Source of the DNA: Bacteroidota bacterium
Lineage (GTDB): Bacteria; Bacteroidota; Ignavibacteria; SZUA-365
Direction: 5' to 3'
Length of the DNA stretch: 64,000 nt
Assembly: GCA_003246455.1 (NCBI GenBank)
Contig: QKAF01000009.1
Location: 85,395 to 149,394, forward strand
In this document: positions 1-64,000 of the stretch, in pieces
How positions within the stretch are numbered: position 1 is the first letter of the stretch
Layout of the letters: every line of letters begins with the position of its first letter
Position numbers and translations under genes: made by a program
The notes under the pieces: generated by a model
The model's database searches: none
Told to the model about the DNA's origin: nothing
Seen by the model: the letters and a program-made list of their open reading frames with translations, nothing else

Positions 1-108
1 CTGCTGCCCAAAACTGGGCTGGGCGTGGGCAGTTTGCGCAACGGCAATAATGAATAATGCCAGCGCACAATGCAGCAAATGGCTGCGAACGGTCAGATAT
101 TTATTCAT
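1..108 (-). CDS. Partial CDS (5' end only): N-terminal signal peptide of a secreted protein that runs off the window start
   Basis: Minus-strand ATG at 106-108 gives MNKYLTVRSHLLHCALALFIIAVAQTAHAQ…, a typical signal peptide ending AHA-Q. The rest of the gene lies upstream of the window. Confidence 0.4.
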   Translation of the reverse strand, partial: MNKYLTVRSHLLHCALALFIIAVAQTAHAQPSFGQQ

Positions 109-445
109 GTGAAGCCTTCTTATTTGTTTGAATACGTTGCTACCGTACCCTCCGGTCAGGCAGATGGTGTGTTTCTTTTTTTACCATGATTGTTATCCAA
201 GATAGTCGGATTGCCAACAATCACAAGTAATTAGTCTAAATAAATACATCCGTCCTGCTGCCGCCCACTGCGTCCACAACAACGTTCCCCCCTCCGCATC
301 ACGGGGGTTTTCTGGTATTGCCCGGGTAGGGACCGGGAGCAATGGCGCGGGGGGAGGACGGTATCGCCGGGTTGTTCCTTGCCGCGGAGGCGCGTACTTT
401 TCTTTTTGTGACAGATTTTTTCATTCCACAGGACGGCACTCCCTC

Positions 446-2737
446 ATGGCAAAATCGGCAGCCCGGCGCGGCAAAGCGGCGAACAAGGAACAACCGGCAG
501 CGTCACACAGGCGCATGGAAACATCACCACTGCCGCCGGCCTCCTTTCGCTGGACCGCCGGTGCCCTCTTCGCAGGACTGGCGCTGCTGCGCCTGGCGGC
601 GGACCGGTTTCCCGAGGCGCGCCTGTGGGGACTGTCTTTCCCGGGCTACCTGCCTTCCTGGATGGAACTTCTGATCGCATTCTTCGGTCTGCTCCTCGCG
701 TCGCCCGCCCTGTATGGATTGTTTCGATGGAAGGCCGATTTCCTTACGCGCATGCCGCCGTTCCTGGTTTCGATCCTGGCAGCCGCGGGCGGCGGAACGC
801 TTTTCTGGCTCCTGCGCATGGATACTTTTTTCCTCGGGGACGGTGCATCATACCTCGCCGAACATTTCCGCTGGGTACGGGGACTGTCGATCTCCGAGGA
901 TGTGCTGTTCTCTCCGGGCTCCGCTCCGCTGACCGCATGGATCCTCGCCAAAGGCGCCGTGCTGTTTTTCGACACCGCACACGCCGGGGCGATCACCGCT
1001 CAGCCGCAGTTCATCTTCCAGCTGACTGCCATCGTCGCCGGTGCGGTGTTCCTGTTCGTCGTCACCTATTCTTCTCTTCGCCGGGATGAGGATACGTCCC
1101 TGCGGATCGGCCGCATCGTCCTGCTTGCCGCCACACCCGGGTTCCTGTTCTTCTTCGGGTACGTGGAGTACTACACCCTGTATTTCACTGCGCTGGCGGC
1201 ATTTTTCATCGCCAGCGTCGCCTGCGCGGAAGGCCGCCTCTCGCCCGTGTGGATGATCGCGGCGTTCATTCTGAGCGCGGCGCTGCACATCATGACGCTC
1301 GTAACGCTGCCCGGACTGGCGCTCGCCCTTGCCTCCCGCGGCGGCGAACCCCTTCGCGGGCTCGTCCGCACGCGCACGCTGCTCGCCGGCGCCGCGGCCG
1401 CGCTGCTGCTTGGCGGCGTGTACTATTTCGCCTCGGGCATTTCCTCGGAGGGCAGCCGCACGATTCTTGCGCTGCAGCCTTTCGGCGAGGAGGGCGCCGT
1501 ACAGCACTATACGCTGCTTTCGGCGGCACATCTCGGTGACGTGCTCAACATGCTGCTTCTTGCGGCCGGACCCGCGCTGCTTCTGCTGGTATTGCTCCGG
1601 CGCCGGGGGACGGCCCTGCGGCCGCAGGACGTCGTCGCGCTTTCACATGTCCTGTTCACCGGCTTCCTGCTTTTCTTCGGCTACACCTGTTTCGGAATGG
1701 CGCGCGACTGGGATGTCAACGCGGGCTTCGGTGTCGCAGTGTCGCTTCTCGCGATCACCCTGCTGACGCGGCAGGAGGAAAGCCCCGCCCGATCGTATCT
1801 CGCGTATCTCGCATCCGGCGCGGCCATCGTCGCCGTCCTCCCCTGGCTGGCGGTGAACATTGACAGCGGAATGTCTGAACACCGATTCAGAGACATCATG
1901 GCACTGGATGATCGGAATGTCACCGGCGATTTCGCGCTCAACGGCTACGAACATCTGCGCAAGCATTATCAGCGCAACGGCGACACGGAACGCGAAGCCT
2001 GGGCGATCATGAAAAAGGTGGAGATGGTCGGCTACCCGGGCGATTTCCGCAAACTGCTGCGAAGCGTCACGATGAACGTGCCTGCCGCGGACCAGCAGCG
2101 ATACATGGATTTCGTCTTCGATGCGCTGAACGAAAAATTCAGGGAGATGTCCCGTCGTGGCAGCGATTCGCTCTACGCGGGGACGAAAAACGAATACGCG
2201 GAAGTCGCCGTGGAAGCGCTGCTGCAGCTGCCGCAGCTCCGGGGATTCGCGAACAGACAGGATGCCTATTTCGACATGCAGATGCAGCGCCTGTCCGAAC
2301 TGCTGCCCGGGCATCCGCTGCTCATCATGGTACGAGAGGATTACCGGTATGAACGCGGCGGGGAGTATCACGATCCCGCGCCGTTCATCAACGCCCTGCC
2401 CTACATTCGAAGCAGCAGCCTCATCGCATCGCGCGCGGGCCGTGCGCTCATCATGACGGATCGCAGACCGGAGGCGGCGATGGTGCTGCAGCGCGCGATG
2501 GAAATTGACACGACCTTCAGCCTGCCGCATTTCCTGCTGGGGTACATCGCCGCGACCGACAATCCTCCTCGTCCCGCGGATGCGATCTCGCATTTCGAAT
2601 CGTTCATCGCGCATCCGGAAGGGCATCAGCTCGGTGATGACGCCGCGGGACAGCGCCTCATCGGCCAGGCGCGCGACATGATTTCACGGATGATGAACCT
2701 TCAGCAGCAGAGTTCCCGTTCGCGATCCGGCGGATAG
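446..2737 (+). CDS. Polytopic membrane protein with a C-terminal soluble TPR-like domain (PMT/ArnT-fold glycosyltransferase-like, possibly DUF2723-type)
   Basis: 763-aa ORF. The N-terminal ~500 aa contain many hydrophobic helices (for example LIAFFGLLLASPALYGLF, FIFQLTAIVAGAVFLFVV). The C-terminal ~250 aa are hydrophilic with TPR-like helical repeats. The family assignment comes from architecture only. Confidence 0.55.
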   Translation: MAKSAARRGKAANKEQPAASHRRMETSPLPPASFRWTAGALFAGLALLRLAADRFPEARLWGLSFPGYLPSWMELLIAFFGLLLASPALYGLFRWKADFLTRMPPFLVSILAAAGGGTLFWLLRMDTFFLGDGASYLAEHFRWVRGLSISEDVLFSPGSAPLTAWILAKGAVLFFDTAHAGAITAQPQFIFQLTAIVAGAVFLFVVTYSSLRRDEDTSLRIGRIVLLAATPGFLFFFGYVEYYTLYFTALAAFFIASVACAEGRLSPVWMIAAFILSAALHIMTLVTLPGLALALASRGGEPLRGLVRTRTLLAGAAAALLLGGVYYFASGISSEGSRTILALQPFGEEGAVQHYTLLSAAHLGDVLNMLLLAAGPALLLLVLLRRRGTALRPQDVVALSHVLFTGFLLFFGYTCFGMARDWDVNAGFGVAVSLLAITLLTRQEESPARSYLAYLASGAAIVAVLPWLAVNIDSGMSEHRFRDIMALDDRNVTGDFALNGYEHLRKHYQRNGDTEREAWAIMKKVEMVGYPGDFRKLLRSVTMNVPAADQQRYMDFVFDALNEKFREMSRRGSDSLYAGTKNEYAEVAVEALLQLPQLRGFANRQDAYFDMQMQRLSELLPGHPLLIMVREDYRYERGGEYHDPAPFINALPYIRSSSLIASRAGRALIMTDRRPEAAMVLQRAMEIDTTFSLPHFLLGYIAATDNPPRPADAISHFESFIAHPEGHQLGDDAAGQRLIGQARDMISRMMNLQQQSSRSRSGG

Positions 2738-3051
2738 TACCGCTTTTTCGCACTGCCTCATCTTCAGGTCATGGAACGGTTATCCCCTCGACACTGTTGT
2801 CGGGATATCGAGTCGTTCCATGACACTTCCAACGCAACACACTGCAGTACCCCACCCGCGTGGAAACACACGGCTGCGATGCCGCACACGCGCGCCGCTG
2901 CAGGCCCCCTGTAAAGACTGTCAGCCGGACAGCCGGACCGGGAGTTCCGTACCGATCCCGCTTCCCGCAATACCCCTTTCCCGTTCGCACGCACCGGGGA
3001 CATTCGCCGATGCGCACGGGAACATTCTCCACTGTACTTCGGGAGAAAATC

Positions 3052-5511
3052 ATGAATACCGCATCAGCATCCGCGGGGAACGCGATTCGCGACCCGCAGG
3101 AAGTCCTGCGCGACCTCCACAGTACCCCGGAAGGGCTCACCGCCGACGAGGTCACGCGCCGGCGTGAGCGGGACGGATACAACGAGCTTCCCGAGAAAAA
3201 GGACAACCCCATCCTTGTTTTCCTGCGATACTTCTGGGGACCCATTCCGTGGATGATCGAGATCGCGACCGTTCTTTCCGCGATCGTCGGTCACTGGGCG
3301 GATTTTGTCATCATTCTCGTCCTCCTGTTCATGAACGGCATCGTCGGATTCTGGGAGGAATTCCAGGCCGGCAACGCCATCGCGGCGCTGAAGGCCCGGC
3401 TGGCGCTCAACGCCCGTGTTCGACGAAACGGCACATGGGCCAGCATCCCGGCGCGGGAGCTGGTCACGGGAGATATCATACGACTGCGCCTCGGGGATAT
3501 CATCCCGGCAGACGCGGTACTGCTGGAAGGCGATGACGTCGAGGTCGACCAGTCGGCCCTGACGGGAGAATCCCTGCCGGTCACGCATTCCCCCGGCGAG
3601 GTAGTATTCTCGGGTTCGGTCATGCGAAAGGGGGAAGTCGAGGCGGTGGTGAGCGCGACAGGCGTCCGGACGTTCTTCGGCCGGACGGCGAAACTGGTCG
3701 AGGACGCGCACACGCAGAGCCATTTCCAGAAAGCCGTTCTGAAGATCGGCGATTACCTCATCATCGTCGCCATCGTTCTCGTCGTGCTCATTTTCTCCGT
3801 GGCCCTGTTCCGCGGCGAGTCCATTCTCGCGACGCTGCAGTTTGCACTCATCCTCACCATCGCCGCCGTTCCCGTGGCGCTGCCTGCCGTGATGTCGGTG
3901 ACGATGGCCGTCGGCGCCCGGCTGCTGTCAAAGAAGAATGCGCTGGTCAGTCGACTTTCCTCCATCGAGGAACTCGCGGGCACGGATGTCCTATGCTCCG
4001 ATAAAACCGGTACGCTCACGAAAAACGAGCTCTCCCTCGGCGACCCCGCGTGTATCGGGGATGCCACGCCGGAAGAGACGGTGCTTGCCGCCGCCCTTTC
4101 GTCGCGCGAGGAGGACCAGGATGCCATCGATATGGCCGTGATCGGGGGCGTCCACGACCGCGGTGCGCTTGCACGCTGCACGATCAGGAAATTCACGCCC
4201 TTCGACCCCGTGCATAAGCGCACCGAGGCCGAGGTCGAAGACGATGAAGGCCGGCGTTTCCGCGTCAGCAAAGGGGCTCCGCAGGTCATCCTCGCGCTCG
4301 TCCCGGATGCGGATGCCATCCGCCCGCAGGTCGAAAGCATTGTCAATGCCTTCGCCGCCCGCGGTTTCCGTTCTCTCGGCGTCGCGCGCGCGGACGGTGA
4401 CGGCGCGTTCCGATTCCTCGGGATTCTCCCGCTCTACGATCCACCGCGGGACGATTCGCGCGACACCATCGCCACGGCGGCGGATATGGGTATCGATGTG
4501 AAGATGGTCACCGGAGATCAGATCGCGATCGCGCGGGAGATCGCCGGGCAGCTCGGGATGAAAAAAAACATCATGGACGCCCGCATCCTCGAGGAGGCAA
4601 AAACGCATGAGGCGGGAGAACTGGCGGAACGCATCGAGCACATCGACGGGTTCGCCCAGGTGTTCCCCGAGCACAAGTACCATATCATCGAGTCGCTGCA
4701 GCAGCGCGGACACATCGTGGCTATGACCGGTGACGGCGTCAATGACGCTCCCGCACTGAAAAAAGCCGATGCCGGCATCGCCGTATCCGGCGCGACCGAC
4801 GCCGCACGATCGGCGGCAGACATCGTGCTGATGACACCCGGGCTCTCGGTCATCATCGACGCGATCCGCGAGAGCCGGAAGATCTTCCAGCGCATGAACA
4901 GCTATGCCATCTACCGTATCGCGGAGACATTTCGCGTCCTGCTTTTCATGACGCTGTCCATCCTGGTATTCAACTTCTACCCCGTGACCGCGATCATGAT
5001 CGTATTTCTCGCCCTGCTGAACGACGGGCCGATTCTCGCCATCGCGTACGACAACGTACGTCCGGGAGCGCGGCCGGAGCGCTGGGACATGCCCATGGTC
5101 ATGGCGATATCCAGCGTGCTCGGGCTCGCGGGCGTGATCGCCTCCTTCGGACTTTTCTTCATCGCGGAACGCGTCATGCACCTGGACGCGGCGGTCATCC
5201 AGACCTTCATGTTCCTGAAGCTTGCGGTCGCTGGTCACCTGACGGTATTCGTGACACGGACCCGCGGACCGTTCTGGTCGTCGAGACCCTCGCCGGTGCT
5301 GTTCTGGTCGGCGGTCCTCACGAAGATTCTCGCGACGCTTGCGGCGGTCTACGGATTCTTCATGACACCGATCGGCTGGGAACTGTCCCTGATCATATGG
5401 GGGTATGCGATCGTGTGGTTCTTCCTCAACGACCGCATCAAACTCGTCGCGTATCGCATCTTCGAACACTCCGGCTCCTGGCTGTTCGCCAGGCACCCAT
5501 CCACACATTAA
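3052..5511 (+). CDS. P-type ATPase, plasma-membrane H+-ATPase (P3A) type
   Basis: DKTGTLT phosphorylation motif and TGDGVNDAPALKKADAGIAV hinge motif are present. Blocks such as GDIIPADA-LLEGD, DQSALTGESLPV, FDPPRDDS and FPEHKY closely match plant/fungal AHA/PMA1 H+-ATPases. ATG at 3052 is preceded by GGGAGAAAA. The ORF upstream of 3052 is low-complexity and probably not coding. Confidence 0.9.
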   Translation: MNTASASAGNAIRDPQEVLRDLHSTPEGLTADEVTRRRERDGYNELPEKKDNPILVFLRYFWGPIPWMIEIATVLSAIVGHWADFVIILVLLFMNGIVGFWEEFQAGNAIAALKARLALNARVRRNGTWASIPARELVTGDIIRLRLGDIIPADAVLLEGDDVEVDQSALTGESLPVTHSPGEVVFSGSVMRKGEVEAVVSATGVRTFFGRTAKLVEDAHTQSHFQKAVLKIGDYLIIVAIVLVVLIFSVALFRGESILATLQFALILTIAAVPVALPAVMSVTMAVGARLLSKKNALVSRLSSIEELAGTDVLCSDKTGTLTKNELSLGDPACIGDATPEETVLAAALSSREEDQDAIDMAVIGGVHDRGALARCTIRKFTPFDPVHKRTEAEVEDDEGRRFRVSKGAPQVILALVPDADAIRPQVESIVNAFAARGFRSLGVARADGDGAFRFLGILPLYDPPRDDSRDTIATAADMGIDVKMVTGDQIAIAREIAGQLGMKKNIMDARILEEAKTHEAGELAERIEHIDGFAQVFPEHKYHIIESLQQRGHIVAMTGDGVNDAPALKKADAGIAVSGATDAARSAADIVLMTPGLSVIIDAIRESRKIFQRMNSYAIYRIAETFRVLLFMTLSILVFNFYPVTAIMIVFLALLNDGPILAIAYDNVRPGARPERWDMPMVMAISSVLGLAGVIASFGLFFIAERVMHLDAAVIQTFMFLKLAVAGHLTVFVTRTRGPFWSSRPSPVLFWSAVLTKILATLAAVYGFFMTPIGWELSLIIWGYAIVWFFLNDRIKLVAYRIFEHSGSWLFARHPSTH

Positions 5512-5522
5512 GGAGTTCGTCA

Positions 5523-6049
5523 TGGCATCGAATAGCAGTCCGGCACAACTGAACGAAGAACAGCGGGAACGCATCCCCGCCCTCATCAGGGATCTCGGCA
5601 GCAGGCAATGGCAGAAGCGGCAGTCGGCTCGCATCGCCCTCGCTGAAATGGGACGACCGGCGGTGGATTTCCTGGCGGAACTGATCGAGCATCCCGCGCA
5701 TGTCTACCGATGGGAGTGCCTCAAAACGCTTGTTCAGATCGCCGATCCCAATGCCCTGGAGCTGTTTCTGCTGGCACTCGAGGACGAAAATTTCGACATC
5801 CGCTGGCTGGCTGCGGAGGGACTGATAAAACTCGGTCCTTCCGCCGCGGTCCCGATGCTCGAATACCTCATGGCGAACATGAGCTCGGAGGCTGTCCGCG
5901 ACGGAGCGCGTCATGTGCTGAAAGCGCTGCGGCATAAGCTGAAAGGGAAAAAAGAGCTCGACGAGCTGATCACCGCGCTGCAGCATACCACCGACGCCGG
6001 CAGCATCAGCATGCGAAGCTATACGCTGCTTCGCCGCCTGCAGTCCTGA
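5523..6049 (+). CDS. HEAT/PBS-lyase-type repeat protein
   Basis: ATG at 5523 follows AAGGAG at 5511-5516. Repeated helical units (LGSRQWQKRQSARIALAEMG…, ENFDIRWLAAEGLIKLG…) are typical of HEAT repeats. It lies 12 bp downstream of the ATPase gene. Confidence 0.7.
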
Positions 6050-6109
6050 GCCGCACTCCGTGTGCGGCCCGGTGCCCGTGTCTGCGTCCATGGACAGCCG
6101 GACGCAGCA
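6050..6109 (+). terminator. Two stem-loops immediately after the HEAT-repeat gene stop (putative terminator region)
   Basis: GCCGCAC-TCCGT-GTGCGGC at 6050-6068 and TCTGCGTCC…GGACGCAG at 6081-6108. There is no clear U-tract. Confidence 0.35.
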
Positions 6110-6330
6110 GTGTTCCCCGCACGCGCTTGCGCCTGACCGGAAAAATGAATAATGTCCGGACGTCATTCTGAAGTATCCGCTTTCATAAGAGTGCAGCCCG
6201 CGTACTCTGCAGGATTGTGACACCGCAGTACCCGCAGTGATGCCGCACGGCCTTGCTCTCTTGCGAGATCCACCGTGACCGTTTTCGTCTGACCTTCCAC
6301 TCCTTTTCATAGAACAGGCCGGAAATCGTC

Positions 6331-7125
6331 ATGAAAACCATCGTCGCCATATTCCTGTTCATGCTGTTCCCACTCACCGTGTCGGCACAGATTCTTTATA
6401 CCGACATTTCACCGGACACGCTCCTCGCCGACGACAACATCACCCCCGGGCAATACCAGCTCGATCTTGACAGCGACGGCAGCGTCGACTTTTTCTTCAT
6501 GCATTTCTTCTATCCCGTACCGGTGTATGTCCTCTCGATATACACCCAGTACAACCAGCCGCACGAGATTCTCGTCGATATGGACAACCGCGTCACCGCC
6601 CTCGAGCGCGGAGACCAGATCGACGAGTCCCGGACCACCTGGCTATGCACCGCTGAAGGGGGACAGAGTGCCGGTCTTTCCTTCGCATCGGGATGGCGGG
6701 GAACCGGGGACCGGTTCATCGGACTGCGCGTCTTCGACGGACAGGGCTGGCGTTATGGCTGGCTCCAGGCGCAGCTGCCTGCCGACGAGAGCTGGATCCT
6801 GCTGAAGGCGTATGCCGTTCAGATGACTTCGGGGACGACCATCAACGCGGGCGACACCGGACTCAACAGCGTTCAGCAGCCCCCTGTCTCCTCCCGGCTC
6901 CGCATTCGCGTCGATGGCCGCTTCGTGGAAGTGGACGCGGAACGGCCCCGCATGCTGAACGTCACGGTGTACGACGTCATCGGGAACGCGCGCCTGCAGC
7001 GAAACACCTTCGGCGACCGAATGTCCGTCGACCTCTCCGCGCTTCCGCAGGGAGTCTATTTTCTCCGCGCACACGACGGAAGGGAGGTCAGCATCCAACG
7101 CCTGATGCTGTACGAACGGCGGTGA
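6331..7125 (+). CDS. Secreted protein with a T9SS C-terminal sorting domain; function unknown
   Basis: Signal peptide MKTIVAIFLFMLFPLTVSAQ. The C-terminal ~70 aa (…LNVTVYDVIGNARLQ…LPQGVYFLRAHDGREVSIQRLMLYERR) have the amphipathic beta-sandwich pattern of Por_Secre_tail domains. Confidence 0.65.
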   Translation: MKTIVAIFLFMLFPLTVSAQILYTDISPDTLLADDNITPGQYQLDLDSDGSVDFFFMHFFYPVPVYVLSIYTQYNQPHEILVDMDNRVTALERGDQIDESRTTWLCTAEGGQSAGLSFASGWRGTGDRFIGLRVFDGQGWRYGWLQAQLPADESWILLKAYAVQMTSGTTINAGDTGLNSVQQPPVSSRLRIRVDGRFVEVDAERPRMLNVTVYDVIGNARLQRNTFGDRMSVDLSALPQGVYFLRAHDGREVSIQRLMLYERR

Positions 7126-7350
7126 TCCGGCCGCGATTTCCCGCGATGCGGCTGCCTCATGCATCGGCCGGGGAACGCATGCCACCCTGACAAAATTGTA
7201 ATCCCCAGTTCAGATTTCCGAAAGATACGCGGACTAGATTGGGGTACACTCCCGGAACGCAACCGCGACCACGGGATCGACGTGGTGTTCCTTGAGGACC
7301 GTTCCGGTTCCTCACGGAACCCATGGCATACCCATTACATGGAGGCCAGA

Positions 7351-9990
7351 ATGCACCTTTCTCGTTACCCTGTGAAAAACCGCGCGGGGATCATAGCCAC
7401 GCTGACAATAGCGCTGCTGGCCTTCCTCTGCCTCGGGCAGCCCGTTACCGCGCAGCTCCACGGATCGTACACCATCGACGGCGCTGTCGCGACCGGCGGG
7501 ACGAACTACCAGACCTTCTCCGATGCGGCTGCGGATCTCGTGCTGCAGGGGCTCAGCGGTGATGTCACCTTCTCGGTGTCTCCGGGCCTGTACACCGAGT
7601 CCTTTACCATTCCCGCGCTCACGTACACGGGAACGTCGACGTACTGGTCGGTTCTTTTCGACGGCGGCGCAGGGAATGCGGCCAGCTGCGTGATTTCATA
7701 CGACATACCGGTCAACAACGAGGCGGTCATCACCCTCGACGGCGCGGATCATGTAACCTTCCGCAACCTTACCATCCGATCGACGAATGCCACGCACGGC
7801 ATCGGGGTTCTTTTCACGAATGCCGCGGATTACAACACGATTCTCGACTGCGCGATAGAACTGCCGGCATCGGGCAGCAGCACATACTGCTCGGGGATTC
7901 TTGCCAGCTCTAAAACCGTCTACTCCGGCACCGGGAATCACGGGAGCTACAATCGCGTGGAGAACAACACGATTACCGGCGGCTTCTACGGCGTCCGGTG
8001 GAACGGCTACGGCAGCGGCGATTTTGCCATTTCCCGCGGCAACCTCTTCATACGCAATACGATTACCGATTTCTATTATTCCGGTCTGTTTCTCTATTTT
8101 GGGGCCGCGGTCACGGCGCGCGGAAACCGTCTCATTGAAAGACCGGTTGCGTCACCGGGCAGCTACGCCGTCTACGCCTGGTACCTCAACGACGGCTCGG
8201 AGATCAGCGGCAACTACGGCCGTGCGCATACCAGCTTCTACGCGTTCAGACTCAACAACGCGTACGATGCCGGGAATCCAGGCAACCGCGCCCGCGTGTT
8301 CAACAACATGATGATTTCCGAGGGAAGCGGTACAATCTACGGTTTCAATCTCGAGTACCCCACCAACACCGACATCCTGTACAATTCCTGCGTCGCGCGC
8401 TCGACGACGGGAACGGTGTACGGATTCCGCAGCTATCGCGCCGCGACAGCGGGCGCGGGGACGGAGCTGCGTTTCCTCAACAACATTTTCAGCTGTTCCA
8501 CCAGCGGTGCGATATACGCCCTGCACGAAACGCCGTCAGGGGCGAACGCCTACAGCGCGTGCGACTACAATCTTTTCCACATGGACGGAAGCGGGACGCT
8601 GCACCGGTACCAGTGGGACGGCCTGACGTACGTGACGCTGCCCGACATGCAGACTGCCGTTCCGGGATTTCACCAGCACACGGCTGAGGCGGACCCGATG
8701 TGGGCCAGCAGTACGGATCTCCACAGTGCGTCGCCCGCTGTCACCGCTGCAGGAACCCCCGTTGCAGGCATCACCGATGACTATGACGGCGACAACCGCG
8801 GCGGCGTACCCTGCATCGGCGCCGATGAATTCGGCACCTGCACCATCACCTGTCCCGCGAACATCGTCGCGGACAACACGACGGGCGCCTGCGGTACGGT
8901 GGTCTCATTCGCTCCCGTCACAAGCGCCGGCTGCGGCCTCGTGAGCAGCACACCGCCCTCCGGATCCTTCTTCCCGGTCGGCTCCACCCCGGTCGTGTGC
9001 TCGACGGAGGCAGGTCCCCAGTGCACGTTCATGGTCACCGTCATCGACACGGAAGCACCGGTGATCGCGGCGCCGAACGTCCGCGCGACGACCGATCCGG
9101 GGCGATGCGACGCCGTCGTGAATTTCACCCCGACCGCCACCGACAACTGTTCCGGCGTCGGCGCAGTCACCTGCACTCCCCCGAGCGGATCGATTTTCCC
9201 GAAGGGCACGACCACTGTATTCTGTACCGTCACGGATGCGCACGGGAACGTCGCGTCGACCAGTTTCGACGTCACGGTCACCGACGCGGAAGCACCGATC
9301 ATTTCCCTGAATGCGCCCACCTCGATCTGGCCGCCGAATCGGAAGTACGTCACGGTTACCGTTGCACAGATGATCGCGGCCGTCACCGACAACTGCGATC
9401 TGCTGTCCGCCGCTGACGTCCGCATCGTAATGGCGACGAGCGACGAACCGGAGACCGGCGGCGGATCGGGAAACACGCTGGACGATATGGTCATCGCGCA
9501 GGACTGTCAGTCGATCGACCTGCGCAGTGAACGCGATGCCACCGAAAACGGCCGCGTTTACAGCGTCACGCTGCACGTCGCCGATCTCTCGGGCAATGCT
9601 GCGACCGCGGTGTACAAGGTATTCATACCGGCCAACAACAGCGGCGCGTGCGTGGAAGACCCGCCCGTGTATTCCGTCGCTTCCCAGTGCGGAGTGGCGA
9701 AAGCACGCGGCACGCGCTCGATCCCGGAAGGCCTTACGCTTGAGCAGAACTATCCGAATCCCTTCAACCCGAGCACGACGATCGTGTATTCCGTTCCTGC
9801 CGATGCGCGCGCCACGGTCCGCATCTTCGACAGCTACGGGCGCCTGGTCGAGACCCTGGCCGACGACGTCGTGACGGGCGGACGGCATTCCCTGATTTTC
9901 GATGCGCGCGACCTTCCCAGCGGAACGTACTTCTGCCGGCTCCAGGCCGACGGGCACGTACTGCAGCGGACGATGACGCTGATCAAGTAA
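7351..9990 (+). CDS. Large secreted right-handed beta-helix protein with HYR-like Ig domains and a T9SS C-terminal domain
   Basis: ATG at 7351 follows GGAGG. Signal peptide …LAFLCLGQPVTAQ. Repeated 'NNTITGGFYGV/NTITD' parallel-beta-helix motifs. Cys-rich ~80-aa repeats (CPANIVADNTTGACGTVVSF…, …NFTPTATDNCSGVGAVTCTPPSGS…) resemble HYR domains. The C-terminus LEQNYPNPFNPSTTIVYSVP… is the canonical T9SS CTD motif. Confidence 0.8.
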   Translation: MHLSRYPVKNRAGIIATLTIALLAFLCLGQPVTAQLHGSYTIDGAVATGGTNYQTFSDAAADLVLQGLSGDVTFSVSPGLYTESFTIPALTYTGTSTYWSVLFDGGAGNAASCVISYDIPVNNEAVITLDGADHVTFRNLTIRSTNATHGIGVLFTNAADYNTILDCAIELPASGSSTYCSGILASSKTVYSGTGNHGSYNRVENNTITGGFYGVRWNGYGSGDFAISRGNLFIRNTITDFYYSGLFLYFGAAVTARGNRLIERPVASPGSYAVYAWYLNDGSEISGNYGRAHTSFYAFRLNNAYDAGNPGNRARVFNNMMISEGSGTIYGFNLEYPTNTDILYNSCVARSTTGTVYGFRSYRAATAGAGTELRFLNNIFSCSTSGAIYALHETPSGANAYSACDYNLFHMDGSGTLHRYQWDGLTYVTLPDMQTAVPGFHQHTAEADPMWASSTDLHSASPAVTAAGTPVAGITDDYDGDNRGGVPCIGADEFGTCTITCPANIVADNTTGACGTVVSFAPVTSAGCGLVSSTPPSGSFFPVGSTPVVCSTEAGPQCTFMVTVIDTEAPVIAAPNVRATTDPGRCDAVVNFTPTATDNCSGVGAVTCTPPSGSIFPKGTTTVFCTVTDAHGNVASTSFDVTVTDAEAPIISLNAPTSIWPPNRKYVTVTVAQMIAAVTDNCDLLSAADVRIVMATSDEPETGGGSGNTLDDMVIAQDCQSIDLRSERDATENGRVYSVTLHVADLSGNAATAVYKVFIPANNSGACVEDPPVYSVASQCGVAKARGTRSIPEGLTLEQNYPNPFNPSTTIVYSVPADARATVRIFDSYGRLVETLADDVVTGGRHSLIFDARDLPSGTYFCRLQADGHVLQRTMTLIK

Positions 9991-10026
9991 TCCCGGGCTC
10001 CGGCAGGGACACCTGCCATTGAACGC

Positions 10027-10064
10027 GAAACGGCAATCACTGATGATTGCCGTTTCCATTTTAC
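10027..10064. terminator. Bidirectional stem-loop terminator between convergent genes
   Basis: GAAACGGCAATC-actgat-GATTGCCGTTTC (12-bp perfect stem) followed by CATTTTAC. It sits between the stop of the 7351-9990 gene and the stop of the 10153-11808 gene. Confidence 0.55.
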
Positions 10065-10152
10065 CGTCCCGCGTCCTCGCGCCGCACACGATTGCATGCC
10101 CTGCACCGCTTCATGCCGGATCGTGAATGACACACGCCGGCGGGATGCTCCA

Positions 10153-11808
10153 TTATCGAAGCAGCATGATTCGCACTGCCGCGGCGCTGCCCGCCGTCGA
10201 CAGGCGCGCGATATACATGCCGGCACCCAGCCGACCGGGATTCCAGCGCACGCTGTGGCTTCCCGCCGCGAAGCGCGTGTCGCGTACGACATCGACCCGC
10301 TGGCCGACGCTGTTAAATATCTCGAGACGTGCCGGGCAGTCGCGCGGGAAGCGCAGTTCGAACAGCGCGCTCTCCCGGACGGGGTTCTGCAGCGCGATCA
10401 GTTCCGGTTTTTCGGGACGCACCTCCACAGGCGACACCGAGACTGTGCTGTAATCGAAGGGCTCGTTGACGAGGTGGTACTGGTCCTCGCTCTGGCCGTC
10501 GTAGTCGCGACGGAGATACGGGCTGAGCAGCGGCGTTCTTTCCTGTTCCGAGAGGAGAATCGGCGTCGGCTCCCCCGCGTTCCAGTCGTACAGGGGAATC
10601 TCATCCGGGATGATGGTCGGACAGAGACCGCGTTCCAGCGCGATGTGGAAGAGTCCGAAGTTGCCGGGTTCGTGTCCCGCGAGCCATGCCCCCACCATAT
10701 CGACGAGAAAAGCGTTCTTGCCGAAGACGAGCACATTGCTCATGAAATCCTGCGGGGTGCCGCCGGGACCCGGGCCGGCGTTGAAACCGTCGCCGTTGTG
10801 GCCGTAAATCCCTTCGATCACATTCAGGCCGACGCTGGTGACGCTGTGCGAATCGCAGGTGCGCTGCGCCCAGGTTTCCATCCAGTACCCGCCCGAGCTG
10901 CGGCCCGGCCGATCCCAGCGCGGTATCCCCTTCGCGAGGTGCTCCGCGTACAGCGCGTCGATGCGCTGCTCGCGATCGGGCTGAAAGTCGACCAGCACGG
11001 AAGGCGGACGCAGGGCCGTCGAATCGAGCCCTTCACAGAAACTGACGTAGGGACTCACCGCCATTCCCTGGAGGTTTTTCACCGTCAGCGTCATCCCCAT
11101 GCCGTGGGTTTTGAATTTCGCGATGTTGAGGAGGAAGGTATCCGCGTCGTTGTAGGGAGCGACATAGCCGATGCGTTTGAAAATGACGCCGTCAGGGACA
11201 TCGCGCCAGATCACCTCCGTGCCCGGCTGCAGCGTTTCGAGCGTCATATCCTTCAGCATCCTGCCGGTGGGGAAATCGAACACGTGACAGCCATGACGCT
11301 GCACGAGCTGTTCGAGCATCGGCCCGGTGACCGCGTACTCGCTCGGGCAGTAGCCGTCCCCCAGCCAGTTCCCCTCGCGCAGGAACATGTTGTGTCCCGG
11401 GAAGCCGCCGTCCCGCAGACCCTGCAGCACGCCGTCCACGAACGGGATGTCGGTCATGATGCCCATGCCGGCCGGCGTATTCCCCGTACCGGAGGTACAG
11501 GTGAGATTCGGCTTGACCGCGACCGCATTGGCGAACGGGATGTCGCCGCCGGTCGCCGCGATGAACAGTTCCCCGGCGAGCGCGGAACCGGCCGAGAATT
11601 TCGCGGCGGTATCGAGCTTGTCGGGCACGTTGGTCCGGCGGATGAACACCGCATCGGGATGCGCGGTGATGAACGGATGGAGCTGAAGCGAATCAGCGGC
11701 CGGGAGTGCATTGCCGCGCATGCGCAGCGGTGAAGCCCCCAGCCTGTTCGCGACCGACAGGCCAGCGCCCGCCGCGATTGCGGTTTCGAGAAATTGCCTC
11801 CGTTTCAT
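10153..11808 (-). CDS. Tat-signal DUF362-like protein with a T9SS-type C-terminal domain
   Basis: Minus-strand ATG at 11808 follows GGAGG. The N-terminus MKRRQFLETAIAAGAGLSVA fits the twin-arginine motif (RRxFL). The central AVKPNLTCTSG block resembles the DUF362 'KPN' core. The C-terminal ~75 aa (…LFELRFPRD…LEIFNSVGQRV…GMYIARLSTAG…) resemble a T9SS CTD. Confidence 0.7.
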   Translation of the reverse strand: MKRRQFLETAIAAGAGLSVANRLGASPLRMRGNALPAADSLQLHPFITAHPDAVFIRRTNVPDKLDTAAKFSAGSALAGELFIAATGGDIPFANAVAVKPNLTCTSGTGNTPAGMGIMTDIPFVDGVLQGLRDGGFPGHNMFLREGNWLGDGYCPSEYAVTGPMLEQLVQRHGCHVFDFPTGRMLKDMTLETLQPGTEVIWRDVPDGVIFKRIGYVAPYNDADTFLLNIAKFKTHGMGMTLTVKNLQGMAVSPYVSFCEGLDSTALRPPSVLVDFQPDREQRIDALYAEHLAKGIPRWDRPGRSSGGYWMETWAQRTCDSHSVTSVGLNVIEGIYGHNGDGFNAGPGPGGTPQDFMSNVLVFGKNAFLVDMVGAWLAGHEPGNFGLFHIALERGLCPTIIPDEIPLYDWNAGEPTPILLSEQERTPLLSPYLRRDYDGQSEDQYHLVNEPFDYSTVSVSPVEVRPEKPELIALQNPVRESALFELRFPRDCPARLEIFNSVGQRVDVVRDTRFAAGSHSVRWNPGRLGAGMYIARLSTAGSAAAVRIMLLR

Positions 11809-11926
11809 CGTCCTGCCTCCGTATGATTGCTGTGTCGCAGTTCCCGATCTTATTCGCTCAATCTCGCAATGGCGCGAACCAAATGCAAAGTTCTTTGACA
11901 CCTCAGCGCGCGCATCGTTCCCTCAA

Positions 11927-11995
11927 ATAAAAAAACACCGGAGAATGCATCTCCGGTGTTTCACTGCTTCCTGACCGGGCCGGCGAAACCGGCCG
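11927..11995 (-). terminator. Stem-loop terminator(s) downstream of the minus-strand beta-barrel protein gene
   Basis: AAAAAACACCGGAGA-atgca-TCTCCGGTGTTTCAC (10-bp stem with an A-tract and U-tract, so it can act in both directions), plus a second GC-rich hairpin GGCCGGCGAAACCGGCC at ~11972-11990. Confidence 0.5.
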
Positions 11996-12017
11996 CGGGA
12001 ATTCACTGCGGCGCGAC

Positions 12018-12719
12018 TTACATTTTCATCGCGACGCCCACCTCGGCCTGCAGGCCGGTGAACACTTTTTGTCCGGTGTACAGGGGATCCTTGAATTCGA
12101 GGAACTGGTATTTCGCGCCAACGCTGATGCCGAACGTCTCCGCGAACATGAAATCCAGGCCCGCTCCGAGATAATACCCGAAACGCACGTAGGTGTCGGA
12201 GGCGCTGACGTTCTGATCGGACGCCTGGTTGATGTCGTACCCGGTGATGCCGAAATACGCGCCGAGACCGGCCATGGCGTAGGGCTGGAGCGGATTGTCC
12301 GGCAGCGGAGCGACCGAGACGCCGATCGTCACGGGTATGATGACCGCGTATGCGCTGTTTTTCTGGATCACATCGAGCACGTCATTCGCGGAGAACTCAT
12401 AGCTGGTGTACCAGCCGCCGACCGAAAGATCCATGTACAGCGGGTGCGAGGCCTGGTTGCGGAAATGGAAATCGATCCCGAGCGCCTGGGACTGGTCGAT
12501 TTTTCCCTGCGTCTCATCGAAAAACTTGTTTTCGAAATCGAAGCCTTTCTCCTTGTCCTTCGGGAACCACGCGCCGACCCGGATCGAGTAGTAATTCTGC
12601 TTCTCGGGCATTTCCTGTTTGATGATGACCTTCGTCTCCCCGGCTTTCTCTTTCTCCTGTGCGACGGCGTACCCGCCGGCAAGGACGACAAGCAGAATAA
12701 CTGCCACAGCTCTCTTCAT
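12018..12719 (-). CDS. Outer-membrane beta-barrel protein (OmpW/porin-like), function unknown
   Basis: Signal peptide MKRAVAVILLVVLAGGYAVAQ. Alternating hydrophobic beta-strand pattern with aromatic residues. C-terminal …AEVGVAMKM, typical of outer-membrane barrels. Confidence 0.65.
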   Translation of the reverse strand: MKRAVAVILLVVLAGGYAVAQEKEKAGETKVIIKQEMPEKQNYYSIRVGAWFPKDKEKGFDFENKFFDETQGKIDQSQALGIDFHFRNQASHPLYMDLSVGGWYTSYEFSANDVLDVIQKNSAYAVIIPVTIGVSVAPLPDNPLQPYAMAGLGAYFGITGYDINQASDQNVSASDTYVRFGYYLGAGLDFMFAETFGISVGAKYQFLEFKDPLYTGQKVFTGLQAEVGVAMKM

Positions 12720-12903
12720 TTCTCCTCCAGATTCGTATATGACGGAATATGCAATGATACGTCATTTCCCCGAAAAAATCGAATGTATTGCGCGGCATCC
12801 GCGCCTTATGCCGCTTCGGTCCGGCGCAGCTCGGACTGATCCCCCTTTCCCCGTTCGGGAATTTTTCGTAACTACACGCACACCGTCAGAGAAAGGCTCC
12901 CGC

Positions 12904-13764
12904 ATGGCATCGCTACGCATCGGCACCTGCAGCTGGAAATATCCGTCGTGGAAAGACCTCGTGTATTCCGCGGACAAAGGCATCGATTTTCTCGCCGAAT
13001 ACGCGGCGAAGTACGACACCGTGGAAATCGACCAGTGGTTCTGGTCGCTGCACGGTCCGGAGAAAATCAGTCTTCCGCGCCCTGACACGGTCAGGGAGTA
13101 TGCCGACGCCGTCCCGGAAGATTTCCGCTTCACCGTCAAAGTACCCAACAGCGTAACGCTCACCCATTTCTATCAGCGGTCGAAGAAGGATCCGCTGACG
13201 GAGAACCCGCACTTCCTTTCGAACGCGCTGTTTGCCCGCTTTCTCGAAACCCTGGAGCCGCTGCGCAAACGGCTCGGGCCGCTGATGCTGCAGTTCGAAT
13301 ATCTGAACCGTCAGAAAATGCCCGACCGGTCGCTGTTTCTCGACAGGCTCGCGGCGTTTCTCGACGGCTGCCCGAAAGAACTCCTGATCGGGGTCGAAAC
13401 GCGCAACCCGAATTATCTCAACCGCGCCTATTTCGACGTCCTCGCTGCGCATCATGCGCATCACGTCTATCTGCAGGGATATTACATGCCGCCCGTATGG
13501 GAAACGGCGGCTGCTGAGGGACCGCGAACGGACGGGGTATCGGTGATACGCCTGCACGGCCCTGACCGGAAAGGCATGGAGGAACGAAGCGGTGAACTCT
13601 GGGATCGCATCATCGAGCCGCGGGATGACGAACTGCGCGCCATCACGGCACTCGTTCAGGCGATGCTCTCACGCGGGGTGGATGTGTTTCTCAACGTGAA
13701 CAACCACTACGAGGGATCAGCGCCGCTCACCATCGAGCGTATCAGGCAGATGCTGCGGGAATAG
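12904..13764 (+). CDS. DUF72 (YecE/UPF0759) family protein
   Basis: MASLRIGTCSWKYPSWKDLVY… The 'IGTCSW' N-terminus is the hallmark of the DUF72 family. Length is 286 aa. The upstream part of the six-frame ORF (12619-12903) is probably not coding. Confidence 0.75.
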   Translation: MASLRIGTCSWKYPSWKDLVYSADKGIDFLAEYAAKYDTVEIDQWFWSLHGPEKISLPRPDTVREYADAVPEDFRFTVKVPNSVTLTHFYQRSKKDPLTENPHFLSNALFARFLETLEPLRKRLGPLMLQFEYLNRQKMPDRSLFLDRLAAFLDGCPKELLIGVETRNPNYLNRAYFDVLAAHHAHHVYLQGYYMPPVWETAAAEGPRTDGVSVIRLHGPDRKGMEERSGELWDRIIEPRDDELRAITALVQAMLSRGVDVFLNVNNHYEGSAPLTIERIRQMLRE

Positions 13765-13872
13765 ACGGCCGAGCATGTCGTCGGCCTGGGACGATGCCCT
13801 GCAGATGCCGAGCGCGAGCACAATCAGGAGCAGGCAACCGAAAACGAAGAGTATGGATATGATGATAACCAT
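13717..13872 (-). CDS. Possible small (51 aa) single-pass membrane protein, antisense-overlapping the 3' end of the DUF72 gene
   Basis: Minus-strand ATG at 13872 lies 6 nt after AGGAGG. The product MVIIISILFVFGCLLLIVLALGICRASSQ… has one strong transmembrane helix. Its last 48 nt overlap the DUF72 gene's 3' end (13717-13764). Confidence 0.3.
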   Translation of the reverse strand: MVIIISILFVFGCLLLIVLALGICRASSQADDMLGRLFPQHLPDTLDGERR

Positions 13873-14258
13873 GACCGCCCTCCTGTATGTAGTCAGATAT
13901 GCGGCATAATGCACAATTCCGGCGAAGAGGTCCAGCCAAATGTTCTTCCGGTCAATATTTTTCGGATTTTTTTTTCGCGAAACCATAAAAAAACGGGATC
14001 TCCATGGACGCATATGGCGATCCCGAACACTCCCCCATCAACCCCGTGACAAGTTCCCGAACTCAGCCTGAAAATGAGTAAGCGTGCCAGGTGTCTGTAG
14101 TGACATGCTGACGGTTTGTAGGTGGGATACACCAGACACGCCGCCTCAGATCCTATTCATCATTCATGTGAGCTTGCATACGGTAATACACCCGCGTGCA
14201 GCCATCTGCAGAAACCTGAAGGCGCATTTCCGTATTTTTTTTCCAATCCAAATACTCT

Positions 14259-15344
14259 ATGTTGCAGGAGATTCCAATCCAGGTAAATTGCGGGCCAATG
14301 AGCCACGAAGAACTACAACAAACCTTCGATTCTCTGCTCCATTCTTCGATCTCGACGGTGCAGCTCAATCGGCTGATCCACCGATCGATACGTGTCGCAG
14401 CCGGTATTCTTCGCTCGCGGTTCCGCCGCTACCTGGTCATCCTCAATGACGCGGGGTACACCGCGGAAAGCGCCGCTTCGCGCTGCGTCGAGAACCTGTT
14501 CCTTCCGAACGAGGACATCCCCTGCGCGAGGCTGACCGATTATCTCCGTTCAGAAAATGTGCTCCGGGGATCCACGCTGAACGGCGACTGTGAACGGGTT
14601 CTGCAGCGCTGCATTTATTTCAGCGTCCAGCAGAACATACCCGAACTGCTCGGGGAATTCGACCCGCAGTATCGGAAGATTCTCCGCATGGTCCTCGAGT
14701 CCATCGCGAAGAATCCCGTCTACCGGCGTCATAAGGGATTTTTTGATGAAATGGTGTCGCGTGCCAGCGACGAAGACATCCGACTGCATCTCCCCGCACT
14801 CACCGCGGACGAGATCATGGCGCGCCTCTCCCGCCGCGCTTCCCCCGACGACGCGACACATGCGCTGATCACCCACGTTTTCGATATCCTGGACGAAGAT
14901 CCCGAGGTGCGGAAAATCCTCCCGATCAGTCAGCTGGTGACGATTTTACGCGATTTCTTCCACCTGTACTGGACCTTCGACAGCGGGGAGGACAGGACGG
15001 AAGGGGAAGAAATGTTCGACACGAGCGATGTCGATCGGCTCATTTCGCCTATTGTGGACGAAATCGCCGGCGGGGTCATCCGGTCGTACCTCAATCGCAG
15101 CGTGATCGGAGCGGACGAAGCAGACCGTCTGGTGTCCGCCGTGCGGTCCATGCTGCAGGACCTGGCCTCGGGTACCGCCGCGCCCTGGTTCGAATACCAC
15201 GAACAGGAATTTCCGGATATTACATATGAAGAATATCGTGAATCCCTGCGCGGACGCTTCGAATACGTGCTCGGCAGCGCGAAAGAGCTTTTTATTCAGC
15301 GATGTCAGAAATATTTCCGCACAGATTTTTCTGCAACTCGATAA
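14259..15344 (+). CDS. Hypothetical cytoplasmic protein (361 aa), first gene of a two-gene cassette
   Basis: Long ORF with coding-like composition. It has no signal peptide or TM segment and no motif I recognise. The downstream zf-HC2 protein starts 16 bp after its stop. Confidence 0.5.
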   Translation: MLQEIPIQVNCGPMSHEELQQTFDSLLHSSISTVQLNRLIHRSIRVAAGILRSRFRRYLVILNDAGYTAESAASRCVENLFLPNEDIPCARLTDYLRSENVLRGSTLNGDCERVLQRCIYFSVQQNIPELLGEFDPQYRKILRMVLESIAKNPVYRRHKGFFDEMVSRASDEDIRLHLPALTADEIMARLSRRASPDDATHALITHVFDILDEDPEVRKILPISQLVTILRDFFHLYWTFDSGEDRTEGEEMFDTSDVDRLISPIVDEIAGGVIRSYLNRSVIGADEADRLVSAVRSMLQDLASGTAAPWFEYHEQEFPDITYEEYRESLRGRFEYVLGSAKELFIQRCQKYFRTDFSATR

Positions 15345-15359
15345 CGGCGCAGGTACTCT

Positions 15360-16223
15360 TTGTTTGAGAAACGAATCGTGATAACGAACCATCCAAATAT
15401 CGAAACCCTTGAGCTTTACGCGCTTCGCCGCAGCGGGCTCCCGACCGAGCAGGCTCTCGTAATCATGGAACACCTGAAAAGATGTTCCTACTGCAGTGAT
15501 ATTATCGAGGAGATTGACGATCTGATGCGGGAAACGGCGCAGGTCGACAACGCCCTGATTGCACGCGAGACCGCGCGGATCATGCGTCTGGCGACGACAG
15601 GCACGCCGGCAGCCCGGAATGAAACGGTGCTGTACCTGATGCCGTCCGCGGAAGCCAGCCCCGCCGACCAGGGCTTCGCCCTGGCCGCGAAAAGCGAAGA
15701 GGCGCAGATCGACTTCCGGCCCATCGCAACCCTGTACAGCGATGACGGACATACACTCCTTCGCATCCTGCACGAGCGTGACCAGGAAACCTATTTCTTC
15801 CAGCTGATGTCGGAGCACACCGATCACATTCCGTACGCCCTGCTCCTCGCCCCGGGGAAAGAGCCGATGATGACCGATCCCGAAGGGGCGTTCCGCATCG
15901 ACGACTCCGAACTCGACATCGTGCAGATCGTCAGCATGTCCGTCTTCTACGCGCTTGACCGCATGAAGGCCGGACGCATTGAAAATTACGAACTCGTCTC
16001 GCACGAAGGTGTGCTTCTCGCATCCGAGGACAGCACGATACACTTTCGCGCCGCGGAGCACGGCATCGACGCCGTGGTGCGCTGGCACGGGGCCGGTACC
16101 ACACCGCCGCGGTATATCGCCGTCGTCGCTCGCGGCATGCACGCGATCGGCGCCGTTGAAAACGATCAGGCTCATCTCGCGATGTCGTCATTCCCCGATG
16201 ACAGCATCGTTCTGCTCTACTGA
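15360..16223 (+). CDS. Putative anti-sigma factor-like protein with an N-terminal zf-HC2 zinc-finger motif
   Basis: The N-terminus …MEHLKRCSYCSD… has the HxxxCxxC zf-HC2 signature of ECF anti-sigma factors. No TM segment is present. Confidence 0.5.
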   Translation: MFEKRIVITNHPNIETLELYALRRSGLPTEQALVIMEHLKRCSYCSDIIEEIDDLMRETAQVDNALIARETARIMRLATTGTPAARNETVLYLMPSAEASPADQGFALAAKSEEAQIDFRPIATLYSDDGHTLLRILHERDQETYFFQLMSEHTDHIPYALLLAPGKEPMMTDPEGAFRIDDSELDIVQIVSMSVFYALDRMKAGRIENYELVSHEGVLLASEDSTIHFRAAEHGIDAVVRWHGAGTTPPRYIAVVARGMHAIGAVENDQAHLAMSSFPDDSIVLLY

Positions 16224-16319
16224 TTGATACAGGACAATTACCGAATACGCAGACAGGCCCCGACGGGGCCTGTCTGCGTATTGATCCGAAAATGCGGAAC
16301 CGAGGATCCGGGCGGGCGG

Positions 16320-18326
16320 TCACTGCACCGGTGTCTCCACGAGGATGGTGACAGTGCGGCAGTAGAAACGTCCTTCCGGAAGGTCATTCGTATACATGTC
16401 CGTCTCGCCGCGTCCGCTCGCGTTCTCCAGGGGAATCTTCAGAGCGCGCGCGGCGGATTTCGCACGTCCGTCAGACAGCGGCTGATTGACGCGCAGTTCG
16501 CCGATGCGGTCGGTGTACCCCGTAATCGTCACCGTCGACGTCGGACTGATGCGCGGCGAGATCATGTTGACGATGCGCATGTTCCGCGTTCCGAGTTCCT
16601 CGGAATTGAAATCAAAGAGAATCAGGTTGTAACGGTCGATCTCCTTGTCTCCGAGCCGCTCCCGGCGCTTCCGCTGGACGGTCAGCTGCTCGACGGGGAG
16701 CCTTCCCTCCTCCGTCGTGAAGGACTGCGCCGCGGCATCGGTCAGGGAGAGCGCGTAACGCAGGTCCGTCGTCGTCCGCGGTATGCTCGCCCGATCCTGC
16801 TGCACCTGCCAGTCAAGTGTCGCCGGTACGGTCTGTTTTCCGTCGAATGCCTTGAGCATGCGGTCGTCCTGGCGGACGGCGAGCGACCACTGGCTTATGC
16901 CCGCGTCGCTGACAACCGCCGGACGGAAGCGAACCCGAGGGGGATTGACGGTTCGGAGCGTATCGTCGATGACGATGGGATCGATGATTTCGGGCATGCT
17001 CGGGTAGATCTCCACGCGCCGGTTTTCCTGGATTCCGTCGATTTCCCCGATGTTCGACGGCTTCTCGGGGAGATTCCTGGCTTCGATCCGCATACGGTTC
17101 GCAGCGATACCCCAGGTACCCGCGAGATAATCACGCACGGACACGGCGCGGCTGCGGGAAAGCGCGGTATCCGCCTGTTCGGCTCCCTCGTCGCTGTTGG
17201 TGCCCACGAGGCGAAGCGTGGCCTCGGGATGCTCACGCATGCGACTGCCGATAATGTTCAGGACGTGATGGTAGGTCGCGAGATTGTCCAGCGGTTTGAG
17301 CGTCGTGTTCGAAAAATCCCCGGTCTCGGCGGAGGTCAGACGCGGGTATCGGTCGGGGAGCGCTGCCTGGTCTTCTTCGAAGAACACGTAGTTGAGCAGG
17401 GGACGCATTTCCGAGGAGATAAACTCCTCGACGCGAATGGTTGCAATCGGACGCTCGACCCCGTCTTCCGTAATCCCGAAAGCTTTCACCTCCGCTGCCA
17501 GTTTCGGCGGCGCGGGCGGCGGGGGCGGAGGCGGAGGCGGGGGTGGCGGGGGCGGGGGCGCAGGCTTCTCTTCCGACGGCCGATAGAGCAGACTGACACC
17601 GAGACGCAGCGTATTGACCTGCCAGTCCAGGTTCGAGACGACCGGGGTGAGGCCGTACGCGAACAGGGCTTCCGGGGCCGCGGTGAGCGTGCCCCTGTCG
17701 TCGAGCGGAAGCTCGTAGCGCAATCCGCCGACGAGGGACGCGGTGAAACTGGACGCGTCAGGGATGTTTCCCGCCGATGCGTTCCTGGTGCGCTGCTGTG
17801 TGTCGACGAACACGCCGCGATCCGGCGGATCGACGATGGTCTCGACCTGTTCGTAGTCCGACGTCACGACGTAGCCCGTCTGCAGACCGCCGAGCAGTGA
17901 CAGCCGGTCGACCAGCCTCCATGCAAGCATCGGTTCGAAGACGATCGCGGCAAGCGCGGCGTCGACCGTATGCTCGAACGTTCCCTCGTAATACGACGGA
18001 GCGACATACAGCATTTCTTTTTCGTCGGCCGTCAGCAGCCCGCTGTAATCGGCATACCCCAGACGCAGAAGCAGAGCGAGTTTCTGCTGCAGCGGGAGCT
18101 CGTACAGCACGCCCAGGGCAAAGCCTGTCCCGTCCCCCTTTTCAAAGCGGGGACAGCAGTTGGGCACGCCTGGCAGCTGCCGGAAATCCGCTGTGTGGTA
18201 GTTGAGGGAGAAATCTCCGAAGATTCCGTAGCGTCCGCGGAGCGCGGCGCCGTCATCGTCGTTCTGTGCAAGCAGGGGCGTTGCCAGAAAAACGGTGAGT
18301 GCGATGCAGAACAGACTGCGTTTCAC
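16320..18326 (-). CDS. OmpA-family outer-membrane protein: N-terminal beta-barrel, poly-proline linker, two OmpA-C-like peptidoglycan-binding domains
   Basis: Signal peptide MKRSLFCIALTVFLATPLLAQ. The linker PAPPPPPPPPPPPPPPPPAPP is encoded by a GGN/CCN repeat at ~17509-17565. The two C-terminal domains show OmpA-C signatures (…TLRLVGTNSDEG…ALSRSRAVSVRDYL…NRRVEI and …VTITGYTDRIGE…LSDGRAKSAARAL…). Confidence 0.85.
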   Translation of the reverse strand: MKRSLFCIALTVFLATPLLAQNDDDGAALRGRYGIFGDFSLNYHTADFRQLPGVPNCCPRFEKGDGTGFALGVLYELPLQQKLALLLRLGYADYSGLLTADEKEMLYVAPSYYEGTFEHTVDAALAAIVFEPMLAWRLVDRLSLLGGLQTGYVVTSDYEQVETIVDPPDRGVFVDTQQRTRNASAGNIPDASSFTASLVGGLRYELPLDDRGTLTAAPEALFAYGLTPVVSNLDWQVNTLRLGVSLLYRPSEEKPAPPPPPPPPPPPPPPPAPPKLAAEVKAFGITEDGVERPIATIRVEEFISSEMRPLLNYVFFEEDQAALPDRYPRLTSAETGDFSNTTLKPLDNLATYHHVLNIIGSRMREHPEATLRLVGTNSDEGAEQADTALSRSRAVSVRDYLAGTWGIAANRMRIEARNLPEKPSNIGEIDGIQENRRVEIYPSMPEIIDPIVIDDTLRTVNPPRVRFRPAVVSDAGISQWSLAVRQDDRMLKAFDGKQTVPATLDWQVQQDRASIPRTTTDLRYALSLTDAAAQSFTTEEGRLPVEQLTVQRKRRERLGDKEIDRYNLILFDFNSEELGTRNMRIVNMISPRISPTSTVTITGYTDRIGELRVNQPLSDGRAKSAARALKIPLENASGRGETDMYTNDLPEGRFYCRTVTILVETPVQ

Positions 18327-18422
18327 GTCATACCTCGTGCAGCGTGGATATTTTCGGACACGTGCGGCATCCGTTTTTACCTGCGTGCCGGTCCCCCCGG
18401 CATGCGATCACTCTGTCAGATC

Positions 18423-21400
18423 TCAGCGGGGAAGCTGGAGCCAGCCGTCACGGAGACTGCTGCGGACCAATCCTTCCCCCCACTCGACCGATTTCAGGTC
18501 GAGCGCAACGCGGTTCCGGCCTTCGAGCACCGCGGCGCGCAGCACGGCGAGGGTCGGACTTCCTTTCTCGTACCGGCCGTCGATGCGGATGAGCTGCTCA
18601 TCTTCCGTTTCAGACAGCACCCGTCCGCCCGAGATCACGCCCAGCGTTTTTTTTTTCACCGCGAAAACCGCTGAACAGCTGCCAGCCCCTGCGGCGTCCA
18701 GTCCGGCCGGTTTGATCAGCTGCAGTGCAATGTCGATGGTATCTCCACGGCGCGCGTTCATGCGCGGCAGACTCACGGTCGCCGATCCAAAACGGATGTC
18801 GCGGACATCCGAGGCCGTTTCACAGCCGGTTTCATTCGCGGTGCGCACCTGGTAGCGGCCGCTGCGGTCCGCGACGAACGTCCGATCGGTCGATCCGCGC
18901 AGCACTTTGCCGTCACGAATCCACTGATAACGCGGAGCTTTGGCGGCGATGAGCGTATCGTGCCGCAGCTGAACCGACGCGACGGGCATCGGTCGCGTAT
19001 AGGTCGTGACAGGGGTCGCCTCCGCCTCGCAGCCACCTTCCCCTGTAACCGTTACGGAAAAGGTGCCGGCCTGGCGGACGCCGAGATACCGCTCCGTTGC
19101 GCCTGTCGACCACCGGTAGGCCGCATACCCCTTCCCTGCGTCGAGGACAACCGAATCGCCTTCGCAGAAGGTCAGCGGACCCAGTGCGGCGATACGCGGC
19201 GTCGGACGTTCAAACACGCGAACCCGCACGGGTGCCGACGTGGCGGCACAGCCACGGGCGTTTGTCCCGGTCACGGTATACTCACCCGCCTTGCGCACGA
19301 GAATGTCAGGCGAAGTCTCCCCGCTCGACCAGGCATAGGAGGAGAGACCCTGCGGCGCACGAAGCTGCACGCTGCCTCCCTCACAGATATCGGTGCCGCT
19401 TTCGGCGGTGATGGCCACGGCGGGAGCTTCGAGCATGTCCACGCGGACACTGTCGACGATCTGACAGCCCTCGGCGTCGGTGATCGTCACCGTATACGCG
19501 ATGTCTCCCAGCGGCGTGAGCAGCGGTGTGGCGATGGAGCGGTCGCTGATTCCGCCCGCAGGGCTCCAGAAGATCCTGTACGGTTTGGTCCCTCCGCTGA
19601 TATTCCCGCCGATGCCGACGGGCTGCCCTTCGCAGGCTTCTATTCTCCGCGCCATCGCGATCCGCAAGGGCTCCGCTACCGCGACCTGCACCGAATCCCT
19701 CGCGCGGCAGCCCCGCGCGTCCGTGATCGTCAGGCGGTAACGCGTGCTGCGAAGCGGCCGAGCATTCGTGGATGCCGATCGTGCATCGGAAAGTCCTTCG
19801 GAGGGCTCCCAGTGATAGGCGTACGGCGGCTGTCCGTCTTTCGCAACGGCACGCAGCGCGGCCTCCCCATCGGAACAGATGCGCTGGTCCTTTCCGGCGT
19901 CGACGGTCGGGACGGGATAGACGGTGACATTAACCGTATCGCGCGTCTCACAGTCATAACGGTTGCGAACGGTAAGAACGTACGCGGTGGACTTCACGGG
20001 TCGCGCAATCGGCTGGGCGGTTTTCGCGGAACTGAGACCGGTTTCGGGCGACCACGAGTAGCGTGCACCGTAAGCGGTGTCGACGCGTGCGGGACCGAGT
20101 CTCAATTCCCCGCCGAGACAGAGGGCATCGTCGTCCCCGGCGTCCGCCTTATTGCACGGCTGTACGGTAACGGTGATTGTCGCATTCACGCGGCAGCCGT
20201 TCGCATCCGTCACGGTGACGGTGTAGGTCGTGGTCTGGATGGGATTCGCCACGGGATTCGGCGCCGTGCCGTCGCTCAGCCCTTCCCGCGGCATCCAGTC
20301 GTAGCGGTACGGCGCGCTGCCCCCGCTGATTCCCAGTTCGATGCGCCGCCCCTGGTCCCGGCAGATTGTCATTTCGGCGGGCACGGAAACGATCGGACGC
20401 GGATAGATGAACACCGTGACCGCGTCGGAATCCGTGCATCCGCGGGCATCCGTGACCACGACCGTGTACTCTGTCGTCTGGTTGGGACTCGCCACAGGGC
20501 TCATGGACGACGGGTTGTCGAGACCGAAGGTTGGCGTCCAGCTGTAGCGAAACGGCGGAGTTCCGCCCGTGGCGGTTTCCCCGACCGGTGTGCTGCTCCC
20601 CGCGCACATGCGGATGTCCGCGCCGGCATGCGCTTCGGGCGACGGAGCGACCAGCACCGACACTTCGTCGGTGGCTGTGCAGCCGTTCGCATCCGTCACG
20701 CTCAGCGTATACACGCGCGAGGCCGACAACGTGACAGTGGGTGAGAGTTCACGCACACTGCTCAGACCCGCGGCGGGACTCCAGAGAATCGAATAAGGCG
20801 GGCGTCCGCCGGAAACCGACCCGTTGAGCACCGCCGGCGTCCCGTTACAGAGCACGACGTCCTCCCCTGCTCCCGCCACCGGCGGGGCGATCACCTCGAC
20901 ATCCACCTTCTGCTCGGCGGAGCAGCCGGCGGCGTCGGTGACGCGCAGGGTGTATGTCGCGCTGATCTGCGGATTCGCCACGGGATTGGCGATGCCGGGA
21001 TTGCTCAGCCCGAGCGGCGGCGTCCAGGAATAGGCGAACGGCGGCGAACCGCTGCGAATGCTCCCGGTCAGTTCGACGGAAGCGCCGGCGCAGATCTGAT
21101 GGCGATCCTTGTACCGCAGCTCGGGACGCGGCTGCACGGTCACACGGACACTGCCGCCGACGGTACAGCCATTGGCGTCGGTCAGGGTGACGCTGTAGGT
21201 GGTATTCCGGTTCGGATTCGCGGTGGGCATCGCACTGCCCGCGTTGTCAAGCCCGGCAGCGGGCGTCCAGCGATAGCGGTACGGGGCAGTCCCTCCGACT
21301 GCTTCGGCCCCGATGCGCACACCCTGTCCGTCGCAGACGTTGACCTCGGCGGCGAACTGAAGCTCCGGCTGCGGATGCAGCGTCACCATGACGGAATCGG

Positions 21401-24400
21401 AAACCGAGCATCCGTTTGCGTCGCGGACGGTAAGAATGTACAGCGCGCTCTGCTCGGGCCGCAGATCCGGCGTCAGCACTGCGGCGGAACTGAGTCCGGT
21501 ACGCGGCGACCACTCGTAGGTATACGGTTTTTTCCCGCCGCTGACACGCGCGTTCAGCTTCGCGGACTCGCCGGCGCAGAGAGCGATATTGTCTCCCGCA
21601 TCCACCACCGGGGGATCGTTCACGGAGACCAGCAGCGTATCCGCGGCGAAACAGCCGTTCGCGTCGGTCACGGTGACGATATACTGTGCGTCGCTGCGTG
21701 CGGTCAGCTGCGGACTCTGGGCGGATGCATTGTCAAGCCCGGCAGCAGGGGTCCAGAGATACCGATACGGCGCGGTGCCTCCGTTCACTTTCGCGAGAAG
21801 CGATGTCGGCGCGTTGGCGCATGCCGTGATGCGGCCGCCCGCGTCGACTTCGATGCCCGGGTGGACGCGAACGTTCAGCGAATCCCGGGAAGAACAGCCC
21901 AGTGCGTCCGTCACGGTAAGAACATAGTGCGTACTGCGCACGGGAGCGGCGATCGGGTTCGGGGCTTCCGGATTGTTGAGTCCCGCTGCGGGAGTCCAGA
22001 GGAAGCGGTACGGACCGCGTCCGCCGCGCACTTTCGACTGCAGAACCACGCTGCTGCCCGGACATACCGCGCGATCCTCACCTGCCTCCGCGATCGGGGG
22101 CTCGGCTACGGTGACGACGACAGTGTCGGTGGTCTGCGCACCCTCCGCGTCCGTGACGGCGAGCACGTATGTGGTCGTCGTACGCGGCGAGGCGGTCGGC
22201 CGGGCATCCTGCGGATTGGAAAGGGATTCGGCGGGGCTCCACGTGTACTGGTACGGGGGCGTACCGCCCGAGGCTTCTCCGCCGAGCTTCGTGCTGCCGT
22301 CGCGGCAGATTGTCGTATCCGGACCAGCGAAGGCCACCGGATCGTTGAATATCACTCTGAGGAGAAACGCATCCGTCAGTCCGGAGAGGTCCCCCTGGAA
22401 GATGTTGCCCACCGTACGGAAGCCCTTGCTTTCCGTGCCGCCTACGACCACCGCGTTGCCCTGCGGGTCCAGGCCGAGCCCGTAGCTGATGTCGTGTGTC
22501 TCACCCCCGTAGAACGTGCCCCAGAGATACCCGCCGGAGGAAGCGAACTGCGCGACGAAAACGTCGTAGCCTCCGCCCTTCCGGTCGAGAAAGGACTTTC
22601 CGGCAAGCGGGAAATTCCGGCTGCCGGTGAAACCGGCCACGAGCACATTGTCGTCGTTGTCGACGGCGAGCCCGGTGGCTTTGTCCACTTCCACGCCGCC
22701 GAGGTAACTGCTCCATCGCAGACCGCCGTTCGGATCCATGCTCGCAACGAAGGCGTCGATCAGTCCTCCCATCCGTTTCTGCACGGGGTTGCCCGCGAGC
22801 GGGAACTGCGTGCTCGCCGTGTACCCGGTGAGCATGAGGTTCCCCTTGCTGTCCAACCCGATGCGCTCGACGCTTTCTTCCTGTTCCCCGCCGAAGTAGG
22901 TGCTCCAGCGGATCTTTCGCTGCCGCCCGTCGAGACGGATCACGAATCCGTCGAAGCTTCCTCCGCCGTAGGCGGACTGGCGATCGAGCGTGATCGCGGG
23001 CAGGTTGGTGCTTTCCGTACGTCCGGCGATATAAATGTCGCCCCCTGGGTCCACCGCGATGGCCGCCGCGAAGTCCATGCTCCACCCGCCGATATACGTC
23101 GCCCACTCGCGAATGCCCTTCGGAGAAAACCGGGCGAGGAAAATATCGTAGTCCCCGTTGTTGCTGGTCTGAATGGCGTCGGGGGTCACCGGAAAATTCG
23201 TGCTGTAGGTTCCGCCCGTCACGTACACCGCTCCGTCGGGCGTCACGGCGATATCGCCGCATTCGTCGGAATAACTGCCGCCGAAGTACGTGGCCCAGCG
23301 GCGGCGGCCGTTCTCGTCCAGCGCCAGGAGGAACACGTCGTAGCGTCCGCCGTTGCGGGGCTGCAGTGCGTCCTGTGTGACGGGCAGATCCGTGCTCGAT
23401 GTCGATCCCGCGACATAGAGCTGGCCGTCTGCGGTGATCGCGATCTGCGGATTCTCTTCAGAAGCGCTGCCGCCGAAATAGGTGGACCAGAGCTGCTTGC
23501 GCTCCCGCGAGAATGCGCTGACGAACACTTCGAAGCTGCCATGCGAAGCGGCCTGCAGGGCACCCGGGGAGACCGGGAAATCGGCGCTGGCGGAGAATCC
23601 GGTGACATAGATCGTCCCCTTCCTGTCCACGACCACATCCCGCGCATAGTCCGAAAGCTTTCCGCCGAGGAAGGTGCTCCACTGAAGGAAGGGATCGATG
23701 ATCAGCGGGAGGGACGGATCCTGTCCGGCAACGAAGAAACCGAGCTGGCCGTCTTCCACCCGCCAGTGCGCCTCCAGCGGCATGCGGGCTTCGTCCTCCG
23801 TCTGCTGGTAGACGAAAGGCGCGGCGTCGCGGAGCAGTCCCGCGGCATGATGGAATTCGAGCCCGCCGTCGGGAGCGAGCGAGGGATCCCCTGCGCCGTC
23901 GAGACGCATGGCGATACGCGAGTAATCCGCTCCCGGGTGCACGATGAATTCATACTTGACGCCGCGCTCTTCCAGGCGGCACACGAGATCGATTCCCGGA
24001 TAGAGGTTCTCGAACGTCACACCGCCGAACAGCGTCACGTCTTCCCTCCCGGCGGGAACGCCGGGGAAATACCAGTGCTGCGGCGCGGAACGCGGCGCCG
24101 TCAGGATCGTGCGACCCGCGCTGCATCCGTCGAAGCGGAGATCGACGCGGTACTGCGCCAGGCCGTTTTGGGAGGACGTACGGCGATCGCGGTCGGCATG
24201 AACGTCGGTCGCGCCGAAAGGCGTTTCGGGGAGTCCGTAATACACCAGGCTCAGGCCGCGCTCGAACACGAACAGGCGGGCGTTGTTCAGCGGCGTACTG
24301 ACGGCGAGGCAGCCGCCTTCCGAAGCGGGGACGCGCCACTGCCCGTGGTTTTCAACAAGGACGAACGGCGCTGCGGGGAGGTTTTCCGGCAGGATGACGG

Positions 24401-24494
24401 TGTGCGGGACCTGTTCTCCGGACGCAGGTGCGGACAGGCGTACGAACACCATGATCGCGGGAAGAACGGAAAGGAATGACGTCTTCAGATTCAC
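18423..24494 (-). CDS. Giant (2023 aa) secreted adhesin-like protein: beta-propeller-type repeats followed by ~14 tandem SprB-like Cys/GGxxPYxYxW ~80-aa domains
   Basis: Signal peptide MNLKTSFLSVLPAIMVFVRLSAPASG. The N-terminal ~700 aa contain ~8 units of YSTYFGG…DIAV…DG.IYV.G.T.S.NFP (SBBP/beta-propeller-like). These are followed by 12 canonical and 2 degenerate units of the form P..AG.D..IC.G....L...V.GG..PY.Y.W.P..GL.....NP.V.P..T..Y.V.VTD..GC…V.V.V.P. The C-terminal ~200 aa are a distinct domain, possibly a sorting domain. Confidence 0.85.
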   Translation of the reverse strand: MNLKTSFLSVLPAIMVFVRLSAPASGEQVPHTVILPENLPAAPFVLVENHGQWRVPASEGGCLAVSTPLNNARLFVFERGLSLVYYGLPETPFGATDVHADRDRRTSSQNGLAQYRVDLRFDGCSAGRTILTAPRSAPQHWYFPGVPAGREDVTLFGGVTFENLYPGIDLVCRLEERGVKYEFIVHPGADYSRIAMRLDGAGDPSLAPDGGLEFHHAAGLLRDAAPFVYQQTEDEARMPLEAHWRVEDGQLGFFVAGQDPSLPLIIDPFLQWSTFLGGKLSDYARDVVVDRKGTIYVTGFSASADFPVSPGALQAASHGSFEVFVSAFSRERKQLWSTYFGGSASEENPQIAITADGQLYVAGSTSSTDLPVTQDALQPRNGGRYDVFLLALDENGRRRWATYFGGSYSDECGDIAVTPDGAVYVTGGTYSTNFPVTPDAIQTSNNGDYDIFLARFSPKGIREWATYIGGWSMDFAAAIAVDPGGDIYIAGRTESTNLPAITLDRQSAYGGGSFDGFVIRLDGRQRKIRWSTYFGGEQEESVERIGLDSKGNLMLTGYTASTQFPLAGNPVQKRMGGLIDAFVASMDPNGGLRWSSYLGGVEVDKATGLAVDNDDNVLVAGFTGSRNFPLAGKSFLDRKGGGYDVFVAQFASSGGYLWGTFYGGETHDISYGLGLDPQGNAVVVGGTESKGFRTVGNIFQGDLSGLTDAFLLRVIFNDPVAFAGPDTTICRDGSTKLGGEASGGTPPYQYTWSPAESLSNPQDARPTASPRTTTTYVLAVTDAEGAQTTDTVVVTVAEPPIAEAGEDRAVCPGSSVVLQSKVRGGRGPYRFLWTPAAGLNNPEAPNPIAAPVRSTHYVLTVTDALGCSSRDSLNVRVHPGIEVDAGGRITACANAPTSLLAKVNGGTAPYRYLWTPAAGLDNASAQSPQLTARSDAQYIVTVTDANGCFAADTLLVSVNDPPVVDAGDNIALCAGESAKLNARVSGGKKPYTYEWSPRTGLSSAAVLTPDLRPEQSALYILTVRDANGCSVSDSVMVTLHPQPELQFAAEVNVCDGQGVRIGAEAVGGTAPYRYRWTPAAGLDNAGSAMPTANPNRNTTYSVTLTDANGCTVGGSVRVTVQPRPELRYKDRHQICAGASVELTGSIRSGSPPFAYSWTPPLGLSNPGIANPVANPQISATYTLRVTDAAGCSAEQKVDVEVIAPPVAGAGEDVVLCNGTPAVLNGSVSGGRPPYSILWSPAAGLSSVRELSPTVTLSASRVYTLSVTDANGCTATDEVSVLVAPSPEAHAGADIRMCAGSSTPVGETATGGTPPFRYSWTPTFGLDNPSSMSPVASPNQTTEYTVVVTDARGCTDSDAVTVFIYPRPIVSVPAEMTICRDQGRRIELGISGGSAPYRYDWMPREGLSDGTAPNPVANPIQTTTYTVTVTDANGCRVNATITVTVQPCNKADAGDDDALCLGGELRLGPARVDTAYGARYSWSPETGLSSAKTAQPIARPVKSTAYVLTVRNRYDCETRDTVNVTVYPVPTVDAGKDQRICSDGEAALRAVAKDGQPPYAYHWEPSEGLSDARSASTNARPLRSTRYRLTITDARGCRARDSVQVAVAEPLRIAMARRIEACEGQPVGIGGNISGGTKPYRIFWSPAGGISDRSIATPLLTPLGDIAYTVTITDAEGCQIVDSVRVDMLEAPAVAITAESGTDICEGGSVQLRAPQGLSSYAWSSGETSPDILVRKAGEYTVTGTNARGCAATSAPVRVRVFERPTPRIAALGPLTFCEGDSVVLDAGKGYAAYRWSTGATERYLGVRQAGTFSVTVTGEGGCEAEATPVTTYTRPMPVASVQLRHDTLIAAKAPRYQWIRDGKVLRGSTDRTFVADRSGRYQVRTANETGCETASDVRDIRFGSATVSLPRMNARRGDTIDIALQLIKPAGLDAAGAGSCSAVFAVKKKTLGVISGGRVLSETEDEQLIRIDGRYEKGSPTLAVLRAAVLEGRNRVALDLKSVEWGEGLVRSSLRDGWLQLPR

Positions 24495-24640
24495 GCGGTT
24501 GACTCAGGAGATTGAATGCACGGAATTACATCCGGTTAACGAAAAAAAGGTACGAAAATTGGCAGTCAATGCACAGATGTCCTTCCCTGCACGTCGGGGT
24601 GCGGGAGAAGGCGCAGGCGGCGCCTCCTCCCTGCCCGGCA

Positions 24641-25705
24641 CTATCGGAGGATCAGCAGCGGCTTCTGTGCAACGGCCGCGCCGGATGCGAGACGAAGGAA
24701 ATACATGCCGGCTGGAAGGCCGCTGATGTTGACGGGCGTCTGCCGCGCTCCGGCACCCGCGTCGAGCACGATGCGCCGAAGCTCGCGTCCGCAATTGTCA
24801 TGCAGCGTCAGAACCGCAGCCCCATCGGCCTTCCATGCGACGACGGTCTGTCCGCCGGCCGCGGGATGCGGGTACACCGAGGTGATGCCGAACGCGTCGG
24901 GTGCGCTCGTGCTCCCAACGGCGGAGGGGAGCTGATGGAACGTGAGGCTGGCGTCGACCACACCCGGAGTCCAGCTTTCCGCATCGAGCGTATCGACGGT
25001 GAGGGACGCACTCACACCGTCTTTCGTCAGGAACATGTAGTTCACCGAACTGGTGATGTCCTCGCTGAGGACCATGCCCGCGATTTCGACGCGGTCGGTG
25101 ATCTGCGACTTGTTGCGGATGCACAGGGCCGGCCAGCTGCCCAGCGCGGTGATCAGTATGCCTTCTGAAACGACGTCGATCTGCATTTCGGTCTGCTGGT
25201 AAAAGCCCTCCATGGGCTGCACCTCGTTGCCGGAGTAGGTCCACGACGCGCCGAGCTGGAGGGGGAACTTGAACGCCGGCTGCTCCGGATCATATTTCAG
25301 GACGTATGGCACGCCTGCCACCTCCGTGGCGAACCCCTGATCGTAGTACCCCGTGTCGTCCAACCGCGAATAGCTGAACGCGATCGTTTCCGATCCGAGA
25401 ATCTGGGCATGCGTCGCGGTCGGGAAGTCGACGGCGTACGGCGTCATGTCCGGGGAGAGGAAGACCGATTGGTAGGTCGACTGTTCGAAACTGAATGACG
25501 AGAAATCGTACACCTGCCCGCCGCCCGAGGCGCCGAGGTCGAACGTGACGCCGGAAAGCTCCGGCGTGGAGAAAATCGTGAGGTCTCTATCTACCAGCTC
25601 ATCTTCCATATCCGCGCGCGTAAACGTCAGCTGCGCATGTGCGGTACCGGCAAACAGAAGGCCGGCAAACAACAGAAAGAAGCATTGTTTCATCGTGGAC
25701 TCCAT
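24641..25705 (-). CDS. Secreted protein with a T9SS C-terminal sorting domain, function unknown
   Basis: Start at MEST-MKQCFFLLFAGLLFAGTAHAQ (ATG at 25705 or 25693). C-terminus …VYPHPAAGGQTVVAWKADGAAVLTLHDNCGRELRRIVLDAG…GMYFLRLASGAAVAQKPLLILR is T9SS CTD-like. The 5' extension of the six-frame ORF is not supported. Confidence 0.65.
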   Translation of the reverse strand: MESTMKQCFFLLFAGLLFAGTAHAQLTFTRADMEDELVDRDLTIFSTPELSGVTFDLGASGGGQVYDFSSFSFEQSTYQSVFLSPDMTPYAVDFPTATHAQILGSETIAFSYSRLDDTGYYDQGFATEVAGVPYVLKYDPEQPAFKFPLQLGASWTYSGNEVQPMEGFYQQTEMQIDVVSEGILITALGSWPALCIRNKSQITDRVEIAGMVLSEDITSSVNYMFLTKDGVSASLTVDTLDAESWTPGVVDASLTFHQLPSAVGSTSAPDAFGITSVYPHPAAGGQTVVAWKADGAAVLTLHDNCGRELRRIVLDAGAGARQTPVNISGLPAGMYFLRLASGAAVAQKPLLILR

Positions 25706-25905
25706 GAATAAATATGTGAGCGGAATGATACGAAAAAGCGGTGCAAAATGGGAATGCAGACCGTGCTCCGGCGCGGTTCCGCGCCCTGCGTGCATCGCGC
25801 GGGGCGGCCGTTCTGGGTTGCATTTCGCACCCTGTCTCTGTAACTTTGTTGATTCTCTGGTTTTCCAAACTGCACACCCCCACCCCATCACCATTCGGAC
25901 CGCAT

Positions 25906-27069
25906 ATGCTTACCGGAAGCGATTTCTACAACATAGACAGTCTGTTTCAGGAAGATGAGCTCATGGTGCGGGACGCCGTGCGGGGGTTTGTCCGCGGCGA
26001 GGTCCTGCCGGTGATCGAGGAAGCCGCCCGTGAGGGACGGTTCCCGATGCACCTGCCCGCGGCGATGGCGGAGCTCGGCATATTCGGTCCGACGCTGCCG
26101 GAGAAGTACGGCTGTGCGGGCGCGAACAACGTCATGTACGGTATCATGATGCAGGAACTCGAGCGCGGCGACAGCGGCGTCCGCAGTTTCGCAAGCGTCC
26201 AGAGCTCCCTTGTCATGTACCCGATTTTCCGCTACGGCACCGAGGAACAGCGCAGCCACTGGCTGCCGCGCCTCGCGCGTGCCGAAGCAATCGGCTGTTT
26301 CGGACTGACGGAACCGGACCACGGCTCCGATCCGGGCGGCATGGAAACGCGCGCAGTGCAGGACGGGGATCACTACGTTCTGAACGGCGCAAAGATGTGG
26401 ATCACCAACGGCACCATCGCGGACGTGGCCGTGGTCTGGGCCAAGCTCGACGGCGAGGTCCGCGGTTTCCTCGTCGAGAAAGGGACTCCCGGTTTCACCG
26501 CACCGGAAATGAAGGGCAAGCATTCGCTGCGCGCGTCGGTAACCTCGGAACTGGTGTTTCAGGACTGCCGGATTCCCGCGGAGAACATCCTGCCGGAAGC
26601 GCGGGGTCTGAAAGGACCGCTGGGCTGCCTGACGCAGGCGCGGTACGGTATCGCGTGGGGAGTCATCGGCGCCGCGGAGATGTGCTACCACACCGCACTC
26701 GACTATGCAAAAACCCGCAAGCAGTTCGGCAAGCCCATCGGGGGCTTCCAGCTCGTGCAGGAGAAACTGGTATACATGGAAACCGAGATCACCAAGGCGC
26801 GCCTGCTCGCGCTGCATCTCGGACGCATGAAAGACAACGGGACGATGACCTTCGCACATGTTTCCATGGCGAAACGCAACAACGTTGACATCGCCCTGCG
26901 CATCGCGCGCATCGCACGCGATATCCTCGGCGCGAACGGAATCCTCGACGAGTACCCGGTCATGCGCCATATGAACAATCTCGAGTCGGTCCGTACGTAC
27001 GAGGGCACGCATGACATTCATACGCTGATCCTCGGCAGCGAAATCACCGACATCCCCGCGTACAGCTAG
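25906..27069 (+). CDS. gcdH: Acyl-CoA dehydrogenase, glutaryl-CoA dehydrogenase-like
   Basis: ATG at 25906 ([14 protein letters not shown]…). Shows the acyl-CoA dehydrogenase fold motifs (…[21 protein letters not shown]…, C-terminal …[13 protein letters not shown]…) characteristic of the glutaryl-CoA dehydrogenase subfamily. Confidence 0.8.
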
Positions 27070-27091
27070 TAACCACAATCGGAATATCATC

Positions 27092-28564
27092 ATGCCGCAG
27101 AAGCGCATCAGAATGGGACTCACGTTTGACGACGTCCTGCTTGTGCCCCGCAAATCGAAAATTCTGCCTCGCGAAGCAGACGTCCGGACCCGTCTCACAC
27201 GGGAAATCGACCTCAACATTCCCCTCCTCAGCGCCGCCATGGATACCGTCACCGAGTCGGAGATGGCCATCGCCCTCGCGCGTGAAGGAGGAATCGGCAT
27301 CGTGCACAAGAACATGCCGATCCACAAGCAGGCCGAAGAGATCGACAAGGTCAAGCGCTCCGAGAGCGGCATGATCGTCAATCCCATCACCATGCGCCCC
27401 GACAAAACCGTCGCGGACGCGCACGAGGTGATGGAGAAATACAGTATCTCCGGCATCCCCATCGTCGACGATGACGAGAAGCTCATCGGCATTCTCACCA
27501 ACCGCGACCTGCGCTTCGAACCCAACCAGTCCATGCTGGTCTACGATATCATGACCAAGGAGAAGCTGGTCACCGCGCCCCTCGGCACGACGCTGGAAGA
27601 GGCGGAATCCATCCTCCAGGAGCATCGCATCGAGAAGCTGCCCGTGGTCGACAAGAACGGACAGCTCCGCGGCCTGCTGACCTTCAAGGACATCATGAAG
27701 AAGAAGCACCACCCCAACGCGGCGAAAGACAGCTTCGGCCGACTGCGCGTGGGAGCGGCGGTGGGTATCGCGAGCGACACGATGGACCGCGTGAAAGCGC
27801 TGGTCGACGCGGCAGTGGACGTCGTTGTCGTCGACACCGCGCATGGACATTCCTTCGGCGTTCTCGAAATGGTCCGAAAGGTGAAGAAGCAGTTTCCCGA
27901 TCTTCAGGTGATCGCCGGGAATGTCGCGACGGCCGCGGCGGTCGAAGACCTGATCAAGGCGGGCGCCGACGCCGTCAAAGTCGGCATCGGGCCGGGCAGC
28001 ATCTGCACCACCCGTGTGGTCACCGGCGTGGGCGTTCCCCAGGTAACGGCGATTCTTGACTGCGCGGAAATGGGCGCAAAATACGGCGTCCCCATCATCG
28101 CGGACGGCGGCATCAAGCAGACGGGCGACGTCCCGAAAGCCCTCGCCGCCGGAGCGGACACGGTCATGCTCGGCAGCATGTTCGCCGGCCTCGAAGAAAG
28201 CCCCGGCGAGAAAGTCCTTTACGAAGGACGCCGCTACAAAATGTACCGCGGCATGGGATCCATCAGTGCGATGAAGGAAGGAAGCAAGGACCGCTACTTC
28301 CAGGATGTCGAAGACGATATCAAGAAGCTGGTTCCCGAAGGCATCGAGGGCATGGTTCCGTATCGCGGCAAGCTCGAGGAAATCGTCTACCAGCTCATCG
28401 GCGGACTTCGCGCCGCCATGGGATATTGCGGCGTCGGCAGCATTCCCGATCTGAAAATCAAAAGCGATTTCATTCAGATCACGACGGCAGGACTCAAGGA
28501 AAGCCACCCGCACGACGTGTTTATTACGAAGGAAGCACCCAACTACCAGGCGGGGAACGCCTGA
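27092..28564 (+). CDS. guaB: Inosine-5'-monophosphate dehydrogenase
   Basis: [22 protein letters not shown]… Tandem CBS domains, catalytic loop [11 protein letters not shown], and C-terminus …[11 protein letters not shown]… Length 490 aa. Confidence 0.95.
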
Positions 28565-28571
28565 GATAGCG

Positions 28572-28697
28572 GTTATCCACAGGGCCGCCGACGGTCATCA
28601 CCCGGTGGCCCTGTTTGCATTTGTCGATTTCGAGCCAGAATCGATGATTATCTGTATTCCTTCACGGTTTTCCACAGTTTCTCATAAGTTATCCACA
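28572..28697. promoter_or_regulatory. Cluster of three DnaA-box-like 9-mers (TTATCCACA ×2 exact, TTTTCCACA ×1) in the guaB–peptidase intergenic region
   Basis: TTATCCACA at 28572-28580 and 28689-28697; TTTTCCACA at 28668-28676. Two exact copies of the DnaA-box consensus within 126 bp. Confidence 0.3.
28579..28622 (+). terminator. Rho-independent terminator downstream of guaB
   Basis: CAGGGCCGCCGACGG-tcatca-CCCGGTGGCCCTG followed by TTTGCATTTG. Confidence 0.5.
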
Positions 28698-28711
28698 ATT
28701 CCGCAACACAA

Positions 28712-29833
28712 GTGACGTCTCGTCGCCCTAGCCGGATCGAACAGACTGCCGACGAGCGCAGACGCGCCGCCGTACGCACGCTTCAGCGACTGCTGCGAAG
28801 CGACGGCCTCGATGCGCTGCTGGTCACACACCTCCCGCACGTCCGCTACCTCACCGGTTTCACCGGTTCCAACGGCTGGCTGCTGGTCCGAAAGCGCTCC
28901 GCGCTGTTCCTGACCGATCCGCGCTACCGTGAGCAGGCGGCAATCGAAGTCACAGCCATGCCCGCAGAGGTGATAGTCGGCCGGACATTTTCCGCGGCCC
29001 TTCGGGACATGCGCCTCCATGAAAAAATGGAGACCCTCGCGATCGAGTCCGATCACCTCACGGCGACGATCGCCTCGAATCTGAAGAAACTTCTGCGTCC
29101 GCTCCGCCTCGTGCCCCTCAGCGGCCTCGTCGAGGAACTGCGGTCGGTCAAACTCGAGGATGAACTCTCCGCCATCCGCCGGGCCATCGCCATCAGCGAG
29201 GCGGCGTTTCTCGACGTCATCCCCCTGCTCCAGCCGGGAGTCACCGAAATCGACATCGCCGCGGAGCTGACCTACCGCCAGCGCCGGCTCGGCGCGGACG
29301 GCGACGCGTTCCCTCCCATTGTCCTGTTCGGACGCCGCAGTTCGCTCATTCACGGCCAGCCCACACGGAGCAGGCTGTCGCGGCGCGCTCCGGTACTCAT
29401 CGATTTCGGCTGCCGGGTAAACGGCTACGGCAGCGATCTGACCCGGACCCTGCATTTCGGGCGAGCGCCCCGCGCTTTTCGCGACGCCTACGCGACCGTC
29501 CGGGAGGCCCAGCAGCAGGGCTGTGACGCCGTGTGCGCAGGGGTACCCGCAGCGGAAATCGACGCGCTCGTGCGCGGGCACATCGACGCCGCGGGGCTCG
29601 GGCTTTATTTCGAGCACGGTCTCGGACACGGCATCGGACTCGAGATGCACGAAGCGCCGCTGCTCTCATGGCGGAATACCGCCCCGCTCGAGCCGGGCGA
29701 AGTCATCACCATCGAACCGGGCGTGTACCTGCCGGGGGCCTTCGGCATCCGCATCGAAGACGACATGCTCGTGACGGCGGACGGGGGGATCGTCCTCTCA
29801 TCCCTGCCGCGCACGCTGCTGGAGCTCGAATGA
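28712..29833 (+). CDS. M24-family Xaa-Pro aminopeptidase/dipeptidase
   Basis: GTG start at 28712. Creatinase/prolidase N-domain followed by the pita-bread catalytic domain with metal-ligand blocks (…IDFGCRVNGYGSDLTRT…, …HGLGHGIGLEMHEAP…, …TIEPGVYLPG…GIRIEDD…). The stop overlaps the next gene's ATG (ATGA). Confidence 0.85.
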   Translation: MTSRRPSRIEQTADERRRAAVRTLQRLLRSDGLDALLVTHLPHVRYLTGFTGSNGWLLVRKRSALFLTDPRYREQAAIEVTAMPAEVIVGRTFSAALRDMRLHEKMETLAIESDHLTATIASNLKKLLRPLRLVPLSGLVEELRSVKLEDELSAIRRAIAISEAAFLDVIPLLQPGVTEIDIAAELTYRQRRLGADGDAFPPIVLFGRRSSLIHGQPTRSRLSRRAPVLIDFGCRVNGYGSDLTRTLHFGRAPRAFRDAYATVREAQQQGCDAVCAGVPAAEIDALVRGHIDAAGLGLYFEHGLGHGIGLEMHEAPLLSWRNTAPLEPGEVITIEPGVYLPGAFGIRIEDDMLVTADGGIVLSSLPRTLLELE

Positions 29834-31215
29834 TTCCCGAGAACCATTCCACGCACCGGGTGCTGGTCGTCGCCTACTATTTCCCTCCGCTCGGTCTCAG
29901 CGGCGTGCAGCGCACGCTGAAATTCGTCAAGTACCTCCCTTCCTTCGGCTGGGAACCCACCGTACTGACAGTCGAAGACCGCGGGTATTTTGCGAAAGAC
30001 GACACCATGCTCGGCGAGATCGACGGACTTCCCGTGACGGTGCTGCGGACGCCTTCCATCGATCCCCTGCATTTCTTCCGGCGCAAGGGCGTGGTGCGCA
30101 TGCCGTCGGCGCGCTCCCTTGGCCTGTTCGCCAAGCTGAGCCAGGTGCTGTTCATCCCGGACAACAAAATCGGCTGGAAGAAACACGCCGTGGAGGCGGC
30201 GCTCGCGCATATCGCCGAGCATCCGGTGGACGCCATCTACGCGACGGCGCCCCCGTATACCGACTTTCTCATCGGTCTCGAACTCAAGCGCCGCACCGGG
30301 CTCCCGCTCATCGTCGACTACCGCGATGCCTGGCTCGAAAATCCGCTGCATTTCTACCTGACGCCTCTGCATAAGGCCCTGCACCATCGGCTGGAGCAGC
30401 GCGTCCTGCGCCACGCGGATCAGATCATCAGCATCAACCGTCCCATAAAGGAGCGCATCCTGAAAGGGAACCGCTTCCTCTCCCACAACGACGTGACGAT
30501 CATCTCGCAGGGCTACGACCAGGCCGATTTCGAAGGGATGCAGCGAAACCGCGCGCGCGACGGACGGATGCGCATCCTCTATGCCGGGACGTTCTACTAC
30601 AACCGGAATCCGCGGGCCTTTTTCACGGCTCTGCGCGCGATCTCGGACAGTTCGCCTGCGCTGGCGCGCGCACTCGACGTCCACATCGTGGGCAGCAAGC
30701 GCGATCAGGATATTGCGCTGCTGCGTGAGCTCGACATCGAGAGCATGGTGACGCTGCATGGATATCTCCCCCATCGCGAAACCGTTTCCCGCCTTGTCGA
30801 CGCGGACGTGCTCCTGCTCGTGATCGGGCGCGGAAAAGGCGAAGACATGATGTCGACCGGGAAGCTGTACGAATACCTCGGCGCGCGGAAACCGGTTCTC
30901 GCCTGCGTTCCCGACGGCGCCGCGCGGCAGGTTCTCGAAAAGGGCGGGGCGGCATTCTTTGCAGACCCCGACGATCCGAAGGATATCGAGGCACGAATCC
31001 GTACCTTGTTTGACCTGCACAAAAATGATAGATTGCCCACGCCTTCGTACGAATATGTTTCCCAATTCGACCGCAGGACGCTCACCGGCAGGCTTGCGAC
31101 GCTGTTCGCAGCAGCTCTCGAACCCGGTCCCCCCGTGACGCGGGTCCGCACCAGAGCCGCCGCGCATTCCGGTGAAGACGCACGACATACTCCCACATCT
31201 TCTGACGCATCATGA
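29830..31215 (+). CDS. Family-4-like (GT4) glycosyltransferase
   Basis: ATG at 29830 (MIPENHSTHRVLVVAYYFPPLGLSGVQRT…), which is the GT-B GT4 N-terminal motif. C-terminal …EDMMSTGKLYEYLGARKPVLAC… matches the E-x7-E-type region. The 5' part of the six-frame ORF (29533-29829) is another frame of the peptidase gene and is not coding here. Confidence 0.8.
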   Translation: MIPENHSTHRVLVVAYYFPPLGLSGVQRTLKFVKYLPSFGWEPTVLTVEDRGYFAKDDTMLGEIDGLPVTVLRTPSIDPLHFFRRKGVVRMPSARSLGLFAKLSQVLFIPDNKIGWKKHAVEAALAHIAEHPVDAIYATAPPYTDFLIGLELKRRTGLPLIVDYRDAWLENPLHFYLTPLHKALHHRLEQRVLRHADQIISINRPIKERILKGNRFLSHNDVTIISQGYDQADFEGMQRNRARDGRMRILYAGTFYYNRNPRAFFTALRAISDSSPALARALDVHIVGSKRDQDIALLRELDIESMVTLHGYLPHRETVSRLVDADVLLLVIGRGKGEDMMSTGKLYEYLGARKPVLACVPDGAARQVLEKGGAAFFADPDDPKDIEARIRTLFDLHKNDRLPTPSYEYVSQFDRRTLTGRLATLFAAALEPGPPVTRVRTRAAAHSGEDARHTPTSSDAS

Positions 31216-32495
31216 AAATTCTTGTCATCGGCAATGGCGGCCGCGAGCACGCCATCTGCTGGAAACTCAGGCACAGCAAGGAAGTCGAACACATCTACTG
31301 CGCACCGGGCAACGCCGGAACGGCGGCGCTCGGCACGAACGTGAGCATCAAGCAGGGCGATATCGACGGCCTCCTGCAGTTCGTCCGCCGGGAGAGCATC
31401 GATCTGACCATCGTCGGACCGGAGGCGCCGCTCGCCGACGGCATCGTCGACACCTTCACCGCGGCGGGACACCGCATTTTCGGGCCGACGAAGGCCGCGG
31501 CACAGCTCGAAACCAGCAAGGCATTCGCGAAGGACTTCATGAAGCGGCATCACATTCCCACCGCCGCATACGAAGTGTTTCATGCCGGAGAAAAAGGCCG
31601 GCTTCGCCGCTATCTCTCCGCCAGCAGCTACCCCGTGGTACTCAAGGCAGACGGCCTTGCGGCGGGCAAGGGCGTGATCATCGCCCAGAGCTTCGAGGAG
31701 GCGATGCGCAACGGGGAAAGCATGCTCGAAGGAAGCGCCTTCGGAGACGCGGGCACCACCCTGGTCGTGGAAGAATTCATGGAGGGCGTCGAGGCGTCGG
31801 TGTTCGCGCTTACCGACAGCGTCCGCTTCGTCACCCTGGCTCCCGCACAGGACCATAAACGCATTCTCGACAACGACCTCGGGAAGAACACCGGCGGCAT
31901 GGGCGCCTTCGCGCCGACGCCGCACGTTCCGACCGAAGTCCTCGCCGATGTGAAAATCCATATCATCAAGCGCGTCATCGACGGGATGCGGGCTGACGGA
32001 ATTCCGTACGCGGGTGTACTGTTCGTCGGCCTCATGCTCACGGAAGATGGCCCGAAGGTGCTGGAATTCAATTGCCGCTTCGGCGATCCGGAGACCCAGG
32101 TGGTCCTGCCCCTGATCGATTACGACCTCGGGGTGCTCCTCCGCGACATCGCCGACGGGAAGCTTCAGCTGAATCGCCTGCCGCTGCACGACGCGAACGC
32201 TGTCTGCGTGGTCATGGCGTCCAGCGGTTATCCCGACGCCTACGATACCGGGAAAGCGATCGCGGGACTCGACGCGATTAACGAAGAAGAAGAAGGAGTG
32301 CTCGTTTTCCACGCGGGTACCCGAACGGAAGGCGGCCGCGTCGTCACCGCCGGCGGACGCGTCCTTGGCGTGACCGCCCTCGCACAGGGCTCCGACCTGG
32401 CCGCGAGCATCCGTCTCGCCTACAGCGCCGTGAACCGTATTCGTTTCGACGGCGCCTATTACCGCACCGACATCGGAAAAAAAGCACTCCAGTAA
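31212..32495 (+). CDS. purD: Phosphoribosylamine–glycine ligase
   Basis: MKILVIGNGGREHAICWKL… with ATP-grasp blocks and …EFNCRFGDPETQ… Length 427 aa. The start overlaps the upstream stop (ATGA), which suggests translational coupling. Confidence 0.95.
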   Translation: MKILVIGNGGREHAICWKLRHSKEVEHIYCAPGNAGTAALGTNVSIKQGDIDGLLQFVRRESIDLTIVGPEAPLADGIVDTFTAAGHRIFGPTKAAAQLETSKAFAKDFMKRHHIPTAAYEVFHAGEKGRLRRYLSASSYPVVLKADGLAAGKGVIIAQSFEEAMRNGESMLEGSAFGDAGTTLVVEEFMEGVEASVFALTDSVRFVTLAPAQDHKRILDNDLGKNTGGMGAFAPTPHVPTEVLADVKIHIIKRVIDGMRADGIPYAGVLFVGLMLTEDGPKVLEFNCRFGDPETQVVLPLIDYDLGVLLRDIADGKLQLNRLPLHDANAVCVVMASSGYPDAYDTGKAIAGLDAINEEEEGVLVFHAGTRTEGGRVVTAGGRVLGVTALAQGSDLAASIRLAYSAVNRIRFDGAYYRTDIGKKALQ

Positions 32496-32520
32496 CGCAT
32501 CACAAGAAACAGAGACCCGC

Positions 32521-32907
32521 ATGAGCAGGCCGCAGAAACCACTCGCTGAAAAATGGGGCATCATCCCCTGGCTGAAAATCCGCATCGACAAGGATCCGGC
32601 CTATCTGAAAGAGCTGATCGTACCGCTGTGCGACGACAACAAGTTCGTCACGCAGGGTGTATGCGATCTGGCATTCGTCGCGCCGACGTCGGCGGCCGAA
32701 TGGAAGCAGAAGGCGCGCCGGCTCAAACCCGCCATCGATCCCGACGGCGTCATCTGGGTCATTTATCCCAAGGATGAATTCCGCGAGAAATACGACTTCG
32801 ACGGGAGCCTTCCCGAGATGGTCCAGATCGTGAAGGAACTCGGATTGAAGAACACCAAGCTGGCAGCCGTCAACGGGGAGCTGACCTCCGCGCGCTTCAG
32901 CCTCTAG
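32521..32907 (+). CDS. Hypothetical protein (128 aa)
   Basis: ORF between purD and the epimerase-like gene on the same strand. No recognisable motif. Confidence 0.45.
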   Translation: MSRPQKPLAEKWGIIPWLKIRIDKDPAYLKELIVPLCDDNKFVTQGVCDLAFVAPTSAAEWKQKARRLKPAIDPDGVIWVIYPKDEFREKYDFDGSLPEMVQIVKELGLKNTKLAAVNGELTSARFSL

Positions 32908-32931
32908 CGCCGGGCAGTGGAAGGCCGACGC

Positions 32932-34023
32932 ATGCGCACACTGCTCACCGTCATCGGAACCCGTCCGCAGTACATCAAGTACGCCGCGCTGTCAGGGCGC
33001 CTCTCCCCGCACTTCCATGAAATCGTGATCGACACCGGGCAGCATTACGACACCGCGCTGTCAGGGCAGTTCAAACAGGAATTCCATTTCGGGGCGGATT
33101 TCCGCACGCTCGAACATTCCGGACTCGAAGGCACTGCGCGCTTCACCGCGATGCTCGACCAGATCGACGCGGCTATCGTCCAGATTCATCCCGACCTCCT
33201 TCTGTGTTTCGGCGACACCGACAGCACGCTCGCTGCAGGCATGGCGGCAGCGCGGCGCGGCATCGCGGTCTGTCACGTCGAAGCGGGCGAACGCAGCCAG
33301 TATGCCGACGGATCGCGGATCGCGGCACGCAAAGTACCAGAGGAATCGAACCGGATGATCGTCGACCATCTCTCCTCCCTCCTGCTCTGTACCGGACAGG
33401 ACGCCGCGGCGAACTGCCGGGAAGAAGCCTGCACGGGCAGCATCGCGGTCACCGGCGACATCATGTACGACCTTTTTCTCCAGGGCAGGGACCAGCTGCC
33501 GCGGGCGTCTGAACTCCTCGCAAGGCACGGATGCCCGGGACCACCGTACTATCTATGCACGGTGCATCGCCCGGTGAACACCGATGACGCCGGCCGCCTC
33601 GCCGGGCTCATGACGACGCTCAACGAACTGCCGCTGCCGGTCCTGCTCCCGCTGCACCCGCGCACGGCGCAACGCATGCGTCAAGCGGGCATCGCTCCCG
33701 GTCCCGGCGCACTGCACCTGCTCCCTCCCCTGTCGCACGGGGAGACGCTCGCGCTGACCGCGGGCGCCGAGCGCGTCCTGACCGATTCAGGCGGACTCAC
33801 CCGTGAGGCGTTTTTCTGCGGCGTGCCTTCGCTCTGTCTCGACGACGTCACCGCCTGGCATGCGATCTGCCGCAGGGGCTGGTGCGATCTCACCGGAGCG
33901 GACGCCTCGGCCATCCGACGCGCACTGGAGCGCCCTGCGCCCGCGGAGCACGACCCTTCGCTTTTCGGAGACGGGAACGCCTCCGCGCGGGTGGTCGAAT
34001 CTCTCGTTGATTTCATCGCCTGA
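32932..34023 (+). CDS. UDP-N-acetylglucosamine 2-epimerase-like (non-hydrolysing epimerase family) protein
   Basis: ATG at 32932 follows GGAAGG. MRTLLTVIGTRPQYIKYAAL…IVIDTGQHYD…CHVEAGERS… matches the epimerase_2 N-terminal Rossmann blocks. It is a divergent member of the family. Confidence 0.75.
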   Translation: MRTLLTVIGTRPQYIKYAALSGRLSPHFHEIVIDTGQHYDTALSGQFKQEFHFGADFRTLEHSGLEGTARFTAMLDQIDAAIVQIHPDLLLCFGDTDSTLAAGMAAARRGIAVCHVEAGERSQYADGSRIAARKVPEESNRMIVDHLSSLLLCTGQDAAANCREEACTGSIAVTGDIMYDLFLQGRDQLPRASELLARHGCPGPPYYLCTVHRPVNTDDAGRLAGLMTTLNELPLPVLLPLHPRTAQRMRQAGIAPGPGALHLLPPLSHGETLALTAGAERVLTDSGGLTREAFFCGVPSLCLDDVTAWHAICRRGWCDLTGADASAIRRALERPAPAEHDPSLFGDGNASARVVESLVDFIA

Positions 34024-34059
34024 ATTCCCCCGGTCTGCCACGCCCTTTCCCCGCTCCCG

Positions 34060-34596
34060 CTACCGTCCCTCTGCCTGCTTTTCCCTTTCCCGTTCCTCCC
34101 ATTTCGCGTCGAAGCGTTTCCGAATGAGATCGAAGAGGTTCGCCAGCAGCGTGATGCTGCCGATGACCAGCACGGAAATGATCCACGGCTTCGCCGCGGA
34201 AAGCATGTCGTAACTCCCCCAGATGAACTCGTGTCCCCAGGGCGAATCGTACCCGAGCCAGATGGTGGCGAGAAACAGAACGATGGTCACCGCGGCGTGG
34301 ACGCCGAGCATGATCCATCGCCTGCGCGTGCTCGGGATCACCGTCATCTGGTATTTGTAGAGAAAAATGAAAAACACCAGGATGCCCAGAATGCCCACGG
34401 AGATCGCCAGCAGCCCCATGATATCGATGTCGCGCGGCCACATCTGAATGTAGGCGAGCGTCCAGAGAACGATCGCCGTCAGGGGAAGCGACGCCGATAT
34501 CGCAATCAGGAACAGGACCTTCACGAGGTGCTGCCTCCGTTCGCCTCCCGCCTGCCGCGGCGCCCGGTTCTCTTCGTTGGTATGCAGTGCTTCCAT
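34060..34596 (-). CDS. Hypothetical integral membrane protein (4–5 TM)
   Basis: Hydrophobic helices (VLFLIAISASLPLTAIVLWTLAYI, LLAISVGILGILVFFIFLY, and others). It is the last gene of a minus-strand run: aldehyde dehydrogenase – PLD – membrane protein. Confidence 0.5.
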   Translation of the reverse strand: MEALHTNEENRAPRQAGGERRQHLVKVLFLIAISASLPLTAIVLWTLAYIQMWPRDIDIMGLLAISVGILGILVFFIFLYKYQMTVIPSTRRRWIMLGVHAAVTIVLFLATIWLGYDSPWGHEFIWGSYDMLSAAKPWIISVLVIGSITLLANLFDLIRKRFDAKWEEREREKQAEGR

Positions 34597-34617
34597 GCGC
34601 GATCACTCCTGCTGTGG

Positions 34618-35904
34618 TTACTTTCCGCCGCCGTCGTCGCGTCGCCGCGAGGTGTAGACGATATCGGGATCGATGGTTGTCGCGTAGGGACCGTCCCAGC
34701 TCATCGCGTACTTCTGATGCAGGAGTTCGCAGAGTCGGGACGAATTGATGAGGAATCCCGCGTTGCGGGAGGAAAGGAAATATTCCGGTGACCAGTTACT
34801 GGTCCCGATCCAGGCGCGGTCGGCATCGACAAGCAGGTACTTGCAGTGCTCGACACGTGCGAACGGGATGAAACCGCGGCTGTGCTCCGGGATCGCGGTC
34901 ACCCGCACGGTAATCCCCGGAACGGTCTGAAGACGCTTGAGATCCTTCTGTTTCCCCGGCGAAAGCGACCAGTCCGACACCATGAGCGATACCCGGACAC
35001 CTCTCGCCGCGGCACGGAGGAGGGCGTCTTCCAGCAGCGGGTAGCTGCCGTAACTGAGTACCTGCAGCTTGACGGAGTCGACCGCCCGGTCGAGCAGTTC
35101 GGCCAGGTCCGAAGCATCCCAGCGGGCGCCCAGGGGGAGCAGCGGCCGGGGGCTGAACACCGGCGCCAGCGTGTCGACGCCGCCCGTTGAAGCGATACCC
35201 AGCGGGAATGCCCCGGGAATCTCTCCTGCGATCACCGCGGCCCGTGACGGCTCTATCCCCCCGGCCAGGGCCCAGTCGAAATCGAACAGGCGAGAGAACG
35301 CATCCGCAGAAAGGCTGTCCCGCACGCGTACGCCGAGTTCATTGATATGGGAAAGTGCGCGCCAATCCCAGTTCTGACTGCCGACGAAGACGTCCCCCCT
35401 GTCGACCACAAAATACTTCGCGTGCTGCACCCCGCCGCCGAGAATCGAGGCGATGTCGAGGATGCGGACCTCGGCGCCGGGCAAGCGGCGGAAGCGCGCG
35501 AGCGTCTCGGGATATACGGATGCGAATTTCTTTTCTGCGATGACGCGCACCCGCACGCCGCGTGCGGCGGCGGTCTCCACCTGCCGGATGACGGGTTCGA
35601 GCGCACCGTCCGGGGTATTGGCAACGTAGAACTGTTCGATATCGATCGTGCGGCGCGCGGCGCCGAGCATTTCCATCCACACCTCGGCCGTATTGCGGAT
35701 GGCGGGATGATCGAGGGCGGTCTCTTCCGGCACACTCTCCACGAGTTCGACGAGCGGAGCGGGCGCGGGACGCTGCGATTCGGCGCAGCCGGGAAGAAGG
35801 AGAATGAGCAGTGCAACCGCTGCGAGGAACGTCCGCGGGCGGCCCTGCCGCAGGAAGCGCGCGGCCCGGTGTACGAAAGGATATCGAGCACCCCCGATGC
35901 GCAT
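34618..35904 (-). CDS. Phospholipase D / cardiolipin-synthase-like protein with two HKD motifs
   Basis: HAKYFVVDRGDVFVGSQNWD and HCKYLLVDADRAWIGTSNWS both match HxKx4Dx6GSxN. Signal/lipoprotein-like N-terminus …LLILLLPGCAES. The start lies 2 nt after the upstream gene's stop. Confidence 0.85.
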   Translation of the reverse strand: MRIGGARYPFVHRAARFLRQGRPRTFLAAVALLILLLPGCAESQRPAPAPLVELVESVPEETALDHPAIRNTAEVWMEMLGAARRTIDIEQFYVANTPDGALEPVIRQVETAAARGVRVRVIAEKKFASVYPETLARFRRLPGAEVRILDIASILGGGVQHAKYFVVDRGDVFVGSQNWDWRALSHINELGVRVRDSLSADAFSRLFDFDWALAGGIEPSRAAVIAGEIPGAFPLGIASTGGVDTLAPVFSPRPLLPLGARWDASDLAELLDRAVDSVKLQVLSYGSYPLLEDALLRAAARGVRVSLMVSDWSLSPGKQKDLKRLQTVPGITVRVTAIPEHSRGFIPFARVEHCKYLLVDADRAWIGTSNWSPEYFLSSRNAGFLINSSRLCELLHQKYAMSWDGPYATTIDPDIVYTSRRRDDGGGK

Positions 35905-35906
35905 GG

Positions 35907-37271
35907 TCAGGCGATCCAGACCGTTTTGATGTTCACGAATTCACGGATGCCGTAATGCGAGAGTTCCCGGCCGTAGCCCGAACGCTTCACCCCGCCGAAC
36001 GGCAGCCGCGGGTCCGACTTCACCAGTCCGTTGACGAAAACACTTCCGGATTCGATGCGCGGGATGAGACGCTCGGCCCGCGCGCGGTCGCCTGTCCAGA
36101 GGCTCGCCCCCAGGCCGAAGAGACTGTCGTTGGCGGCGGCGACGGCTTCCTCTTCGTCCTTCACGGTAATTACGGCCGCCACCGGTCCGAACGTCTCCTC
36201 GTCGAACACCGGCATACCCTTGCGCACGCCGGCCAGGACCGTGGGCATGTAGAACGCGCCGGGGCCGTCGAATCGCCGTCCGCCCGTGAGTACGGTCGCG
36301 CCGAGGGCCACGGATGCGCGCACCTGCGCGTCGAGATCCAGCAGGAGGTCTTCACGCGCCAGCGCGCCGACTTCCGTTTCGTCGCGCAGGGGATCCCCCG
36401 TTTTCATGCCGGCCACCGCGCTGGTGAAGAGACGGGTGAAATCGTCGGCGACACGATCCATGACAATGAAGCGCTTCGCGGCGATGCAGCTCTGTCCGGT
36501 GTTGATCATCCGGGCGGTCGCGCCGGTACGCGCCGCGGCATCGACATCCGCGTCGTCGAGAACGATGAACGGATCGCTGCCGCCGAGTTCCAGCACGGTT
36601 TTCTTGAGCTGCCTGCCCGCATCGGCCGCGACATGGCTGCCGGCGGATTCAGAACCGGTAAGGGTCGCTGCGGCGACCGCGGGATGATCGATCACCGCCT
36701 TCACCGCGCCGGACCCGATGAGAAGCGTCTGGAAACATCCCTCGGGAAATCCAGCGCGCCGGAAAACATCCTCGATCATCAGGGCGCAGCCCGGAACGTT
36801 TGACGCGTGCTTGAGCAGGCCGGTATTCCCCGCCATCAGCGCCGGCGCGGCGAAGCGGAAAACCTGCCAGAACGGAAAGTTCCACGGCATCACCGCGAGG
36901 ACAGGACCGATCGGGTCGAAGCGGACATAGCTGTCGGAGGCGTCCGACGCGAGCGCTTCGCGTGCAAGGATGGCTTCCGCGTTATCGGCGTACCAGTCGC
37001 ACACCCACGCGCATTTATCCGCCTCCGCGCGCGACTGGGTGATCGGTTTGCCCATTTCCAGCGTCATCATGCGCGCGTACTCCTCGCGGCGGCTGCGCAG
37101 TTCGTCCGCGGCGCGATGCATCAGCGCAGCACGGGAAGCGAAGCCGGTTTCCCGCCAGGCGCGGAAGGCTGCCGCAGATGCCGCGATCCTGCGCTGCGTT
37201 TCCTCGCCCGTGAATTCGTGGTACGTTTCGAGAATCTCCCCTGTCGCCGGATTGACGGATGCAAACGGCAT
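35907..37271 (-). CDS. NAD(P)-dependent aldehyde dehydrogenase, succinate-semialdehyde dehydrogenase-like
   Basis: MPFASVNPATGE… The aldehyde dehydrogenase family catalytic Cys block …GQSCIAAKRF…, Glu block …LELGG…, and …PFGGVKRSGYGRE… are present. Alternative starts are at 37283 (ATG) and 37301 (TTG). Confidence 0.85.
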   Translation of the reverse strand: MPFASVNPATGEILETYHEFTGEETQRRIAASAAAFRAWRETGFASRAALMHRAADELRSRREEYARMMTLEMGKPITQSRAEADKCAWVCDWYADNAEAILAREALASDASDSYVRFDPIGPVLAVMPWNFPFWQVFRFAAPALMAGNTGLLKHASNVPGCALMIEDVFRRAGFPEGCFQTLLIGSGAVKAVIDHPAVAAATLTGSESAGSHVAADAGRQLKKTVLELGGSDPFIVLDDADVDAAARTGATARMINTGQSCIAAKRFIVMDRVADDFTRLFTSAVAGMKTGDPLRDETEVGALAREDLLLDLDAQVRASVALGATVLTGGRRFDGPGAFYMPTVLAGVRKGMPVFDEETFGPVAAVITVKDEEEAVAAANDSLFGLGASLWTGDRARAERLIPRIESGSVFVNGLVKSDPRLPFGGVKRSGYGRELSHYGIREFVNIKTVWIA

Positions 37272-37484
37272 GACGTGCTCCATGTTGGTGTGGACGGACA
37301 AACCCCAATTTCATAAAATGCCGCATGAGGGGCAAACCGGGGCATATGCGGGGGCGGAACCTTGTCCAATCCGGGCAGTATAACGAATATTGCGCCGATT
37401 TTTCACACGTATGTCGTTTGTTGCAACTGGCCTCGCAACTCTGTATTTTGACTCTGTTTCGTCATTACTCAACAGCCATCCCCG

Positions 37485-38639
37485 ATGCTCATGAAAACAC
37501 TCGCCACTACCCTTCTTATCGTTGTCGCACTTCTTTCGCCTGTGTCCAAAGCATCCGCCCAGTTCGCCTTCGGCATGCAGTATTGCGTCGATGCCGAGGA
37601 CGCTCACGCGAAAATCACGCTCCCCGCGTCTGCTTTGGTCGATATCATCAAGGAATCGGGCGATGCAATCAGCAGCAAGGATGTCTGTCTCGGGGAGAAG
37701 CCGCAGGGAACGCTCAGCGGTTACCAGGCCGATTTTGACGGAGACGGGACGGAAGAAATGTGGCTGCTGTACCACACCGGCGAGGATGGCGCAGGATGCA
37801 ACGTCACCATGATCATCACCCCGACGGGCGGCGGCAAATACCAGCTGATGGATCTGCTGAGCTTCCCCGGCGGAAAGGCGCTCATCCGTCCGATGGTCGC
37901 GCTCGACGGAGGCATCCAGATGTACCTCCAGAACAGCCACACGCTCGAAGACGGCAGCGAGGAAGTCAAGGGGTCGGTGCTCGCCTATACCCAGACCGCG
38001 CTCATCATCCTGACCTCGTGGACGCAGAAAGCCGGGATGAAGGAAGACACCTTCATCACCGAGCAGGTCGACGCCGTGTTCATCGATCTGAATTTCGACA
38101 ACGTGAAGGAACTGGTTGTCCGCTACAACATGCATGAAACGGGCGGCGGCGCGCCGACCTCGAAGAATCTCGTGGACCAGTACATCCTCACGCTGGACTT
38201 CCTCCCAAACCATCTCCGTTACGGCGTGTACGACTCGGTGGGCTACGATAAGATCCAGGAAGCCGAGACCCTTGCCAAGGCCGGCCGCACGCAGCTCAAC
38301 CGTGACGAGACCCGTATCGAGGGCATCATCAAAATGCGCGAAGCGCTGCAGACCAATCCCTTCATGACGTGGGCACGCGTCCGCCTCGGTGAGTTCCTCC
38401 TTCATGACGGGAAGTACTCCGATGCACAGCTGACGCTGGTGCTCGCACGCGCATTCGATCCGGAATACAACAAGACGTACCGCATTCTCGGTGATACATA
38501 TCTCCGTCTCAATGATCTGCAGAAAGCCCTTGCCGCGTACGAACGGTACATCGAGCTCGGTCCCGAATCCACGTACTACCGGAAGAAAGTCGAGCACAAC
38601 ATCAAGCAGATCACGATTCCGAAAAATCGACGCAAGTAA
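37485..38639 (+). CDS. Secreted hypothetical protein with C-terminal TPR repeats
   Basis: Signal peptide MLMKTLATTLLIVVALLSPVSKASAQ. C-terminal TPR-like helices (…AQLTLVLARAFDPEYNKTYRILGDTYLRLNDLQKALAAYERYIELGP…). Confidence 0.55.
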   Translation: MLMKTLATTLLIVVALLSPVSKASAQFAFGMQYCVDAEDAHAKITLPASALVDIIKESGDAISSKDVCLGEKPQGTLSGYQADFDGDGTEEMWLLYHTGEDGAGCNVTMIITPTGGGKYQLMDLLSFPGGKALIRPMVALDGGIQMYLQNSHTLEDGSEEVKGSVLAYTQTALIILTSWTQKAGMKEDTFITEQVDAVFIDLNFDNVKELVVRYNMHETGGGAPTSKNLVDQYILTLDFLPNHLRYGVYDSVGYDKIQEAETLAKAGRTQLNRDETRIEGIIKMREALQTNPFMTWARVRLGEFLLHDGKYSDAQLTLVLARAFDPEYNKTYRILGDTYLRLNDLQKALAAYERYIELGPESTYYRKKVEHNIKQITIPKNRRK

Positions 38640-38665
38640 CACTACCAGAGAGAAGGATTTCGCCC

Positions 38666-39916
38666 GTGCCTGATTTCAACTTCGCAAAAGGAAACAGAAA
38701 ACGGGATGAAGGAACGTCCCCCGCCGGTGCGGGGCAGCAGTCAACCGGTCAGCAACGACCGGTTTCTGCGCATCCACAGGGCGGACTTCCCGATGCCATG
38801 GATTCCGGTCCCGAGCGCGCAACGCGCCCGGGGCACGGCATTTCGCCGCAGGGAAGCAGCGCGCCGCGGGCTTCGGGCGGCAGCGTGCTGGACAAATATC
38901 CGGAGAGAGATCTTTCCCATCTTACCGGCGCAGGCGCGGCAGCGCCCCGCAGCGGCGGCGTCCCTCCGCCCCCGCCCGACACCGTTCCCGATGAAAGCGG
39001 TTTTGCCGATCCCGTCACCCCGGACGCCGACGCCATTCACGAAGGAGAATCCTCGCCGGTATCCACAGACGCAGCGGAGGCGAAAATGAGCAGTTCGTCG
39101 AGCAAGGGTCCGTTGATCGCCTTCCTGACGATCGCCGCCATCCTGATTCTCGTCGCGTTCATATGGCATATCAACCCGTGGCCGTCGCTGAAGGACAGAA
39201 TCGCGGGTCTGTTCCGGACCGAAGAGCCCGCGACGGTGCAGTCCGTTCCCGCGGCCGGTCCCTCGGCGACCGAGAGCGAACCCGAACCGACACTGCGCGC
39301 GTGGGATTTCTTCCTGCAGGTGTCCTCATGGAAGGAACTCGGGCAGGCCGATCTCGATGCGGAACGCTATCGCGCACAGGGCTTCGATGCGATTGTGGAA
39401 AGCGAATTCATTCCGTCGAAGGGTGGGACCTGGTATCGCGTGCGTCTCGGACCGTATGAAAGCAGCACCGCCGCGCGCGAGTTCCTCGCCGCCAACGCAG
39501 CCGCCCTGCCCAAAGGCATCTATCTCGACAGCGTCCGTCTTTCCGAGGAAGTGCCGATGGCGCCCGCGCCCGCATCGGTCGGGACCGGCAGTCAGAAGCA
39601 ATCTCCGCGCAGCAGCCGCACCGGCACCGCCGCGCAGATTCCTGGAAGGGATTTCGAAGTCATCGAAGAACCGATGAGCGGGTGGGCCGTGAAAGTGTCC
39701 TCCCTCAAAAGCGAAGATCTCGCACGGCAGGAAGCACGGAAGGTGCTCGAACAGGGATACCCCTCGTTCATTACCCGCAAGCGCATCAGCGGGATCACCT
39801 GGTACCGCGTCCTTGTCGGACCTTTTTCCGATAAGCGCGACGCCGACCGCTATCAGCAGCTCCTTAACGTAACGTACGGAAACGACGCCTACACGGTTGA
39901 TCTCTCCGCGAATTAA
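38666..39916 (+). CDS. SPOR-domain (peptidoglycan-binding) protein with a Pro-rich N-terminal region, one TM helix and two SPOR repeats
   Basis: GTG start at 38666 follows AGAAGGA. TM helix LIAFLTIAAILILVAFIW. Two SPOR-like units (FFLQVSSWKELGQADLDAERYRAQGFDAIVE…WYRVRLGPYES and WAVKVSSLKSEDLARQEARKV…WYRVLVGPFSDKRDADRYQQLL). Confidence 0.7.
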   Translation: MPDFNFAKGNRKRDEGTSPAGAGQQSTGQQRPVSAHPQGGLPDAMDSGPERATRPGHGISPQGSSAPRASGGSVLDKYPERDLSHLTGAGAAAPRSGGVPPPPPDTVPDESGFADPVTPDADAIHEGESSPVSTDAAEAKMSSSSSKGPLIAFLTIAAILILVAFIWHINPWPSLKDRIAGLFRTEEPATVQSVPAAGPSATESEPEPTLRAWDFFLQVSSWKELGQADLDAERYRAQGFDAIVESEFIPSKGGTWYRVRLGPYESSTAAREFLAANAAALPKGIYLDSVRLSEEVPMAPAPASVGTGSQKQSPRSSRTGTAAQIPGRDFEVIEEPMSGWAVKVSSLKSEDLARQEARKVLEQGYPSFITRKRISGITWYRVLVGPFSDKRDADRYQQLLNVTYGNDAYTVDLSAN

Positions 39917-40200
39917 TCCCGAAAGACCGCGTTTTGACTGTTATTTTCCTACTTCCGGATTTTTCTTTGGCCTTAGCCCGAAAACCCTTACATTGCAGAA
40001 TTAGGCTGTTTGTTTTGCCGAATTCCAGGCAGAACATGCCGGATTCGCCGTTTCTGTTCCCTGTTTGACCTGTTGTTACCAGATGGCATTTTTCGTGTCT
40101 AATCTGGGAACACTTTACTGACGGACGGTCAATCAATACGTGCACATATTCACTGAATGCTAGATTCAAACTCTTCCACACACCAACAGGAGTTTACATT

Positions 40201-42246
40201 ATGAAGAAACTGTTTCTGTTGGCCTTCCTGGTGCTTGCCGCCGGGATGGCTCAGGCACAGCAGGTGACCGTGAAGGCGCCTGAGGCAGCCAGCTCCACTG
40301 CGATCTCGCAGTCCGCAGCGGCAGCCGTCGACTACAAGATGCAATTCATGCCGATTGACGAGCACACCACGTTTCACCGTGACGGCAAAGTCAACCGTAT
40401 GACCAAGGTCACGGAAAAGCATGGACTGACTGAAATCGGTCTCATGGCCAACACCTACGCGATGATCGGCGACAACCGCAGTCAGATCGCCTACGATCCG
40501 AAAACCAACACTGTTGCAAGCGTGTACCGCGGCAACGACCGCGGCAGCGCGAACGGCGACGGCAACACCCTGTACGTCCGTTACTCCGCCGACGGTGGCG
40601 TGAACTGGACCCCGCAGGGCGACAACGTGGCGACGTCCACGATGCCCCGCTACCCGAACATCTTCCTGCACTGGGACGGCAGCAAGGCGAACACCGCCCT
40701 CATGTGGCCGCAGGTCGACCGTTTCAACGACGGCACCACCGGCTGGCGCGATATCTACTCGATGAAGAGCGATATCGGCAACGCCAACGCCCAGTACGGC
40801 ATTTCCCCGAGTCCGCCTTACTGGTCGATTCCCTACCTGACCGTTCCCGATCAGAGCACGGGCGACCTTTACAACATGGCTCTCGGTATCGAGCCCACTT
40901 CCGCTGAAGCGTCGACCGGCGAAATCTACCTGCTTCGCTCCTCCGACGGCGGTCTGAACTGGGCCCCGGTGACTTTCGATGCGCCGGTGTTCACCGCGGA
41001 CATGGTCCCCAACGGGTATTTCTCCTCGAACCTCCGTCTCGACATCAGCCCCGACGGCAGCACGATGATCATGGCCTTCGCGCTCATCATCGAAAGCGAG
41101 CCCGGCAGCGCGTTCCTTCTCGACGAGAATCATGAGGTCGCATGGCGCATTTCCAACGACAAGGGAATGACCTGGGGTCCGCTCCAGCGCTTCCGCCCGG
41201 CCGACATCCAGAACAAGCCCGCCCCCTTCGACGCGAAGTGGGAAATGTCGTGGGATTTCGACGTTGTGCTCGATTATCAGAATCGCCCGCACTTCCTGAC
41301 CGTCGGTTCCGCAGACATCTATCCGTTCAGCCCGTTCAACGACGCGCCGACGGATTCCACGATCAGCCTCACGAGTGTTGATTCCACCTTCACGACGGAA
41401 ATCACGTATTACGAAGAAGGCGGCAACCGCGAATGGGCAATGTTCCCCATCGGTCCCGCACGCCGCGTGCGCACCGACCGCATGTCCTTCACCGCCGGTT
41501 CCTCCACCAGCGCTCCCGCCATCTTCCGCAACGAGCCCAAGTGGGCCCGCAGCTATGACGGCAAGAAAATCTATGCGAAATGGATCAGCCCGATCACCTC
41601 GTGGCGCGTCGCCCTCGTGGCAGGCACCCCGACGCTGTTCGCAGACACCCTGAGCCAGATCTATGCCAACGGCCGCCATGTCGACAGCCGTGCAGTCTCC
41701 GCATGGACCTACTACTGGCCGTACGGAAACCCCGAGCAGGTCACGAACGAAATGGACAGCCTCATGCGTATGACCGCGATCGAGGAAGTCATGACCAAGT
41801 ACAGCAAGCTGGCCTATTACGCCAGTGACGCCGGCGACCTCCACATGGTATTCGTGGAATGGGGTATCGGCGAAACCGTCGATGACGATCCCGTCAACAC
41901 CGATCAGGTCGTCTGGTACGTGCAGGATGCAAAAGTCCCCGTTCCCGACGTCGCCTCCGTTGAGGAAATCGACGCCACTCCTGGTGACTTCAAGCTCTCG
42001 CAGAACTATCCCAACCCGTTCAACCCGAGCACCGAAATCACCTTCACACTGCCGCAGGCCGGCCAGACAATGCTTCGCGTCTACAACTTGCTCGGTCAGG
42101 AAGTCGCCACGCTGGTCAACGAGTACCGCAACGCAGGCACGCACCGCGCGACCTTCGACGCCACCTCCCTGCCCACCGGCATGTATATCTATCGCCTCGA
42201 GAGCGGTTCCTTCACCGCCTCGCGCAAGATGATGCTCAGCAAGTAA
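40201..42246 (+). CDS. BNR/Asp-box repeat (sialidase-like beta-propeller) secreted protein with a T9SS C-terminal domain – paralog A
   Basis: Signal peptide MKKLFLLAFLVLAAGMAQAQ. Asp-box motifs SADGGVNWTP, SSDGGLNWAP, SNDKGMTWGP (SxDxGxxW). C-terminus LSQNYPNPFNPSTEITFTLP… is a T9SS CTD. Confidence 0.8.
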   Translation: MKKLFLLAFLVLAAGMAQAQQVTVKAPEAASSTAISQSAAAAVDYKMQFMPIDEHTTFHRDGKVNRMTKVTEKHGLTEIGLMANTYAMIGDNRSQIAYDPKTNTVASVYRGNDRGSANGDGNTLYVRYSADGGVNWTPQGDNVATSTMPRYPNIFLHWDGSKANTALMWPQVDRFNDGTTGWRDIYSMKSDIGNANAQYGISPSPPYWSIPYLTVPDQSTGDLYNMALGIEPTSAEASTGEIYLLRSSDGGLNWAPVTFDAPVFTADMVPNGYFSSNLRLDISPDGSTMIMAFALIIESEPGSAFLLDENHEVAWRISNDKGMTWGPLQRFRPADIQNKPAPFDAKWEMSWDFDVVLDYQNRPHFLTVGSADIYPFSPFNDAPTDSTISLTSVDSTFTTEITYYEEGGNREWAMFPIGPARRVRTDRMSFTAGSSTSAPAIFRNEPKWARSYDGKKIYAKWISPITSWRVALVAGTPTLFADTLSQIYANGRHVDSRAVSAWTYYWPYGNPEQVTNEMDSLMRMTAIEEVMTKYSKLAYYASDAGDLHMVFVEWGIGETVDDDPVNTDQVVWYVQDAKVPVPDVASVEEIDATPGDFKLSQNYPNPFNPSTEITFTLPQAGQTMLRVYNLLGQEVATLVNEYRNAGTHRATFDATSLPTGMYIYRLESGSFTASRKMMLSK

Positions 42247-42267
42247 GCTGAACCCCAACCGTCTTTC

Positions 42268-42290
42268 AGGGCCCCGGAGCCCTTTTTTTC
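42268..42290 (+). terminator. Weak terminator after BNR paralog A
   Basis: AGGGC-cccgga-GCCCT followed by TTTTTTT (42284-42290). Confidence 0.4.
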
Positions 42291-42462
42291 GCCCTTCCCG
42301 CCTTCCCGCCCTTCCCGCCCTTCCCGCCTTCACGCCTTCACGCCCTTCCCGCCTTCACGCCCTTCCCGCCTTCCCGCCTTCCCGCCCTTCCCGCCCTTCC
42401 CGCCTTCACGCCCTTCACGCCTTCACGCCCTTCACGCCCTTCACGCCTTCACGCCCTTCACG
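42291..42462. repeat. C-rich minisatellite: ~20 tandem degenerate 8–9-bp units (CCCTTCCCG / CCTTCACG) between the BNR paralogs
   Basis: Direct read: gcccttcccg ccttcccg cccttcccg … ccttcacg cccttcacg. Two alternating unit variants, beginning right after the T-run of paralog A's terminator. Confidence 0.9.
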
Positions 42463-42598
42463 AAGATCCGCTGTAACCACTCATACTTTCTCGTGTCTAG
42501 TCGGGGAACATCGGATGCAGCCGGGGGCCGATCCGCGTTCGCCAGCGACAATCCTTCTCCTACATACAGCCTTTTCCTTACACCAGCCGGAGTTTCCC

Positions 42599-44662
42599 AT
42601 GATGAAGAAACTGGTTCTGTTGGCCGTTCTGGTACTTGTTCCTGGATTGGTCCTGGCACAGAGGGTGAACGTGAAGTCGCCGGAGGCATCGGACAGGAAT
42701 GCCATCGTACAGTCCGCTGCGCGCACCGTCGACTACCGGATGCAGTTCATGCCCGTTACCGAAAAAACGACGCTGCATCGTACGCAGAAGTCCGCGGGCC
42801 TGCGAAAGCCGGCGGAGCGATACGGGCTCACCGAAATCGGAAATATGGCGAACACTTACGCGATGGTCGGCGACAGCCGCAACCAGATCGCATACGATCC
42901 GAACACCAATACCGTTGCGGTGGTCTACCGCGGCAACGATCGCAGCTCAACGAACGGAGACGGGAACACCCTGTACGTCCGCTATTCCACAGATAACGGC
43001 GCGCACTGGACCTCCTCAGGCGACAACGTGGCGAGTTCCACAACACCGCGCTACCCGAACATCTTCCTGCACTGGGACGGCAGTCAGACGGGCACCGCCC
43101 TGATGTGGCCGCAGGTCGACCGCTTCAACGACGGCACCACCGGTTGGCGCGACATCTATTCGATGAAAAGCGATATCGGCAACGGGAACGCCCAGTACGG
43201 CATTGTTCCCGATCCTCCCTTTTGGTCGATCCCTTACCTGACGGTCCCTGATCAGAGCACGGGTGACCTCTACAACATGGCACTCGGCATCGAGCCCACT
43301 TCCGCTGAGGCGTCGACCGGCGAAATCTACCTGCTTCGCTCCACCGACGGGGGGCTGAACTGGACCCCGGTAACTTTCGATGCGCCGGTGTTCACCGCGG
43401 ACATGGTCCCCAACGGGTATTTCTCCTCGAACCTCCGTCTCGACATCAGTCCCGACGGCAGCACGATGATCGTGGCCTTCGCACTGATCATAGAAAGCGA
43501 GCCCGGCAGCGCGTTCCTCCTTGACAAGAATCATGAAATCGCATGGCGTATCTCCACGGACAAGGGTATGACCTGGGGTCCGCTGCAGCGCATGTGGCCG
43601 GGCGACATCAAGAACAAGCCCGCCCCCTTCGACGCGAAATGGGAAATGTCGTGGGATTTCGACGTCATACTCGATTACAAGAATCGCCCGCATTTCCTGA
43701 CCGTTGCCTCCGCCGACATCTATCCGTTCAGCCCATTCAACGACGCGCCGACGGATTCCACCATCAACCTGAGCAGCGTCGACTCCACGTTCGCGACCGA
43801 GATCACCTACTATGAGGATGGCGGGGAACGCGAGTGGCGTATTTTCCCCATCGGACCGGTTCGCCGCGTGCGGATCGACCGAATGTCCTTCACATCCGCC
43901 TCCGCCACCGATTCGCCGGAGATGATCCGCAACGAACCGAAGTGGGCCCGCAGCTGGGACGGGAAAAAGATCTATGCCAAATGGATATCCCCGATGTCTT
44001 CGTGGACCGTCGCCCCGGTGGCCGGCACCCCGACGCTGTTCGCCGACTCCCTCTATCAAATCTACGTCAACGGGCGCCACGTCGACAGTAAATCCGTTCT
44101 CGCATGGACCTACGCATGGCCGTTCGGCTACCCCGACGCGGTGACCCCCGAGATGGACGCCGACATGCGAATGACCGCCACGGAAGACGTGATGACCAAG
44201 TACACGAAGATGGCGTACTACGCCGGCGAGGATGGCTCCCTGCACATCATTTTCGTCGAATGGGGAATCGGCGAGACCCTCGACGACGATCCCGTCAACA
44301 CCGACCAGACCGTCTGGTATTGCGGGACGAGCGGCGAAGGCGCGTTCGTCGTATCGGTGCCGTATGTTCTCGACGTCGAGCAGATCGACGATGTGCCGGG
44401 TGATTTCACCCTTGCACAGAACTACCCCAATCCGTTCAACCCGAGCACGGAAATCACCTTTACGCTTCCGAAAGACGGTCAGACGACGCTCCGCGTCTTC
44501 AACCTACTCGGCCGGGAAGTCGCCACACTCGTCCGTGAGTACCGCAGCGCCGGGACCCATCGCGTGACCTTCGATGCAAGCGCCCTGCCGACCGGCATGT
44601 ACGTCTACCGGCTCGAGAGCGGGCCTTTCACCGCATCCCGGAAAATGATGCTCGGCAAGTAG
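42599..44662 (+). CDS. BNR/Asp-box repeat secreted protein with a T9SS C-terminal domain – paralog B (about three-quarters identical to paralog A)
   Basis: ATG at 42599 (MMKKLVLLAVLVLVPGLVLAQ) follows GGAG. Long blocks match paralog A, for example YSMKSDIGN.NAQYGI…, HFLTV.SADIYPFSPFNDAPTDSTI. Asp-boxes STDNGAHWTS, STDGGLNWTP, STDKGMTWGP. C-terminal LAQNYPNPFNPSTEITFTLP… The 5' part of the six-frame ORF (42515-42598) is not supported. Confidence 0.8.
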   Translation: MMKKLVLLAVLVLVPGLVLAQRVNVKSPEASDRNAIVQSAARTVDYRMQFMPVTEKTTLHRTQKSAGLRKPAERYGLTEIGNMANTYAMVGDSRNQIAYDPNTNTVAVVYRGNDRSSTNGDGNTLYVRYSTDNGAHWTSSGDNVASSTTPRYPNIFLHWDGSQTGTALMWPQVDRFNDGTTGWRDIYSMKSDIGNGNAQYGIVPDPPFWSIPYLTVPDQSTGDLYNMALGIEPTSAEASTGEIYLLRSTDGGLNWTPVTFDAPVFTADMVPNGYFSSNLRLDISPDGSTMIVAFALIIESEPGSAFLLDKNHEIAWRISTDKGMTWGPLQRMWPGDIKNKPAPFDAKWEMSWDFDVILDYKNRPHFLTVASADIYPFSPFNDAPTDSTINLSSVDSTFATEITYYEDGGEREWRIFPIGPVRRVRIDRMSFTSASATDSPEMIRNEPKWARSWDGKKIYAKWISPMSSWTVAPVAGTPTLFADSLYQIYVNGRHVDSKSVLAWTYAWPFGYPDAVTPEMDADMRMTATEDVMTKYTKMAYYAGEDGSLHIIFVEWGIGETLDDDPVNTDQTVWYCGTSGEGAFVVSVPYVLDVEQIDDVPGDFTLAQNYPNPFNPSTEITFTLPKDGQTTLRVFNLLGREVATLVREYRSAGTHRVTFDASALPTGMYVYRLESGPFTASRKMMLGK

Positions 44663-44686
44663 GCAGTCTCCTCCTCACCCTGAAAA

Positions 44687-44712
44687 GGCCCCGGTTTCCC
44701 GGGGCCTTTTTT
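44687..44712 (+). terminator. Strong rho-independent terminator after BNR paralog B
   Basis: GGCCCCGG-tttc-CCGGGGCC followed by TTTTTT. Confidence 0.7.
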
Positions 44713-44845
44713 CACCCCTGCACGCCTTTGCGCCCTCACTCTTCAGTCCCCCTCCCCCCGCTTTCATCTGAACAGAATTCTTGCGATATTTACGGTCCTT
44801 TCGGTCTTGCCGAAAACAGTGAATGCAAACAGCTGACGGGTATCA

Positions 44846-45580
44846 ATGATACGTGGTGTCATCGTTCTTATTATTCCCCTGCTGATCCTTTCCGCCTGCG
44901 GCGGGAAACAGATGAGCATCGAGGAATTCCAGAGCATGGCGAAGGAAGCGGAACAGCAGTCGCAGTCGATTGCCGAAAGGCAGGCAGACATGCGCGCGCT
45001 GCTCCAGGCCTACGATCAGGCAGTCCCGGCGTCGGCGCGGCTGAAGCTGAACCTCGATCCCGAGTGCGGCCTGACGCCCGCGGATTTTGAAAAACTCAGC
45101 GACCGTATCGACGAGGAACAGGATCCGTCCTGCCTCGGGATTCTCGAACAGATCGCCGAAATCCAGGGCGACATCCGTGACCGCTGCGAGCGCCTGCACG
45201 AGATCACGGCGGAGCTGCCGGCGCCGCATCGCGTGGTTTCGGGAGAAAACCACTACACCCTCTGCCTCGACTACCTGATTTCAAAGCATCACCTGAAAGC
45301 GAGAACCGCGGACTCGCTCGTCGCCCGCGTCGGACTCTCGAGCGACATCATCGAAGGATTCCATGTCTGGTTCTACTATCAGAACGGGATTTTCGGAACG
45401 TTCGTCACACAGGGCGATGCGCACATTTCCCCGACGGTATTCGCGAAAGTCGTCAAAAAGCACCTCATCGAACAGGCGCGGCGGCAGGGACATGACGATG
45501 CATTCGAAACCATCCTCGACAGCCTGAAGCGCTCGGGCGCATTGATCGCCAATATCAAGCATCACGCGAACTCTCTCTGA
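44846..45580 (+). CDS. Hypothetical lipoprotein
   Basis: N-terminus MIRGVIVLIIPLLILSACGG has a lipobox LSAC. The rest is hydrophilic, helical, and Glu/Gln-rich. Confidence 0.5.
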   Translation: MIRGVIVLIIPLLILSACGGKQMSIEEFQSMAKEAEQQSQSIAERQADMRALLQAYDQAVPASARLKLNLDPECGLTPADFEKLSDRIDEEQDPSCLGILEQIAEIQGDIRDRCERLHEITAELPAPHRVVSGENHYTLCLDYLISKHHLKARTADSLVARVGLSSDIIEGFHVWFYYQNGIFGTFVTQGDAHISPTVFAKVVKKHLIEQARRQGHDDAFETILDSLKRSGALIANIKHHANSL

Positions 45581-45623
45581 TATTGCGGCTGCGCAGCGGT
45601 GCGGCCGGACTGTTACATATACG

Positions 45624-46313
45624 ATGGAGGCAGTCATGCTGAATCTCACCTACCTCAGCCATTCCTCATTCATACTCGACGACGGGACGCACCGCCTCAT
45701 CATTGACCCGTTCATCACGGGCAATCCGACCTGTCCGGTCAAGGCCGACGACGTCGATGTCCAGTTCATCGTCCTCACGCATGCGCACGGCGATCACCTC
45801 GGTGACGGCCTGCAGCTCGCGAAAAAGCACGGCGCGCTGATCATCGCGGTAAATGAACTCGCCAACTACGCGGCCTCGCAGGGCGCGAAAGCACACAACA
45901 TGCACATCGGCGGCGCATACACCTTCCCCTTCGGTCGGCTGAAATTCACCATCGCACATCACGGGTCCGCTTCCCCCGACGGGACGTACATGGGCGAACC
46001 GGCGGGCGTGGTGATCAGCATGGGCGGGAAGACGGTATATCACACCGGCGATACCGGCCTCTTCCTCGATATGCAGCTCATCGGACAGCGCGATTCCATC
46101 GACTGCATGCTCGCGCCGATTGGTGATAATTTCACAATGGGTGTCGATGACGCGGTCAAGGCCGCGGAATTCGTGCGGCCGGGACTCGCCGTCCCGATGC
46201 ACTACAACACCTTCCCCGTGATCCAGGCAGACCCGCGGATGTTCCAGTCAGGGGTTGAAGCGCTTGGCCTGCGCGCCCGGGTCATGGAATTCGGGGAGAC
46301 GATCGCCCTCTAA
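45624..46313 (+). CDS. Metallo-beta-lactamase-fold metal-dependent hydrolase (UPF0173-like)
   Basis: MLNLTYLSHSSFILDDGTHRLIIDPFITGNP… with the VLTHAHGDHLGD His motif. Length 229 aa. Confidence 0.8.
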   Translation: MEAVMLNLTYLSHSSFILDDGTHRLIIDPFITGNPTCPVKADDVDVQFIVLTHAHGDHLGDGLQLAKKHGALIIAVNELANYAASQGAKAHNMHIGGAYTFPFGRLKFTIAHHGSASPDGTYMGEPAGVVISMGGKTVYHTGDTGLFLDMQLIGQRDSIDCMLAPIGDNFTMGVDDAVKAAEFVRPGLAVPMHYNTFPVIQADPRMFQSGVEALGLRARVMEFGETIAL

Positions 46314-46371
46314 TAGCTTTTTTTTTCTCTAATCGATCTGAAATTCTTTTTTTCGATAAGGGAAATTATCG

Positions 46372-46379
46372 TAATTTTG
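46372..46379 (+). promoter_or_regulatory. Bacteroidota-type -7 promoter element candidate (TAATTTTG = TAnnTTTG) upstream of gdh copy 1
   Basis: Exact TAnnTTTG match ~60 bp upstream of the gdh ATG, inside an AT-rich tract (46314-46438) in an otherwise GC-rich window. Confidence 0.3.
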
Positions 46380-46438
46380 TTGAAGGGAGTTTGCGTTCTC
46401 TTTCACGGTTTTTCAGAAACTTTTGAGAAGGATTCTCA

Positions 46439-47779
46439 ATGTCTACCGCACTGAACGACTTCATGCAGGAAGTCAAAGCCAAGAACCCCGGAGAAGCCGA
46501 GTTTCATCAGGCAGTTGAAGAAGTTGTCGAAACGCTGATGCCGGTTGTTGAAAAGCAGCCGGAATATCGCAAGGCCAAGGTTCTTGAGCGCATGGTCGAA
46601 CCCGAGCGCACCATTTCTTTCCGTGTTCCCTGGGTCGCCGATAACGGAGAAGTCCGCGTCAACCGCGGCTACCGCATCGAGTTCAACAGCGCCATCGGTC
46701 CCTACAAGGGCGGTCTGCGGTTCCACCCGAGTGTCACCCTGAGCATTCTGAAGTTCCTCGGCTTCGAGCAGATCTTCAAGAATTCCCTCACGACGCTCCC
46801 GATGGGCGGCGGAAAGGGCGGTTCGGACTTCGACCCGAAGTTCAAATCGAAAAACGAAATCATGCGTTTCTGCCAGAGCTTTATGAGTGAACTGTTCCGT
46901 CACATCGGCCCGAACACCGACGTGCCCGCCGGCGATATCGGCGTGGGTGGACAGGAAATCGGTTTCATGTTCGGCCAGTACAAAAAGCTGAAAAATTCAT
47001 TCGACGGCGTGCTGACGGGTAAAGGCCTGAGCTGGGGCGGATCCCTCATCCGTCCGGAAGCGACCGGCTTCGGCGTCACCTACTTCGCCAATGAAATGCT
47101 CAAGACCAAGGGCCAGTCCTTCGAAGGCAAGACCGTCGCCATCTCCGGCTTCGGAAATGTCGCCTGGGGCGCGGCGATCAAGGTCAACGACATGGGCGGC
47201 AAGGTCGTCACGCTTTCCGGTCCCGACGGATACATCTTCGACCCCGCCGGCATCTCCGGTGAGAAGATCGAATACATGCTGGAGCTCCGCGCGAGCAACC
47301 AGGACATCGTCGAGCCGTATGCCGAGCGCTTTGGCGTGGAATTCATCCCCAACAAGCACCCGTGGGAAGTCAAGTGCGACGTCGCACTCCCCTGCGCGAC
47401 CCAGAACGAACTCAACGAGGAAGACGCGAAGAACCTGCTCGCAAACGGCTGCATCTGCGTATGCGAAGGCGCGAACATGCCCACCACTCCGGAAGGCGCG
47501 AAGCTGTTCCTTGATGCCGGTCTGCTCTACGGACCTGCCAAGGCGGCGAACGCCGGTGGCGTGGCCGTGTCGGGTCTCGAAATGTCGCAGAACTCCATCC
47601 GCATGAGCTGGTCGCGTGAAGAGGTGGATCAGCATCTGCATCGCATCATGAAGAATATCCACCAATCCTGCCTCGACGCCAGTGCTCAGTACGGCATGGC
47701 AGGGAATTACGTTGCCGGTGCAAACATTGCCGGATTCACGAAAGTGGCCGACGCCATGCTCGCCCAAGGCATCGTATAA
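46439..47779 (+). CDS. gdhA: NADP-specific glutamate dehydrogenase (GdhA type, 446 aa) – copy 1
   Basis: MSTALNDFMQEVKAKNP…[10 protein letters not shown]…[15 protein letters not shown]…[14 protein letters not shown]… are the canonical hexameric GDH (E. coli GdhA-like) blocks. Confidence 0.95.
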   Translation: MSTALNDFMQEVKAKNPGEAEFHQAVEEVVETLMPVVEKQPEYRKAKVLERMVEPERTISFRVPWVADNGEVRVNRGYRIEFNSAIGPYKGGLRFHPSVTLSILKFLGFEQIFKNSLTTLPMGGGKGGSDFDPKFKSKNEIMRFCQSFMSELFRHIGPNTDVPAGDIGVGGQEIGFMFGQYKKLKNSFDGVLTGKGLSWGGSLIRPEATGFGVTYFANEMLKTKGQSFEGKTVAISGFGNVAWGAAIKVNDMGGKVVTLSGPDGYIFDPAGISGEKIEYMLELRASNQDIVEPYAERFGVEFIPNKHPWEVKCDVALPCATQNELNEEDAKNLLANGCICVCEGANMPTTPEGAKLFLDAGLLYGPAKAANAGGVAVSGLEMSQNSIRMSWSREEVDQHLHRIMKNIHQSCLDASAQYGMAGNYVAGANIAGFTKVADAMLAQGIV

Positions 47780-47799
47780 TCCTGCTCCCCCAGGAATGC

Positions 47800-47830
47800 A
47801 AAACCCGGCCGCAAGGCCGGGTTTTGTGTT
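47800..47830. terminator. Bidirectional terminator between convergent gdhA copy 1 and the receiver–PEP-binding gene
   Basis: AAAACCCGGCC-gcaa-GGCCGGGTTTT followed by GTGTTT. Confidence 0.65.
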
Positions 47831-47851
47831 TATGGTCGAATATGCGGCGCG

Positions 47852-50800
47852 CTATGCATGCACTTCGCCGGTCATCTCCTCGTCTTCCTTTTCCTTCTTG
47901 AACACCACCCCTGAACCGCTCTGCCCGTCGACGAGGATCTCGAGACGGTGCGGCGCGCGAACATGACGCACGTACGCGGTTTCGCCGACGATCTCGAGCG
48001 AATCGAGCCACGCCCAGTCGATGGTGTCCTCCGCCTTGTAGTGACGGGTGGTGAAATACGCGATGTGGAAAGAGGTGAGGTTCTGGAAAAAATGCGACCC
48101 CTGCGACGGATCCGGGAGCATATTCGGAAGCGACGTTTCGACGATGGCATGCGCCCCGGAAATCCCCGGGAAGCGGACCGGGATGCCCAGCCAGGGATCG
48201 GCGGAACCCCAGCGCCCCGGACCGATAAGCAGATAGGGACGCTGCTCCTCGACGAGACGCTTGTTGATTTCCGCGATCTCATTGGCCATTTCCTTCGTGC
48301 GCGCATTTTCGAAACTGTCGGGCTTCACGTAGACGATATCCCGCAGCCGGTAAATGCCGTTACCGAGCACGTTCTCGCTCTTCAGCAGCAGTTCCTCACG
48401 CCGGAGGTTTGCGAAGTCGATCTCGACGGTGCCCTCTTCCTTGACCATCGGACGCACCTGGAGGAAATCGAATTCGCTGATATCGTCGAAGTGCCGGCCG
48501 AGCACGCCCGCAAATTCGATTTCCACCGGACAGTTCATCGCCGTTTCGCAGAGTTCCATGAGCAGCCGCAGCACCTTCGCCAGCGGAATATATTCCGACT
48601 GCAGGATCGGCGCGAAATTCACGACGCGGAGTCCTTTCCGGAACGTGCCCTCGTATAGCGAATCGTCCTCTGTGCAGAACGTCGACGCGAGATAGTCGAT
48701 CGTGCCGTACTCCTCGGCGACTTTCATGTCGAGGAAATCCAGGTTTTCGTCCTCGCTCGGATCCTCTTCGAGCGGATGCGACTCGAGGTTCACGGCGAAG
48801 AACTTCTTCTGCGAATTGGTGTAATAGTCCTTCCGCGTGGCGAACTGCGGCATGATCGTCGGATACTGGGGGCAGAACTGCGCGCTGACCCCGCCGTCGA
48901 CGATGGTCTTGCCCAGCCCCACGGCGAGATTCACGATGCCGTCGGCCTGCCGGGCGTCGCCGAACGGGTAGTAGTTGAACGAGCGCGCGACCCCGGAGTA
49001 ATGCGGATAATAATGGTGCTTGTAGCGGCGGCCCGACATCTCCTGGATGATCACCGCCATCTGCTCTTCCTCGAGTCGATGGCCAGTGGCCTCGATGTAG
49101 TTTTTCGCGCCGCGGAGATAGGTCGACGCGTACACGTACTTGATCGCCTGTTCAAGCTCCTGGAATCGCGCGTACGGATCGGGATTGCTGTTCGGAAGCA
49201 TGACCGTGGCATAGATCCCGGCGAACGGCTGATACAGCGTATCCTCGAGAAGACTCGAAGACCGGATCGCGAGCGGATGCTGATTGCGCAGCACGACCGC
49301 GCGCAGATCCTCTTCGATCGTGTTCGGGAAACGGGCGTGCATGAAAAGGCTGACGATTTCCTCGTCGGGGATGTTCTGAATCACCTGCGGAAGCAGGTTG
49401 TTCAGCTCCATGAACTGCACGAAGACCTCGGTACAGAGGATGATGCTCCGAGGAATCTTGATGCGGACATTCGGGAAATACGACGGATGCAGGTAATTCT
49501 TCAGGATGTTGTCGATGAACGCCAGGCCGCGGGCCTTTCCGCCGAGGGACCCCCGGCCGATGCGCAGGAACGTGGCGCGGGAATCGAATTCCTCGTGCGA
49601 GAAATCCGCGATCAGCCCGCGCTCGTCATAGATCACGAGTTCGTCGATTTTCCGGATGATATACCGGCGCAGCGACTCGATGGTCTTGAATTCGGTGATC
49701 TTCACCGGCTTGATTTCCTGCGCCAGCCGGAAACGGGTGCGCGCCAGCAGCCAGTTGCTGAAATGATCCCGCGACGCATGGAAGAGCAGCGAATCGTCGG
49801 GAATCGTATGCAGCCGCTGGCGCAGCTGCCGGATCGTCCGCGCACGGTCGACCTCGGTTCCGTCCGGCATACGGAAGATGAACTCCCCGAAGCCGAAATT
49901 CGTGAGCATGAATTCGCGGACCTCCTGCAGCAGCGTGCGGGAATTCTTGTTCGCGAACGCGGCATCCAGCGCGTCGACCTCGTCGCGAAGATCCTCGCGC
50001 GAGGACTGCACGAGAACGGGGAGCTCCGGACTGTGTTCGCGCACCCGCCGGATGTACTTGAGTCCTGCGAATTCGTCTTCGATATCGTTGATCGGGAACT
50101 TCAGGTCGGTGATGATGCCCAGGAGTTCGTTTCGGTACTTGTGGTAGTAGCGCCATGCCTGCTCGAAATTGGTCGCGTGCAGGATCTTGGGCCGCGCGCG
50201 CTGCCGCAGGAGCTTCTCGGCGAAATTCTTGCCCTCCTCGATCAGCATCTGCCCCTGCTTGATCAGTTCGGTGTAGATCAGCGGCAGGAACGACGAGTAG
50301 AACTGCGGCGAATCCTCGACGAGAATGATGGCGCGAACCCCGAAATCCTTGCAGTCGATGCGCGCATTGGCCAGATCCTCGAGCTGCTTGATAATGGCGA
50401 GAAACAGTTTGCGGTCGCCCGACCAGACGAAGACCCGATCGAACAGATTCAGCGCGCCCTGGTTCATCAGCACCTGCAGTTCCCGGCTCTGGTAGCCGAG
50501 CAGCGCCACGGGCACGTCGGCATGCGCTTCCTTGACCGCCTGACAGAAATCCTGCAGGCGCATGTCGCCGAGGCGCATCATGGTGATGACCAGGTCGAAG
50601 CGGCTCTCATCCATCGCCGCGAGCGCGGCCTCTCCCGAGTAGACCCGCGTGATCGACGGGGCGTAATGCAGATTCAGTTCGAGGTACTCGCTGAAAATCG
50701 CCTCGGTGAGCTGCCCGTCGTCGACCAGGGTATAGAAGTCGTAGCGGCTCGATACGAGCAGGATGTTGTTGACGCGGAAGCGCATCAGATCCTTGAAATC

Positions 50801-50890
50801 CAGGTCGTGCGGACTGATATCCTTGTCGGAAAACCCGAAATCCAGAATGAGGTCGCGCAGCTCGTCGCGCTTGATCCTTTTGCGTTTCAT
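47852..50890 (-). CDS. Multidomain protein: N-terminal pseudo-receiver plus receiver-like (CheY-fold) domains fused to a PEP/pyruvate-binding ATP-grasp nucleotide-binding domain (PPDK_N-like) and a conserved C-terminal module – copy 1 (1012 aa)
   Basis: Minus-strand ATG at 50890 (MKRKRIKRDEL…). Receiver-like segments (…RFRVNNILLVSS…FDLVITMMRLGDM… and …RAIILVEDSP…LGIITDLKFP…PVLVQSS…). PPDK_N hallmark …FLRIGRGSLGGKARGLAFI… and …LAIRSSSLLED…. C-terminal …LLIGPGRWGSADPWLGIPV…SQGSHFFQNLTSFHIAYF…. Confidence 0.8.
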   Translation of the reverse strand: MKRKRIKRDELRDLILDFGFSDKDISPHDLDFKDLMRFRVNNILLVSSRYDFYTLVDDGQLTEAIFSEYLELNLHYAPSITRVYSGEAALAAMDESRFDLVITMMRLGDMRLQDFCQAVKEAHADVPVALLGYQSRELQVLMNQGALNLFDRVFVWSGDRKLFLAIIKQLEDLANARIDCKDFGVRAIILVEDSPQFYSSFLPLIYTELIKQGQMLIEEGKNFAEKLLRQRARPKILHATNFEQAWRYYHKYRNELLGIITDLKFPINDIEDEFAGLKYIRRVREHSPELPVLVQSSREDLRDEVDALDAAFANKNSRTLLQEVREFMLTNFGFGEFIFRMPDGTEVDRARTIRQLRQRLHTIPDDSLLFHASRDHFSNWLLARTRFRLAQEIKPVKITEFKTIESLRRYIIRKIDELVIYDERGLIADFSHEEFDSRATFLRIGRGSLGGKARGLAFIDNILKNYLHPSYFPNVRIKIPRSIILCTEVFVQFMELNNLLPQVIQNIPDEEIVSLFMHARFPNTIEEDLRAVVLRNQHPLAIRSSSLLEDTLYQPFAGIYATVMLPNSNPDPYARFQELEQAIKYVYASTYLRGAKNYIEATGHRLEEEQMAVIIQEMSGRRYKHHYYPHYSGVARSFNYYPFGDARQADGIVNLAVGLGKTIVDGGVSAQFCPQYPTIMPQFATRKDYYTNSQKKFFAVNLESHPLEEDPSEDENLDFLDMKVAEEYGTIDYLASTFCTEDDSLYEGTFRKGLRVVNFAPILQSEYIPLAKVLRLLMELCETAMNCPVEIEFAGVLGRHFDDISEFDFLQVRPMVKEEGTVEIDFANLRREELLLKSENVLGNGIYRLRDIVYVKPDSFENARTKEMANEIAEINKRLVEEQRPYLLIGPGRWGSADPWLGIPVRFPGISGAHAIVETSLPNMLPDPSQGSHFFQNLTSFHIAYFTTRHYKAEDTIDWAWLDSLEIVGETAYVRHVRAPHRLEILVDGQSGSGVVFKKEKEDEEMTGEVHA

Positions 50891-51025
50891 GCATACTCCC
50901 GTTTTGGGGTCAGAACCTATGAATCAATCTACGGATGGAGGCAGCGGAGCGCAAGCTGGGCGCGGAAAAGTTTTTTCCTGACGGGATTTTCCGCATTTTC
51001 GTATTACAGTGATTCGGATTTACTT

Positions 51026-51066
51026 GTAGGGTATTCCCTACATAACTCATGGCGCATTCCCTACAT
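51026..51066. promoter_or_regulatory. Palindrome GTAGGGTATTCCCTAC plus a direct repeat of ATTCCCTACAT in the divergent intergenic region between the receiver–PEP-binding gene (copy 1) and gdhA copy 2
   Basis: Palindrome at 51026-51041. ATTCCCTACAT at 51033-51043 and again at 51056-51066, inside a 388-bp non-coding region that is AT-rich compared with the rest of the window. Confidence 0.3.
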
Positions 51067-51197
51067 CTTGAGATATGGAATGATTGTACTTTTGAGTCAC
51101 GTAATTTCAAATTCATGGGTCTTAAACCCTTTTTCTCGAGCCTGAAAGCGGAACCGGATATCGTCTTCTCCAGTATTGACTGCTATACACTTCATAA

Positions 51198-52622
<1,425 letters not shown>

Positions 52623-52645
52623 TCCCATTCCACCCTCTTCCTTGC

Positions 52646-52684
52646 AAAACGCCCCGCCGCTTCTGCGACGGGGCGTTTTCATTC
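52646..52684. terminator. Bidirectional terminator between convergent gdhA copy 2 and the second receiver–PEP-binding gene
   Basis: AAAACGCCCCGCCGC-ttct-GCGACGGGGCGTTTT followed by CATTCTTT. Confidence 0.65.
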
Positions 52685-52709
52685 TTTCCGATCCTTCCGC
52701 GGCGCGCTT

Positions 52710-55700
52710 CTATGACCCGTTTCGCAGCGTCTGCTTCAGCACCGCCCCGTTGCCGGTGTGGCCGTCCACCAGGATGGTGATATCCTCCGGCGGACGCACG
52801 TGGCGCGTGTGACGCGTCTCCTCGATACAGTCGAGACTGTCGAGCCAGCTCCAGTCGATAGCGTGTTCCTCGTTGTAGTGACGGAGCGTGAAGTACGCGA
52901 TGCGGAAGGACGTGAGGTTCTGAAAGAAGTGCGACCCCTGTGAAGGATCGATGATCATGTTCGGCAGCGTGGTTTCCACGATGGCGCGCGCGGCGGAAAT
53001 GTCGGAGAAAACCACCGGGATGCCCAGCGACGGATCGCTGCTCCCCCAGCGTCCGGGACCGATCAGCAGGTACGACCGGCGCTCGTGCAGCAGGGAGTGG
53101 TTGATCGCACTGATCTCCCCGACCATCTCCCGCGTTTTCATCGCGTCGAACGTGTCCGGCTTGACGTATACGATGTCACGGACTCGCGAAATCCCGTTCC
53201 CGAGCGCCTTCTCGCAGCGGAACAGGAGCTGCTCGCCGGGCAGCGCCTCGATATCGAGATTCGCCCCGGACTCCTGCTTCACCATCGGTCGAAGCTGGAG
53301 AAAACTGAACTCGGCCGGGAGCGGCGTTCCGCTGCCGAGCCGCACCGCGAATTCAATCTCGACCGGCGCGTTCACAGCGGTCTCGCACATGTTGACGAGC
53401 AGCTTGATCACCTGGTTCAGCGGGATGATCTCCGATTTGAGTATGGGAGCGAAAGTCAGGATGCGCGGACCGCTTCGGCTCATTCCCTCGTACAGCCGGT
53501 CATCCTGTCCGGAATACGTGCTGGCCACATGCGTCAGCGTCCCGTGCGCTTCCGCGTCCTTGAGTTCCAGTTCCGCCAGGTTCTGGTCCTCCCGCGGGTA
53601 TTTCCGGATGATATCCGACTGCAGGTCGAGCGCGAAAAACTTCAGCTGGGAATTGTGAAACAGATCCCGTGTCGTGCCGAACTGGGGATACACCGTCGGG
53701 TACGCGGGCGAGAACTGCAGGCTGGTCCCGCCGTCCACGATCGTCTTTCCGAGTCCCAGCGCGAGATTGACGACACCGTCCTTCTGCGTCGCCTTCCCGA
53801 AGGGATAGTAATTGAAAGACCGGGCGACGCCGGAAACGCGCGGATAGAAATACCGTCCGTGCCGCGTTCCCACCATCTCCTGGATGATCACCGCCATCTT
53901 TTCTTCTTCGATGCGGTTCGAAGTCGCCTCGATATAGTTCTTCGCCTGGCGGAAGTACGTGGAGGCGAACACGTACTTGATCGCCTGCAGGAGATTGTGG
54001 AAGCGTACCGAGATGTCCGGACTGCTGTTCGGTATCATGATCGTGGCGTAGATCCCCGCGAACGGCTGGTACATCGCATCCTCCAGCAGCGAGGAGGAGC
54101 GTATCGCCAGCGGGAAACGGGCCTTGTCGAGGATCGCGCGCAGATCGCCCAGGATCGTCGGCGGAAGGTCCGCGTGGAGGAAGGCCCGGAGGATTTCCTG
54201 GTCGGAAACGTTCTGCACAGCGACGGAAAGCAGGTCGTTCTGCTCGACGAATTCCGCGAACACATCCGTTCCGAGCACGATGGTGCGCGGAATGGAGATG
54301 CGCATGTTGGGGAAATAATCGGGTTCGAGATATTTCCGGAGCAGATTGTCCGTGAAGGCGAGACCGCGGCCCTTCCCGCCAAGCGACCCGGAACCGATGC
54401 GAAGGAAAGTGTCTTCCGCGTCATATTCGCCGCGGGCGAAATCCGAGATCACCCCTTTCTGATCCTGCACGAGCTGTTCGTTGATCGCCATGATCAGGTA
54501 CGCCCGCAATTCGTCGATGGAGGGGAACTGGGTGACCTTCACCGGCTTCAGGCGGTTCGACAGTTCGAAGCGCGTTCGCGCCTTAAGCCAGTTGCTGAAG
54601 TGATCGCGCGATGCGTGGAACTCGAGGCAGGCGTCGGGGACGAGGTGGAGACGTTCGCGCAGTTCGCGCAGGTTTCGCGCCCGCGTGACCTCGCTGCCGT
54701 CGGGCATGCGGAAGATGAAATCTCCGAAGCCGAAGTTGTCCTTCATGAAATCGCTCAGCGACTGCAGCAGCATACGCGAGTTCTTGTCGACGAAAGACAT
54801 TCCCTCGCGCTCGATTTCGAGACGCAGTTCGGTGTTGGAAGACTGCACGAGGATCGGGAGTTCGGGATTGTCCGCGCGTACGAGACGGGCCAGTTTGAGT
54901 CCCGCCGGTTCCTCGTCGTTCCCCGCTCCGGGGAATGTCATGTCGGCGATGATGCCGAGCATGGTTCTCCGGTATTTCTCATAGAACGCGACGGCTTCCT
55001 CGAAGGAGCGCGCGAGAAAGATTTTCGGACGGGCCCGCTGCCGAAGCAGCTTGTCCGCGAAGTTCTTCCCTTCCTCGATCAGGTCCTGCACCTGCTGGAT
55101 CAGGTCGGCATACATGAGCGGGAGATACGAGGAATAAAACCACGGCGAATCCTCCACGAGAAGAATCGTGCGCACTCCGAATTCCAGGCAGTCGACGGGC
55201 GCGTTGCGCAGATCCTCGAACAGCTTGATCAGCGCGAGGAACAGCTTCCGGTCGCCCGACCAGACGAATACGTTGTCGAAACAGGTCGTATCGATCGTCT
55301 TGAGGAACATTTCGAATTCGGCGGAGGGAAACGAGAGCAGCACCATCGGAATTTCAGGATGCTGCCGCTTAACCGAAGTGCAGAACGATGCGAGATCCAT
55401 GTCCCCGAGACGCAGCATCGAGATGACGAGGTCGAAATCCTGCGACTCGAGCAGACGCAGGGCCGCTTCACCCGAATTCACCCGGACGATATGCGGCGCA
55501 TAGTGCAGGTTCAGTTCGGTGTACTCGTTGAAAATGGCCTCGGTCAGCTGGCCGTCCTCCACGAGGGTGTAATAGTCGTACAGGCTGGAGACAAGCAGGA
55601 TGTTGTTGATGCGGAAACGCATCAGATCGCGAAAATCGAGCTGCCGCGTGCGCGGAACAGCGTCACCGACCACGTGGAGTCTGATCAGGTCGGTGACTTC

Positions 55701-55727
55701 GTCAATATTTGTGGACCATGACTTCAT
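52710..55727 (-). CDS. Receiver–PEP/pyruvate-binding (PPDK_N-like) multidomain protein – copy 2 (1005 aa), paralog of 47852-50890
   Basis: Minus-strand ATG at 55727 follows AAGAGGA. Same architecture as copy 1 and roughly two-thirds identical to it: …RFRINNILLVSSLYDYY…, …RTILLVEDSP…LGIIADMTFP…, …FLRIGSGSLGGKGRGLAF…, …LIGPGRWGSSDPSLGIPV…SQGSHFFQNLTSFRIAYF… It sits 28 bp downstream of the third dehydrogenase gene on the same strand, suggesting co-transcription. Confidence 0.8.
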   Translation of the reverse strand: MKSWSTNIDEVTDLIRLHVVGDAVPRTRQLDFRDLMRFRINNILLVSSLYDYYTLVEDGQLTEAIFNEYTELNLHYAPHIVRVNSGEAALRLLESQDFDLVISMLRLGDMDLASFCTSVKRQHPEIPMVLLSFPSAEFEMFLKTIDTTCFDNVFVWSGDRKLFLALIKLFEDLRNAPVDCLEFGVRTILLVEDSPWFYSSYLPLMYADLIQQVQDLIEEGKNFADKLLRQRARPKIFLARSFEEAVAFYEKYRRTMLGIIADMTFPGAGNDEEPAGLKLARLVRADNPELPILVQSSNTELRLEIEREGMSFVDKNSRMLLQSLSDFMKDNFGFGDFIFRMPDGSEVTRARNLRELRERLHLVPDACLEFHASRDHFSNWLKARTRFELSNRLKPVKVTQFPSIDELRAYLIMAINEQLVQDQKGVISDFARGEYDAEDTFLRIGSGSLGGKGRGLAFTDNLLRKYLEPDYFPNMRISIPRTIVLGTDVFAEFVEQNDLLSVAVQNVSDQEILRAFLHADLPPTILGDLRAILDKARFPLAIRSSSLLEDAMYQPFAGIYATIMIPNSSPDISVRFHNLLQAIKYVFASTYFRQAKNYIEATSNRIEEEKMAVIIQEMVGTRHGRYFYPRVSGVARSFNYYPFGKATQKDGVVNLALGLGKTIVDGGTSLQFSPAYPTVYPQFGTTRDLFHNSQLKFFALDLQSDIIRKYPREDQNLAELELKDAEAHGTLTHVASTYSGQDDRLYEGMSRSGPRILTFAPILKSEIIPLNQVIKLLVNMCETAVNAPVEIEFAVRLGSGTPLPAEFSFLQLRPMVKQESGANLDIEALPGEQLLFRCEKALGNGISRVRDIVYVKPDTFDAMKTREMVGEISAINHSLLHERRSYLLIGPGRWGSSDPSLGIPVVFSDISAARAIVETTLPNMIIDPSQGSHFFQNLTSFRIAYFTLRHYNEEHAIDWSWLDSLDCIEETRHTRHVRPPEDITILVDGHTGNGAVLKQTLRNGS

Positions 55728-55755
55728 GGATCATCCTCTTCCGCCGGTCGGCTGC

Positions 55756-57042
55756 TCAAACCCAGCCGCGCATCTTGCAGGCTTCCGCGACGCGCGCGAT
55801 CGCGATCATATAGGCCGCGTCCCGCATCGGGATGTTCCGGCGATGCGCCATCTGCGAAACGGCAAAGTATGCATCGGTCATCTTGGTGTCGAGCTTCGCG
55901 ATCACTTCGTCGCGCGTCCAGTAGTAGTTCATGTTGCTCTGCACCTGCTCGAAGTAACTGCAGGTGACGCCGCCGGCGTTTGCAAGGAAGTCCGGGATGA
56001 GCCATATGCCTTTCTCCCGTATGACCGCGTCCGCCGCGGGAGTGGTCGGACCGTTGGCGCCCTCCGCGACGATGCGGACACCGTTCTTCATTCCCTTGAC
56101 CGTGTCGCGGTTCACCTGGTTCTCCATCGCCGCAGGGATGAGGACATCCACTTCCTGCTCGATCCAGGCGTCGCCCGGGAGCACTTCGTACCCGGCATCC
56201 GCGGCCTTGTCGCGGCTGATCTCTCCGTAGGAGTTCGTCATCGCGCGCAGCTGCCTGAGGTCCACGCCGTCTTTTTTTCTCACCGTGAAGGCCGCCTGTG
56301 CTTTCTGATCCCAGCTGGCGACGCTGATCACCTTTCCGCCGTAGGAGTGGAAGAGATCGATGGCGTGCTGTCCGACGTTGCCGAATCCCTGCACCGATGC
56401 GGTACTGTCTTCGATTCGCAGATTCATTTCCGCGAGCGCTTCGCGCACTGCGTAAATCACGCCGTAGCCGGTCGACTCGGTGCGGCCGAGCGACCCGCCC
56501 AGCCCGATGGGCTTGCCCGTGATGAATCCGGGGGCATGTTTCCCCGTGAGCGTCTCGTATTCATCCAGCATCCAGAGCATGTGCTGCGCGGATGTCATCA
56601 CGTCGGGTGCGGGCACGTCGCGGTCGGGTCCGACGCTTTCGACGATATTGCGCACCCAGCCGCGACAGAGTGCCTCCTGCTCTCGCAGCGAAAGGTTGTG
56701 CGGATCGCAGATGACGCCCCCTTTCCCGCCGCCGAGCGGAATGTCGACGACCGCCGTCTTCCAGGTCATCCACATCGAGAGCGCCCGCACGGTGTCGACG
56801 GTCTCCTGCGGATGGAAGCGCACTCCGCCTTTACAGGCGCCGCGCGCGTCATTGTGCTGGATGCGGAATCCGCGGAACACCTGGTAGCTTCCGTCGTCCA
56901 TGCGGATCGGGATGTTGAAGTGAAATTCCTTTGCCGGCGTGCGCAGCAGCGCACGGGTCGCTTCGTCAAGTCCGAGCTGTTCCGCAATCGTATCGAACTG
57001 CTGCTGCGCCATACGGAACGGGTTGAATGCTTCGCCACTCAT
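55756..57042 (-). CDS. Glu/Leu/Phe/Val dehydrogenase family protein, short (~428 aa) GDH type, probably NAD(P)-glutamate dehydrogenase – third GDH-family gene
   Basis: ATG at 57042 follows AGGAGA. MSGEAFNPFRMAQQQFD… with …GACKGGVRFHP…DIPLGGGKGGV…GPDRDVPAPDV… The 5' part of the six-frame ORF (57043-57168) is not supported. Confidence 0.9.
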   Translation of the reverse strand: MSGEAFNPFRMAQQQFDTIAEQLGLDEATRALLRTPAKEFHFNIPIRMDDGSYQVFRGFRIQHNDARGACKGGVRFHPQETVDTVRALSMWMTWKTAVVDIPLGGGKGGVICDPHNLSLREQEALCRGWVRNIVESVGPDRDVPAPDVMTSAQHMLWMLDEYETLTGKHAPGFITGKPIGLGGSLGRTESTGYGVIYAVREALAEMNLRIEDSTASVQGFGNVGQHAIDLFHSYGGKVISVASWDQKAQAAFTVRKKDGVDLRQLRAMTNSYGEISRDKAADAGYEVLPGDAWIEQEVDVLIPAAMENQVNRDTVKGMKNGVRIVAEGANGPTTPAADAVIREKGIWLIPDFLANAGGVTCSYFEQVQSNMNYYWTRDEVIAKLDTKMTDAYFAVSQMAHRRNIPMRDAAYMIAIARVAEACKMRGWV

Positions 57043-57187
57043 GCCTTGTCTCCTGGACGGTACGAAATCGGGTGGAACGGCCGCGCTCCGCAGCCCGCGA
57101 AGATGCGTCCTGAGCAGGCAAGGTATCATTTTTCCCCGGAATTTCCCTATTTTCATCCTGATCTCCACTGTTCACGGGCAGGATGCG

Positions 57188-60100
57188 ATGAACATGAACA
57201 AGAAGGAAAAATCCCTCGGCGACCTGCTGTATGCCCTCGGAGAGCGCGCCAAGGAACTGAACTGCCTCTATCATGTCGAGGAAGTTCTCTCGCGGAACGA
57301 TGCGGCGCAGGAAGAGGTGCTCAATGGAATCATCGCGGCCATCCCGCCGGGATGGCAGTTTCCGGACATCTGCCGCGTCCGAATCCGCCTCGGGAATAAA
57401 TCCTTCACCTCCCCGGAATTCCAGCCCACACAATGGAAGCTCGTTTCCTCCATCGTCGTTCAGGACAAGGTGGAGGGCAGCATCGAAGTCTACTACGCGC
57501 GCGAAGTCGGCACCGCGGACGAGGGGCCCTTCCTGCATGAAGAGCGGAAGCTGATCAACACCATCGCAGAGCGCATCGGACACTATCTCCTCCATCAGCA
57601 GCTCAGGCATGTCTTCAACGAATGGCAGACACTCAAGGAGCAGCTCGCCGAGAACAAGCGGCCGGAGTGGAAAGTCATCCTGGAAATGCTGCGCCGCACC
57701 GATCAGAACCTCTACACGCGCATTTCACGGAAGATGCTGAACCGCCTCTGCTGGTCGGGCATCAAAACCGCCTGCGAATTGATGCAGCGTTTCGGCACGC
57801 GCAACGGGGACAGCCAGGACGTCTTCGGCGAAAGCAACCGTCCCCGGCAGCGCGAGGAGCTCTACAACTTCATGTCGTCGAGCGATGAAATCTTCCAGAT
57901 AGCGGCCGAACATCTCAGCGACGAAGAAATCCTGTCACTGATCCAGAAGTGGATCAAGGACGACAAGGCGTCCTTCCTTGTCAACACGGTCGAGAATCTC
58001 GACACCTCTCTCTCCGAGATCGTCGACGCCATCGGCCGTTTCTACCATATTTTTCCTGAAGGAATTGAACTCTCGCCGTCAACCGAAAAGGGCCTGCGGG
58101 TCTCGCTGATCCGGCGATTCTTCACCGAACAGCTTCCGTACATCAATGTCGCGAAGCAGTACCTCGAGGTGCGCGATTTCGCGGAGCTCGTACGCCGCAT
58201 CATCTTCCATCAGAAAAGCCACGGGAAACTTGGGGGGAAAAGCTCGGGGCTGTTCCTCGCGGGACAGATCCTCATGAAGGAAGGCGGGGAAAGCGGCCGC
58301 TTCCCGAACGTCCGCATTCCGAAGACCTGGTACATCACATCAGACGGCATCCTGAATTTCATCCATTACAATAACCTGGAAGAGGTCTTCAACCAGAAGT
58401 ATCTCGACATCGAGCAGGTGCGCGAGGAATACCCGTCGATCATCCAGGTGTTCAAGAACTCCTATTTCTCCCCGGAATTCATCAAGGGGCTGACGATGGC
58501 GCTGGACGATTTCGGCGACATCCCCCTGATCGTCCGCAGTTCCTCGCTGCTCGAAGACAGCATGAACGCCGCGTTCTCCGGGAAATACAAAAGCCTCTTT
58601 CTCGCGAATACCGGGACGAAAGCCGAGCGGATGGCCGCGCTGCTCGATGCCATCGCGGAAGTGTATGCTTCGACTTTCGGTCCCGATCCCATCGAGTACC
58701 GCGCCGAACGCGGGCTGCTCGATTTCCACGAAGAGATGGGCATCATGATCCAGGAGGTCGTCGGCACGCGCATCGGCCGGTATCTCATGCCGGTATGGTC
58801 GGGCGTCGCGTTCAGTCACAACGAATTCCGCTGGTCGCCGCGCATCAAACGGGAAGACGGCCTGATCCGGCTCGTGCCGGGACTCGGGACGCGCGCGGTG
58901 GATCGCGTGGGAGACGATTATCCCGTGCTCATCGCACCGGGACAGCCGTCGCTCCGCGTGAACATAACACCGGATGAGATTGTCCGTTATTCTCCCAAGA
59001 AAATCGACGTCATCAATCTCGAGAGCAGCAGCTTCGAGACCGTCGATATTCTCGACCTGCTGCGTGAAACCGGACATTCCTACCCGGGCATCAACACCAT
59101 CGTCTCGCAGTATGACGGCGACACCATCCGTCAGCCGTTCGGCTTCGACCTCGATTTCGAAAAGAGCGTGTATGCGGTGACGTTCAACGGACTGATCGCC
59201 AGCACGCGCTTTCTCAAGAATATCCGGGAAATGCTGCTGCTGCTGCAGGAACGCCTCCAGACGCCCGTGGACATCGAATTCGCGTCCGACGGCAGGGACC
59301 TGTACCTCCTGCAGTGCCGGCCGCAGAGTTTCACCCGTCACAATATTCCGGCACCGATCCCGCAGGACATTCCGCGCGAACGGAAGCTGTTCACGGCGCA
59401 GCGCTACATATCGAACGGACACGTGCCCGACATCACGCATATCGTCTACGTCCATCCCGACAGGTACGCCGCCCTGCCCGACCGACAGGCGCTGCTGTCC
59501 GTCGGACGCTGCGTCGGGCGCCTGAACAAGGTTCTGCCCAAGCGCCAGTTCACCCTGATGGGTCCCGGCCGCTGGGGCAGCCGCGGCGACATCAAGCTGG
59601 GGGTGAACGTGACCTACTCCGATATCAACAACACCGCCCTGCTTGTCGAAATTGCGCACGACCTCGGCGGCTACCTCCCCGACCTCTCTTTCGGCACGCA
59701 CTTCTTCCAGGATCTCGTCGAGTCGTCGATCCGCTATCTGCCGCTGTATCCCGACGAGGCGGATGTCCATTTCAACGAAGCCTTCCTGACGCGCAGCAAA
59801 AACATTCTGGCGGACATCCTCCCCGATTACGCGTTTCTGTCCGACACGGTGTTCGTCATCGACGTCAGTGCGAGCAGCGGCGGGAAAATTCTCCGCGTGC
59901 TGATGAATGCGGAAATCGAACAGGCGGTGGGCTATCTCGAGGACCCGGTCAACGTTCAGCCGGAACCGCAGGACTTTCCCGCACCCGTGCAGCGCACCGT
60001 CGAGGATCACTGGGAATGGCGGCTGCGCATGGCCGAACGGCTCGCCAACGATCTCCATCCGGAGGACTTCGGCATCAAGGGACTGTATATCTTCGGGAGC

Positions 60101-60370
60101 ACGAAAAACGGGACAGCGGGGCCGTCGAGCGACATCGACCTGCTCGTGCATCACGACGCGAGCCCCGAGCAGATGCAGTGCATGCAGCACTGGTTTCTCG
60201 GCTGGGGGCAGAGCCTGGCCGAGGTCAACTTCCTCCGCACCGGGTATCGGAATGACAATATTCTCGATATCCACTACGTCACCGACGACGACATCGCGCG
60301 CCGCAGCAGTTACGCCGCGAAAATCAACGCCATCACCGATGCCGCGCGTCCCCTGCGCATTCATCCGTAG
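57188..60370 (+). CDS. Multidomain protein: N-terminal GAF-like region, a PEP/pyruvate-binding ATP-grasp (PPDK_N-like) domain, the shared C-terminal module, and a C-terminal Pol-beta-type nucleotidyltransferase domain (1060 aa)
   Basis: ATG at 57188 (MNMNKKEKSLGDLLYALGERAKELNCLYHV…). The 'ELNCLY' motif is seen at GAF-type sensor N-termini. PPDK_N hallmark …HQKSHGKLGGKSSGLFLA… and …LIVRSSSLLEDS…. Shared module …LMGPGRWGSRGDIKLGV…SFGTHFFQDLVESSIRYL…. C-terminal …LYIFGSTKNGTAGPSSDIDLLVHHD… matches the minimal nucleotidyltransferase motif G[GS]x9-13DxD. It is divergently transcribed from the third GDH-family gene. Confidence 0.8.
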   Translation: MNMNKKEKSLGDLLYALGERAKELNCLYHVEEVLSRNDAAQEEVLNGIIAAIPPGWQFPDICRVRIRLGNKSFTSPEFQPTQWKLVSSIVVQDKVEGSIEVYYAREVGTADEGPFLHEERKLINTIAERIGHYLLHQQLRHVFNEWQTLKEQLAENKRPEWKVILEMLRRTDQNLYTRISRKMLNRLCWSGIKTACELMQRFGTRNGDSQDVFGESNRPRQREELYNFMSSSDEIFQIAAEHLSDEEILSLIQKWIKDDKASFLVNTVENLDTSLSEIVDAIGRFYHIFPEGIELSPSTEKGLRVSLIRRFFTEQLPYINVAKQYLEVRDFAELVRRIIFHQKSHGKLGGKSSGLFLAGQILMKEGGESGRFPNVRIPKTWYITSDGILNFIHYNNLEEVFNQKYLDIEQVREEYPSIIQVFKNSYFSPEFIKGLTMALDDFGDIPLIVRSSSLLEDSMNAAFSGKYKSLFLANTGTKAERMAALLDAIAEVYASTFGPDPIEYRAERGLLDFHEEMGIMIQEVVGTRIGRYLMPVWSGVAFSHNEFRWSPRIKREDGLIRLVPGLGTRAVDRVGDDYPVLIAPGQPSLRVNITPDEIVRYSPKKIDVINLESSSFETVDILDLLRETGHSYPGINTIVSQYDGDTIRQPFGFDLDFEKSVYAVTFNGLIASTRFLKNIREMLLLLQERLQTPVDIEFASDGRDLYLLQCRPQSFTRHNIPAPIPQDIPRERKLFTAQRYISNGHVPDITHIVYVHPDRYAALPDRQALLSVGRCVGRLNKVLPKRQFTLMGPGRWGSRGDIKLGVNVTYSDINNTALLVEIAHDLGGYLPDLSFGTHFFQDLVESSIRYLPLYPDEADVHFNEAFLTRSKNILADILPDYAFLSDTVFVIDVSASSGGKILRVLMNAEIEQAVGYLEDPVNVQPEPQDFPAPVQRTVEDHWEWRLRMAERLANDLHPEDFGIKGLYIFGSTKNGTAGPSSDIDLLVHHDASPEQMQCMQHWFLGWGQSLAEVNFLRTGYRNDNILDIHYVTDDDIARRSSYAAKINAITDAARPLRIHP

Positions 60371-60415
60371 CGAAATTCAGATCGGAACGATTTTCCGGGT
60401 TTTCCCCGGCCCGGC

Positions 60416-61276
60416 TCAGAGCAGTTCCCGCGTTGCGTTCTGCGGAAATTCGGGATCGAAGCGGACCAGCGCGAGCTCGGGACCGCGATGCGCGGCGCTG
60501 TAACACCAGCTGTCTCCGAGTTTTTCCTGCCAGCTTCCGGTGATGGAGGCGGATTCGTGGATATGTCCGTGCAGGGTGATGCGGGGCTGCCGCTTGAGGA
60601 TGAATTTCCTGATCGCGACGCTGCCCACGTGCACGTCCACCGGCGCATGATCGATTTTCCTGCCGTCGAGCGCGGCCCGGTCGAGCGCCGTATTATAGGG
60701 CGGCGCGTGAAAGAGCATGATGGCCTGCGAAAGATCCGTATCCCCGGCAAGCTCCTCCAGGTCGGCCTGTATGGTCGCGTAGCGAATTTCCGACGGATTG
60801 ACCGGAATGCTCCGCCGTCCCTCTTCGGGCGATACGCAGCCCGGATCCACGTAACGCGACACGTCGTACCGCTCCCAGTCCTTGAGCTGGAACGGCGAGG
60901 GCGGCACATAGCTGTATCCATACGCGGTATACCCGCCGATCGAATCGCTGCCGCCGTGCAGATACGTCCACAGCGCGGCAAACCGCGATTCGCGCAGCGA
61001 TGCCTCGACCCGACGCGGGTCGTCGTTCCCGAGGATGAGGAAGACCCGGGGATACTGTTCGCCCAAGGCCTCCGAGAGCCGGCGGAGCTGCGCCGCGAGA
61101 TAATCCTCGATGAAATCCGCGACGACGGGAAATTGTGCCGCGGCCGCGCGATGGGCACCCGGAAGCAGATCTCCGCCGAAGAAAACGGCAGCGGGATGCT
61201 CGCGCTCGATCGCATTGAAAAGCTGTTCGTAACGGCGCTGATGTCCGTGCAGGTCGGAGACGAAAAAACAGTTCAT
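60416..61276 (-). CDS. Calcineurin-like metallophosphoesterase
   Basis: MNCFFVSDLHGHQRRYEQL…VFFGGDLLPG…GNDD… are the classic metallophosphoesterase (MPP) motifs DxH…GD…GNH/D. Confidence 0.8.
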   Translation of the reverse strand: MNCFFVSDLHGHQRRYEQLFNAIEREHPAAVFFGGDLLPGAHRAAAAQFPVVADFIEDYLAAQLRRLSEALGEQYPRVFLILGNDDPRRVEASLRESRFAALWTYLHGGSDSIGGYTAYGYSYVPPSPFQLKDWERYDVSRYVDPGCVSPEEGRRSIPVNPSEIRYATIQADLEELAGDTDLSQAIMLFHAPPYNTALDRAALDGRKIDHAPVDVHVGSVAIRKFILKRQPRITLHGHIHESASITGSWQEKLGDSWCYSAAHRGPELALVRFDPEFPQNATRELL

Positions 61277-61285
61277 AATGGTGCG

Positions 61286-61912
61286 CTACCGTCGCGGCCG
61301 GAAGTAATACTGCAGTGAAAGCGTGGTGAAGGAGAATCCGTCCTTGTCGTCGCCCCGGACCAGGAGGTCCCACTTGTCGGTATTGGTAAACGTCACACCG
61401 AAGAGCGCGCGAACGCCGAGCTGTCTCCATGAGATGATTTCGAACCCGGCGGCTCCGCTGAAGGAGAGGTACCGCAGCGCCTCGGATTCGTAGAGCTCAC
61501 GTCCGACGCGCAGCTCCGGATCGATGACGATGCCGCCTCCGCGGAGCTGCAGGATCGGGAAAAGGCTGCCGCGCAGCATGGGGATGCGCAGTTCGAGCAG
61601 CGCCCCGCCCGTGAGGAACGGCGTATTCGATTCCATGCCGTTCGCCGCGGAACGCATGTACCCGCCCCCGCCGTAGAGCCCGATGGCGAAATTCCGGTGA
61701 ATCACGTATGCGAGTTCGAGATTCGAAACGGGACGGAAATGGTAATCCTTGGACTCCTTCGTCAGGTCGCTCCCGAGAACGCCGGCACCGGCTTCGATAC
61801 CCAGGCGGATCGACCGCACGCGCGGGGCATACGGGTAGCCGCGCATCTGCGCCTCCGCCTGGATCGTGAACAACAGTACGAGAACGGAAGCGAGGGAAAC
61901 GAAGCGTTTCAT
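61286..61912 (-). CDS. Small outer-membrane beta-barrel-like protein, function unknown
   Basis: Signal peptide MKRFVSLASVLVLLFTIQAEAQ. Alternating beta-strand pattern and aromatic C-terminal …YYFRPRR. It lies 9 bp upstream of the phosphoesterase gene on the same strand. Confidence 0.5.
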   Translation of the reverse strand: MKRFVSLASVLVLLFTIQAEAQMRGYPYAPRVRSIRLGIEAGAGVLGSDLTKESKDYHFRPVSNLELAYVIHRNFAIGLYGGGGYMRSAANGMESNTPFLTGGALLELRIPMLRGSLFPILQLRGGGIVIDPELRVGRELYESEALRYLSFSGAAGFEIISWRQLGVRALFGVTFTNTDKWDLLVRGDDKDGFSFTTLSLQYYFRPRR

Positions 61913-62020
61913 GAAAAACTCTTAGATTGGGAGGAGGAACGCGTGCCGGACTTCAGGCAAGAGAAGGTATTGTGCGCGCGAAGTGTGCCGCTAGTATAAC
62001 AAAAATGCGACAGGACCGCA

Positions 62021-62713
62021 ATGAACACTCCCTCACTCTTCGCGACGGAAACACCGCGCCAGGCGCGCGCACGGATGAAACGGGTTCTGACCGCACTGGG
62101 CGCAGTCTTCCCCGCCCCCGCATGCGCGCTGCTGCATGAAAACCCGTTTCAGCTGCTGATCGCGACCATCCTGTCGGCGCAATGCACGGATGAACGGGTC
62201 AACATGGTTACCCCGGCGCTTTTCGCGCGCTATCCGGACGCGGAAGCCATGGCAGCCGCCGATGTCGACGACATCGCCGAGATCATTCGAAGCACCGGTT
62301 TTTTTCAGAACAAGTCGAAAAACATCAAGGGCTGCTGCATGGCGCTGGTTGAGCGGCATGGCGGGAAAGTGCCGAAGACCATGGATGAACTGACCGCGCT
62401 TCCGGGGGTGGGACGGAAAACGGCAAACGTGGTTCTCGGAAACGCGTTCGGCGTGCCCGGCTTCCCGGTCGACACCCATGTGCGGCGCATCGCCAATCTG
62501 CTTCAGCTGACCGATTCGGAAAATCCGGAAATCATCGAACAGCATCTCTGCGCCATCACGCCGGAGTCCGCGTGGACCGAAGCGAGCCACCTGCTGATTC
62601 TGCACGGCCGCGCCACCTGCATCGCCCGGCGTCCCCGCTGCGCGGAATGCGTCATACGCCGCGATTGCCCCAGCGCCCTGGATCAGACACCCCCGAAGGG
62701 GCGGAAGGGCTGA
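62021..62713 (+). CDS. nth: Endonuclease III (DNA-(apurinic or apyrimidinic site) lyase)
   Basis: …FQLLIATILSAQCTDERVN…LPGVGRKTANVVL…PVDTHVRRI… (HhH-GPD). C-terminal 4Fe-4S cluster Cys ligands CIARRPRCAECVIRRDC. Closely parallels E. coli Nth. The start could alternatively be at MKRV (62075). Confidence 0.9.
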   Translation: MNTPSLFATETPRQARARMKRVLTALGAVFPAPACALLHENPFQLLIATILSAQCTDERVNMVTPALFARYPDAEAMAAADVDDIAEIIRSTGFFQNKSKNIKGCCMALVERHGGKVPKTMDELTALPGVGRKTANVVLGNAFGVPGFPVDTHVRRIANLLQLTDSENPEIIEQHLCAITPESAWTEASHLLILHGRATCIARRPRCAECVIRRDCPSALDQTPPKGRKG

Positions 62714-62723
62714 CCCCGCGTTG

Positions 62724-63800
62724 CTACTCCGCCGACAGGCGCAGCAGCTCGACGACCATGACGAGGGCCTTCTCCATGTCTTCGACGTAGATGTGTTCAT
62801 CCGTCGAGTGTTCCAGACGGGCGCCGATACCGACGACGGCCATTTCGATGCCCATGTTGTTGTAGATGGACGCATCGGTGAAACCGGTGATGAACGTCGT
62901 CGAGGCCTCGATGCCTGCCGTCTTCAGGGCCGTCACTGCCGTATTCACCGTCCATGAATCGGCGGGAATGTCCACCGCCTTGCAGAGGTTGTTCGTGGTG
63001 ATCTCGACGGTCGCCCCGTTACTCTCCCCTTCGCGCCGGATGATGCCTTCCATTTCTTCGGCGAGCGCCGCGGCTTTTTCATGCACCAGGCTTCGGCATT
63101 CGGCGAGGAAGCGGACGCGGTCAGGAACGCCGTTGCGGATGATTCCCCCTTCGATCACGCCGACGTTGGCCGTCGTCTCATGATCGAGCCGGCCGAGACG
63201 CAGCGCGCCGATGGCGCGGGCCGCTGCCTGGATCGCGTTGATGCCTTTCTCCGGCTCCATGCCCGCATGCGCCGCGCGACCGGTAATCGTCACGTCGATC
63301 GCGTAGTATGACGGTCCGCCGATGACGATGGTATCGAGCGTATCATTGTCGAGGAGGAAACCGCGCCGCGCGGTAAGCAGGCTGTAATCCAGGTTTTTCA
63401 CACCCAGCAGTCCGATTTCTTCCTGACGGCTGATGGCGATTTCCACCGGGGGACGCACCTCGGCGATGCGAAGCGCCTCGAGCATCTCCGCGATGCCGGC
63501 CTTGTCGTCGGCCGCGAGGATGGTGTTCCCCGCCGAGCGGATGACACCGTCCGCGAGCACCGGCTCGATGCCCACGCCGGGCTTCACCGTATCGGCGTGG
63601 CACGACAGCAGTATCGGGGCTTTCCCCTCGCATCCCTTCGCCGGCAGTTTCGCGACGAGATTGCCGTAGGCATCGGTCTGCGCTTCCGCGCCGAGCGCCT
63701 CGAATTCCTTTTTCAGATAGGCGATCATATCGGCTTCATTCCCCGACTCGCTGGGAATGCGCACCATCTCCATGAATTGCTGAATCATTCGATCGGTCAT
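62724..63800 (-). CDS. M20-family metallopeptidase (peptidase T / acetylornithine-deacetylase-like)
   Basis: MTDRMIQQFMEMVRIPSESGNE… (typical M20 N-terminus). Metal-ligand blocks …LLSCHADTV…, …ADDKAG…, …RQEEIGLLG… ATG at 63800. The 5' extension of the six-frame ORF (63801-63830) is not supported. Confidence 0.8.
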   Translation of the reverse strand: MTDRMIQQFMEMVRIPSESGNEADMIAYLKKEFEALGAEAQTDAYGNLVAKLPAKGCEGKAPILLSCHADTVKPGVGIEPVLADGVIRSAGNTILAADDKAGIAEMLEALRIAEVRPPVEIAISRQEEIGLLGVKNLDYSLLTARRGFLLDNDTLDTIVIGGPSYYAIDVTITGRAAHAGMEPEKGINAIQAAARAIGALRLGRLDHETTANVGVIEGGIIRNGVPDRVRFLAECRSLVHEKAAALAEEMEGIIRREGESNGATVEITTNNLCKAVDIPADSWTVNTAVTALKTAGIEASTTFITGFTDASIYNNMGIEMAVVGIGARLEHSTDEHIYVEDMEKALVMVVELLRLSAE

Positions 63801-63877
63801 GCGTTTTTCCTCAGTTGAAACAAATGGCACTGTGCACGTTCCGGCCGCGGCAGGGCGCCGGAAGCACGGCGGATCCG

Positions 63878-64000
63878 CTAGCGGAACTTCACCGTGACGA
63901 CATCCTCGGTTTCCACGCGGAGACCGGGAATTTTTTTGAGCAGCTCCTTCGCCGCTTTCGGATCCATGTCTTCCGCGTCCTTGAGCTGCGAGAGCATTTC
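63878..64000 (-). CDS. Partial CDS (3' end only) running off the window end; product not identified
   Basis: Minus-strand reading frame …EMLSQLKDAEDMDPKAAKELLKKIPGLRVETEDVVTVKFR ends in TAG at 63878-63880. Only 40 codons are visible. Confidence 0.3.
   Translation of the reverse strand, partial: EMLSQLKDAEDMDPKAAKELLKKIPGLRVETEDVVTVKFR

Follow-up and report, generated by a model that had tools for sequence, protein, structure and literature searches.

The longest open reading frame (orf) in the window (the whole stretch of 64,000 nucleotides that was analysed) lies on the minus strand at 18423..24494, starts with GTG, and encodes a protein of 2023 aa; the ORF check and translation recover it just as the earlier note had described. 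From N- to C-terminus, the predicted protein is composed of a Sec-type signal peptide, a DUF7948 domain, a seven-bladed SBBP propeller, twelve 81-aa units, three Ig-like domains, and a 122-aa domain with a cohesin fold. The features of the locus are as follows:

24641..25693, minus strand: upstream gene, secreted protein of roughly 350 aa with a type-A T9SS sorting domain (TIGR04183)
24417..24494, minus strand: Sec-type signal peptide, residues 1–26 (MNLKTSFLSVLPAIMVFVRLSAPASG, read directly from the translation, with a putative cleavage site before EQ)
23691..24356, minus strand: DUF7948 domain, residues 47–268 (Pfam PF25778)
22341..23690, minus strand: SBBP beta-propeller of seven blades, residues 269–718 (Pfam, motif scan, and model)
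19425..22340, minus strand: stalk of 12 PKD/Ig-like units in tandem, each exactly 81 aa long, residues 719–1690 (in-register alignment, Pfam, and GhpA homology)
18792..19424, minus strand: three Ig-like domains belonging to a shorter subtype of about 65–73 aa, residues 1691–1901 (sequence read in register)
18426..18791, minus strand: cohesin-fold domain of 122 aa, residues 1902–2023 (AlphaFold2 and Foldseek; the stop codon is at 18423–18425)
16320..18326, minus strand: downstream gene, 668 aa, with an outer-membrane beta-barrel, a stretch of about 15 prolines, and two peptidoglycan-binding domains of OmpA-like type (Pfam)

The signal peptide has no lipobox cysteine in the translation, and the orthologues share the same Sec-type N-terminus. 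The 220-aa DUF7948 domain, which was absent from the earlier description, is matched by PF25778 at 128 bits (cutoff 27) over profile positions 2–213 of 214; in an AlphaFold2 model of residues 30–722 (mean pLDDT 87.2) it is all-beta and packed before the propeller. The SBBP-like propeller repeats recognised earlier are confirmed by a PF06739 match of 103 bits, although they number seven rather than about eight: the motif scan places the blade starts at W274, 338, 402, 466, 532, 596, and 660, with a period of about 64 aa, and the model has seven blades of four strands plus a closing strand.

All twelve stalk units align in register without a single indel, and share the consensus P...ag.d...C.g....l.....GG..PYrY.W.Pa.GLsn...a.P.a.P..st.Y.ltVTDA.GC...D.V.V.V.p. 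The strict motif GG..P[YF].[YFIL].W.P occurs nine times, with a spacing that is always 81 aa or multiples thereof, and cysteines are found at unit positions 12 and 68 throughout, except that unit 1 lacks the second. The twelve canonical repeats of ~80 aa, with their Cys and GG..PY.Y.W.P core, had thus been counted correctly. Identity matrices give mean unit-to-unit values of 37% for protein and 47% for DNA; Tandem Repeats Finder detects no 243-nt period in the gene, and there are no exact repeats of at least 24 nt within it, so that the DNA repeats are diverged, as had been stated. The proposal that the array is old and stable is likewise borne out: compared with a relative of 59% identity, each unit is the orthologue of the unit at the same position (62% identity on-diagonal versus 38% off-diagonal), and the motif spacing is 81 aa or exact multiples in every orthologue checked.

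The closest parallel to this stalk is the stem of the Aureispira sp. CCB-QB1 grappling-hook protein GhpA (PDB 9flp and related entries). After its Sec signal peptide, GhpA consists of a hook at the N-terminus, 52 disulfide-containing Ig-like repeats, and a T9SS domain at the C-terminus (bioRxiv 10.1101/2024.01.29.577165). Both proteins belong to the Bacteroidota/FCB lineage, both have a Sec signal peptide and an N-terminal, distal functional module on a long stalk, whose Ig-like repeats of about 80 aa contain Cys and are homologous between the two (phmmer against 9flp_A, nine stretches: E 2.7e-119; with three stalk units alone: E 4.2e-36), and both have a downstream gene with outer-membrane barrel and OmpA-like domains. 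However, GhpA with its 52 repeats is three times longer, its head is a loop-like hook rather than DUF7948 plus a propeller, and it ends in a T9SS sorting domain, whereas the present protein ends in a cohesin-fold domain without a CTD; GhpA is also followed by PorP-like and PorE-like genes, whereas no PorP-family match is seen here. The resemblance to SprB, the giant, repeat-built gliding adhesin of Flavobacterium johnsoniae, had been suggested from the GG..PY.Y.W core, and Pfam SprB repeat PF13573 does match well above threshold (90.5 bits versus a cutoff of 28, in seven stretches). SprB is, however, 6497 aa long as against 2023 aa, and the present locus has neither a type-B CTD nor an SprF/PorP-like neighbour; moreover, the best PF13573 stretch spans only profile positions 21–35 of 37, and the K319L-like PKD profile (90.6 bits), which covers the whole unit over positions 1–84 of 84, fits the 81-aa unit better. 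Ig_7 scores 82.1 bits on the stalk. With its "head-on-a-stalk" layout, the 2023-aa protein is best read as an adhesin-like, fibrillar member of the Ig-repeat class of SprB and GhpA; its location on the cell surface is something we infer, since no recognised outer-membrane export or anchoring signal was found in it.

Beyond the twelve units, what had been taken for two degenerate repeats proves to be three Ig-like domains of a shorter subtype, whose pattern is C.G..V.L.A......Y.W..G..., although the first Cys is missing from the third. Pfam Ig_2 and Ig_7 match this fragment weakly, both below threshold (23.8 and 22.6 bits), and the same Ig type is also present in the aligned GhpA units.

The C-terminal 122 aa are, in the AlphaFold2 model (mean pLDDT 95.8), a separate module with a cohesin fold: all but one of the 50 Foldseek matches listed from the PDB are cohesin modules, with a best E of 1.7e-7 and TM values of 0.66–0.71 among the better matches. 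The beta-sandwich is that of cellulosomal scaffoldin and non-cellulosomal cohesins (2vn6, 1aoh, 2xdh, 2jh2), but the domain is about 20 residues shorter than the cohesins matched, has no sequence match to Pfam Cohesin or any PDB chain (the isolated domain gives none in Pfam, NCBIfam, or the PDB at E ≤ 10), has no known dockerin partner, and occurs in a diderm FCB bacterium, directly before the T9SS CTD position. No dockerin is present among about 35 window ORFs scanned with Pfam, and no second cohesin-fold domain in the window.

An exhaustive profile search with the domain recovered 229 representatives at E ≤ 0.001. Among the best 150 of these, 134 have a type-A CTD after the cohesin-fold domain and nine end at it, all nine belonging to the present protein's orthologue family; because it precedes a type-A CTD in relatives, the domain is not a sorting domain of known type. 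The cohesin-plus-CTD cassette, present in the nearest paralogues and in many unrelated cargo proteins of the lineage, is found on S8 protease, lectin-like, SBBP, and PKD proteins. In type-A cargo of the same lineage (e.g., P0050, P0054, P0128, and P0140) a homologous cohesin-fold domain follows the same Ig-like domains, and P0050, P0054, and P0130 also have the DUF7948–SBBP head; in these proteins about 100 further aa form a canonical type-A CTD, whereas the present protein stops at the end of the cohesin fold. The orthologue family has an invariant KKK motif and W104 in the domain, which are replaced in the CTD-bearing relatives compared.

No match to PF18962, TIGR04183, PF13585 (CHU_C), or TIGR04131 was found in the 2023-aa protein, even at E ≤ 1. 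A lineage CTD HMM, built from the 90–115-aa tails that follow the cohesin-fold domain in relatives, matches the window's own CTD proteins at 84–87 bits and has no match in the 2023-aa protein at E ≤ 10. The earlier note was therefore right that the protein lacks a type-A T9SS CTD; of the features it had proposed looking for, the SprB-type repeats are there and a T9SS CTD of type A or B is not. Since four other window ORFs pass the curated TIGR04183 (type-A) cutoff, the absence is genuine and, judged from these sequences, the source organism is a user of the T9SS.

The same end point is seen in 25 orthologous clusters, which terminate at the cohesin-fold domain with C-terminal ends that are identical across independent MAGs. 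Identity within the domain falls to 28% among orthologues, and the most distant orthologue aligned, at that value, keeps five of five invariant and three of five nearly invariant last-domain residues. By these sequence comparisons the putative loss of the CTD is ancient, and the resulting CTD-less form has been maintained. The cohesin-fold domain has been lost from one orthologue subclade (P0022 and P0024–P0028, about 50% identical), which retains the head, stalk, and gene neighbourhood, so that the cohesin-fold base is dispensable in some lineages. Homologues with a recognisable signal are all T9SS cargo, and some more distant head homologues (e.g., P0044, P0088, P0105, and P0111, in precomputed Pfam) have CHU_C/PF13585. 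A tandem paralogue with cohesin and CTD is present in three independent genomes (L002, L016, and L017) and absent at the locus in the close clade; paralogue P0050 is the top CTD-bearing cohesin match (67.7 bits).

The downstream gene begins 96 bp past the stop codon and may be co-transcribed with the 2023-aa gene. It matches Pfam OmpA at 44.5 bits, with OmpA-like stretches at 352–441 and 567–663; its barrel has only a weak OMP_b-brl_2 match and none to PorP/SprF at E ≤ 10, and no PorP/SprF-like gene adjoining the 2023-aa gene was found. The two genes are adjacent in all close relatives checked, and the OmpA-gene orthologues of more distant genomes have no SBBP gene beside them.

The best explanation as a whole, to which we assign a probability of about 0.5, is that of an adhesin-like fibre that has lost its own T9SS tag and is held, and perhaps exported, by way of a partner. 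The lineage would descend from a cohesin-plus-CTD ancestor; with that CTD since lost, surface attachment would therefore no longer be by the protein's own CTD-dependent route. By analogy with T9SS adhesins anchored by their C-terminus, the cohesin-fold module would form the cell-proximal base, and the stalk would hold the propeller head, where ligands are likely to be bound, some tens of nanometres away from the cell. Most likely the protein is retained non-covalently by a putative partner, which may also bring it across the outer membrane. This partner would be contacted either by the cohesin-fold base or laterally along the stalk, as in the GhpA heptamer; docking via the base is probable. 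The obvious candidate partner in Ignavibacteria-like genomes is the cohesin-plus-CTD paralogue encoded directly downstream. We know of no demonstration of piggyback export via the T9SS.

Loss of the CTD could instead have left the protein in the periplasm or on the inside of the outer membrane, where it might serve, for instance, as an envelope scaffold rather than an adhesin. The combination of a Sec signal with no outer-membrane export signal of known kind, an adjacent gene for a peptidoglycan-binding outer-membrane protein, and conserved Cys pairs compatible with folding in the periplasm would fit such a location, but we think it unlikely: a head, 15 Ig-like stalk modules, and a base is the layout of GhpA and of extracellular fibrillar adhesins (PMC8286594), so long a stalk would exceed the periplasmic width, and every homologue with a recognisable signal is T9SS cargo.

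Rather less probable is that the cohesin-fold domain is a new kind of T9SS sorting or anchoring signal and the protein ordinary T9SS cargo. The domain is a beta-sandwich, its size is about right, and it stands at the extreme C-terminus of a protein that is exported by Sec and whose genome is T9SS-rich. Its KKK motif and W104 are specific to the family, and CTDs that are neither type A nor type B exist in some T9SS-dependent proteins, F. johnsoniae ChiA for one. Yet the 134 relatives noted above have a canonical type-A CTD alongside the domain, so that it is not the signal in them, and a whole orthologue subclade deleted it while the remainder of the gene and its surroundings were kept.

That the head is an enzyme, and the protein a displayed catalyst rather than a binding module, is suggested by the propeller's closest solved relative, the cyanobacterial Friedel-Crafts alkylase CylK (PDB 7fh6, 7ron). 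Its SBBP-type seven-bladed propeller is by far the best match both in structure (Foldseek E 1.4e-26) and in sequence (E 1.3e-17), but at an identity of only 22%, which does not extend beyond the propeller scaffold. A soluble enzyme of 650 aa, CylK has no stalk, and where the present protein has DUF7948, CylK has an N-terminal domain that binds calcium and forms the active site jointly with the propeller; with DUF7948–SBBP heads on hundreds of adhesin-like proteins across many phyla, a catalytic head seems very improbable.

The earlier note had suggested that the CTD may be type-B (SprB-like); the protein would then be T9SS cargo, retained by a partner of PorP/SprF type and acting in gliding as an adhesin or rail protein. 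The SprB-repeat matches, a stalk homologous to that of GhpA (itself SprB-like), the CHU_C domains of the distant head homologues, and a downstream gene whose barrel and OmpA-like domains are loosely reminiscent of the PorP-plus-PorE pairs adjoining type-B cargo genes (PMC9143113; ghpB/C, bioRxiv 10.1101/2024.01.29.577165) are all in keeping with this. We nevertheless hold it to be extremely unlikely, and a type-B sorting domain is contradicted by the cohesin fold, by the lack of any PF13585/TIGR04131 match (at E ≤ 1 for the whole protein and E ≤ 10 for the isolated domain), and by the type-A CTD that follows the domain in relatives; the barrel has no PorP/SprF match, and its gene belongs to a lineage-wide OmpA family that lies away from SBBP genes in other genomes. 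There is equally little to recommend a decaying, functionless remnant of truncated T9SS cargo, for although the CTD is absent and the C-terminus is shortened further in some orthologues, the reading frame is unbroken over its 6 kb, the repeats are kept position by position without indels, and the 25 clusters, in MAGs from independent studies, share one end point and conserve their last-domain residues down to 28% identity.

The upstream gene lies 146 bp before the start codon of the 2023-aa gene. It passes TIGR04183 at 28.7 bits (cutoff 23), scores 24 bits with the lineage CTD HMM, and has the CTD alone in common with paralogue P0050; its position is kept in the close clade, with synteny in L001, L003, L005, L015, and L018. 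Because the neighbourhood of GARS, GT4, M24, IMPDH, and acyl-CoA dehydrogenase genes is also conserved, simple inheritance of gene order may account for the OmpA gene and the gene of the small CTD protein lying next to the 2023-aa gene.

The giant protein is the product of an uninterrupted reading frame (18423..24494, minus strand, GTG start, 2023 aa), which is the longest in the window. Its layout, in residues, is as follows.

1-26, probable signal peptide
47-268, DUF7948 (Pfam, 128 bits)
269-718, SBBP propeller
719-1690, twelve tandem units
1691-1901, three shorter Ig-like domains, after the twelve units and before the 122-aa end domain
1902-2023, end domain

Read in register, the twelve units are each exactly 81 aa long, with zero insertions or deletions, and conform to the consensus P...ag.d...C.g....l.....GG..PYrY.W.Pa.GLsn...a.P.a.P..st.Y.ltVTDA.GC...D.V.V.V.p; nine stretches match the strict core motif, and the spacing between them is in each case 81 aa or a multiple of it. 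Unit-against-unit identity averages 37% for protein (range 23-49%) and 47% for DNA. Tandem Repeats Finder reports no 243-nt period in the gene, and no exact repeats of 24 nt or longer are present within it. The units best match the same-position units of a 59%-identical orthologue (62% on the diagonal versus 38% off it), and in every orthologue checked, with overall identities down to 39%, the repeat-motif spacings are all 81 aa or exact multiples. Since the units correspond position by position in the 59%-identical orthologue, the array is old. The earlier note had described the DNA repeats as diverged and the array as old, and both descriptions hold.

The units regularly carry a pair of cysteines, Cys12 and Cys68. 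Two further cysteines that do not fit this pattern are conserved among orthologues: C730, which lies in unit 1, a unit that lacks the second Cys of the regular pair, and C1447, where unit 9 ends. The triplet D-[ST]-[AILVMT], a Bacteroidota O-glycosylation motif, falls at unit position 72 in seven of the twelve units; the protein as a whole has 12 such sites compared with 8.0 +/- 2.7 in shuffled sequences, and this enrichment is not significant.

The N-terminus has, by inspection, the features of a Sec signal peptide—a basic n-region, a 16-residue hydrophobic core, and A-S-G preceding E27—and contains no lipobox. Behind it, the SBBP repeats (PF06739) score 103 bits in Pfam, and a motif scan resolves seven blades that recur roughly every 64 aa; their first residues are 274, 338, 402, 466, 532, 596 and 660. 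An AlphaFold2 model of residues 30-722, built on an alignment of 40 homologues (mean pLDDT 87.2), likewise has seven times four strands plus a closing strand, placed behind an all-beta DUF7948 module. The propeller that the earlier note had proposed is thus upheld, with seven blades in place of its approximately eight repeats. Among solved structures, the head model comes closest to the propeller of the alkylase CylK (Foldseek E 1.4e-26, 22% identity), which is also matched by sequence (E 1.3e-17).

The end of the protein was examined for a type IX secretion (T9SS) sorting domain (CTD). Neither the type-A models (PF18962/TIGR04183) nor the type-B models (PF13585, CHU_C/TIGR04131) match the whole protein at E <= 1, and the last 122 aa in isolation have no match in Pfam, NCBIfam or the PDB sequences at E <= 10. 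An AlphaFold2 model computed on an alignment of 16 orthologous ends is all-beta and very confident (mean pLDDT 95.8). When it was compared with the PDB using Foldseek, 49 of the 50 matches listed were cohesin modules, the best at E 1.7e-7 and the better ones at TM 0.66-0.71; the last 122 aa are predicted to have a cohesin-like fold. The Pfam Cohesin family (PF00963) is not matched at E <= 10, and the relationship is one of fold, not of sequence membership. The suggestion of a type-B, SprB-like CTD is rejected, both for lack of a Pfam/NCBIfam match and because the fold is cohesin-like, while the accompanying statement that the end is not a type-A CTD is borne out. A low-ranking Foldseek match to the CLIPPER domain 9ifr of a Gram-negative fibrillar adhesin, which stems from a survey of intramolecular isopeptide bonds, was judged irrelevant. 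No dockerin domain was seen among the ~35 window ORFs scanned, and we found no literature on cohesin-like domains combined with T9SS.

When 1.84 billion representative proteins were searched exhaustively with a profile of the cohesin-fold domain, 229 were recovered at E <= 0.001 (including the homologues P0128-P0266); the best 150 of these were re-mapped with a local HMM. In 134 of these 150 the domain, of ~120 aa, is followed by a tail of 85-120 aa (90-115 aa in 131 of them) and ends ~20 residues ahead of a type-A CTD, the tails showing the pattern QN.PNPFN...G.YF...K typical of such domains. Nine of the best 150 stop at the domain or no more than 8 residues beyond it, and all nine are orthologues of the giant protein or fragments thereof. 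Por_Secre_tail is matched at E <= 0.001 in seven of nine relatives scanned, with one above the gathering score. A lineage CTD HMM built from 37 of the tails finds the other 97 at E < 1e-5 and scores 84-87 bits on three other ORFs of the window; it gives no match to the giant protein at E <= 10.

The cargo that carries this cassette among the relatives scanned includes an S8 protease, a Laminin_G_3 lectin-like protein, SBBP proteins, and PKD/PD40 proteins. Because the cargo is so diverse, the cohesin-fold domain is a widespread "pre-CTD" module that no Pfam/NCBIfam model matched, and the giant-protein family has this module and seems to have lost the CTD. Examples of the cassette are the relatives P0140, P0128 and P0147; some proteins (P0131 and P0192) have two tandem copies of the domain.

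Several observations bear on the reality and age of the loss. The next gene begins just 96 bp beyond the stop codon, and orthologues from independent MAGs end at identical residues. Among the best 120 whole-protein homologues, 25 have the cohesin-fold end without a CTD and constitute the orthologue family, in which the terminal domain is 28-82% identical to that of the giant protein; in 12 the cohesin fold is followed by a type-A CTD, and another 16 carry the type-A CTD alone. CHU_C is carried by more distant head homologues, according to precomputed Pfam assignments. Taken from these comparisons, the loss of the CTD is probably both real and old. One subclade, ~50% identical to the giant protein (P0022 and P0024-P0028; for example, locus L015 3147-8879), has lost the cohesin-fold end as well and retains the head, the stalk and the flanking CTD-protein and OmpA genes; the three members that were read have short basic C-terminal tails that are mutually unrelated.

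The window has a high density of genes for T9SS type-A cargo. The features that concern secretion and the immediate neighbours of the giant gene are as follows.

6331-7125, plus strand, borderline T9SS cargo candidate
7159-9990, plus strand, T9SS type-A cargo gene, TIGR04183 above its curated cutoff
10153-11901, minus strand, fifth candidate T9SS cargo gene, TIGR04183 sub-threshold
16320-18326, minus strand, downstream gene of 668 aa: outer-membrane barrel, polyproline linker and two OmpA-like domains
24641-25693, minus strand, T9SS type-A cargo gene of 350 aa, upstream of the giant gene, TIGR04183 above cutoff
40201-42246, plus strand, T9SS type-A cargo gene, TIGR04183 above cutoff
42515-44662, plus strand, T9SS type-A cargo gene, TIGR04183 above cutoff

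As four ORFs in the window pass the TIGR04183 cutoff, the source organism clearly uses T9SS, and its CTDs are within reach of the models. Among the ~35 window ORFs scanned with Pfam/NCBIfam, several of which have no family match, none was recognised as a T9SS core gene (sprA, porV, gldKLMN).

The 350-aa CTD protein, the giant gene and the 668-aa OmpA protein are kept as a triad in all close relatives examined. The barrel of the 668-aa protein (residues 1-254) is matched only by OMP_b-brl_2 (16.5 bits) and TDE1717 (16.8 bits); its linker consists of ~15 consecutive prolines, and its OmpA-like domains are of the peptidoglycan-binding kind. PorP/SprF models give no Pfam/NCBIfam match to this barrel at E <= 10, although HMMER filters can hide very weak ones, and a PDB sequence search with the protein returns the OmpA-like domains only; we therefore reject a PorP/SprF identity. 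This OmpA-family protein has 510 homologues at E <= 1e-5 and is found throughout the lineage, with orthologues of ~650-720 aa widespread among Kapabacteria/Ignavibacteria-type MAGs; it looks to be one of the lineage's main envelope tethers. Because this lineage-wide gene is not beside an SBBP gene in two distant genomes, its adjacency to the giant gene is taken as synteny only, and with the whole surrounding neighbourhood also conserved in the close clade and the barrel giving no PorP/SprF signal, a functional link is not claimed.

The 350-aa upstream protein is not a split-off piece of a paralogue, since BLASTP against the paralogue P0050 aligns the CTD alone; against the PDB it has one weak match (E 4e-4), to an uncharacterised protein and in the CTD region only. 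Between 25693 and 25860 (minus strand), tblastn matches to relatives reach ~35-55 codons upstream of its likely start (MKQCFF..., ORF residue 68), which reflects either a true start further upstream or a conserved intergenic/divergent-promoter region shared with the acyl-CoA dehydrogenase gene. A promoter and terminator scan of 16000-26200 found sites no more frequent than in shuffled sequence.

A different gene arrangement is seen in three independent Ignavibacteria-like MAGs, where the CTD-less orthologue is the first of two or three DUF7948-SBBP paralogues arranged in tandem.

L002, 8001-17913, paralogue array
L016, 8001-21430, paralogue array
L017, 8001-20773, paralogue array

The second gene of the L002 array, P0050, which directly follows the orthologue, has the cohesin fold and a type-A CTD; the corresponding genes of L016 and L017 are of equal size with the same head. 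No such array is present in the clade of the window. As a hint of a functional link, the adjacency of orthologue and paralogue is more suggestive than that to the OmpA gene.

In the stalk, the SprB repeat (PF13573) scores 90.5 bits against a cutoff of 28 over seven stretches, the best of which covers the core only (profile positions 21-35 of 37). The K319L-like PKD profile is matched at full length (1-84 of 84) and Ig_7, a "CHU_C-associated" Ig-like domain, is also matched; the stalk amounts to 12 + 3 tandem Ig/PKD-like domains. A phmmer search of the PDB with the whole protein finds GhpA (9flp_A, 5898 aa) at E 2.7e-119 (403 bits, nine stretches); one stretch, at query residues 910-1548, falls inside the repeats, and three units as sole query still give E 4.2e-36. 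GhpA is the grappling-hook protein of Aureispira. It has a Sec signal peptide and an N-terminal hook, assembles into a heptamer and ends in a T9SS sorting domain; its rigid stem consists of 52 Ig-like repeats and is stabilised by disulfides, PorP-like and PorE-like genes lie downstream, and its authors pointed out its likeness to SprB (bioRxiv 10.1101/2024.01.29.577165). By these matches the repeats are Ig-like stalk modules of the SprB/GhpA class, and the description of them as SprB-like was therefore right in substance. Overall, what the earlier note had observed is confirmed with small corrections and its interpretation is supported only in part.

The giant protein shares with GhpA a stem of homologous Ig-like repeats with conserved cysteines, and with SprB the tandem PF13573 repeats. 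Unlike GhpA, it has a DUF7948 and SBBP propeller head, best matched by CylK among solved structures, instead of a loop-like hook, and it lacks a C-terminal T9SS sorting domain. Unlike the SprB-type gliding adhesins, it has neither a type-B domain nor a PorP/SprF neighbour. On these grounds it falls outside both the GhpA type and the SprB type. The fused barrel and OmpA-like protein downstream might correspond to the PorP-like and PorE-like genes that follow GhpA; it gives no PorP-family match, and in distant genomes its gene is not linked to SBBP genes. As described by Monzon et al. 2021 (PMC8286594), fibrillar adhesin-like proteins combine tandem stalk domains with one or more known adhesive domains. 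The giant protein has the tandem stalk domains, below a head of DUF7948 and SBBP; neither SBBP nor SprB is mentioned in the main text of that paper. By analogy, we infer that it may work like a fibrillar adhesin.

The giant protein is exported by Sec, judging from its N-terminus, and is built as head, stalk and base. In the mechanism that we propose, the propeller head would be the distal binding part, and the 15 Ig-like modules would form a stiff spacer, because the unit length is invariant and the cysteines are conserved; from the usual dimensions of Ig-like domains its length is estimated at some tens of nanometres. The cohesin-fold base would attach non-covalently to a partner, in place of the covalent anchoring through the CTD that the paralogues use. 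For crossing of the outer membrane the options are co-export with a tagged partner, a signal that the models do not recognise, or no export at all. The base as export signal is disfavoured by the lineages that have lost it, and for the same reason docking through the base cannot be the whole story.

A more far-reaching reading is of an undescribed docking device of T9SS-bearing FCB bacteria, membrane-proximal on many surface proteins, in which the cohesin-fold base would let a tagless giant adhesin join, and perhaps be co-exported with, a tagged partner—in the Ignavibacteria-like genomes, the neighbouring CTD-bearing paralogue. We consider this a long shot, with a chance of roughly one in ten. 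If true, it would mean that surface assembly based on cohesins, with piggyback export through T9SS, takes place in a setting that is Gram-negative and non-cellulosomal.

SprB, GhpA and the other giant Ig-repeat adhesins of Bacteroidota are regarded as T9SS cargo that the CTD both exports and anchors. What appears new here is that an adhesin head and stalk have been kept and the tag shed, a state maintained across at least 25 sequence clusters; this would mean either a second display route for very large proteins or that the giant protein works inside the envelope. A further outcome is the cohesin-fold pre-CTD module, which among the relatives scanned is carried by diverse cargo and is matched by no Pfam/NCBIfam model at E <= 10; its pre-CTD position becomes membrane-proximal once the CTD is cleaved, and the domain thus bears on the surface arrangement of T9SS cargo. 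As a gene prediction the giant protein is unremarkable, a well-conserved "SBBP repeat-containing protein" of uncultured Bacteroidota/Kapabacteria-like MAGs, and public annotation calls its orthologues either that or "hypothetical protein". The points of interest are modest, namely the tagless giant T9SS-type adhesin and the unmatched module.

Elsewhere in the window, a two-gene block is duplicated in tandem (46439-50890 and 51279-55727, spacing ~4.84 kb), the copies being ~72-78% identical in register at the DNA level. Each contains a glutamate/leucine-type dehydrogenase gene (plus strand) and a gene for a ~1000-aa protein (minus strand) with response-regulator-like and PEP-utilising-enzyme-like regions. 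The ORF at 2860-5511 (plus strand) encodes an 883-aa P-type ATPase scoring 1049 bits with the NCBIfam equivalog for plasma-membrane proton-efflux type IIIA (cutoff 615.5), a type more familiar in fungi and plants than in bacteria.

What the first reader, a model, noticed from the sequence alone, without database searches (positions are those of the whole stretch)
46439..60370. Three GDH-family genes, each paired with a large PEP/pyruvate-binding (PPDK_N-like) multidomain protein – candidate undescribed regulatory system
Within 14 kb there are two GdhA-type NADP-GDH paralogs and a third short-type Glu/Leu/Phe/Val dehydrogenase. Each lies next to a ~1000–1140-aa protein built around a PEP-synthase/PPDK N-terminal ATP-grasp nucleotide-binding domain (LGGKxxGL and SSSLLED motifs). 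None of these large proteins has the usual PEP-utilising His-swivel and TIM-barrel catalytic domains.

Two of them carry N-terminal receiver or pseudo-receiver domains (a signal-input module). The third carries an N-terminal GAF-like region and a C-terminal minimal nucleotidyltransferase motif (GSx12DIDLLV).

The layout is gdhA1→←RR-PPDK1, gdhA2→←RR-PPDK2←gdh3, then PPDK-NTase→. The gdh3 gene and RR-PPDK2 are 28 bp apart on the same strand.

I am not aware of a described pathway in which PPDK_N-domain proteins act with glutamate dehydrogenase. The architecture (input domain + ATP-binding domain ± nucleotidyltransferase) suggests ATP-dependent signalling or covalent modification of the adjacent GDHs or of another nitrogen-metabolism target. 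That functional reading is inference.
Basis: partly seen in the sequence, partly recalled or inferred. Interest (0 to 1): 0.85.

Follow-up and report, generated by a model that had tools for sequence, protein, structure and literature searches.

The report
Dikinase-like regulators paired with glutamate dehydrogenases
Three glutamate dehydrogenase genes sit beside three large, uncharacterised ATP-using enzymes of the pyruvate-dikinase type, and because this pairing recurs across many bacterial phyla it probably marks an undescribed switch controlling a central carbon–nitrogen enzyme.

Summary
The gene layout is real. It reads gdhA1→ ←RRP1, gdhA2→ ←RRP2←gdh3, then PNT→ ←Metallophos.

RRP1 and RRP2 have a pseudo-receiver followed by a receiver that keeps the residues needed for phosphorylation. 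PNT has an unknown N-terminal domain (no GAF match) and a C-terminal Pol-β nucleotidyltransferase.

The adjacency is not chance. In 80 related loci from many phyla, 62 of 101 such genes lie within 600 bp of a GDH gene. GDH is the only recurrent neighbour family. RRP clades follow the type of GDH next to them. PNT homologues also recur with a Metallophos phosphoesterase.

I found no literature linking this family to GDH.

Best reading (inferred, untested): input-gated ATP→His phosphotransferases that covalently control their partner GDH. The pairing is new, the parts are known, and the mechanism is unproven.

The parts
46439..47779 (+). gdhA1: family-I hexameric-type glutamate dehydrogenase, 446 aa, with an NAD-type cofactor fingerprint (GFGNVAWG…LSGPDG).
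   Evidence: Pfam finds ELFV_dehydrog (E 9e-91) and ELFV_dehydrog_N. NCBIfam PRK09414 scores 746 bits, above the 536-bit cut-off. The best PDB match is C. symbiosum NAD-GDH 1bgv.
47852..50890 (-). RRP1, 1012 aa. Domains: pseudo-receiver (residues ~40-160, nt 50411-50773); receiver (185-317, nt 49940-50338); DUF5752-like region (335-425, nt 49616-49888); PPDK_N ATP-grasp (440-818, nt 48437-49573); C-terminal swivel-type domain (830-1000, nt 47891-48403).
48092..48094 (-). Codon of His933 of RRP1 (motif PSQGSHFFQN), the predicted phospho-carrier histidine.
   Evidence: Invariant in 14 RRP sequences and in 37 sequences that include PNT. In the model it lies at the N-terminus of a helix that follows a loop. 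Codon checked.
51279..52622 (+). gdhA2: family-I glutamate dehydrogenase, 447 aa, with an NADP-type fingerprint (GSGNVAQY…SDSSG).
   Evidence: Pfam. NCBIfam PRK09414 scores 780 bits. 73% identical to gdhA1. Fingerprint comparison.
52710..55727 (-). RRP2, 1005 aa, with the same architecture as RRP1 (61% identical). His933 codon is at 52929-52931. It lies 28 bp downstream of gdh3 on the same strand.
55756..57042 (-). gdh3: short (archaeal/Bacillus-type) Glu/Leu/Phe/Val dehydrogenase, 428 aa.
   Evidence: Pfam. NCBIfam GdhA_Arch scores 447 bits, below the 750-bit equivalog cut-off. 31-34% identical to gdhA1 and gdhA2.
57188..60370 (+). PNT, 1058-1060 aa. Domains: conserved N-terminal domain of unknown fold (residues 1-335, invariant ERxKELxCLY); PPDK_N ATP-grasp (340-728, nt 58205-59371); swivel-type domain (735-925, nt 59390-59962; His838 codon 59699-59701); Pol-β nucleotidyltransferase (950-1060, nt 60035-60367; GS…DIDLLV).
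   Evidence: Pfam. Invariant residues. Homologues. 29-31% identical to RRP1 and RRP2 across the ATP-grasp and His domains.
60416..61276 (-). Calcineurin-like (Metallophos) phosphoesterase, 286 aa, convergent with PNT across a 45-bp gap. Candidate reversing enzyme.
   Evidence: Pfam PF00149. Orthologues lie next to PNT homologues in L083, L084, L086, L075 and L001/L003/L005, and next to an RRP-GDH pair in L081.

Best explanation
The region encodes three units of a widespread, uncharacterised regulatory module. In each unit a glutamate dehydrogenase isoenzyme is coupled to its own dikinase-type phosphotransferase.

Each large protein has an active-looking PPDK_N ATP-grasp domain followed by a divergent swivelling phospho-histidine carrier domain. 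None has a built-in acceptor domain. I propose four steps:

1. An input module sets the activity. In RRP1 and RRP2 this is a pseudo-receiver plus a phosphorylatable receiver, fed by an unidentified sensor kinase. In PNT it is an unknown N-terminal domain.
2. ATP is used to load the invariant His, by the chemistry of PEP synthase and rifampin phosphotransferase.
3. The swivel domain delivers the phosphoryl group to the neighbouring GDH, or to a ligand held by it. This switches that isoenzyme on or off, so the NAD-type, NADP-type and short-type GDHs are not all active at once.
4. PNT can additionally nucleotidylylate its target through its Pol-β nucleotidyltransferase domain. The adjacent Metallophos phosphoesterase removes the modification.

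Shown here: the domain content, the invariant residues, and the conserved, clade-specific gene pairing. Inferred: the ATP→His step, GDH as acceptor, the sign of the effect, and the eraser role of Metallophos.
For: **Linkage**
- GDH lies within 10 kb in 57 of 80 related loci.
- It lies within 600 bp of 62 of 101 PPDK_N-type genes. The commonest arrangement is gdhA immediately upstream on the same strand, with 35 cases.
- All-against-all clustering of 1009 flanking ORFs finds GDH in 51 loci. The next family is found in 6.
- Tandem gdhA-RRP-gdhA-RRP-gdh3 arrays occur in L014, L024 and L031. L020, L009 and L051 hold arrays of the same kind that are incomplete or interrupted within the sequence fetched.
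- An NJ tree separates an RRP clade that always follows a gdhA1-like gene from one that follows a gdhA2-like gene (often with gdh3 downstream). PNT forms a third clade that travels with gdh3.
- Independent PNT homologues sit in gdh3→core-only PPDK_N→PNT←Metallophos operons with gaps of 35 bp and an 8-bp overlap (L084, L086). L085 has a gdh→1633-aa fusion.

**Catalytic competence**
- The ATP-grasp motifs GGK, RSSSLLED, EIEFA and LQxRP are invariant.
- The best structural match is the ATP-grasp domain of rifampin phosphotransferase.
- The His is invariant in the RRP, core-only and PNT forms.
- The SSDPW and G[ST]H motifs line up with the T-D-P-x-W and T-S-H motifs of PEP-utiliser mobile domains. 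This comparison is from my own knowledge of PF00391.

**Input and output domains**
- REC2 keeps E192/D193, D262, S296 and K315.
- The nucleotidyltransferase keeps GS…DxD…D.

**Why an external acceptor**
- Core-only proteins (about 590 aa) have no receiver yet keep the His, and they still sit beside gdh3.
Against: - No experiment or complex model links the proteins physically.
- Every characterised ATP-grasp/swivel-His enzyme phosphorylates a small molecule, not a protein.
- About 40% of family genes in the sample have no adjacent GDH. In the Bacteroidales subclade 3 of the 4 extra places looked up were unlinked. In the Lentimicrobiaceae locus L080 a GDH gene lies about 1.3 kb downstream with another gene between.
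- In one locus PNT follows glutamate synthase genes rather than GDH.
- Comparing linked GdhA sequences with two outgroups revealed no family-specific Ser, Thr, Tyr or His.
- No sensor kinase is conserved nearby.
Confidence: 0.4

Rival explanations
1. Small-molecule dikinase. The proteins phosphorylate a metabolite of the glutamate/2-oxoglutarate node, or an effector of it. They are co-transcribed with GDH for metabolic reasons, and GDH itself is not modified.
For: All characterised relatives act on small molecules or glucans. These include PEP synthase, PPDK, rifampin phosphotransferase and PigC/RedH, which are the top weak NCBIfam hits, and the best structural match is 5hv1. PNT also occurs next to glutamate synthase, which points to the pathway rather than to one protein.
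Against: There is no acceptor-binding domain. Only about 12 residues separate the ATP-grasp and His domains, whereas RPH has a large binding domain at that position. The only unassigned piece is the roughly 90-residue DUF5752-like region. RRP clades track the GDH paralogue type. That is expected for protein-specific partners and is unnecessary for a shared metabolite. A genome would not need three paralogous dikinases for one metabolite.
Confidence: 0.2
2. Non-covalent signalling. The module is an atypical ATP→His→Asp autokinase and response regulator, or an ATP/AMP sensor. It binds GDH allosterically, or it uses GDH as its 2-oxoglutarate/glutamate sensor, without modifying it.
For: A phosphorylatable receiver sits in the same chain as a putative phospho-His carrier. 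Some database records name these proteins 'histidine kinase'. No conserved partner kinase is nearby.
Against: Core-only and PNT forms lack any receiver but keep the His and the GDH linkage. A conserved phosphoesterase and a nucleotidyltransferase in the PNT module suggest covalent chemistry on an external target.
Confidence: 0.15
3. For PNT only: the nucleotidyltransferase makes a nucleotide-derived signal and Metallophos degrades it, as a synthase/phosphodiesterase pair. GDH would be at most an indirect target.
For: Pairing of a Pol-β nucleotidyltransferase with a calcineurin-like phosphoesterase is conserved. The Metallophos protein's only NCBIfam hint is 'phosphodiesterase', at 18 bits and far below the cut-off.
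Against: The nearest nucleotidyltransferase hits are minimal NTases that modify proteins or drugs: MntA at 23.6 bits, ANT(4'), and kanamycin nucleotidyltransferase. They are not cyclases. This reading does not explain the fused ATP-grasp/His module.
Confidence: 0.1
4. The adjacency is a chance or hitch-hiking arrangement, or the genes are mis-called ordinary PEP synthases.
For: Some family members are unlinked to GDH.
Against: 62 of 101 genes are adjacent to GDH, across many phyla and several gene orders. A rough chance expectation is about 0.2%, assuming up to 3 GDH genes among about 3500 genes and two flanks (my estimate). No TIM barrel is present, and scores are far below the PEP synthase cut-offs.
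Confidence: 0.02

Closest known systems
Rifampin phosphotransferase (RPH; PDB 5HV1) and related 'PEP synthase-like' small-molecule phosphotransferases (PigC/RedH)
   Different: RPH has a large substrate-binding domain between the two modules, which is absent here. RPH has no receiver, nucleotidyltransferase or DUF5752-like region. Sequence similarity is confined to part of the ATP-grasp domain (18-57 bits against cut-offs of 880-1350). RPH has no link to GDH.
PEP synthase / pyruvate phosphate dikinase
   Different: There is no PEP/pyruvate TIM barrel. The His domain is too divergent for Pfam PF00391. The domain order and the added input modules differ.
PleD-type response regulators with tandem receiver domains and an enzymatic output
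   Same: An N-terminal pair of one true receiver and one pseudo-receiver, followed by an enzyme. PleD is the second-best Foldseek match. The REC-PPDK fusion is listed in a response-regulator census (PMC5847659).
   Different: The output is an ATP-grasp/His module, not GGDEF. Here the first domain is the degenerate one.
GlnE and GlnD: nucleotidyltransferase control of nitrogen-assimilation proteins (from my own knowledge)
   Same: The concept is the same: a Pol-β-fold nucleotidyltransferase in a large multidomain regulator covalently and reversibly controls an ammonium-assimilation enzyme.
   Different: No sequence-level membership: there are no GlnE or GlnD hits in NCBIfam. The targets differ (glutamine synthetase and PII versus, presumably, GDH). 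Here the NTase is fused to a dikinase module, and removal would be by a separate Metallophos enzyme.
Enzyme I-Ntr (PtsP) of the nitrogen phosphotransferase system (from my own knowledge)
   Different: Enzyme I is charged by PEP through a TIM barrel. Here charging would be by ATP through an ATP-grasp domain. No HPr- or NPr-like gene is conserved nearby.

Membership tests
PEP synthase / PPDK (true dikinases) | N-terminal ATP-grasp nucleotide-binding domain (PF01326) | tested here: met
   E 4e-37, 1e-39 and 2e-58, covering model positions 3-312/322 of 328. The GGK, RSSSLLED, EIEFA and LQxRP motifs are invariant.
PEP synthase / PPDK (true dikinases) | Phospho-histidine swivel domain (PF00391, GGxT[SC]H) | tested here: inconclusive
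PEP synthase / PPDK (true dikinases) | PEP/pyruvate-binding TIM barrel (PF02896) | tested here: not met
   No hit, and no unassigned stretch long enough to hold one. NCBIfam PEP synthase scores are 20-57 bits against cut-offs of 598-1063.
Rifampin phosphotransferase | Large antibiotic-binding domain between the ATP-grasp and His domains; equivalog-level score | tested here: not met
   The ATP-grasp domain ends near residue 818 and the C-domain starts near 830. NF041857 scores 18-33 bits against a cut-off of 999.
Response regulator (CheY-like receiver) | Receiver fold with an acidic pocket, a phospho-acceptor Asp, a Thr/Ser and a Lys | tested here: met
   REC2 keeps E192/D193, D262, S296 and K315, invariant or ≥90% conserved. 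REC1 has SS in place of the acidic pair and no Asp at the acceptor position, so it is a pseudo-receiver (sequence read). Pfam PF00072 matches. Foldseek matches PleD.
Response regulator (CheY-like receiver) | Cognate sensor histidine kinase | tested here: inconclusive
   The Pfam scans of window ORFs found no kinase, but not every ORF was scanned. No kinase family is conserved in the 80 loci. Whole genomes were not available.
Pol-β-type nucleotidyltransferase (NTP_transf_2) | hG[GS]-x9-13-Dx[DE] motif plus a downstream carboxylate | tested here: met
   PF01909 E 3e-9 on the isolated domain. G970, S971, D982, D984 and D1027 are invariant in 25 homologues.
GlnE / GlnD adenylyl- and uridylyl-transferases | Family-level sequence match | tested here: not met
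   No GlnE or GlnD model among the NCBIfam hits. The best NTase hit is MntA at 23.6 bits against a cut-off of 60.
GAF domain (claimed for the PNT N-terminus) | Match to a GAF profile or to a GAF structure | tested here: not met
   No GAF hit at E≤10 in Pfam. A profile of 25 homologues finds nothing in PDB for residues 1-340. No structure was predicted for this domain.
Glutamate dehydrogenase family I (GdhA) | Equivalog-level match and the catalytic GGGKGG motif | tested here: met
   gdhA1 scores 746 bits and gdhA2 780 bits against a 536-bit cut-off for PRK09414, and the motif is present. gdh3 reaches only Pfam-level membership, scoring 447 bits against a 750-bit cut-off for GdhA_Arch.

The most novel reading that the evidence does not exclude
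These proteins would be a new class of protein-modifying enzyme. An ATP-grasp/swivel-His 'protein dikinase', gated by a two-component receiver, phosphorylates a specific GDH isoenzyme. A sister enzyme (PNT) nucleotidylylates it, and a dedicated Metallophos esterase reverses the marks. Together these would form a GlnE-like covalent switch for GDH that is spread across many bacterial phyla.
Probability: 0.3. Interest if true: 0.9.

Novelty: new variant of a known kind. Interest (0 to 1): 0.78.

Why it matters
GDH sits at the junction of carbon and nitrogen metabolism. Covalent control is the textbook model for glutamine synthetase but not for bacterial GDH.

A conserved, isoenzyme-specific partner would give a concrete, testable mechanism for how bacteria with several GDHs avoid futile cycling. 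It could also explain how two-component signals reach central metabolism directly. The C-terminal domain alone defines about 2000 clusters at 50% identity, and at least 594 matches were found in one-genome-per-species GTDB.

If the acceptor is the protein itself, the known chemistry of the PEP-synthase/PPDK superfamily would extend from small molecules to proteins.

There is also a practical point. Thousands of database entries named 'phosphoenolpyruvate synthase', 'pyruvate, water dikinase' or 'histidine kinase' are almost certainly mis-named.

Tried and rejected
1. I guessed from memory that B. thetaiotaomicron BT1971 or BT1972, lying between two gdh genes, would be an RRP. [quoted passage not shown] BT1971 is a catalase. 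The 1996 paper is not held; only its title was seen, in a reference list. The lead is unresolved and is not used as evidence.

2. Pfam on the isolated C-terminal domains and on the PNT N-terminus at E≤10 found nothing useful.

4. I looked for a PEP synthase or PPDK gene in the window and loci, to build a PEP-utiliser profile for a profile-profile comparison. None was present.

5. I searched for residues conserved in RRP-linked GdhA sequences but absent from E. coli and C. symbiosum GDH. Only F178, W199, L283, D329 and G422 emerged, with no Ser, Thr, Tyr or His shared by all linked GDHs. Two outgroups are too few for a conclusion.

6. Neighbours in the GDH-less loci were checked for an alternative partner. 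They are unrelated: an OTCase, a GAF-histidine kinase, LplA, a radical-SAM protein and a VWA protein.

7. The promoter and terminator scan gave counts no higher than shuffled sequence.

8. Seven literature searches on GDH combined with this family, or on DUF5752, returned nothing relevant.

9. NCBIfam and PDB sequence searches could not subtype the Metallophos protein.
Full report
**What is in the window**

ORF listing and HMM scans confirm six genes at 46.4-60.4 kb:
- gdhA1 (+, 46439-47779) converges on RRP1 (-, 47852-50890) across a 72-bp gap.
- A 388-bp divergent spacer follows.
- gdhA2 (+, 51279-52622) converges on RRP2 (-, 52710-55727) across an 87-bp gap.
- RRP2 lies 28 bp downstream of gdh3 (-, 55756-57042) on the same strand.
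- PNT (+, 57188/57194-60370) diverges from gdh3 across about 150 bp.

The database protein identical to the window starts at MNKKEK and is 1058 aa.

Homologues carry Bacteroidota or Ignavibacteria labels, and the window's proteins occur on one 214-kb contig. The rest of the window holds housekeeping genes and type-IX-secretion cargo. The ORFs I scanned include no sensor kinase, PII protein or glutamine synthetase.

**The dehydrogenases**

gdhA1 and gdhA2 are 73% identical family-I GdhA proteins. Both score above the NCBIfam cut-off for 'NADP-specific GDH'.

Their dinucleotide-fold fingerprints differ, however:
- gdhA1 has GFGNVAWG…LSGPDG, as in the NAD-specific Clostridium symbiosum enzyme, which is its best PDB match.
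- gdhA2 has GSGNVAQY…SDSSG, as in E. coli NADP-GdhA.

The same two fingerprints split the gdhA genes of the related loci. gdh3 is a short-type enzyme, 31-34% identical to the other two. The organism therefore probably has three GDHs with different cofactor use or direction. Uncontrolled, they would form a futile cycle. That last point is inference.

**The large proteins**

All three have a full-length PPDK_N ATP-grasp domain. Its nucleotide and Mg motifs are invariant in the alignments (GGK, RSSSLLED, EIEFA, LQxRP). None has the PEP/pyruvate TIM barrel. NCBIfam scores against PEP synthase, rifampin phosphotransferase and PigC/RedH are one to two orders of magnitude below the cut-offs, and the matches cover only part of the ATP-grasp domain.

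RRP1 and RRP2 (61% identical) begin with two receiver folds:
- The first lacks the acidic pair and the acceptor Asp (ILLVSS…, DLVITMM…).
- The second keeps E192/D193, D262, S296 and K315.
- The full AF2 model (pLDDT 76) matches PleD's tandem receivers and the ATP-grasp domain of rifampin phosphotransferase.

A weak DUF5752 match lies between the receivers and the ATP-grasp domain. No paper in the library mentions DUF5752.

PNT has three further features:
- A highly conserved 335-residue N-terminal domain with an invariant ERxKELxCLY motif. It has no GAF match and no other match.
- The same core as the RRPs (29-31% identity).
- A C-terminal Pol-β nucleotidyltransferase with invariant GS…DxD…D.

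**The C-terminal domain**

The last 170-190 residues of RRP1 and RRP2, and the corresponding part of PNT, are conserved. They contain GPGRWGSxDP and PSQG[ST]HFFQ[ND]L, and the His is invariant in every alignment. Pfam does not recognise the domain.

- The PEP-utiliser-like C-domain of B. stearothermophilus pyruvate kinase.
- Maize PPDK.
- Enzyme I N-domains.

The remaining hits (LD-carboxypeptidase, GroEL and transferrin-receptor apical domains, RraA, cyclases, LeuD) all share the 'swivelling β/β/α' fold. That classification is from my own knowledge of SCOP.

Foldseek gives nothing significant, so superfamily membership is probable but not proven. Three things support it:
- The position directly after the ATP-grasp domain.
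- The His at the N-terminus of a helix following a loop.
- The SSDPW/G[ST]H resemblance to the TDPxW/TSH motifs of PEP-utiliser mobile domains (from memory).

What is missing is an acceptor-binding domain.

A profile of this domain finds about 2000 clusters at 50% identity in 1.84 billion representatives. Their lengths group near 580-620 aa (core only), 1000 aa (RRP), 1060 aa (PNT) and 1500-1650 aa (fusions).

**Is the pairing with GDH real?**

I fetched the best 80 with 10-kb flanks. Their labels span Ignavibacteria, Bacteroidota, Acidobacteriota, Gemmatimonadota, Eisenbacteria, Zixibacteria, KSB1, Calditrichia, Actinomycetota, Desulfobacterales and others. MAG labels are not always reliable.

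The results were as follows:
- tblastn finds GDH in 57 of the 80 loci.
- 62 of 101 PPDK_N-type genes have a GDH within 600 bp.
- The usual arrangement is gdhA immediately upstream on the same strand (35 cases). Convergent arrangements like the window's also occur, as do RRP→gdh3 pairs.
- Arrays such as gdhA-RRP-gdhA-RRP-gdh3 recur.
- Clustering all 1009 flanking ORFs shows GDH as the only recurrent neighbour: 51 loci, against 6 for the next family.
- Neighbours in GDH-less loci are unrelated to each other.
- An NJ tree shows that RRP clades follow the type of upstream GDH, and PNT forms its own clade with gdh3.

Independent look-ups of PNT homologues show gdh3→core-only PPDK_N (about 600 aa, 43% identical to RRP1 residues 428-997)→PNT←Metallophos in two lineages. 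They also show a gdh→1633-aa fusion, and one case where glutamate synthase genes replace GDH. The Metallophos gene is orthologous in these loci and in a Bacteroidales Metallophos→RRP→GDH locus.

The linkage is not universal. About 40% of genes in the sample have no adjacent GDH, and 3 of 4 additional Bacteroidales places were unlinked.

**How it probably works**

Shown:
- A conserved ATP-grasp plus His-carrier core.
- Variable input modules: pseudo-receiver plus receiver, none, or an unknown domain.
- An optional nucleotidyltransferase.
- A recurrent phosphoesterase.
- A clade-specific pairing with GDH.

Inferred: ATP charges the His as in PEP synthase or rifampin phosphotransferase. The carrier then swings to an acceptor supplied in trans. 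The only conserved candidate is GDH, because the core-only forms lack any receiver yet keep both the His and the GDH linkage.

Receiver phosphorylation would gate the reaction. PNT could add a nucleotidyl group, and Metallophos could remove the marks. I put this at about 0.4. The weaker claim, that the family functions at the GDH/glutamate node, I put at about 0.85.

The rivals are a small-molecule dikinase (0.2), non-covalent or ATP→His→Asp signalling (0.15), a nucleotide-signal reading for PNT (0.1), and chance (0.02).

**Comparison with what is known, and novelty**

The closest enzymes are rifampin phosphotransferase and its relatives, and PEP synthase/PPDK. The proteins fail the membership tests for both: they have no TIM barrel, no antibiotic-binding domain, and scores far below the cut-offs.

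The receiver pair resembles PleD. The logic resembles GlnE/GlnD control of nitrogen assimilation and Enzyme I-Ntr phosphotransfer to a protein, but without sequence-level membership.

[quoted passage not shown] I found nothing on its function or on a GDH link. The library does not cover subscription journals.

I rate it a new variant of a known kind. The domains are known, but the architecture and the partnership with a central enzyme are new. If the acceptor is the GDH protein, it would be categorically new.

Noticed in passing
window 60416-61276 (-); L081 7104-7952; L083 9194-10105; L084 10001-10864; L086 9185-10057; L075 12999-13844: An uncharacterised Metallophos (calcineurin-like) phosphoesterase recurs next to PNT homologues, and once next to an RRP-GDH pair. 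The window and L081 proteins are 52% identical. It may be the reversing enzyme of the system.
   Followed up: partly
L084 4137-6008; L086 4236-6011; L085 6001-10902: Core-only PPDK_N/His proteins (about 590-620 aa, no receiver) sit between gdh3 and PNT. In L085 the two are fused into one 1633-aa protein. Several such proteins of 1630-1655 aa appear among the PNT homologues.
   Followed up: partly
L083 1-5321: In a Phycisphaerae contig the PNT-Metallophos pair follows glutamate synthase-type genes (Glu_synthase domain plus an NADH/FeS subunit) instead of a GDH gene.
   Followed up: no
L006 3516-5879; L007 12087-14420: A shorter PNT-like protein (about 780 aa) lies directly downstream of an RRP, with no GDH in the available flanks. 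It forms a separate branch next to the PNT clade.
   Followed up: no
L065 8352-14281: Two RRP-like genes lie in tandem with no GDH in the flanks (Polyangia MAG).
   Followed up: no
window 18423-24494 (-): A very large ORF (2023 aa) with coding-like GC3 (0.77). It was not analysed.
   Followed up: no
window 6331-7125, 7159-9990, 40201-42246, 42515-44662 (all +): Four proteins carry Por_Secre_tail (type-IX secretion) sorting domains. Two of them have BNR/Reelin-like repeats. This is consistent with an FCB-group organism.
   Followed up: no
window 56939-57187: The long GTG-initiated ORF for PNT overlaps the 5' end of gdh3 on the opposite strand. This is an ORF-calling artefact in a high-GC genome. 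The real start is at 57188 or 57194.
   Followed up: yes
L082, L087, L088 (Bacteroidales): In the Bacteroidales subclade the RRP gene is often not next to GDH. A D-serine dehydratase-like gene (Ala_racemase_N/D-ser_dehydrat) lies a few genes away in both L082 and L087.
   Followed up: no

Follow-up and report, generated by a model that had tools for sequence, protein, structure and literature searches.

In the GlnE/GlnD system, glutamine synthetase is controlled by nucleotidylylation. The glutamate dehydrogenase (GDH) locus described here resembles it by functional analogy only: a central ammonia-assimilation enzyme would be switched by a dedicated modifying enzyme with a nucleotidyltransferase of Pol-beta fold, and one protein of the locus, P3NT, has such a domain. 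There is no sequence membership, and neither GlnE nor GlnD has anything corresponding to the PPDK_N core of the locus proteins.

In Mycobacterium tuberculosis, VadK (Rv1127c) is a shortened PPDK that retains just the ATP-binding and phospho-histidine domains. It autophosphorylates on His422, pulls down methylcitrate synthase and dehydratase, and was proposed to regulate the metabolic enzymes that it binds (PMC13400623). Comparison of architecture and of the invariant His933 showed that the PPDK_N proteins RRP1 and RRP2 likewise place a His-bearing domain after an ATP-binding domain of PPDK type and have no PEP/pyruvate TIM barrel. Unlike VadK, they carry two receiver domains at the N-terminus as well as a helical linker, and their C-terminal domain is not recognisably a PPDK swivel domain. 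Their partner, as suggested by gene neighbourhood, is GDH, whereas those of VadK are methylcitrate-cycle enzymes.

The best ATP-grasp matches were rifampin phosphotransferase (5hv2) and HpeHI (9goj), with Foldseek E values of 1.4e-10 and 1.8e-09 and profile E values of about 1e-4. The nucleotide-binding motifs are held in common, but the RRPs lack a rifampin- or substrate-binding domain, show no detectable swivel domain of the PEP-utilizers type, have added receiver domains and score far under the family cutoffs. The tandem receivers at the N-terminus matched PleD structures (Foldseek E about 1e-8), one receiver being competent and the other degenerate. From the alignment it is the second receiver that keeps the Asp in the RRPs, the reverse of the order in PleD, and an ATP-grasp core takes the place of the GGDEF output domain. 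No literature linking GDHs to PPDK-like signalling enzymes was found.

Organization of the locus

The window analysed was a 64,000-nucleotide stretch from a Bacteroidota bacterium (GCA_003246455.1 QKAF01000009.1:85395-149394). Positions 46439-61276 are best interpreted, with a probability of roughly 0.55, as a seven-gene glutamate dehydrogenase control locus in which truncated-dikinase-like enzymes would act on GDH, and not as a simple two-module duplication. Three GDH genes (two of GdhA type, one of a short class) are interleaved with genes for three PPDK_N proteins, and a metallophosphoesterase gene comes after them.

gdhA1 (46439..47779, + strand, 446 aa) and gdhA2 (51279..52622, + strand, 447 aa) encode NADP-type glutamate dehydrogenases of the 'type-1' and 'type-2' GdhA subtypes, assigned from Pfam, NCBIfam and trees for the former and Pfam, NF006929 and synteny for the latter. 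Their products, GDH1 and GDH2, both carry ELFV_dehydrog_N (PF02812) and ELFV_dehydrog (PF00208) with Pfam E < 1e-50, and both are equivalogs of NCBIfam NF006929 (NADP-specific GdhA, cutoff 536), scoring 746 and 780 respectively. gdh3 (55756..57042, - strand) encodes a short-class GDH of 428 aa, assigned from Pfam, translation and start codon. GDH3 has both ELFV Pfam domains and was under every NCBIfam equivalog cutoff, the best being GdhA_Arch at 447 against a cutoff of 750. gdh3 ends 28 bp upstream of RRP2 with both genes on the - strand, and the two probably form an operon; the adjacency of gdh3 to an RRP2-type gene was seen again in the loci L002, L003, L005, L083, L087 and L089.

RRP1 and gdhA2 are separated by a divergent control region (50891..51278). 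Within it lie a conserved palindrome, TGTAGGGAATACCCTACA (51025-51042), and, at 51056-51066, a second copy of its half-site. L002, L003 and L082 have kept the palindrome at the orthologous position amid diverged surrounding sequence. Being operator-like, it would fit ordinary transcriptional control of gdhA2 and RRP1.

Domain architecture of RRP1 and RRP2

RRP1 (47852..50890, - strand, 1012 aa) was characterised by Pfam, by residues that are invariant in two alignments (A1 and A2), by an AF2 model and by Foldseek. RRP2 (52710..55727, - strand, 1005 aa) is an RRP1 paralog of the same architecture, as indicated by Pfam, 61% identity and sister clades. From the N-terminus, RRP1 comprises a putative pseudo-receiver, a receiver, a helical linker with a weak DUF5752 match, a PPDK_N ATP-grasp domain and an uncharacterised C-terminal His-bearing domain. 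Pfam detected Response_reg, the weak DUF5752 match and PPDK_N in both proteins. The AF2 model of RRP1 had a pLDDT of 85.5 and matched rifampin phosphotransferase and PleD by Foldseek.

RRP1, RRP2 and P3NT have a common core consisting of the PPDK_N ATP-grasp nucleotide-binding domain followed by a ~190-residue uncharacterised domain with an invariant S-x-G-x-H motif. PPDK_N (PF01326) was assigned to the three proteins with E = 4e-37, 1e-39 and 2e-58. The ATP-grasp motifs GGK.RG, RSSSLLED, IQEM, E.EF and LQ.RP were invariant in alignments A1 and A2, with the central RSSSLLED and IQEM aligning to rifampin phosphotransferase.

The first receiver-like domain has a Pfam fold match at residues 55-136, with S47-S48 at the acidic-pair positions and M104 at the acceptor position. 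Lacking both the acceptor Asp and the acidic pair, it is probably a pseudo-receiver. In the second receiver (residues ~185-320), E192, D262 and K315 were invariant and D193 and S296 at least 90% conserved among 89 sequences. D262 falls at the Asp51 position of the NCBIfam PhoP and PmrA alignments, as we read them. By this reading the second domain has the acidic pocket, acceptor Asp, Thr/Ser and Lys of a PF00072 receiver.

The last ~190 residues of the RRP1 model form an alpha/beta domain, itself of pLDDT 90. Foldseek gave no significant PDB match for this domain (best E = 0.024, TM at most 0.35) and Pfam gave no match, the PEP-utilizers (PF00391) swivelling phospho-histidine domain included. 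His933 is invariant across the RRP and P3NT subfamilies. Because the C-terminal domain has no PDB or Pfam match, it is the local motif that suggests, by analogy, a phospho-histidine role for His933. The PEP/pyruvate TIM barrel (PF02896) was absent from the Pfam search of the PPDK_N proteins and from the RRP1 AF2 model, so the RRPs cannot be PEP synthases.

P3NT and the metallophosphoesterase

A third pair is present in the window, in which gdh3 is divergent from the gene for P3NT (57188..60370, + strand, 1060 aa), a PPDK_N protein carrying a nucleotidyltransferase. P3NT comprises an N-terminal region of unknown nature, PPDK_N (Pfam E = 1.7e-58), an RRP-type C-terminal His-bearing domain and a Pol-beta-type nucleotidyltransferase (NTP_transf_2, PF01909, score 33.5, cutoff 21), and shares 29% identity with RRP1 across residues 407-946. 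The nucleotidyltransferase motif GSTKNG...DIDLLV is present in the translation. From this score and the G-S...D-x-D motif, the C-terminus is predicted to be a minimal nucleotidyltransferase of the Pol-beta superfamily.

Convergent with P3NT is a gene for a calcineurin-like metallophosphoesterase of 286 aa (60416..61276, - strand), assigned to PF00149 with E 1.9e-10 and a score of 41.9 against a cutoff of 21.5. The metal-binding motifs of the family, D-L-H-G, G-G-D, G-N-D-D and G-H-I-H, are all present. The protein is 59% identical to its L104 homolog, and a sequence search gave no PDB relative.

The P3NT family was found beside gdh3 again in metagenomes. Eighty P3NT loci, sampled independently, showed the order gdh3, a REC-less RRP-like core and P3NT, plus a convergent phosphoesterase, and natural fusions of the RRP-like core with P3NT exist. 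A convergent phosphoesterase homolog lay <400 bp from P3NT in 39 of 64 loci.

Comparison of the two gdhA-RRP pairs

A preliminary description of the locus had drawn two modules, gdhA1/RRP1 (46439-50890) and gdhA2/RRP2 (51279-55727). The ORFs lie at these positions, with the same order and orientation in both pairs. At the DNA level a single colinear blastn alignment was obtained from 46439-50791 to 51279-55628, with 69.4% identity over 4412 nt. GDH1 and GDH2 are 73% identical (328/447), in agreement with the earlier figure of roughly three-quarters. RRP1 and RRP2 are true paralogs, but their gap-free identity of 61% (605/999) is somewhat under the two-thirds given previously. Synonymous sites were saturated for both paralog pairs (dS about 1.1-1.2), and ancient paralogy of the two gene pairs is supported.

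Each pair has a bidirectional hairpin terminator between its convergent genes, at 47800..47830 (gdhA1-RRP1) and 52646..52684 (gdhA2-RRP2), identified from sequence and folding z-scores. Both are strong: the hairpins proper, 47800-47825 and 52646-52679, have near-perfect G+C stems between AAAA and TTTT and fold on both strands (z -2.7 to -4.8). The first, AAAACCCGGCC-GCAA-GGCCGGGTTTT, had z = -4.8 on the + strand and -2.7 on the - strand; the second had z about -3 on both strands. The terminators had been termed matching, which is true of their design but not of their stem sequences, which are unrelated.

Phylogeny and synteny

The RRP1 clade, the RRP2 clade and L006 grouped with 100/100 bootstrap. 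Identity between the two clades is 58%, against 42-43% to every other lineage; RRP1 and RRP2 are lineage-specific sister paralogs. The GDH phylogeny consisted of NJ trees alone, with part of the signal within one 40-column region. GDH1 clustered with GdhA of Ignavibacteriales, Bacteroidales and Bdellovibrionota at 73-95% NJ bootstrap, falling to 60% once the 40-column signature region was removed, and an exclusive grouping of GDH1 with GDH2 received 0-9%. The signature motif is NQDIVEPYA in GDH1-type proteins, foreign type-1 GdhA included, versus RRGRIKEYA in the GDH2 type. More than 65 Ignavibacterium-type GDH clusters were closer in score to GDH1 than was GDH2. The GDH1/GDH2 identity of 73% was below all 21 in-lineage orthologous comparisons with RRP identity <64% (77-83%). 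Exclusive sisterhood therefore held for the RRP pair, but for the GDH pair it was without support in the NJ trees.

RRP1 is present with no gdhA1 downstream in L005, L082, L083, L084 and L087, which form one branch of relatives. In L082, L083, L084 and L087, inserted genes split RRP2 from gdhA2, and gdhA2 still adjoins RRP1; gdhA2 orthologs in relatives are adjacent to and divergent from RRP1. As gdhA2 keeps to RRP1 when genes are inserted, the conserved units differ from the 'module 2' described previously.

The earlier interpretation was one ancient tandem duplication of the whole unit of RRP and convergent gdhA, with the halves co-diverging. This is unlikely, also in a softer variant with later in-place replacement by a type-1 gdhA. 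It would explain the identical gene order and orientation, the colinear DNA at 69% and the sister relationship of the RRPs, and it fits the convergent RRP/gdhA arrangement of single-copy relatives (L088, RRP2 type; L085 and L086, RRP1 type) and of other phyla (L024, L028, L031, L040 and L078), as well as a GDH3-outgroup tree that puts GDH1-type and GDH2-type proteins in one broad, weakly supported region. The GDH and RRP histories are nevertheless incongruent, at moderate strength: bootstrap values of 0-9% for exclusive GDH1/GDH2 sisters stand against 60-95% for GDH1 with foreign type-1 GdhA, the signature motif of GDH1 is common to the latter, identity within the GDH pair is 6-7 points lower than between orthologs at equal RRP divergence, and the five relatives above have no gdhA1 downstream of RRP1. 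The affinity of GDH1, the occurrence of RRP1 without gdhA1 and the gdhA2-RRP1 adjacency argue, with moderate confidence, for a mosaic rather than one module duplication. From trees and synteny, the RRP gene would have duplicated once at the base of the Bacteroidota/Ignavibacteria-related lineage, the conserved partners probably being gdh3 followed by RRP2 in an operon and gdhA2 divergent from RRP1 with a shared control region. gdhA1 would represent an older GdhA subtype that either came to lie downstream of RRP1 in a single sub-lineage or disappeared from the other.

Linkage of GDH and RRP genes across phyla

Linkage was assessed for 88 RRP genes from 80 species-representative genome loci of many phyla. 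A GDH gene lay within 700 bp of 46 of the 88 and within 10 kb of 12 more. Several arrangements recurred: in 26 cases gdhA lay upstream of the RRP gene on the same strand, in 10 the genes were convergent, and in 8 gdh3 lay downstream on the same strand. About one third of the sampled RRP genes had no GDH inside 10 kb, nearly half of those loci being truncated, and no other recurrent neighbour gene was found at the sampled RRP loci lacking GDH. The linkage has survived rearrangements in Bacteroidota, Ignavibacteria, Acidobacteriota, Gemmatimonadota, Eisenbacteria, Zixibacteria, Bdellovibrionota and other groups, and takes in three GDH lineages and two PPDK_N subfamilies. This gene neighbourhood, conserved over many phyla, gives strong backing to the proposal that GDHs have PPDK_N proteins as working partners. 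The locus shows a widespread, unstudied association of glutamate dehydrogenases with PPDK-like signalling enzymes.

Proposed mechanism and alternative functions

The RRPs are best read as two-component-controlled, truncated-dikinase-like enzymes that would act on GDH post-translationally. A histidine kinase, for which no gene was found in the flanks of the locus, would phosphorylate Asp262 in the second receiver domain of RRP1 and RRP2. Receiver phosphorylation would switch on the ATP-grasp core, and a phosphate of ATP would pass to the core's own conserved His933, on the model of PPDK, PEP synthase, rifampin phosphotransferase and VadK. The core may then bind or covalently modify the neighbouring GDH, shifting the balance of ammonia assimilation against glutamate catabolism. 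In this scheme P3NT would contribute nucleotidyl transfer, and the modification would be undone by the phosphoesterase.

The PPDK_N proteins could instead be metabolic small-molecule dikinases that phosphorylate a metabolite of the glutamate/2-oxoglutarate node and do not regulate GDH. Named precedents are rifampin phosphotransferase, HpeHI, phenylphosphate synthase and PigC; the closest solved structures and NCBIfam models without exception represent small-molecule dikinases or ligases (RPH 5hv2, HpeI 9goj, PigC/RedH, PEP synthase), and HpeHI shows the reach of the family to diverse hydroxyl substrates (PMC12167813). A tie to two GDH classes would fit a shared metabolite as well as a shared protein target. 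This function is considered distinctly improbable, given that the proteins have no recognisable substrate-binding domain (neither a TIM barrel nor a rifampin-binding domain), score far below every curated family cutoff and carry two fused receiver domains typical of signalling outputs, and that the accompanying Pol-beta nucleotidyltransferase and phosphoesterase hint at a writer and an eraser. The genes could also lie side by side because nitrogen and amino-acid metabolism genes share transcriptional control, or through chance conservation of gene order, with the RRPs having no effect on GDH or its metabolites. The varying orientation (same strand, convergent or divergent), the third or so of RRP genes with no nearby GDH and the operator-like palindrome all accord with this explanation, which is very improbable all the same: the linkage holds over many phyla despite rearrangements and extends to three lineages of GDH and two subfamilies of PPDK_N proteins, whereas a GDH gene in a 20-kb window would be expected by chance in very roughly 1% of cases, a rough estimate from few GDH genes per genome.

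Organization of the GDH and RRP genes

The four open reading frames of the paired genes were called at exactly the positions of the preliminary description: gdhA1 (46439-47779, plus strand), RRP1 (47852-50890, minus strand), gdhA2 (51279-52622, plus strand) and RRP2 (52710-55727, minus strand). The glutamate dehydrogenases GDH1 and GDH2 contain two ELFV domains each and pass the NCBIfam NADP-GDH equivalog cutoff, and RRP1 and RRP2 both give Response_reg, weak DUF5752 and PPDK_N matches. A third GDH gene, gdh3 (55756-57042, minus strand), precedes RRP2 in the direction of transcription; it encodes a GDH of the short ~430-aa class and is separated from the RRP2 start codon by 28 bp. The P3NT gene (57188-60370), divergent from gdh3, encodes a 1060-aa protein with PPDK_N and a C-terminal Pol-beta-type nucleotidyltransferase domain, and is convergent with a calcineurin-like metallophosphoesterase gene (60416-61276, minus strand). 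No curated NCBIfam cutoff was reached by RRP1, RRP2 or P3NT. The flanks of the locus were searched for histidine kinase and nitrogen-regulator genes and none were found. T9SS sorting tails, present among the proteins encoded in flanking genes, assign the organism to the FCB group. Neighbouring paralogous genes for BNR/Asp-box proteins with T9SS (Por_Secre_tail) domains (40201-42246 and 42515-44662) form a second tandem pair in the window besides the GDH/RRP pairs.

The two modules aligned at the DNA level as a single colinear block (46439-50791 with 51279-55628, 69.4% identity). GDH1 and GDH2 are identical at 328 of 447 positions (73%), in agreement with the earlier estimate of three-quarters. 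RRP1 and RRP2 align without gaps over 999 residues at 61% identity, slightly below the two-thirds given for them. Synonymous substitution has reached saturation in the GDH pair and the RRP pair alike (dS ~1.1-1.2), so that dating by dS is uninformative.

Phylogenetic analysis of the GDH and RRP pairs

The modules had been read as the product of one duplication, which would give the GDH and PPDK_N proteins congruent histories; this reading held for the RRP half only. In neighbor-joining trees the RRP1-type and RRP2-type proteins form sister clades; identity is 58% between the two clades, and 42-43% between them and all other lineages. Quartet-informative columns numbered 10 for the RRP1+RRP2 pairing and 0 against it, and the clade of RRP1, RRP2 and the homologous locus L006 was recovered in 100/100 bootstraps. 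Both RRP copies are kept in six homologous loci from other genomes (L002, L003, L005, L083, L084 and L087).

The GDH trees did not return the same history. The GDH1 clade (the window, L002, L003, L085 and L086) groups with the RRP-adjoining GdhA of Ignavibacteriales, Bdellovibrionota and Bacteroidales, whereas GDH2 groups with the main GdhA set. The trees of both families were built by neighbor-joining only, and the deep backbone of the GDH tree is unresolved; the GDH1/GDH2 split was recovered in 190/200 bootstraps, in 89-90% with more taxa and GDH3 as outgroup, in 73-83% under other distance corrections and in 60% after removal of a 40-column signature region, and the alternative grouping of GDH1 with GDH2 in 0-9%. 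The signature reads NQDIVEPYA in type 1 and RRGRIKEYA in type 2 GDHs, and more than 65 Ignavibacterium-type GDH clusters score nearer to GDH1 than GDH2 does. In a calibration built on orthologs only, RRP identities of 60-65% correspond to GDH identities of 77-83%; the paralog pairs stand at 60% and 73%.

RRP1 is present and gdhA1 absent downstream of it in L005, L082, L083, L084 and L087, and the sub-lineage of L085, L086, L002, L003 and the window is the only one in which gdhA1 and RRP1 have diverged together. Insertions separate RRP2 from gdhA2 in L082, L083, L084 and L087, where gdhA2 still adjoins RRP1 divergently, and gdh3 is almost always directly upstream of RRP2-type genes. Judged from this synteny, three units are conserved, in which gdh3 precedes RRP2, gdhA2 diverges from RRP1 and, in one branch, RRP1 and gdhA1 converge. 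Synteny sides with the GDH trees and not with duplication of a whole module. We conclude with moderate confidence that the RRP genes were duplicated and the GDH genes recruited from older paralogs, which would make the pairs mosaics and not copies. A whole module may instead have been duplicated and one gdhA later replaced, for which room is left by the convergent RRP/gdhA units found in single-copy relatives of both RRP clades (L088 for one; L085 and L086 for the other). If recruitment from older paralogs is correct, the locus illustrates clearly how gene pairs of mosaic origin can look like copies.

Genomic linkage of GDH and PPDK_N genes

Searches with the RRP family gave more than 6,000 matches, variously named 'histidine kinase', 'CheY-like' or 'PEP/pyruvate-binding'. 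An RRP relative is encoded in at least 597 species-representative genomes, with carriers that include Bacteroidota, Ignavibacteria, Acidobacteriota, Gemmatimonadota, Eisenbacteria, Zixibacteria, Calditrichia, Desulfobacterales and Bdellovibrionota. Linkage was counted for 88 RRP genes in 80 scanned genome loci. A GDH gene lies within 700 bp of 46 of the 88 and within 10 kb of 12 more; 14 are on truncated contigs and 16 are without a nearby GDH. The most frequent layout is gdhA directly upstream of RRP on the same strand (26 cases); a convergent GDH was counted 10 times and a short-class GDH immediately downstream 8 times. Among Ignavibacterium album and Melioribacter roseus relatives, gdhA is followed by RRP in a probable operon (L026 and L039). 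RRP loci without GDH contained no other recurrent partner, their neighbours being assorted unrelated housekeeping genes. Genomic coupling of GDH genes to the PPDK_N core is strong and phylogenetically broad, and the earlier intuition that GDH works with a PPDK_N partner was sound and, if anything, understated.

Two Ignavibacteriales loci (L019, 8421-19583, and L009, 3950-14364) hold an independent same-strand array of gdhA (type 1), RRP, gdhA (type 2), RRP and a gdh3-like gene. One RRP copy is split into two ORFs in each (the downstream copy in L019, the upstream copy in L009), for which pseudogene formation, a frameshift or faulty assembly could account.

P3NT was used to retrieve a further, independent set of 80 loci from metagenomes. 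The recurring operon in these loci is gdh3, an RRP-like core without receivers (581 aa, 45% identical to RRP residues ~420-996) and P3NT; gdhA frequently adjoins it, and a convergent phosphoesterase gene follows P3NT in 39 of the 64 loci with enough downstream sequence. In L104 (3306-16023), typical of the metagenome loci L090-L169, a minus-strand gdhA precedes gdh3, the 581-aa core, P3NT and a minus-strand phosphoesterase, after which genes for an OmpR-type regulator, a 480-aa REC-REC-like protein and a 556-aa weak PPDK_N protein follow on the minus strand. The regulatory part therefore need not share a polypeptide with the catalytic part. The short core is also fused to P3NT in natural proteins (P0241-P0243). 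No GDH-RRP fusions occurred among the best 150 C-terminal-domain matches, and the two longest single-core unexplained proteins scanned have N-terminal extensions of unassigned identity.

A literature search for GDH-RRP pairing, DUF5752, RR-PPDK_N proteins and Bacteroides GDH inactivation found nothing relevant; the RRP and P3NT families are annotated but uncharacterised, and their coupling to GDH appears to be undescribed. Bacteroides fragilis GDH was reportedly inactivated reversibly in vivo in work of the 1980s, to which no evidential weight is given here.

Domain structure of RRP1 and P3NT

The AF2 model of RRP1 was good (pLDDT 85.5, pTM 0.71). Structure comparison matched the N-terminus to a PleD-like tandem receiver and the ATP-grasp to rifampin phosphotransferase and HpeI. 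By motif alignment, receiver 1 appears to be without the acidic pair and acceptor Asp (S47-S48, M104). In receiver 2, E192/D193, D262, S296 and K315 are retained with little or no variation, and the RRP family shows no variation in the nucleotide-binding motifs typical of PPDK-type ATP-grasps. Both the ATP site and receiver 2 look competent. A reading of the proteins as PEP synthases was rejected because the PEP/pyruvate TIM barrel is absent from both the Pfam search and the AF2 model.

RRP1 and the P3NT core are 29% identical over RRP1 residues 407-946, a region that includes the C-terminal GPGRWG...G(S/T)HFFQ segment. Residues 826-1012 of RRP1 (47855-48415, ~190 aa), modelled alone, form an alpha/beta domain (pLDDT 90.3) with no significant PDB match and no Pfam match, which was found in ~2,300 clusters built at 50% identity. 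Its GPGRWG and S-x-G-x-H motifs are invariant, as are E918, S929, G931, the histidine H933, F934 and Y945, common to the RRP and P3NT subfamilies. Around the histidine, a strand with E at its end leads through a loop to S-x-G-x-H at the start of a helix, an arrangement reminiscent, as a likeness of local motif, of the phospho-histidine site in PPDK-type swivel domains.

Proposed function

GDH links carbon metabolism with nitrogen metabolism, and its post-translational control in bacteria is far less understood than that of glutamine synthetase. In the mechanism that we consider most likely, with moderate confidence, D262 would be phosphorylated by a histidine kinase whose gene lies elsewhere, and the ATP-grasp would thereby be activated; the core would phosphorylate its own His933 and then bind or modify the neighbouring GDH. 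P3NT would contribute nucleotidyl transfer, and the phosphoesterase would remove the mark. VadK is the closest precedent: this PPDK, cut down to its ATP-binding and phospho-His domains, phosphorylates itself on His422 and has methylcitrate-cycle enzymes as interaction partners (PMC13400623). More tentatively (probability about 0.3), we propose a widespread, undescribed covalent on/off switch of GDH, in which the RRP proteins, as receiver-controlled phosphotransferases derived from PPDK, and P3NT would write a phospho- or nucleotidyl-mark and the metallophosphoesterase, dedicated to this task, would erase it. The S-x-G-x-H domain at the C-terminus would then represent a new phospho-carrier fold, and the switch would be for GDH what the GlnE system is for glutamine synthetase. 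The RRP core could instead be a small-molecule dikinase, of which HpeHI is an example (PMC12167813), acting on a glutamate/2-oxoglutarate metabolite; we consider this improbable, and give slightly less credence still to GDH-RRP adjacency as mere co-regulation. We place the system with two established kinds of protein, truncated dikinase regulators and response regulators that have an enzymatic output.

A large uncharacterised family thus accompanies GDH genes of three lineages in the genomes of soil, sediment and freshwater bacteria from many phyla. If RRP proteins act on GDH, they would represent a two-component output of a new type and add a level of regulation to ammonia assimilation and amino-acid catabolism, and a function would be gained for database entries that at present carry the names 'histidine kinase', 'PEP synthase' or 'CheY-like'.

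Intergenic elements

The hairpins between gdhA1 and RRP1 and between gdhA2 and RRP2, previously described as matching bidirectional terminators, are real and fold well on both strands (z -2.7 to -4.8); they are similar in design and dissimilar in sequence. Each has an A-run on one side and a T-run on the other, so that a role as bidirectional terminators is plausible for both. No Rfam match to a riboswitch or leader RNA was obtained 5' of the gdhA genes, the terminator hairpin giving sub-threshold matches only.

The divergent intergenic region of gdhA2 and RRP1 contains a perfect palindrome, TGTAGGGAATACCCTACA (51025-51042), and 23 bp from it a second ATTCCCTACAT half-site, the two spanning 51025-51066. 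Both are conserved at the corresponding position of L002, L003 and L082, where flanking sequence has diverged, and together they are probably an operator. Upstream of gdhA1 and gdhA2 lie TAATTTTG (46372-46379) and TACTTTTG (51087-51094), putative promoter elements that resemble the Bacteroidota -7 box, of consensus TAnnTTTG. As a promoter, TACTTTTG would imply a ~185-nt leader for gdhA2.
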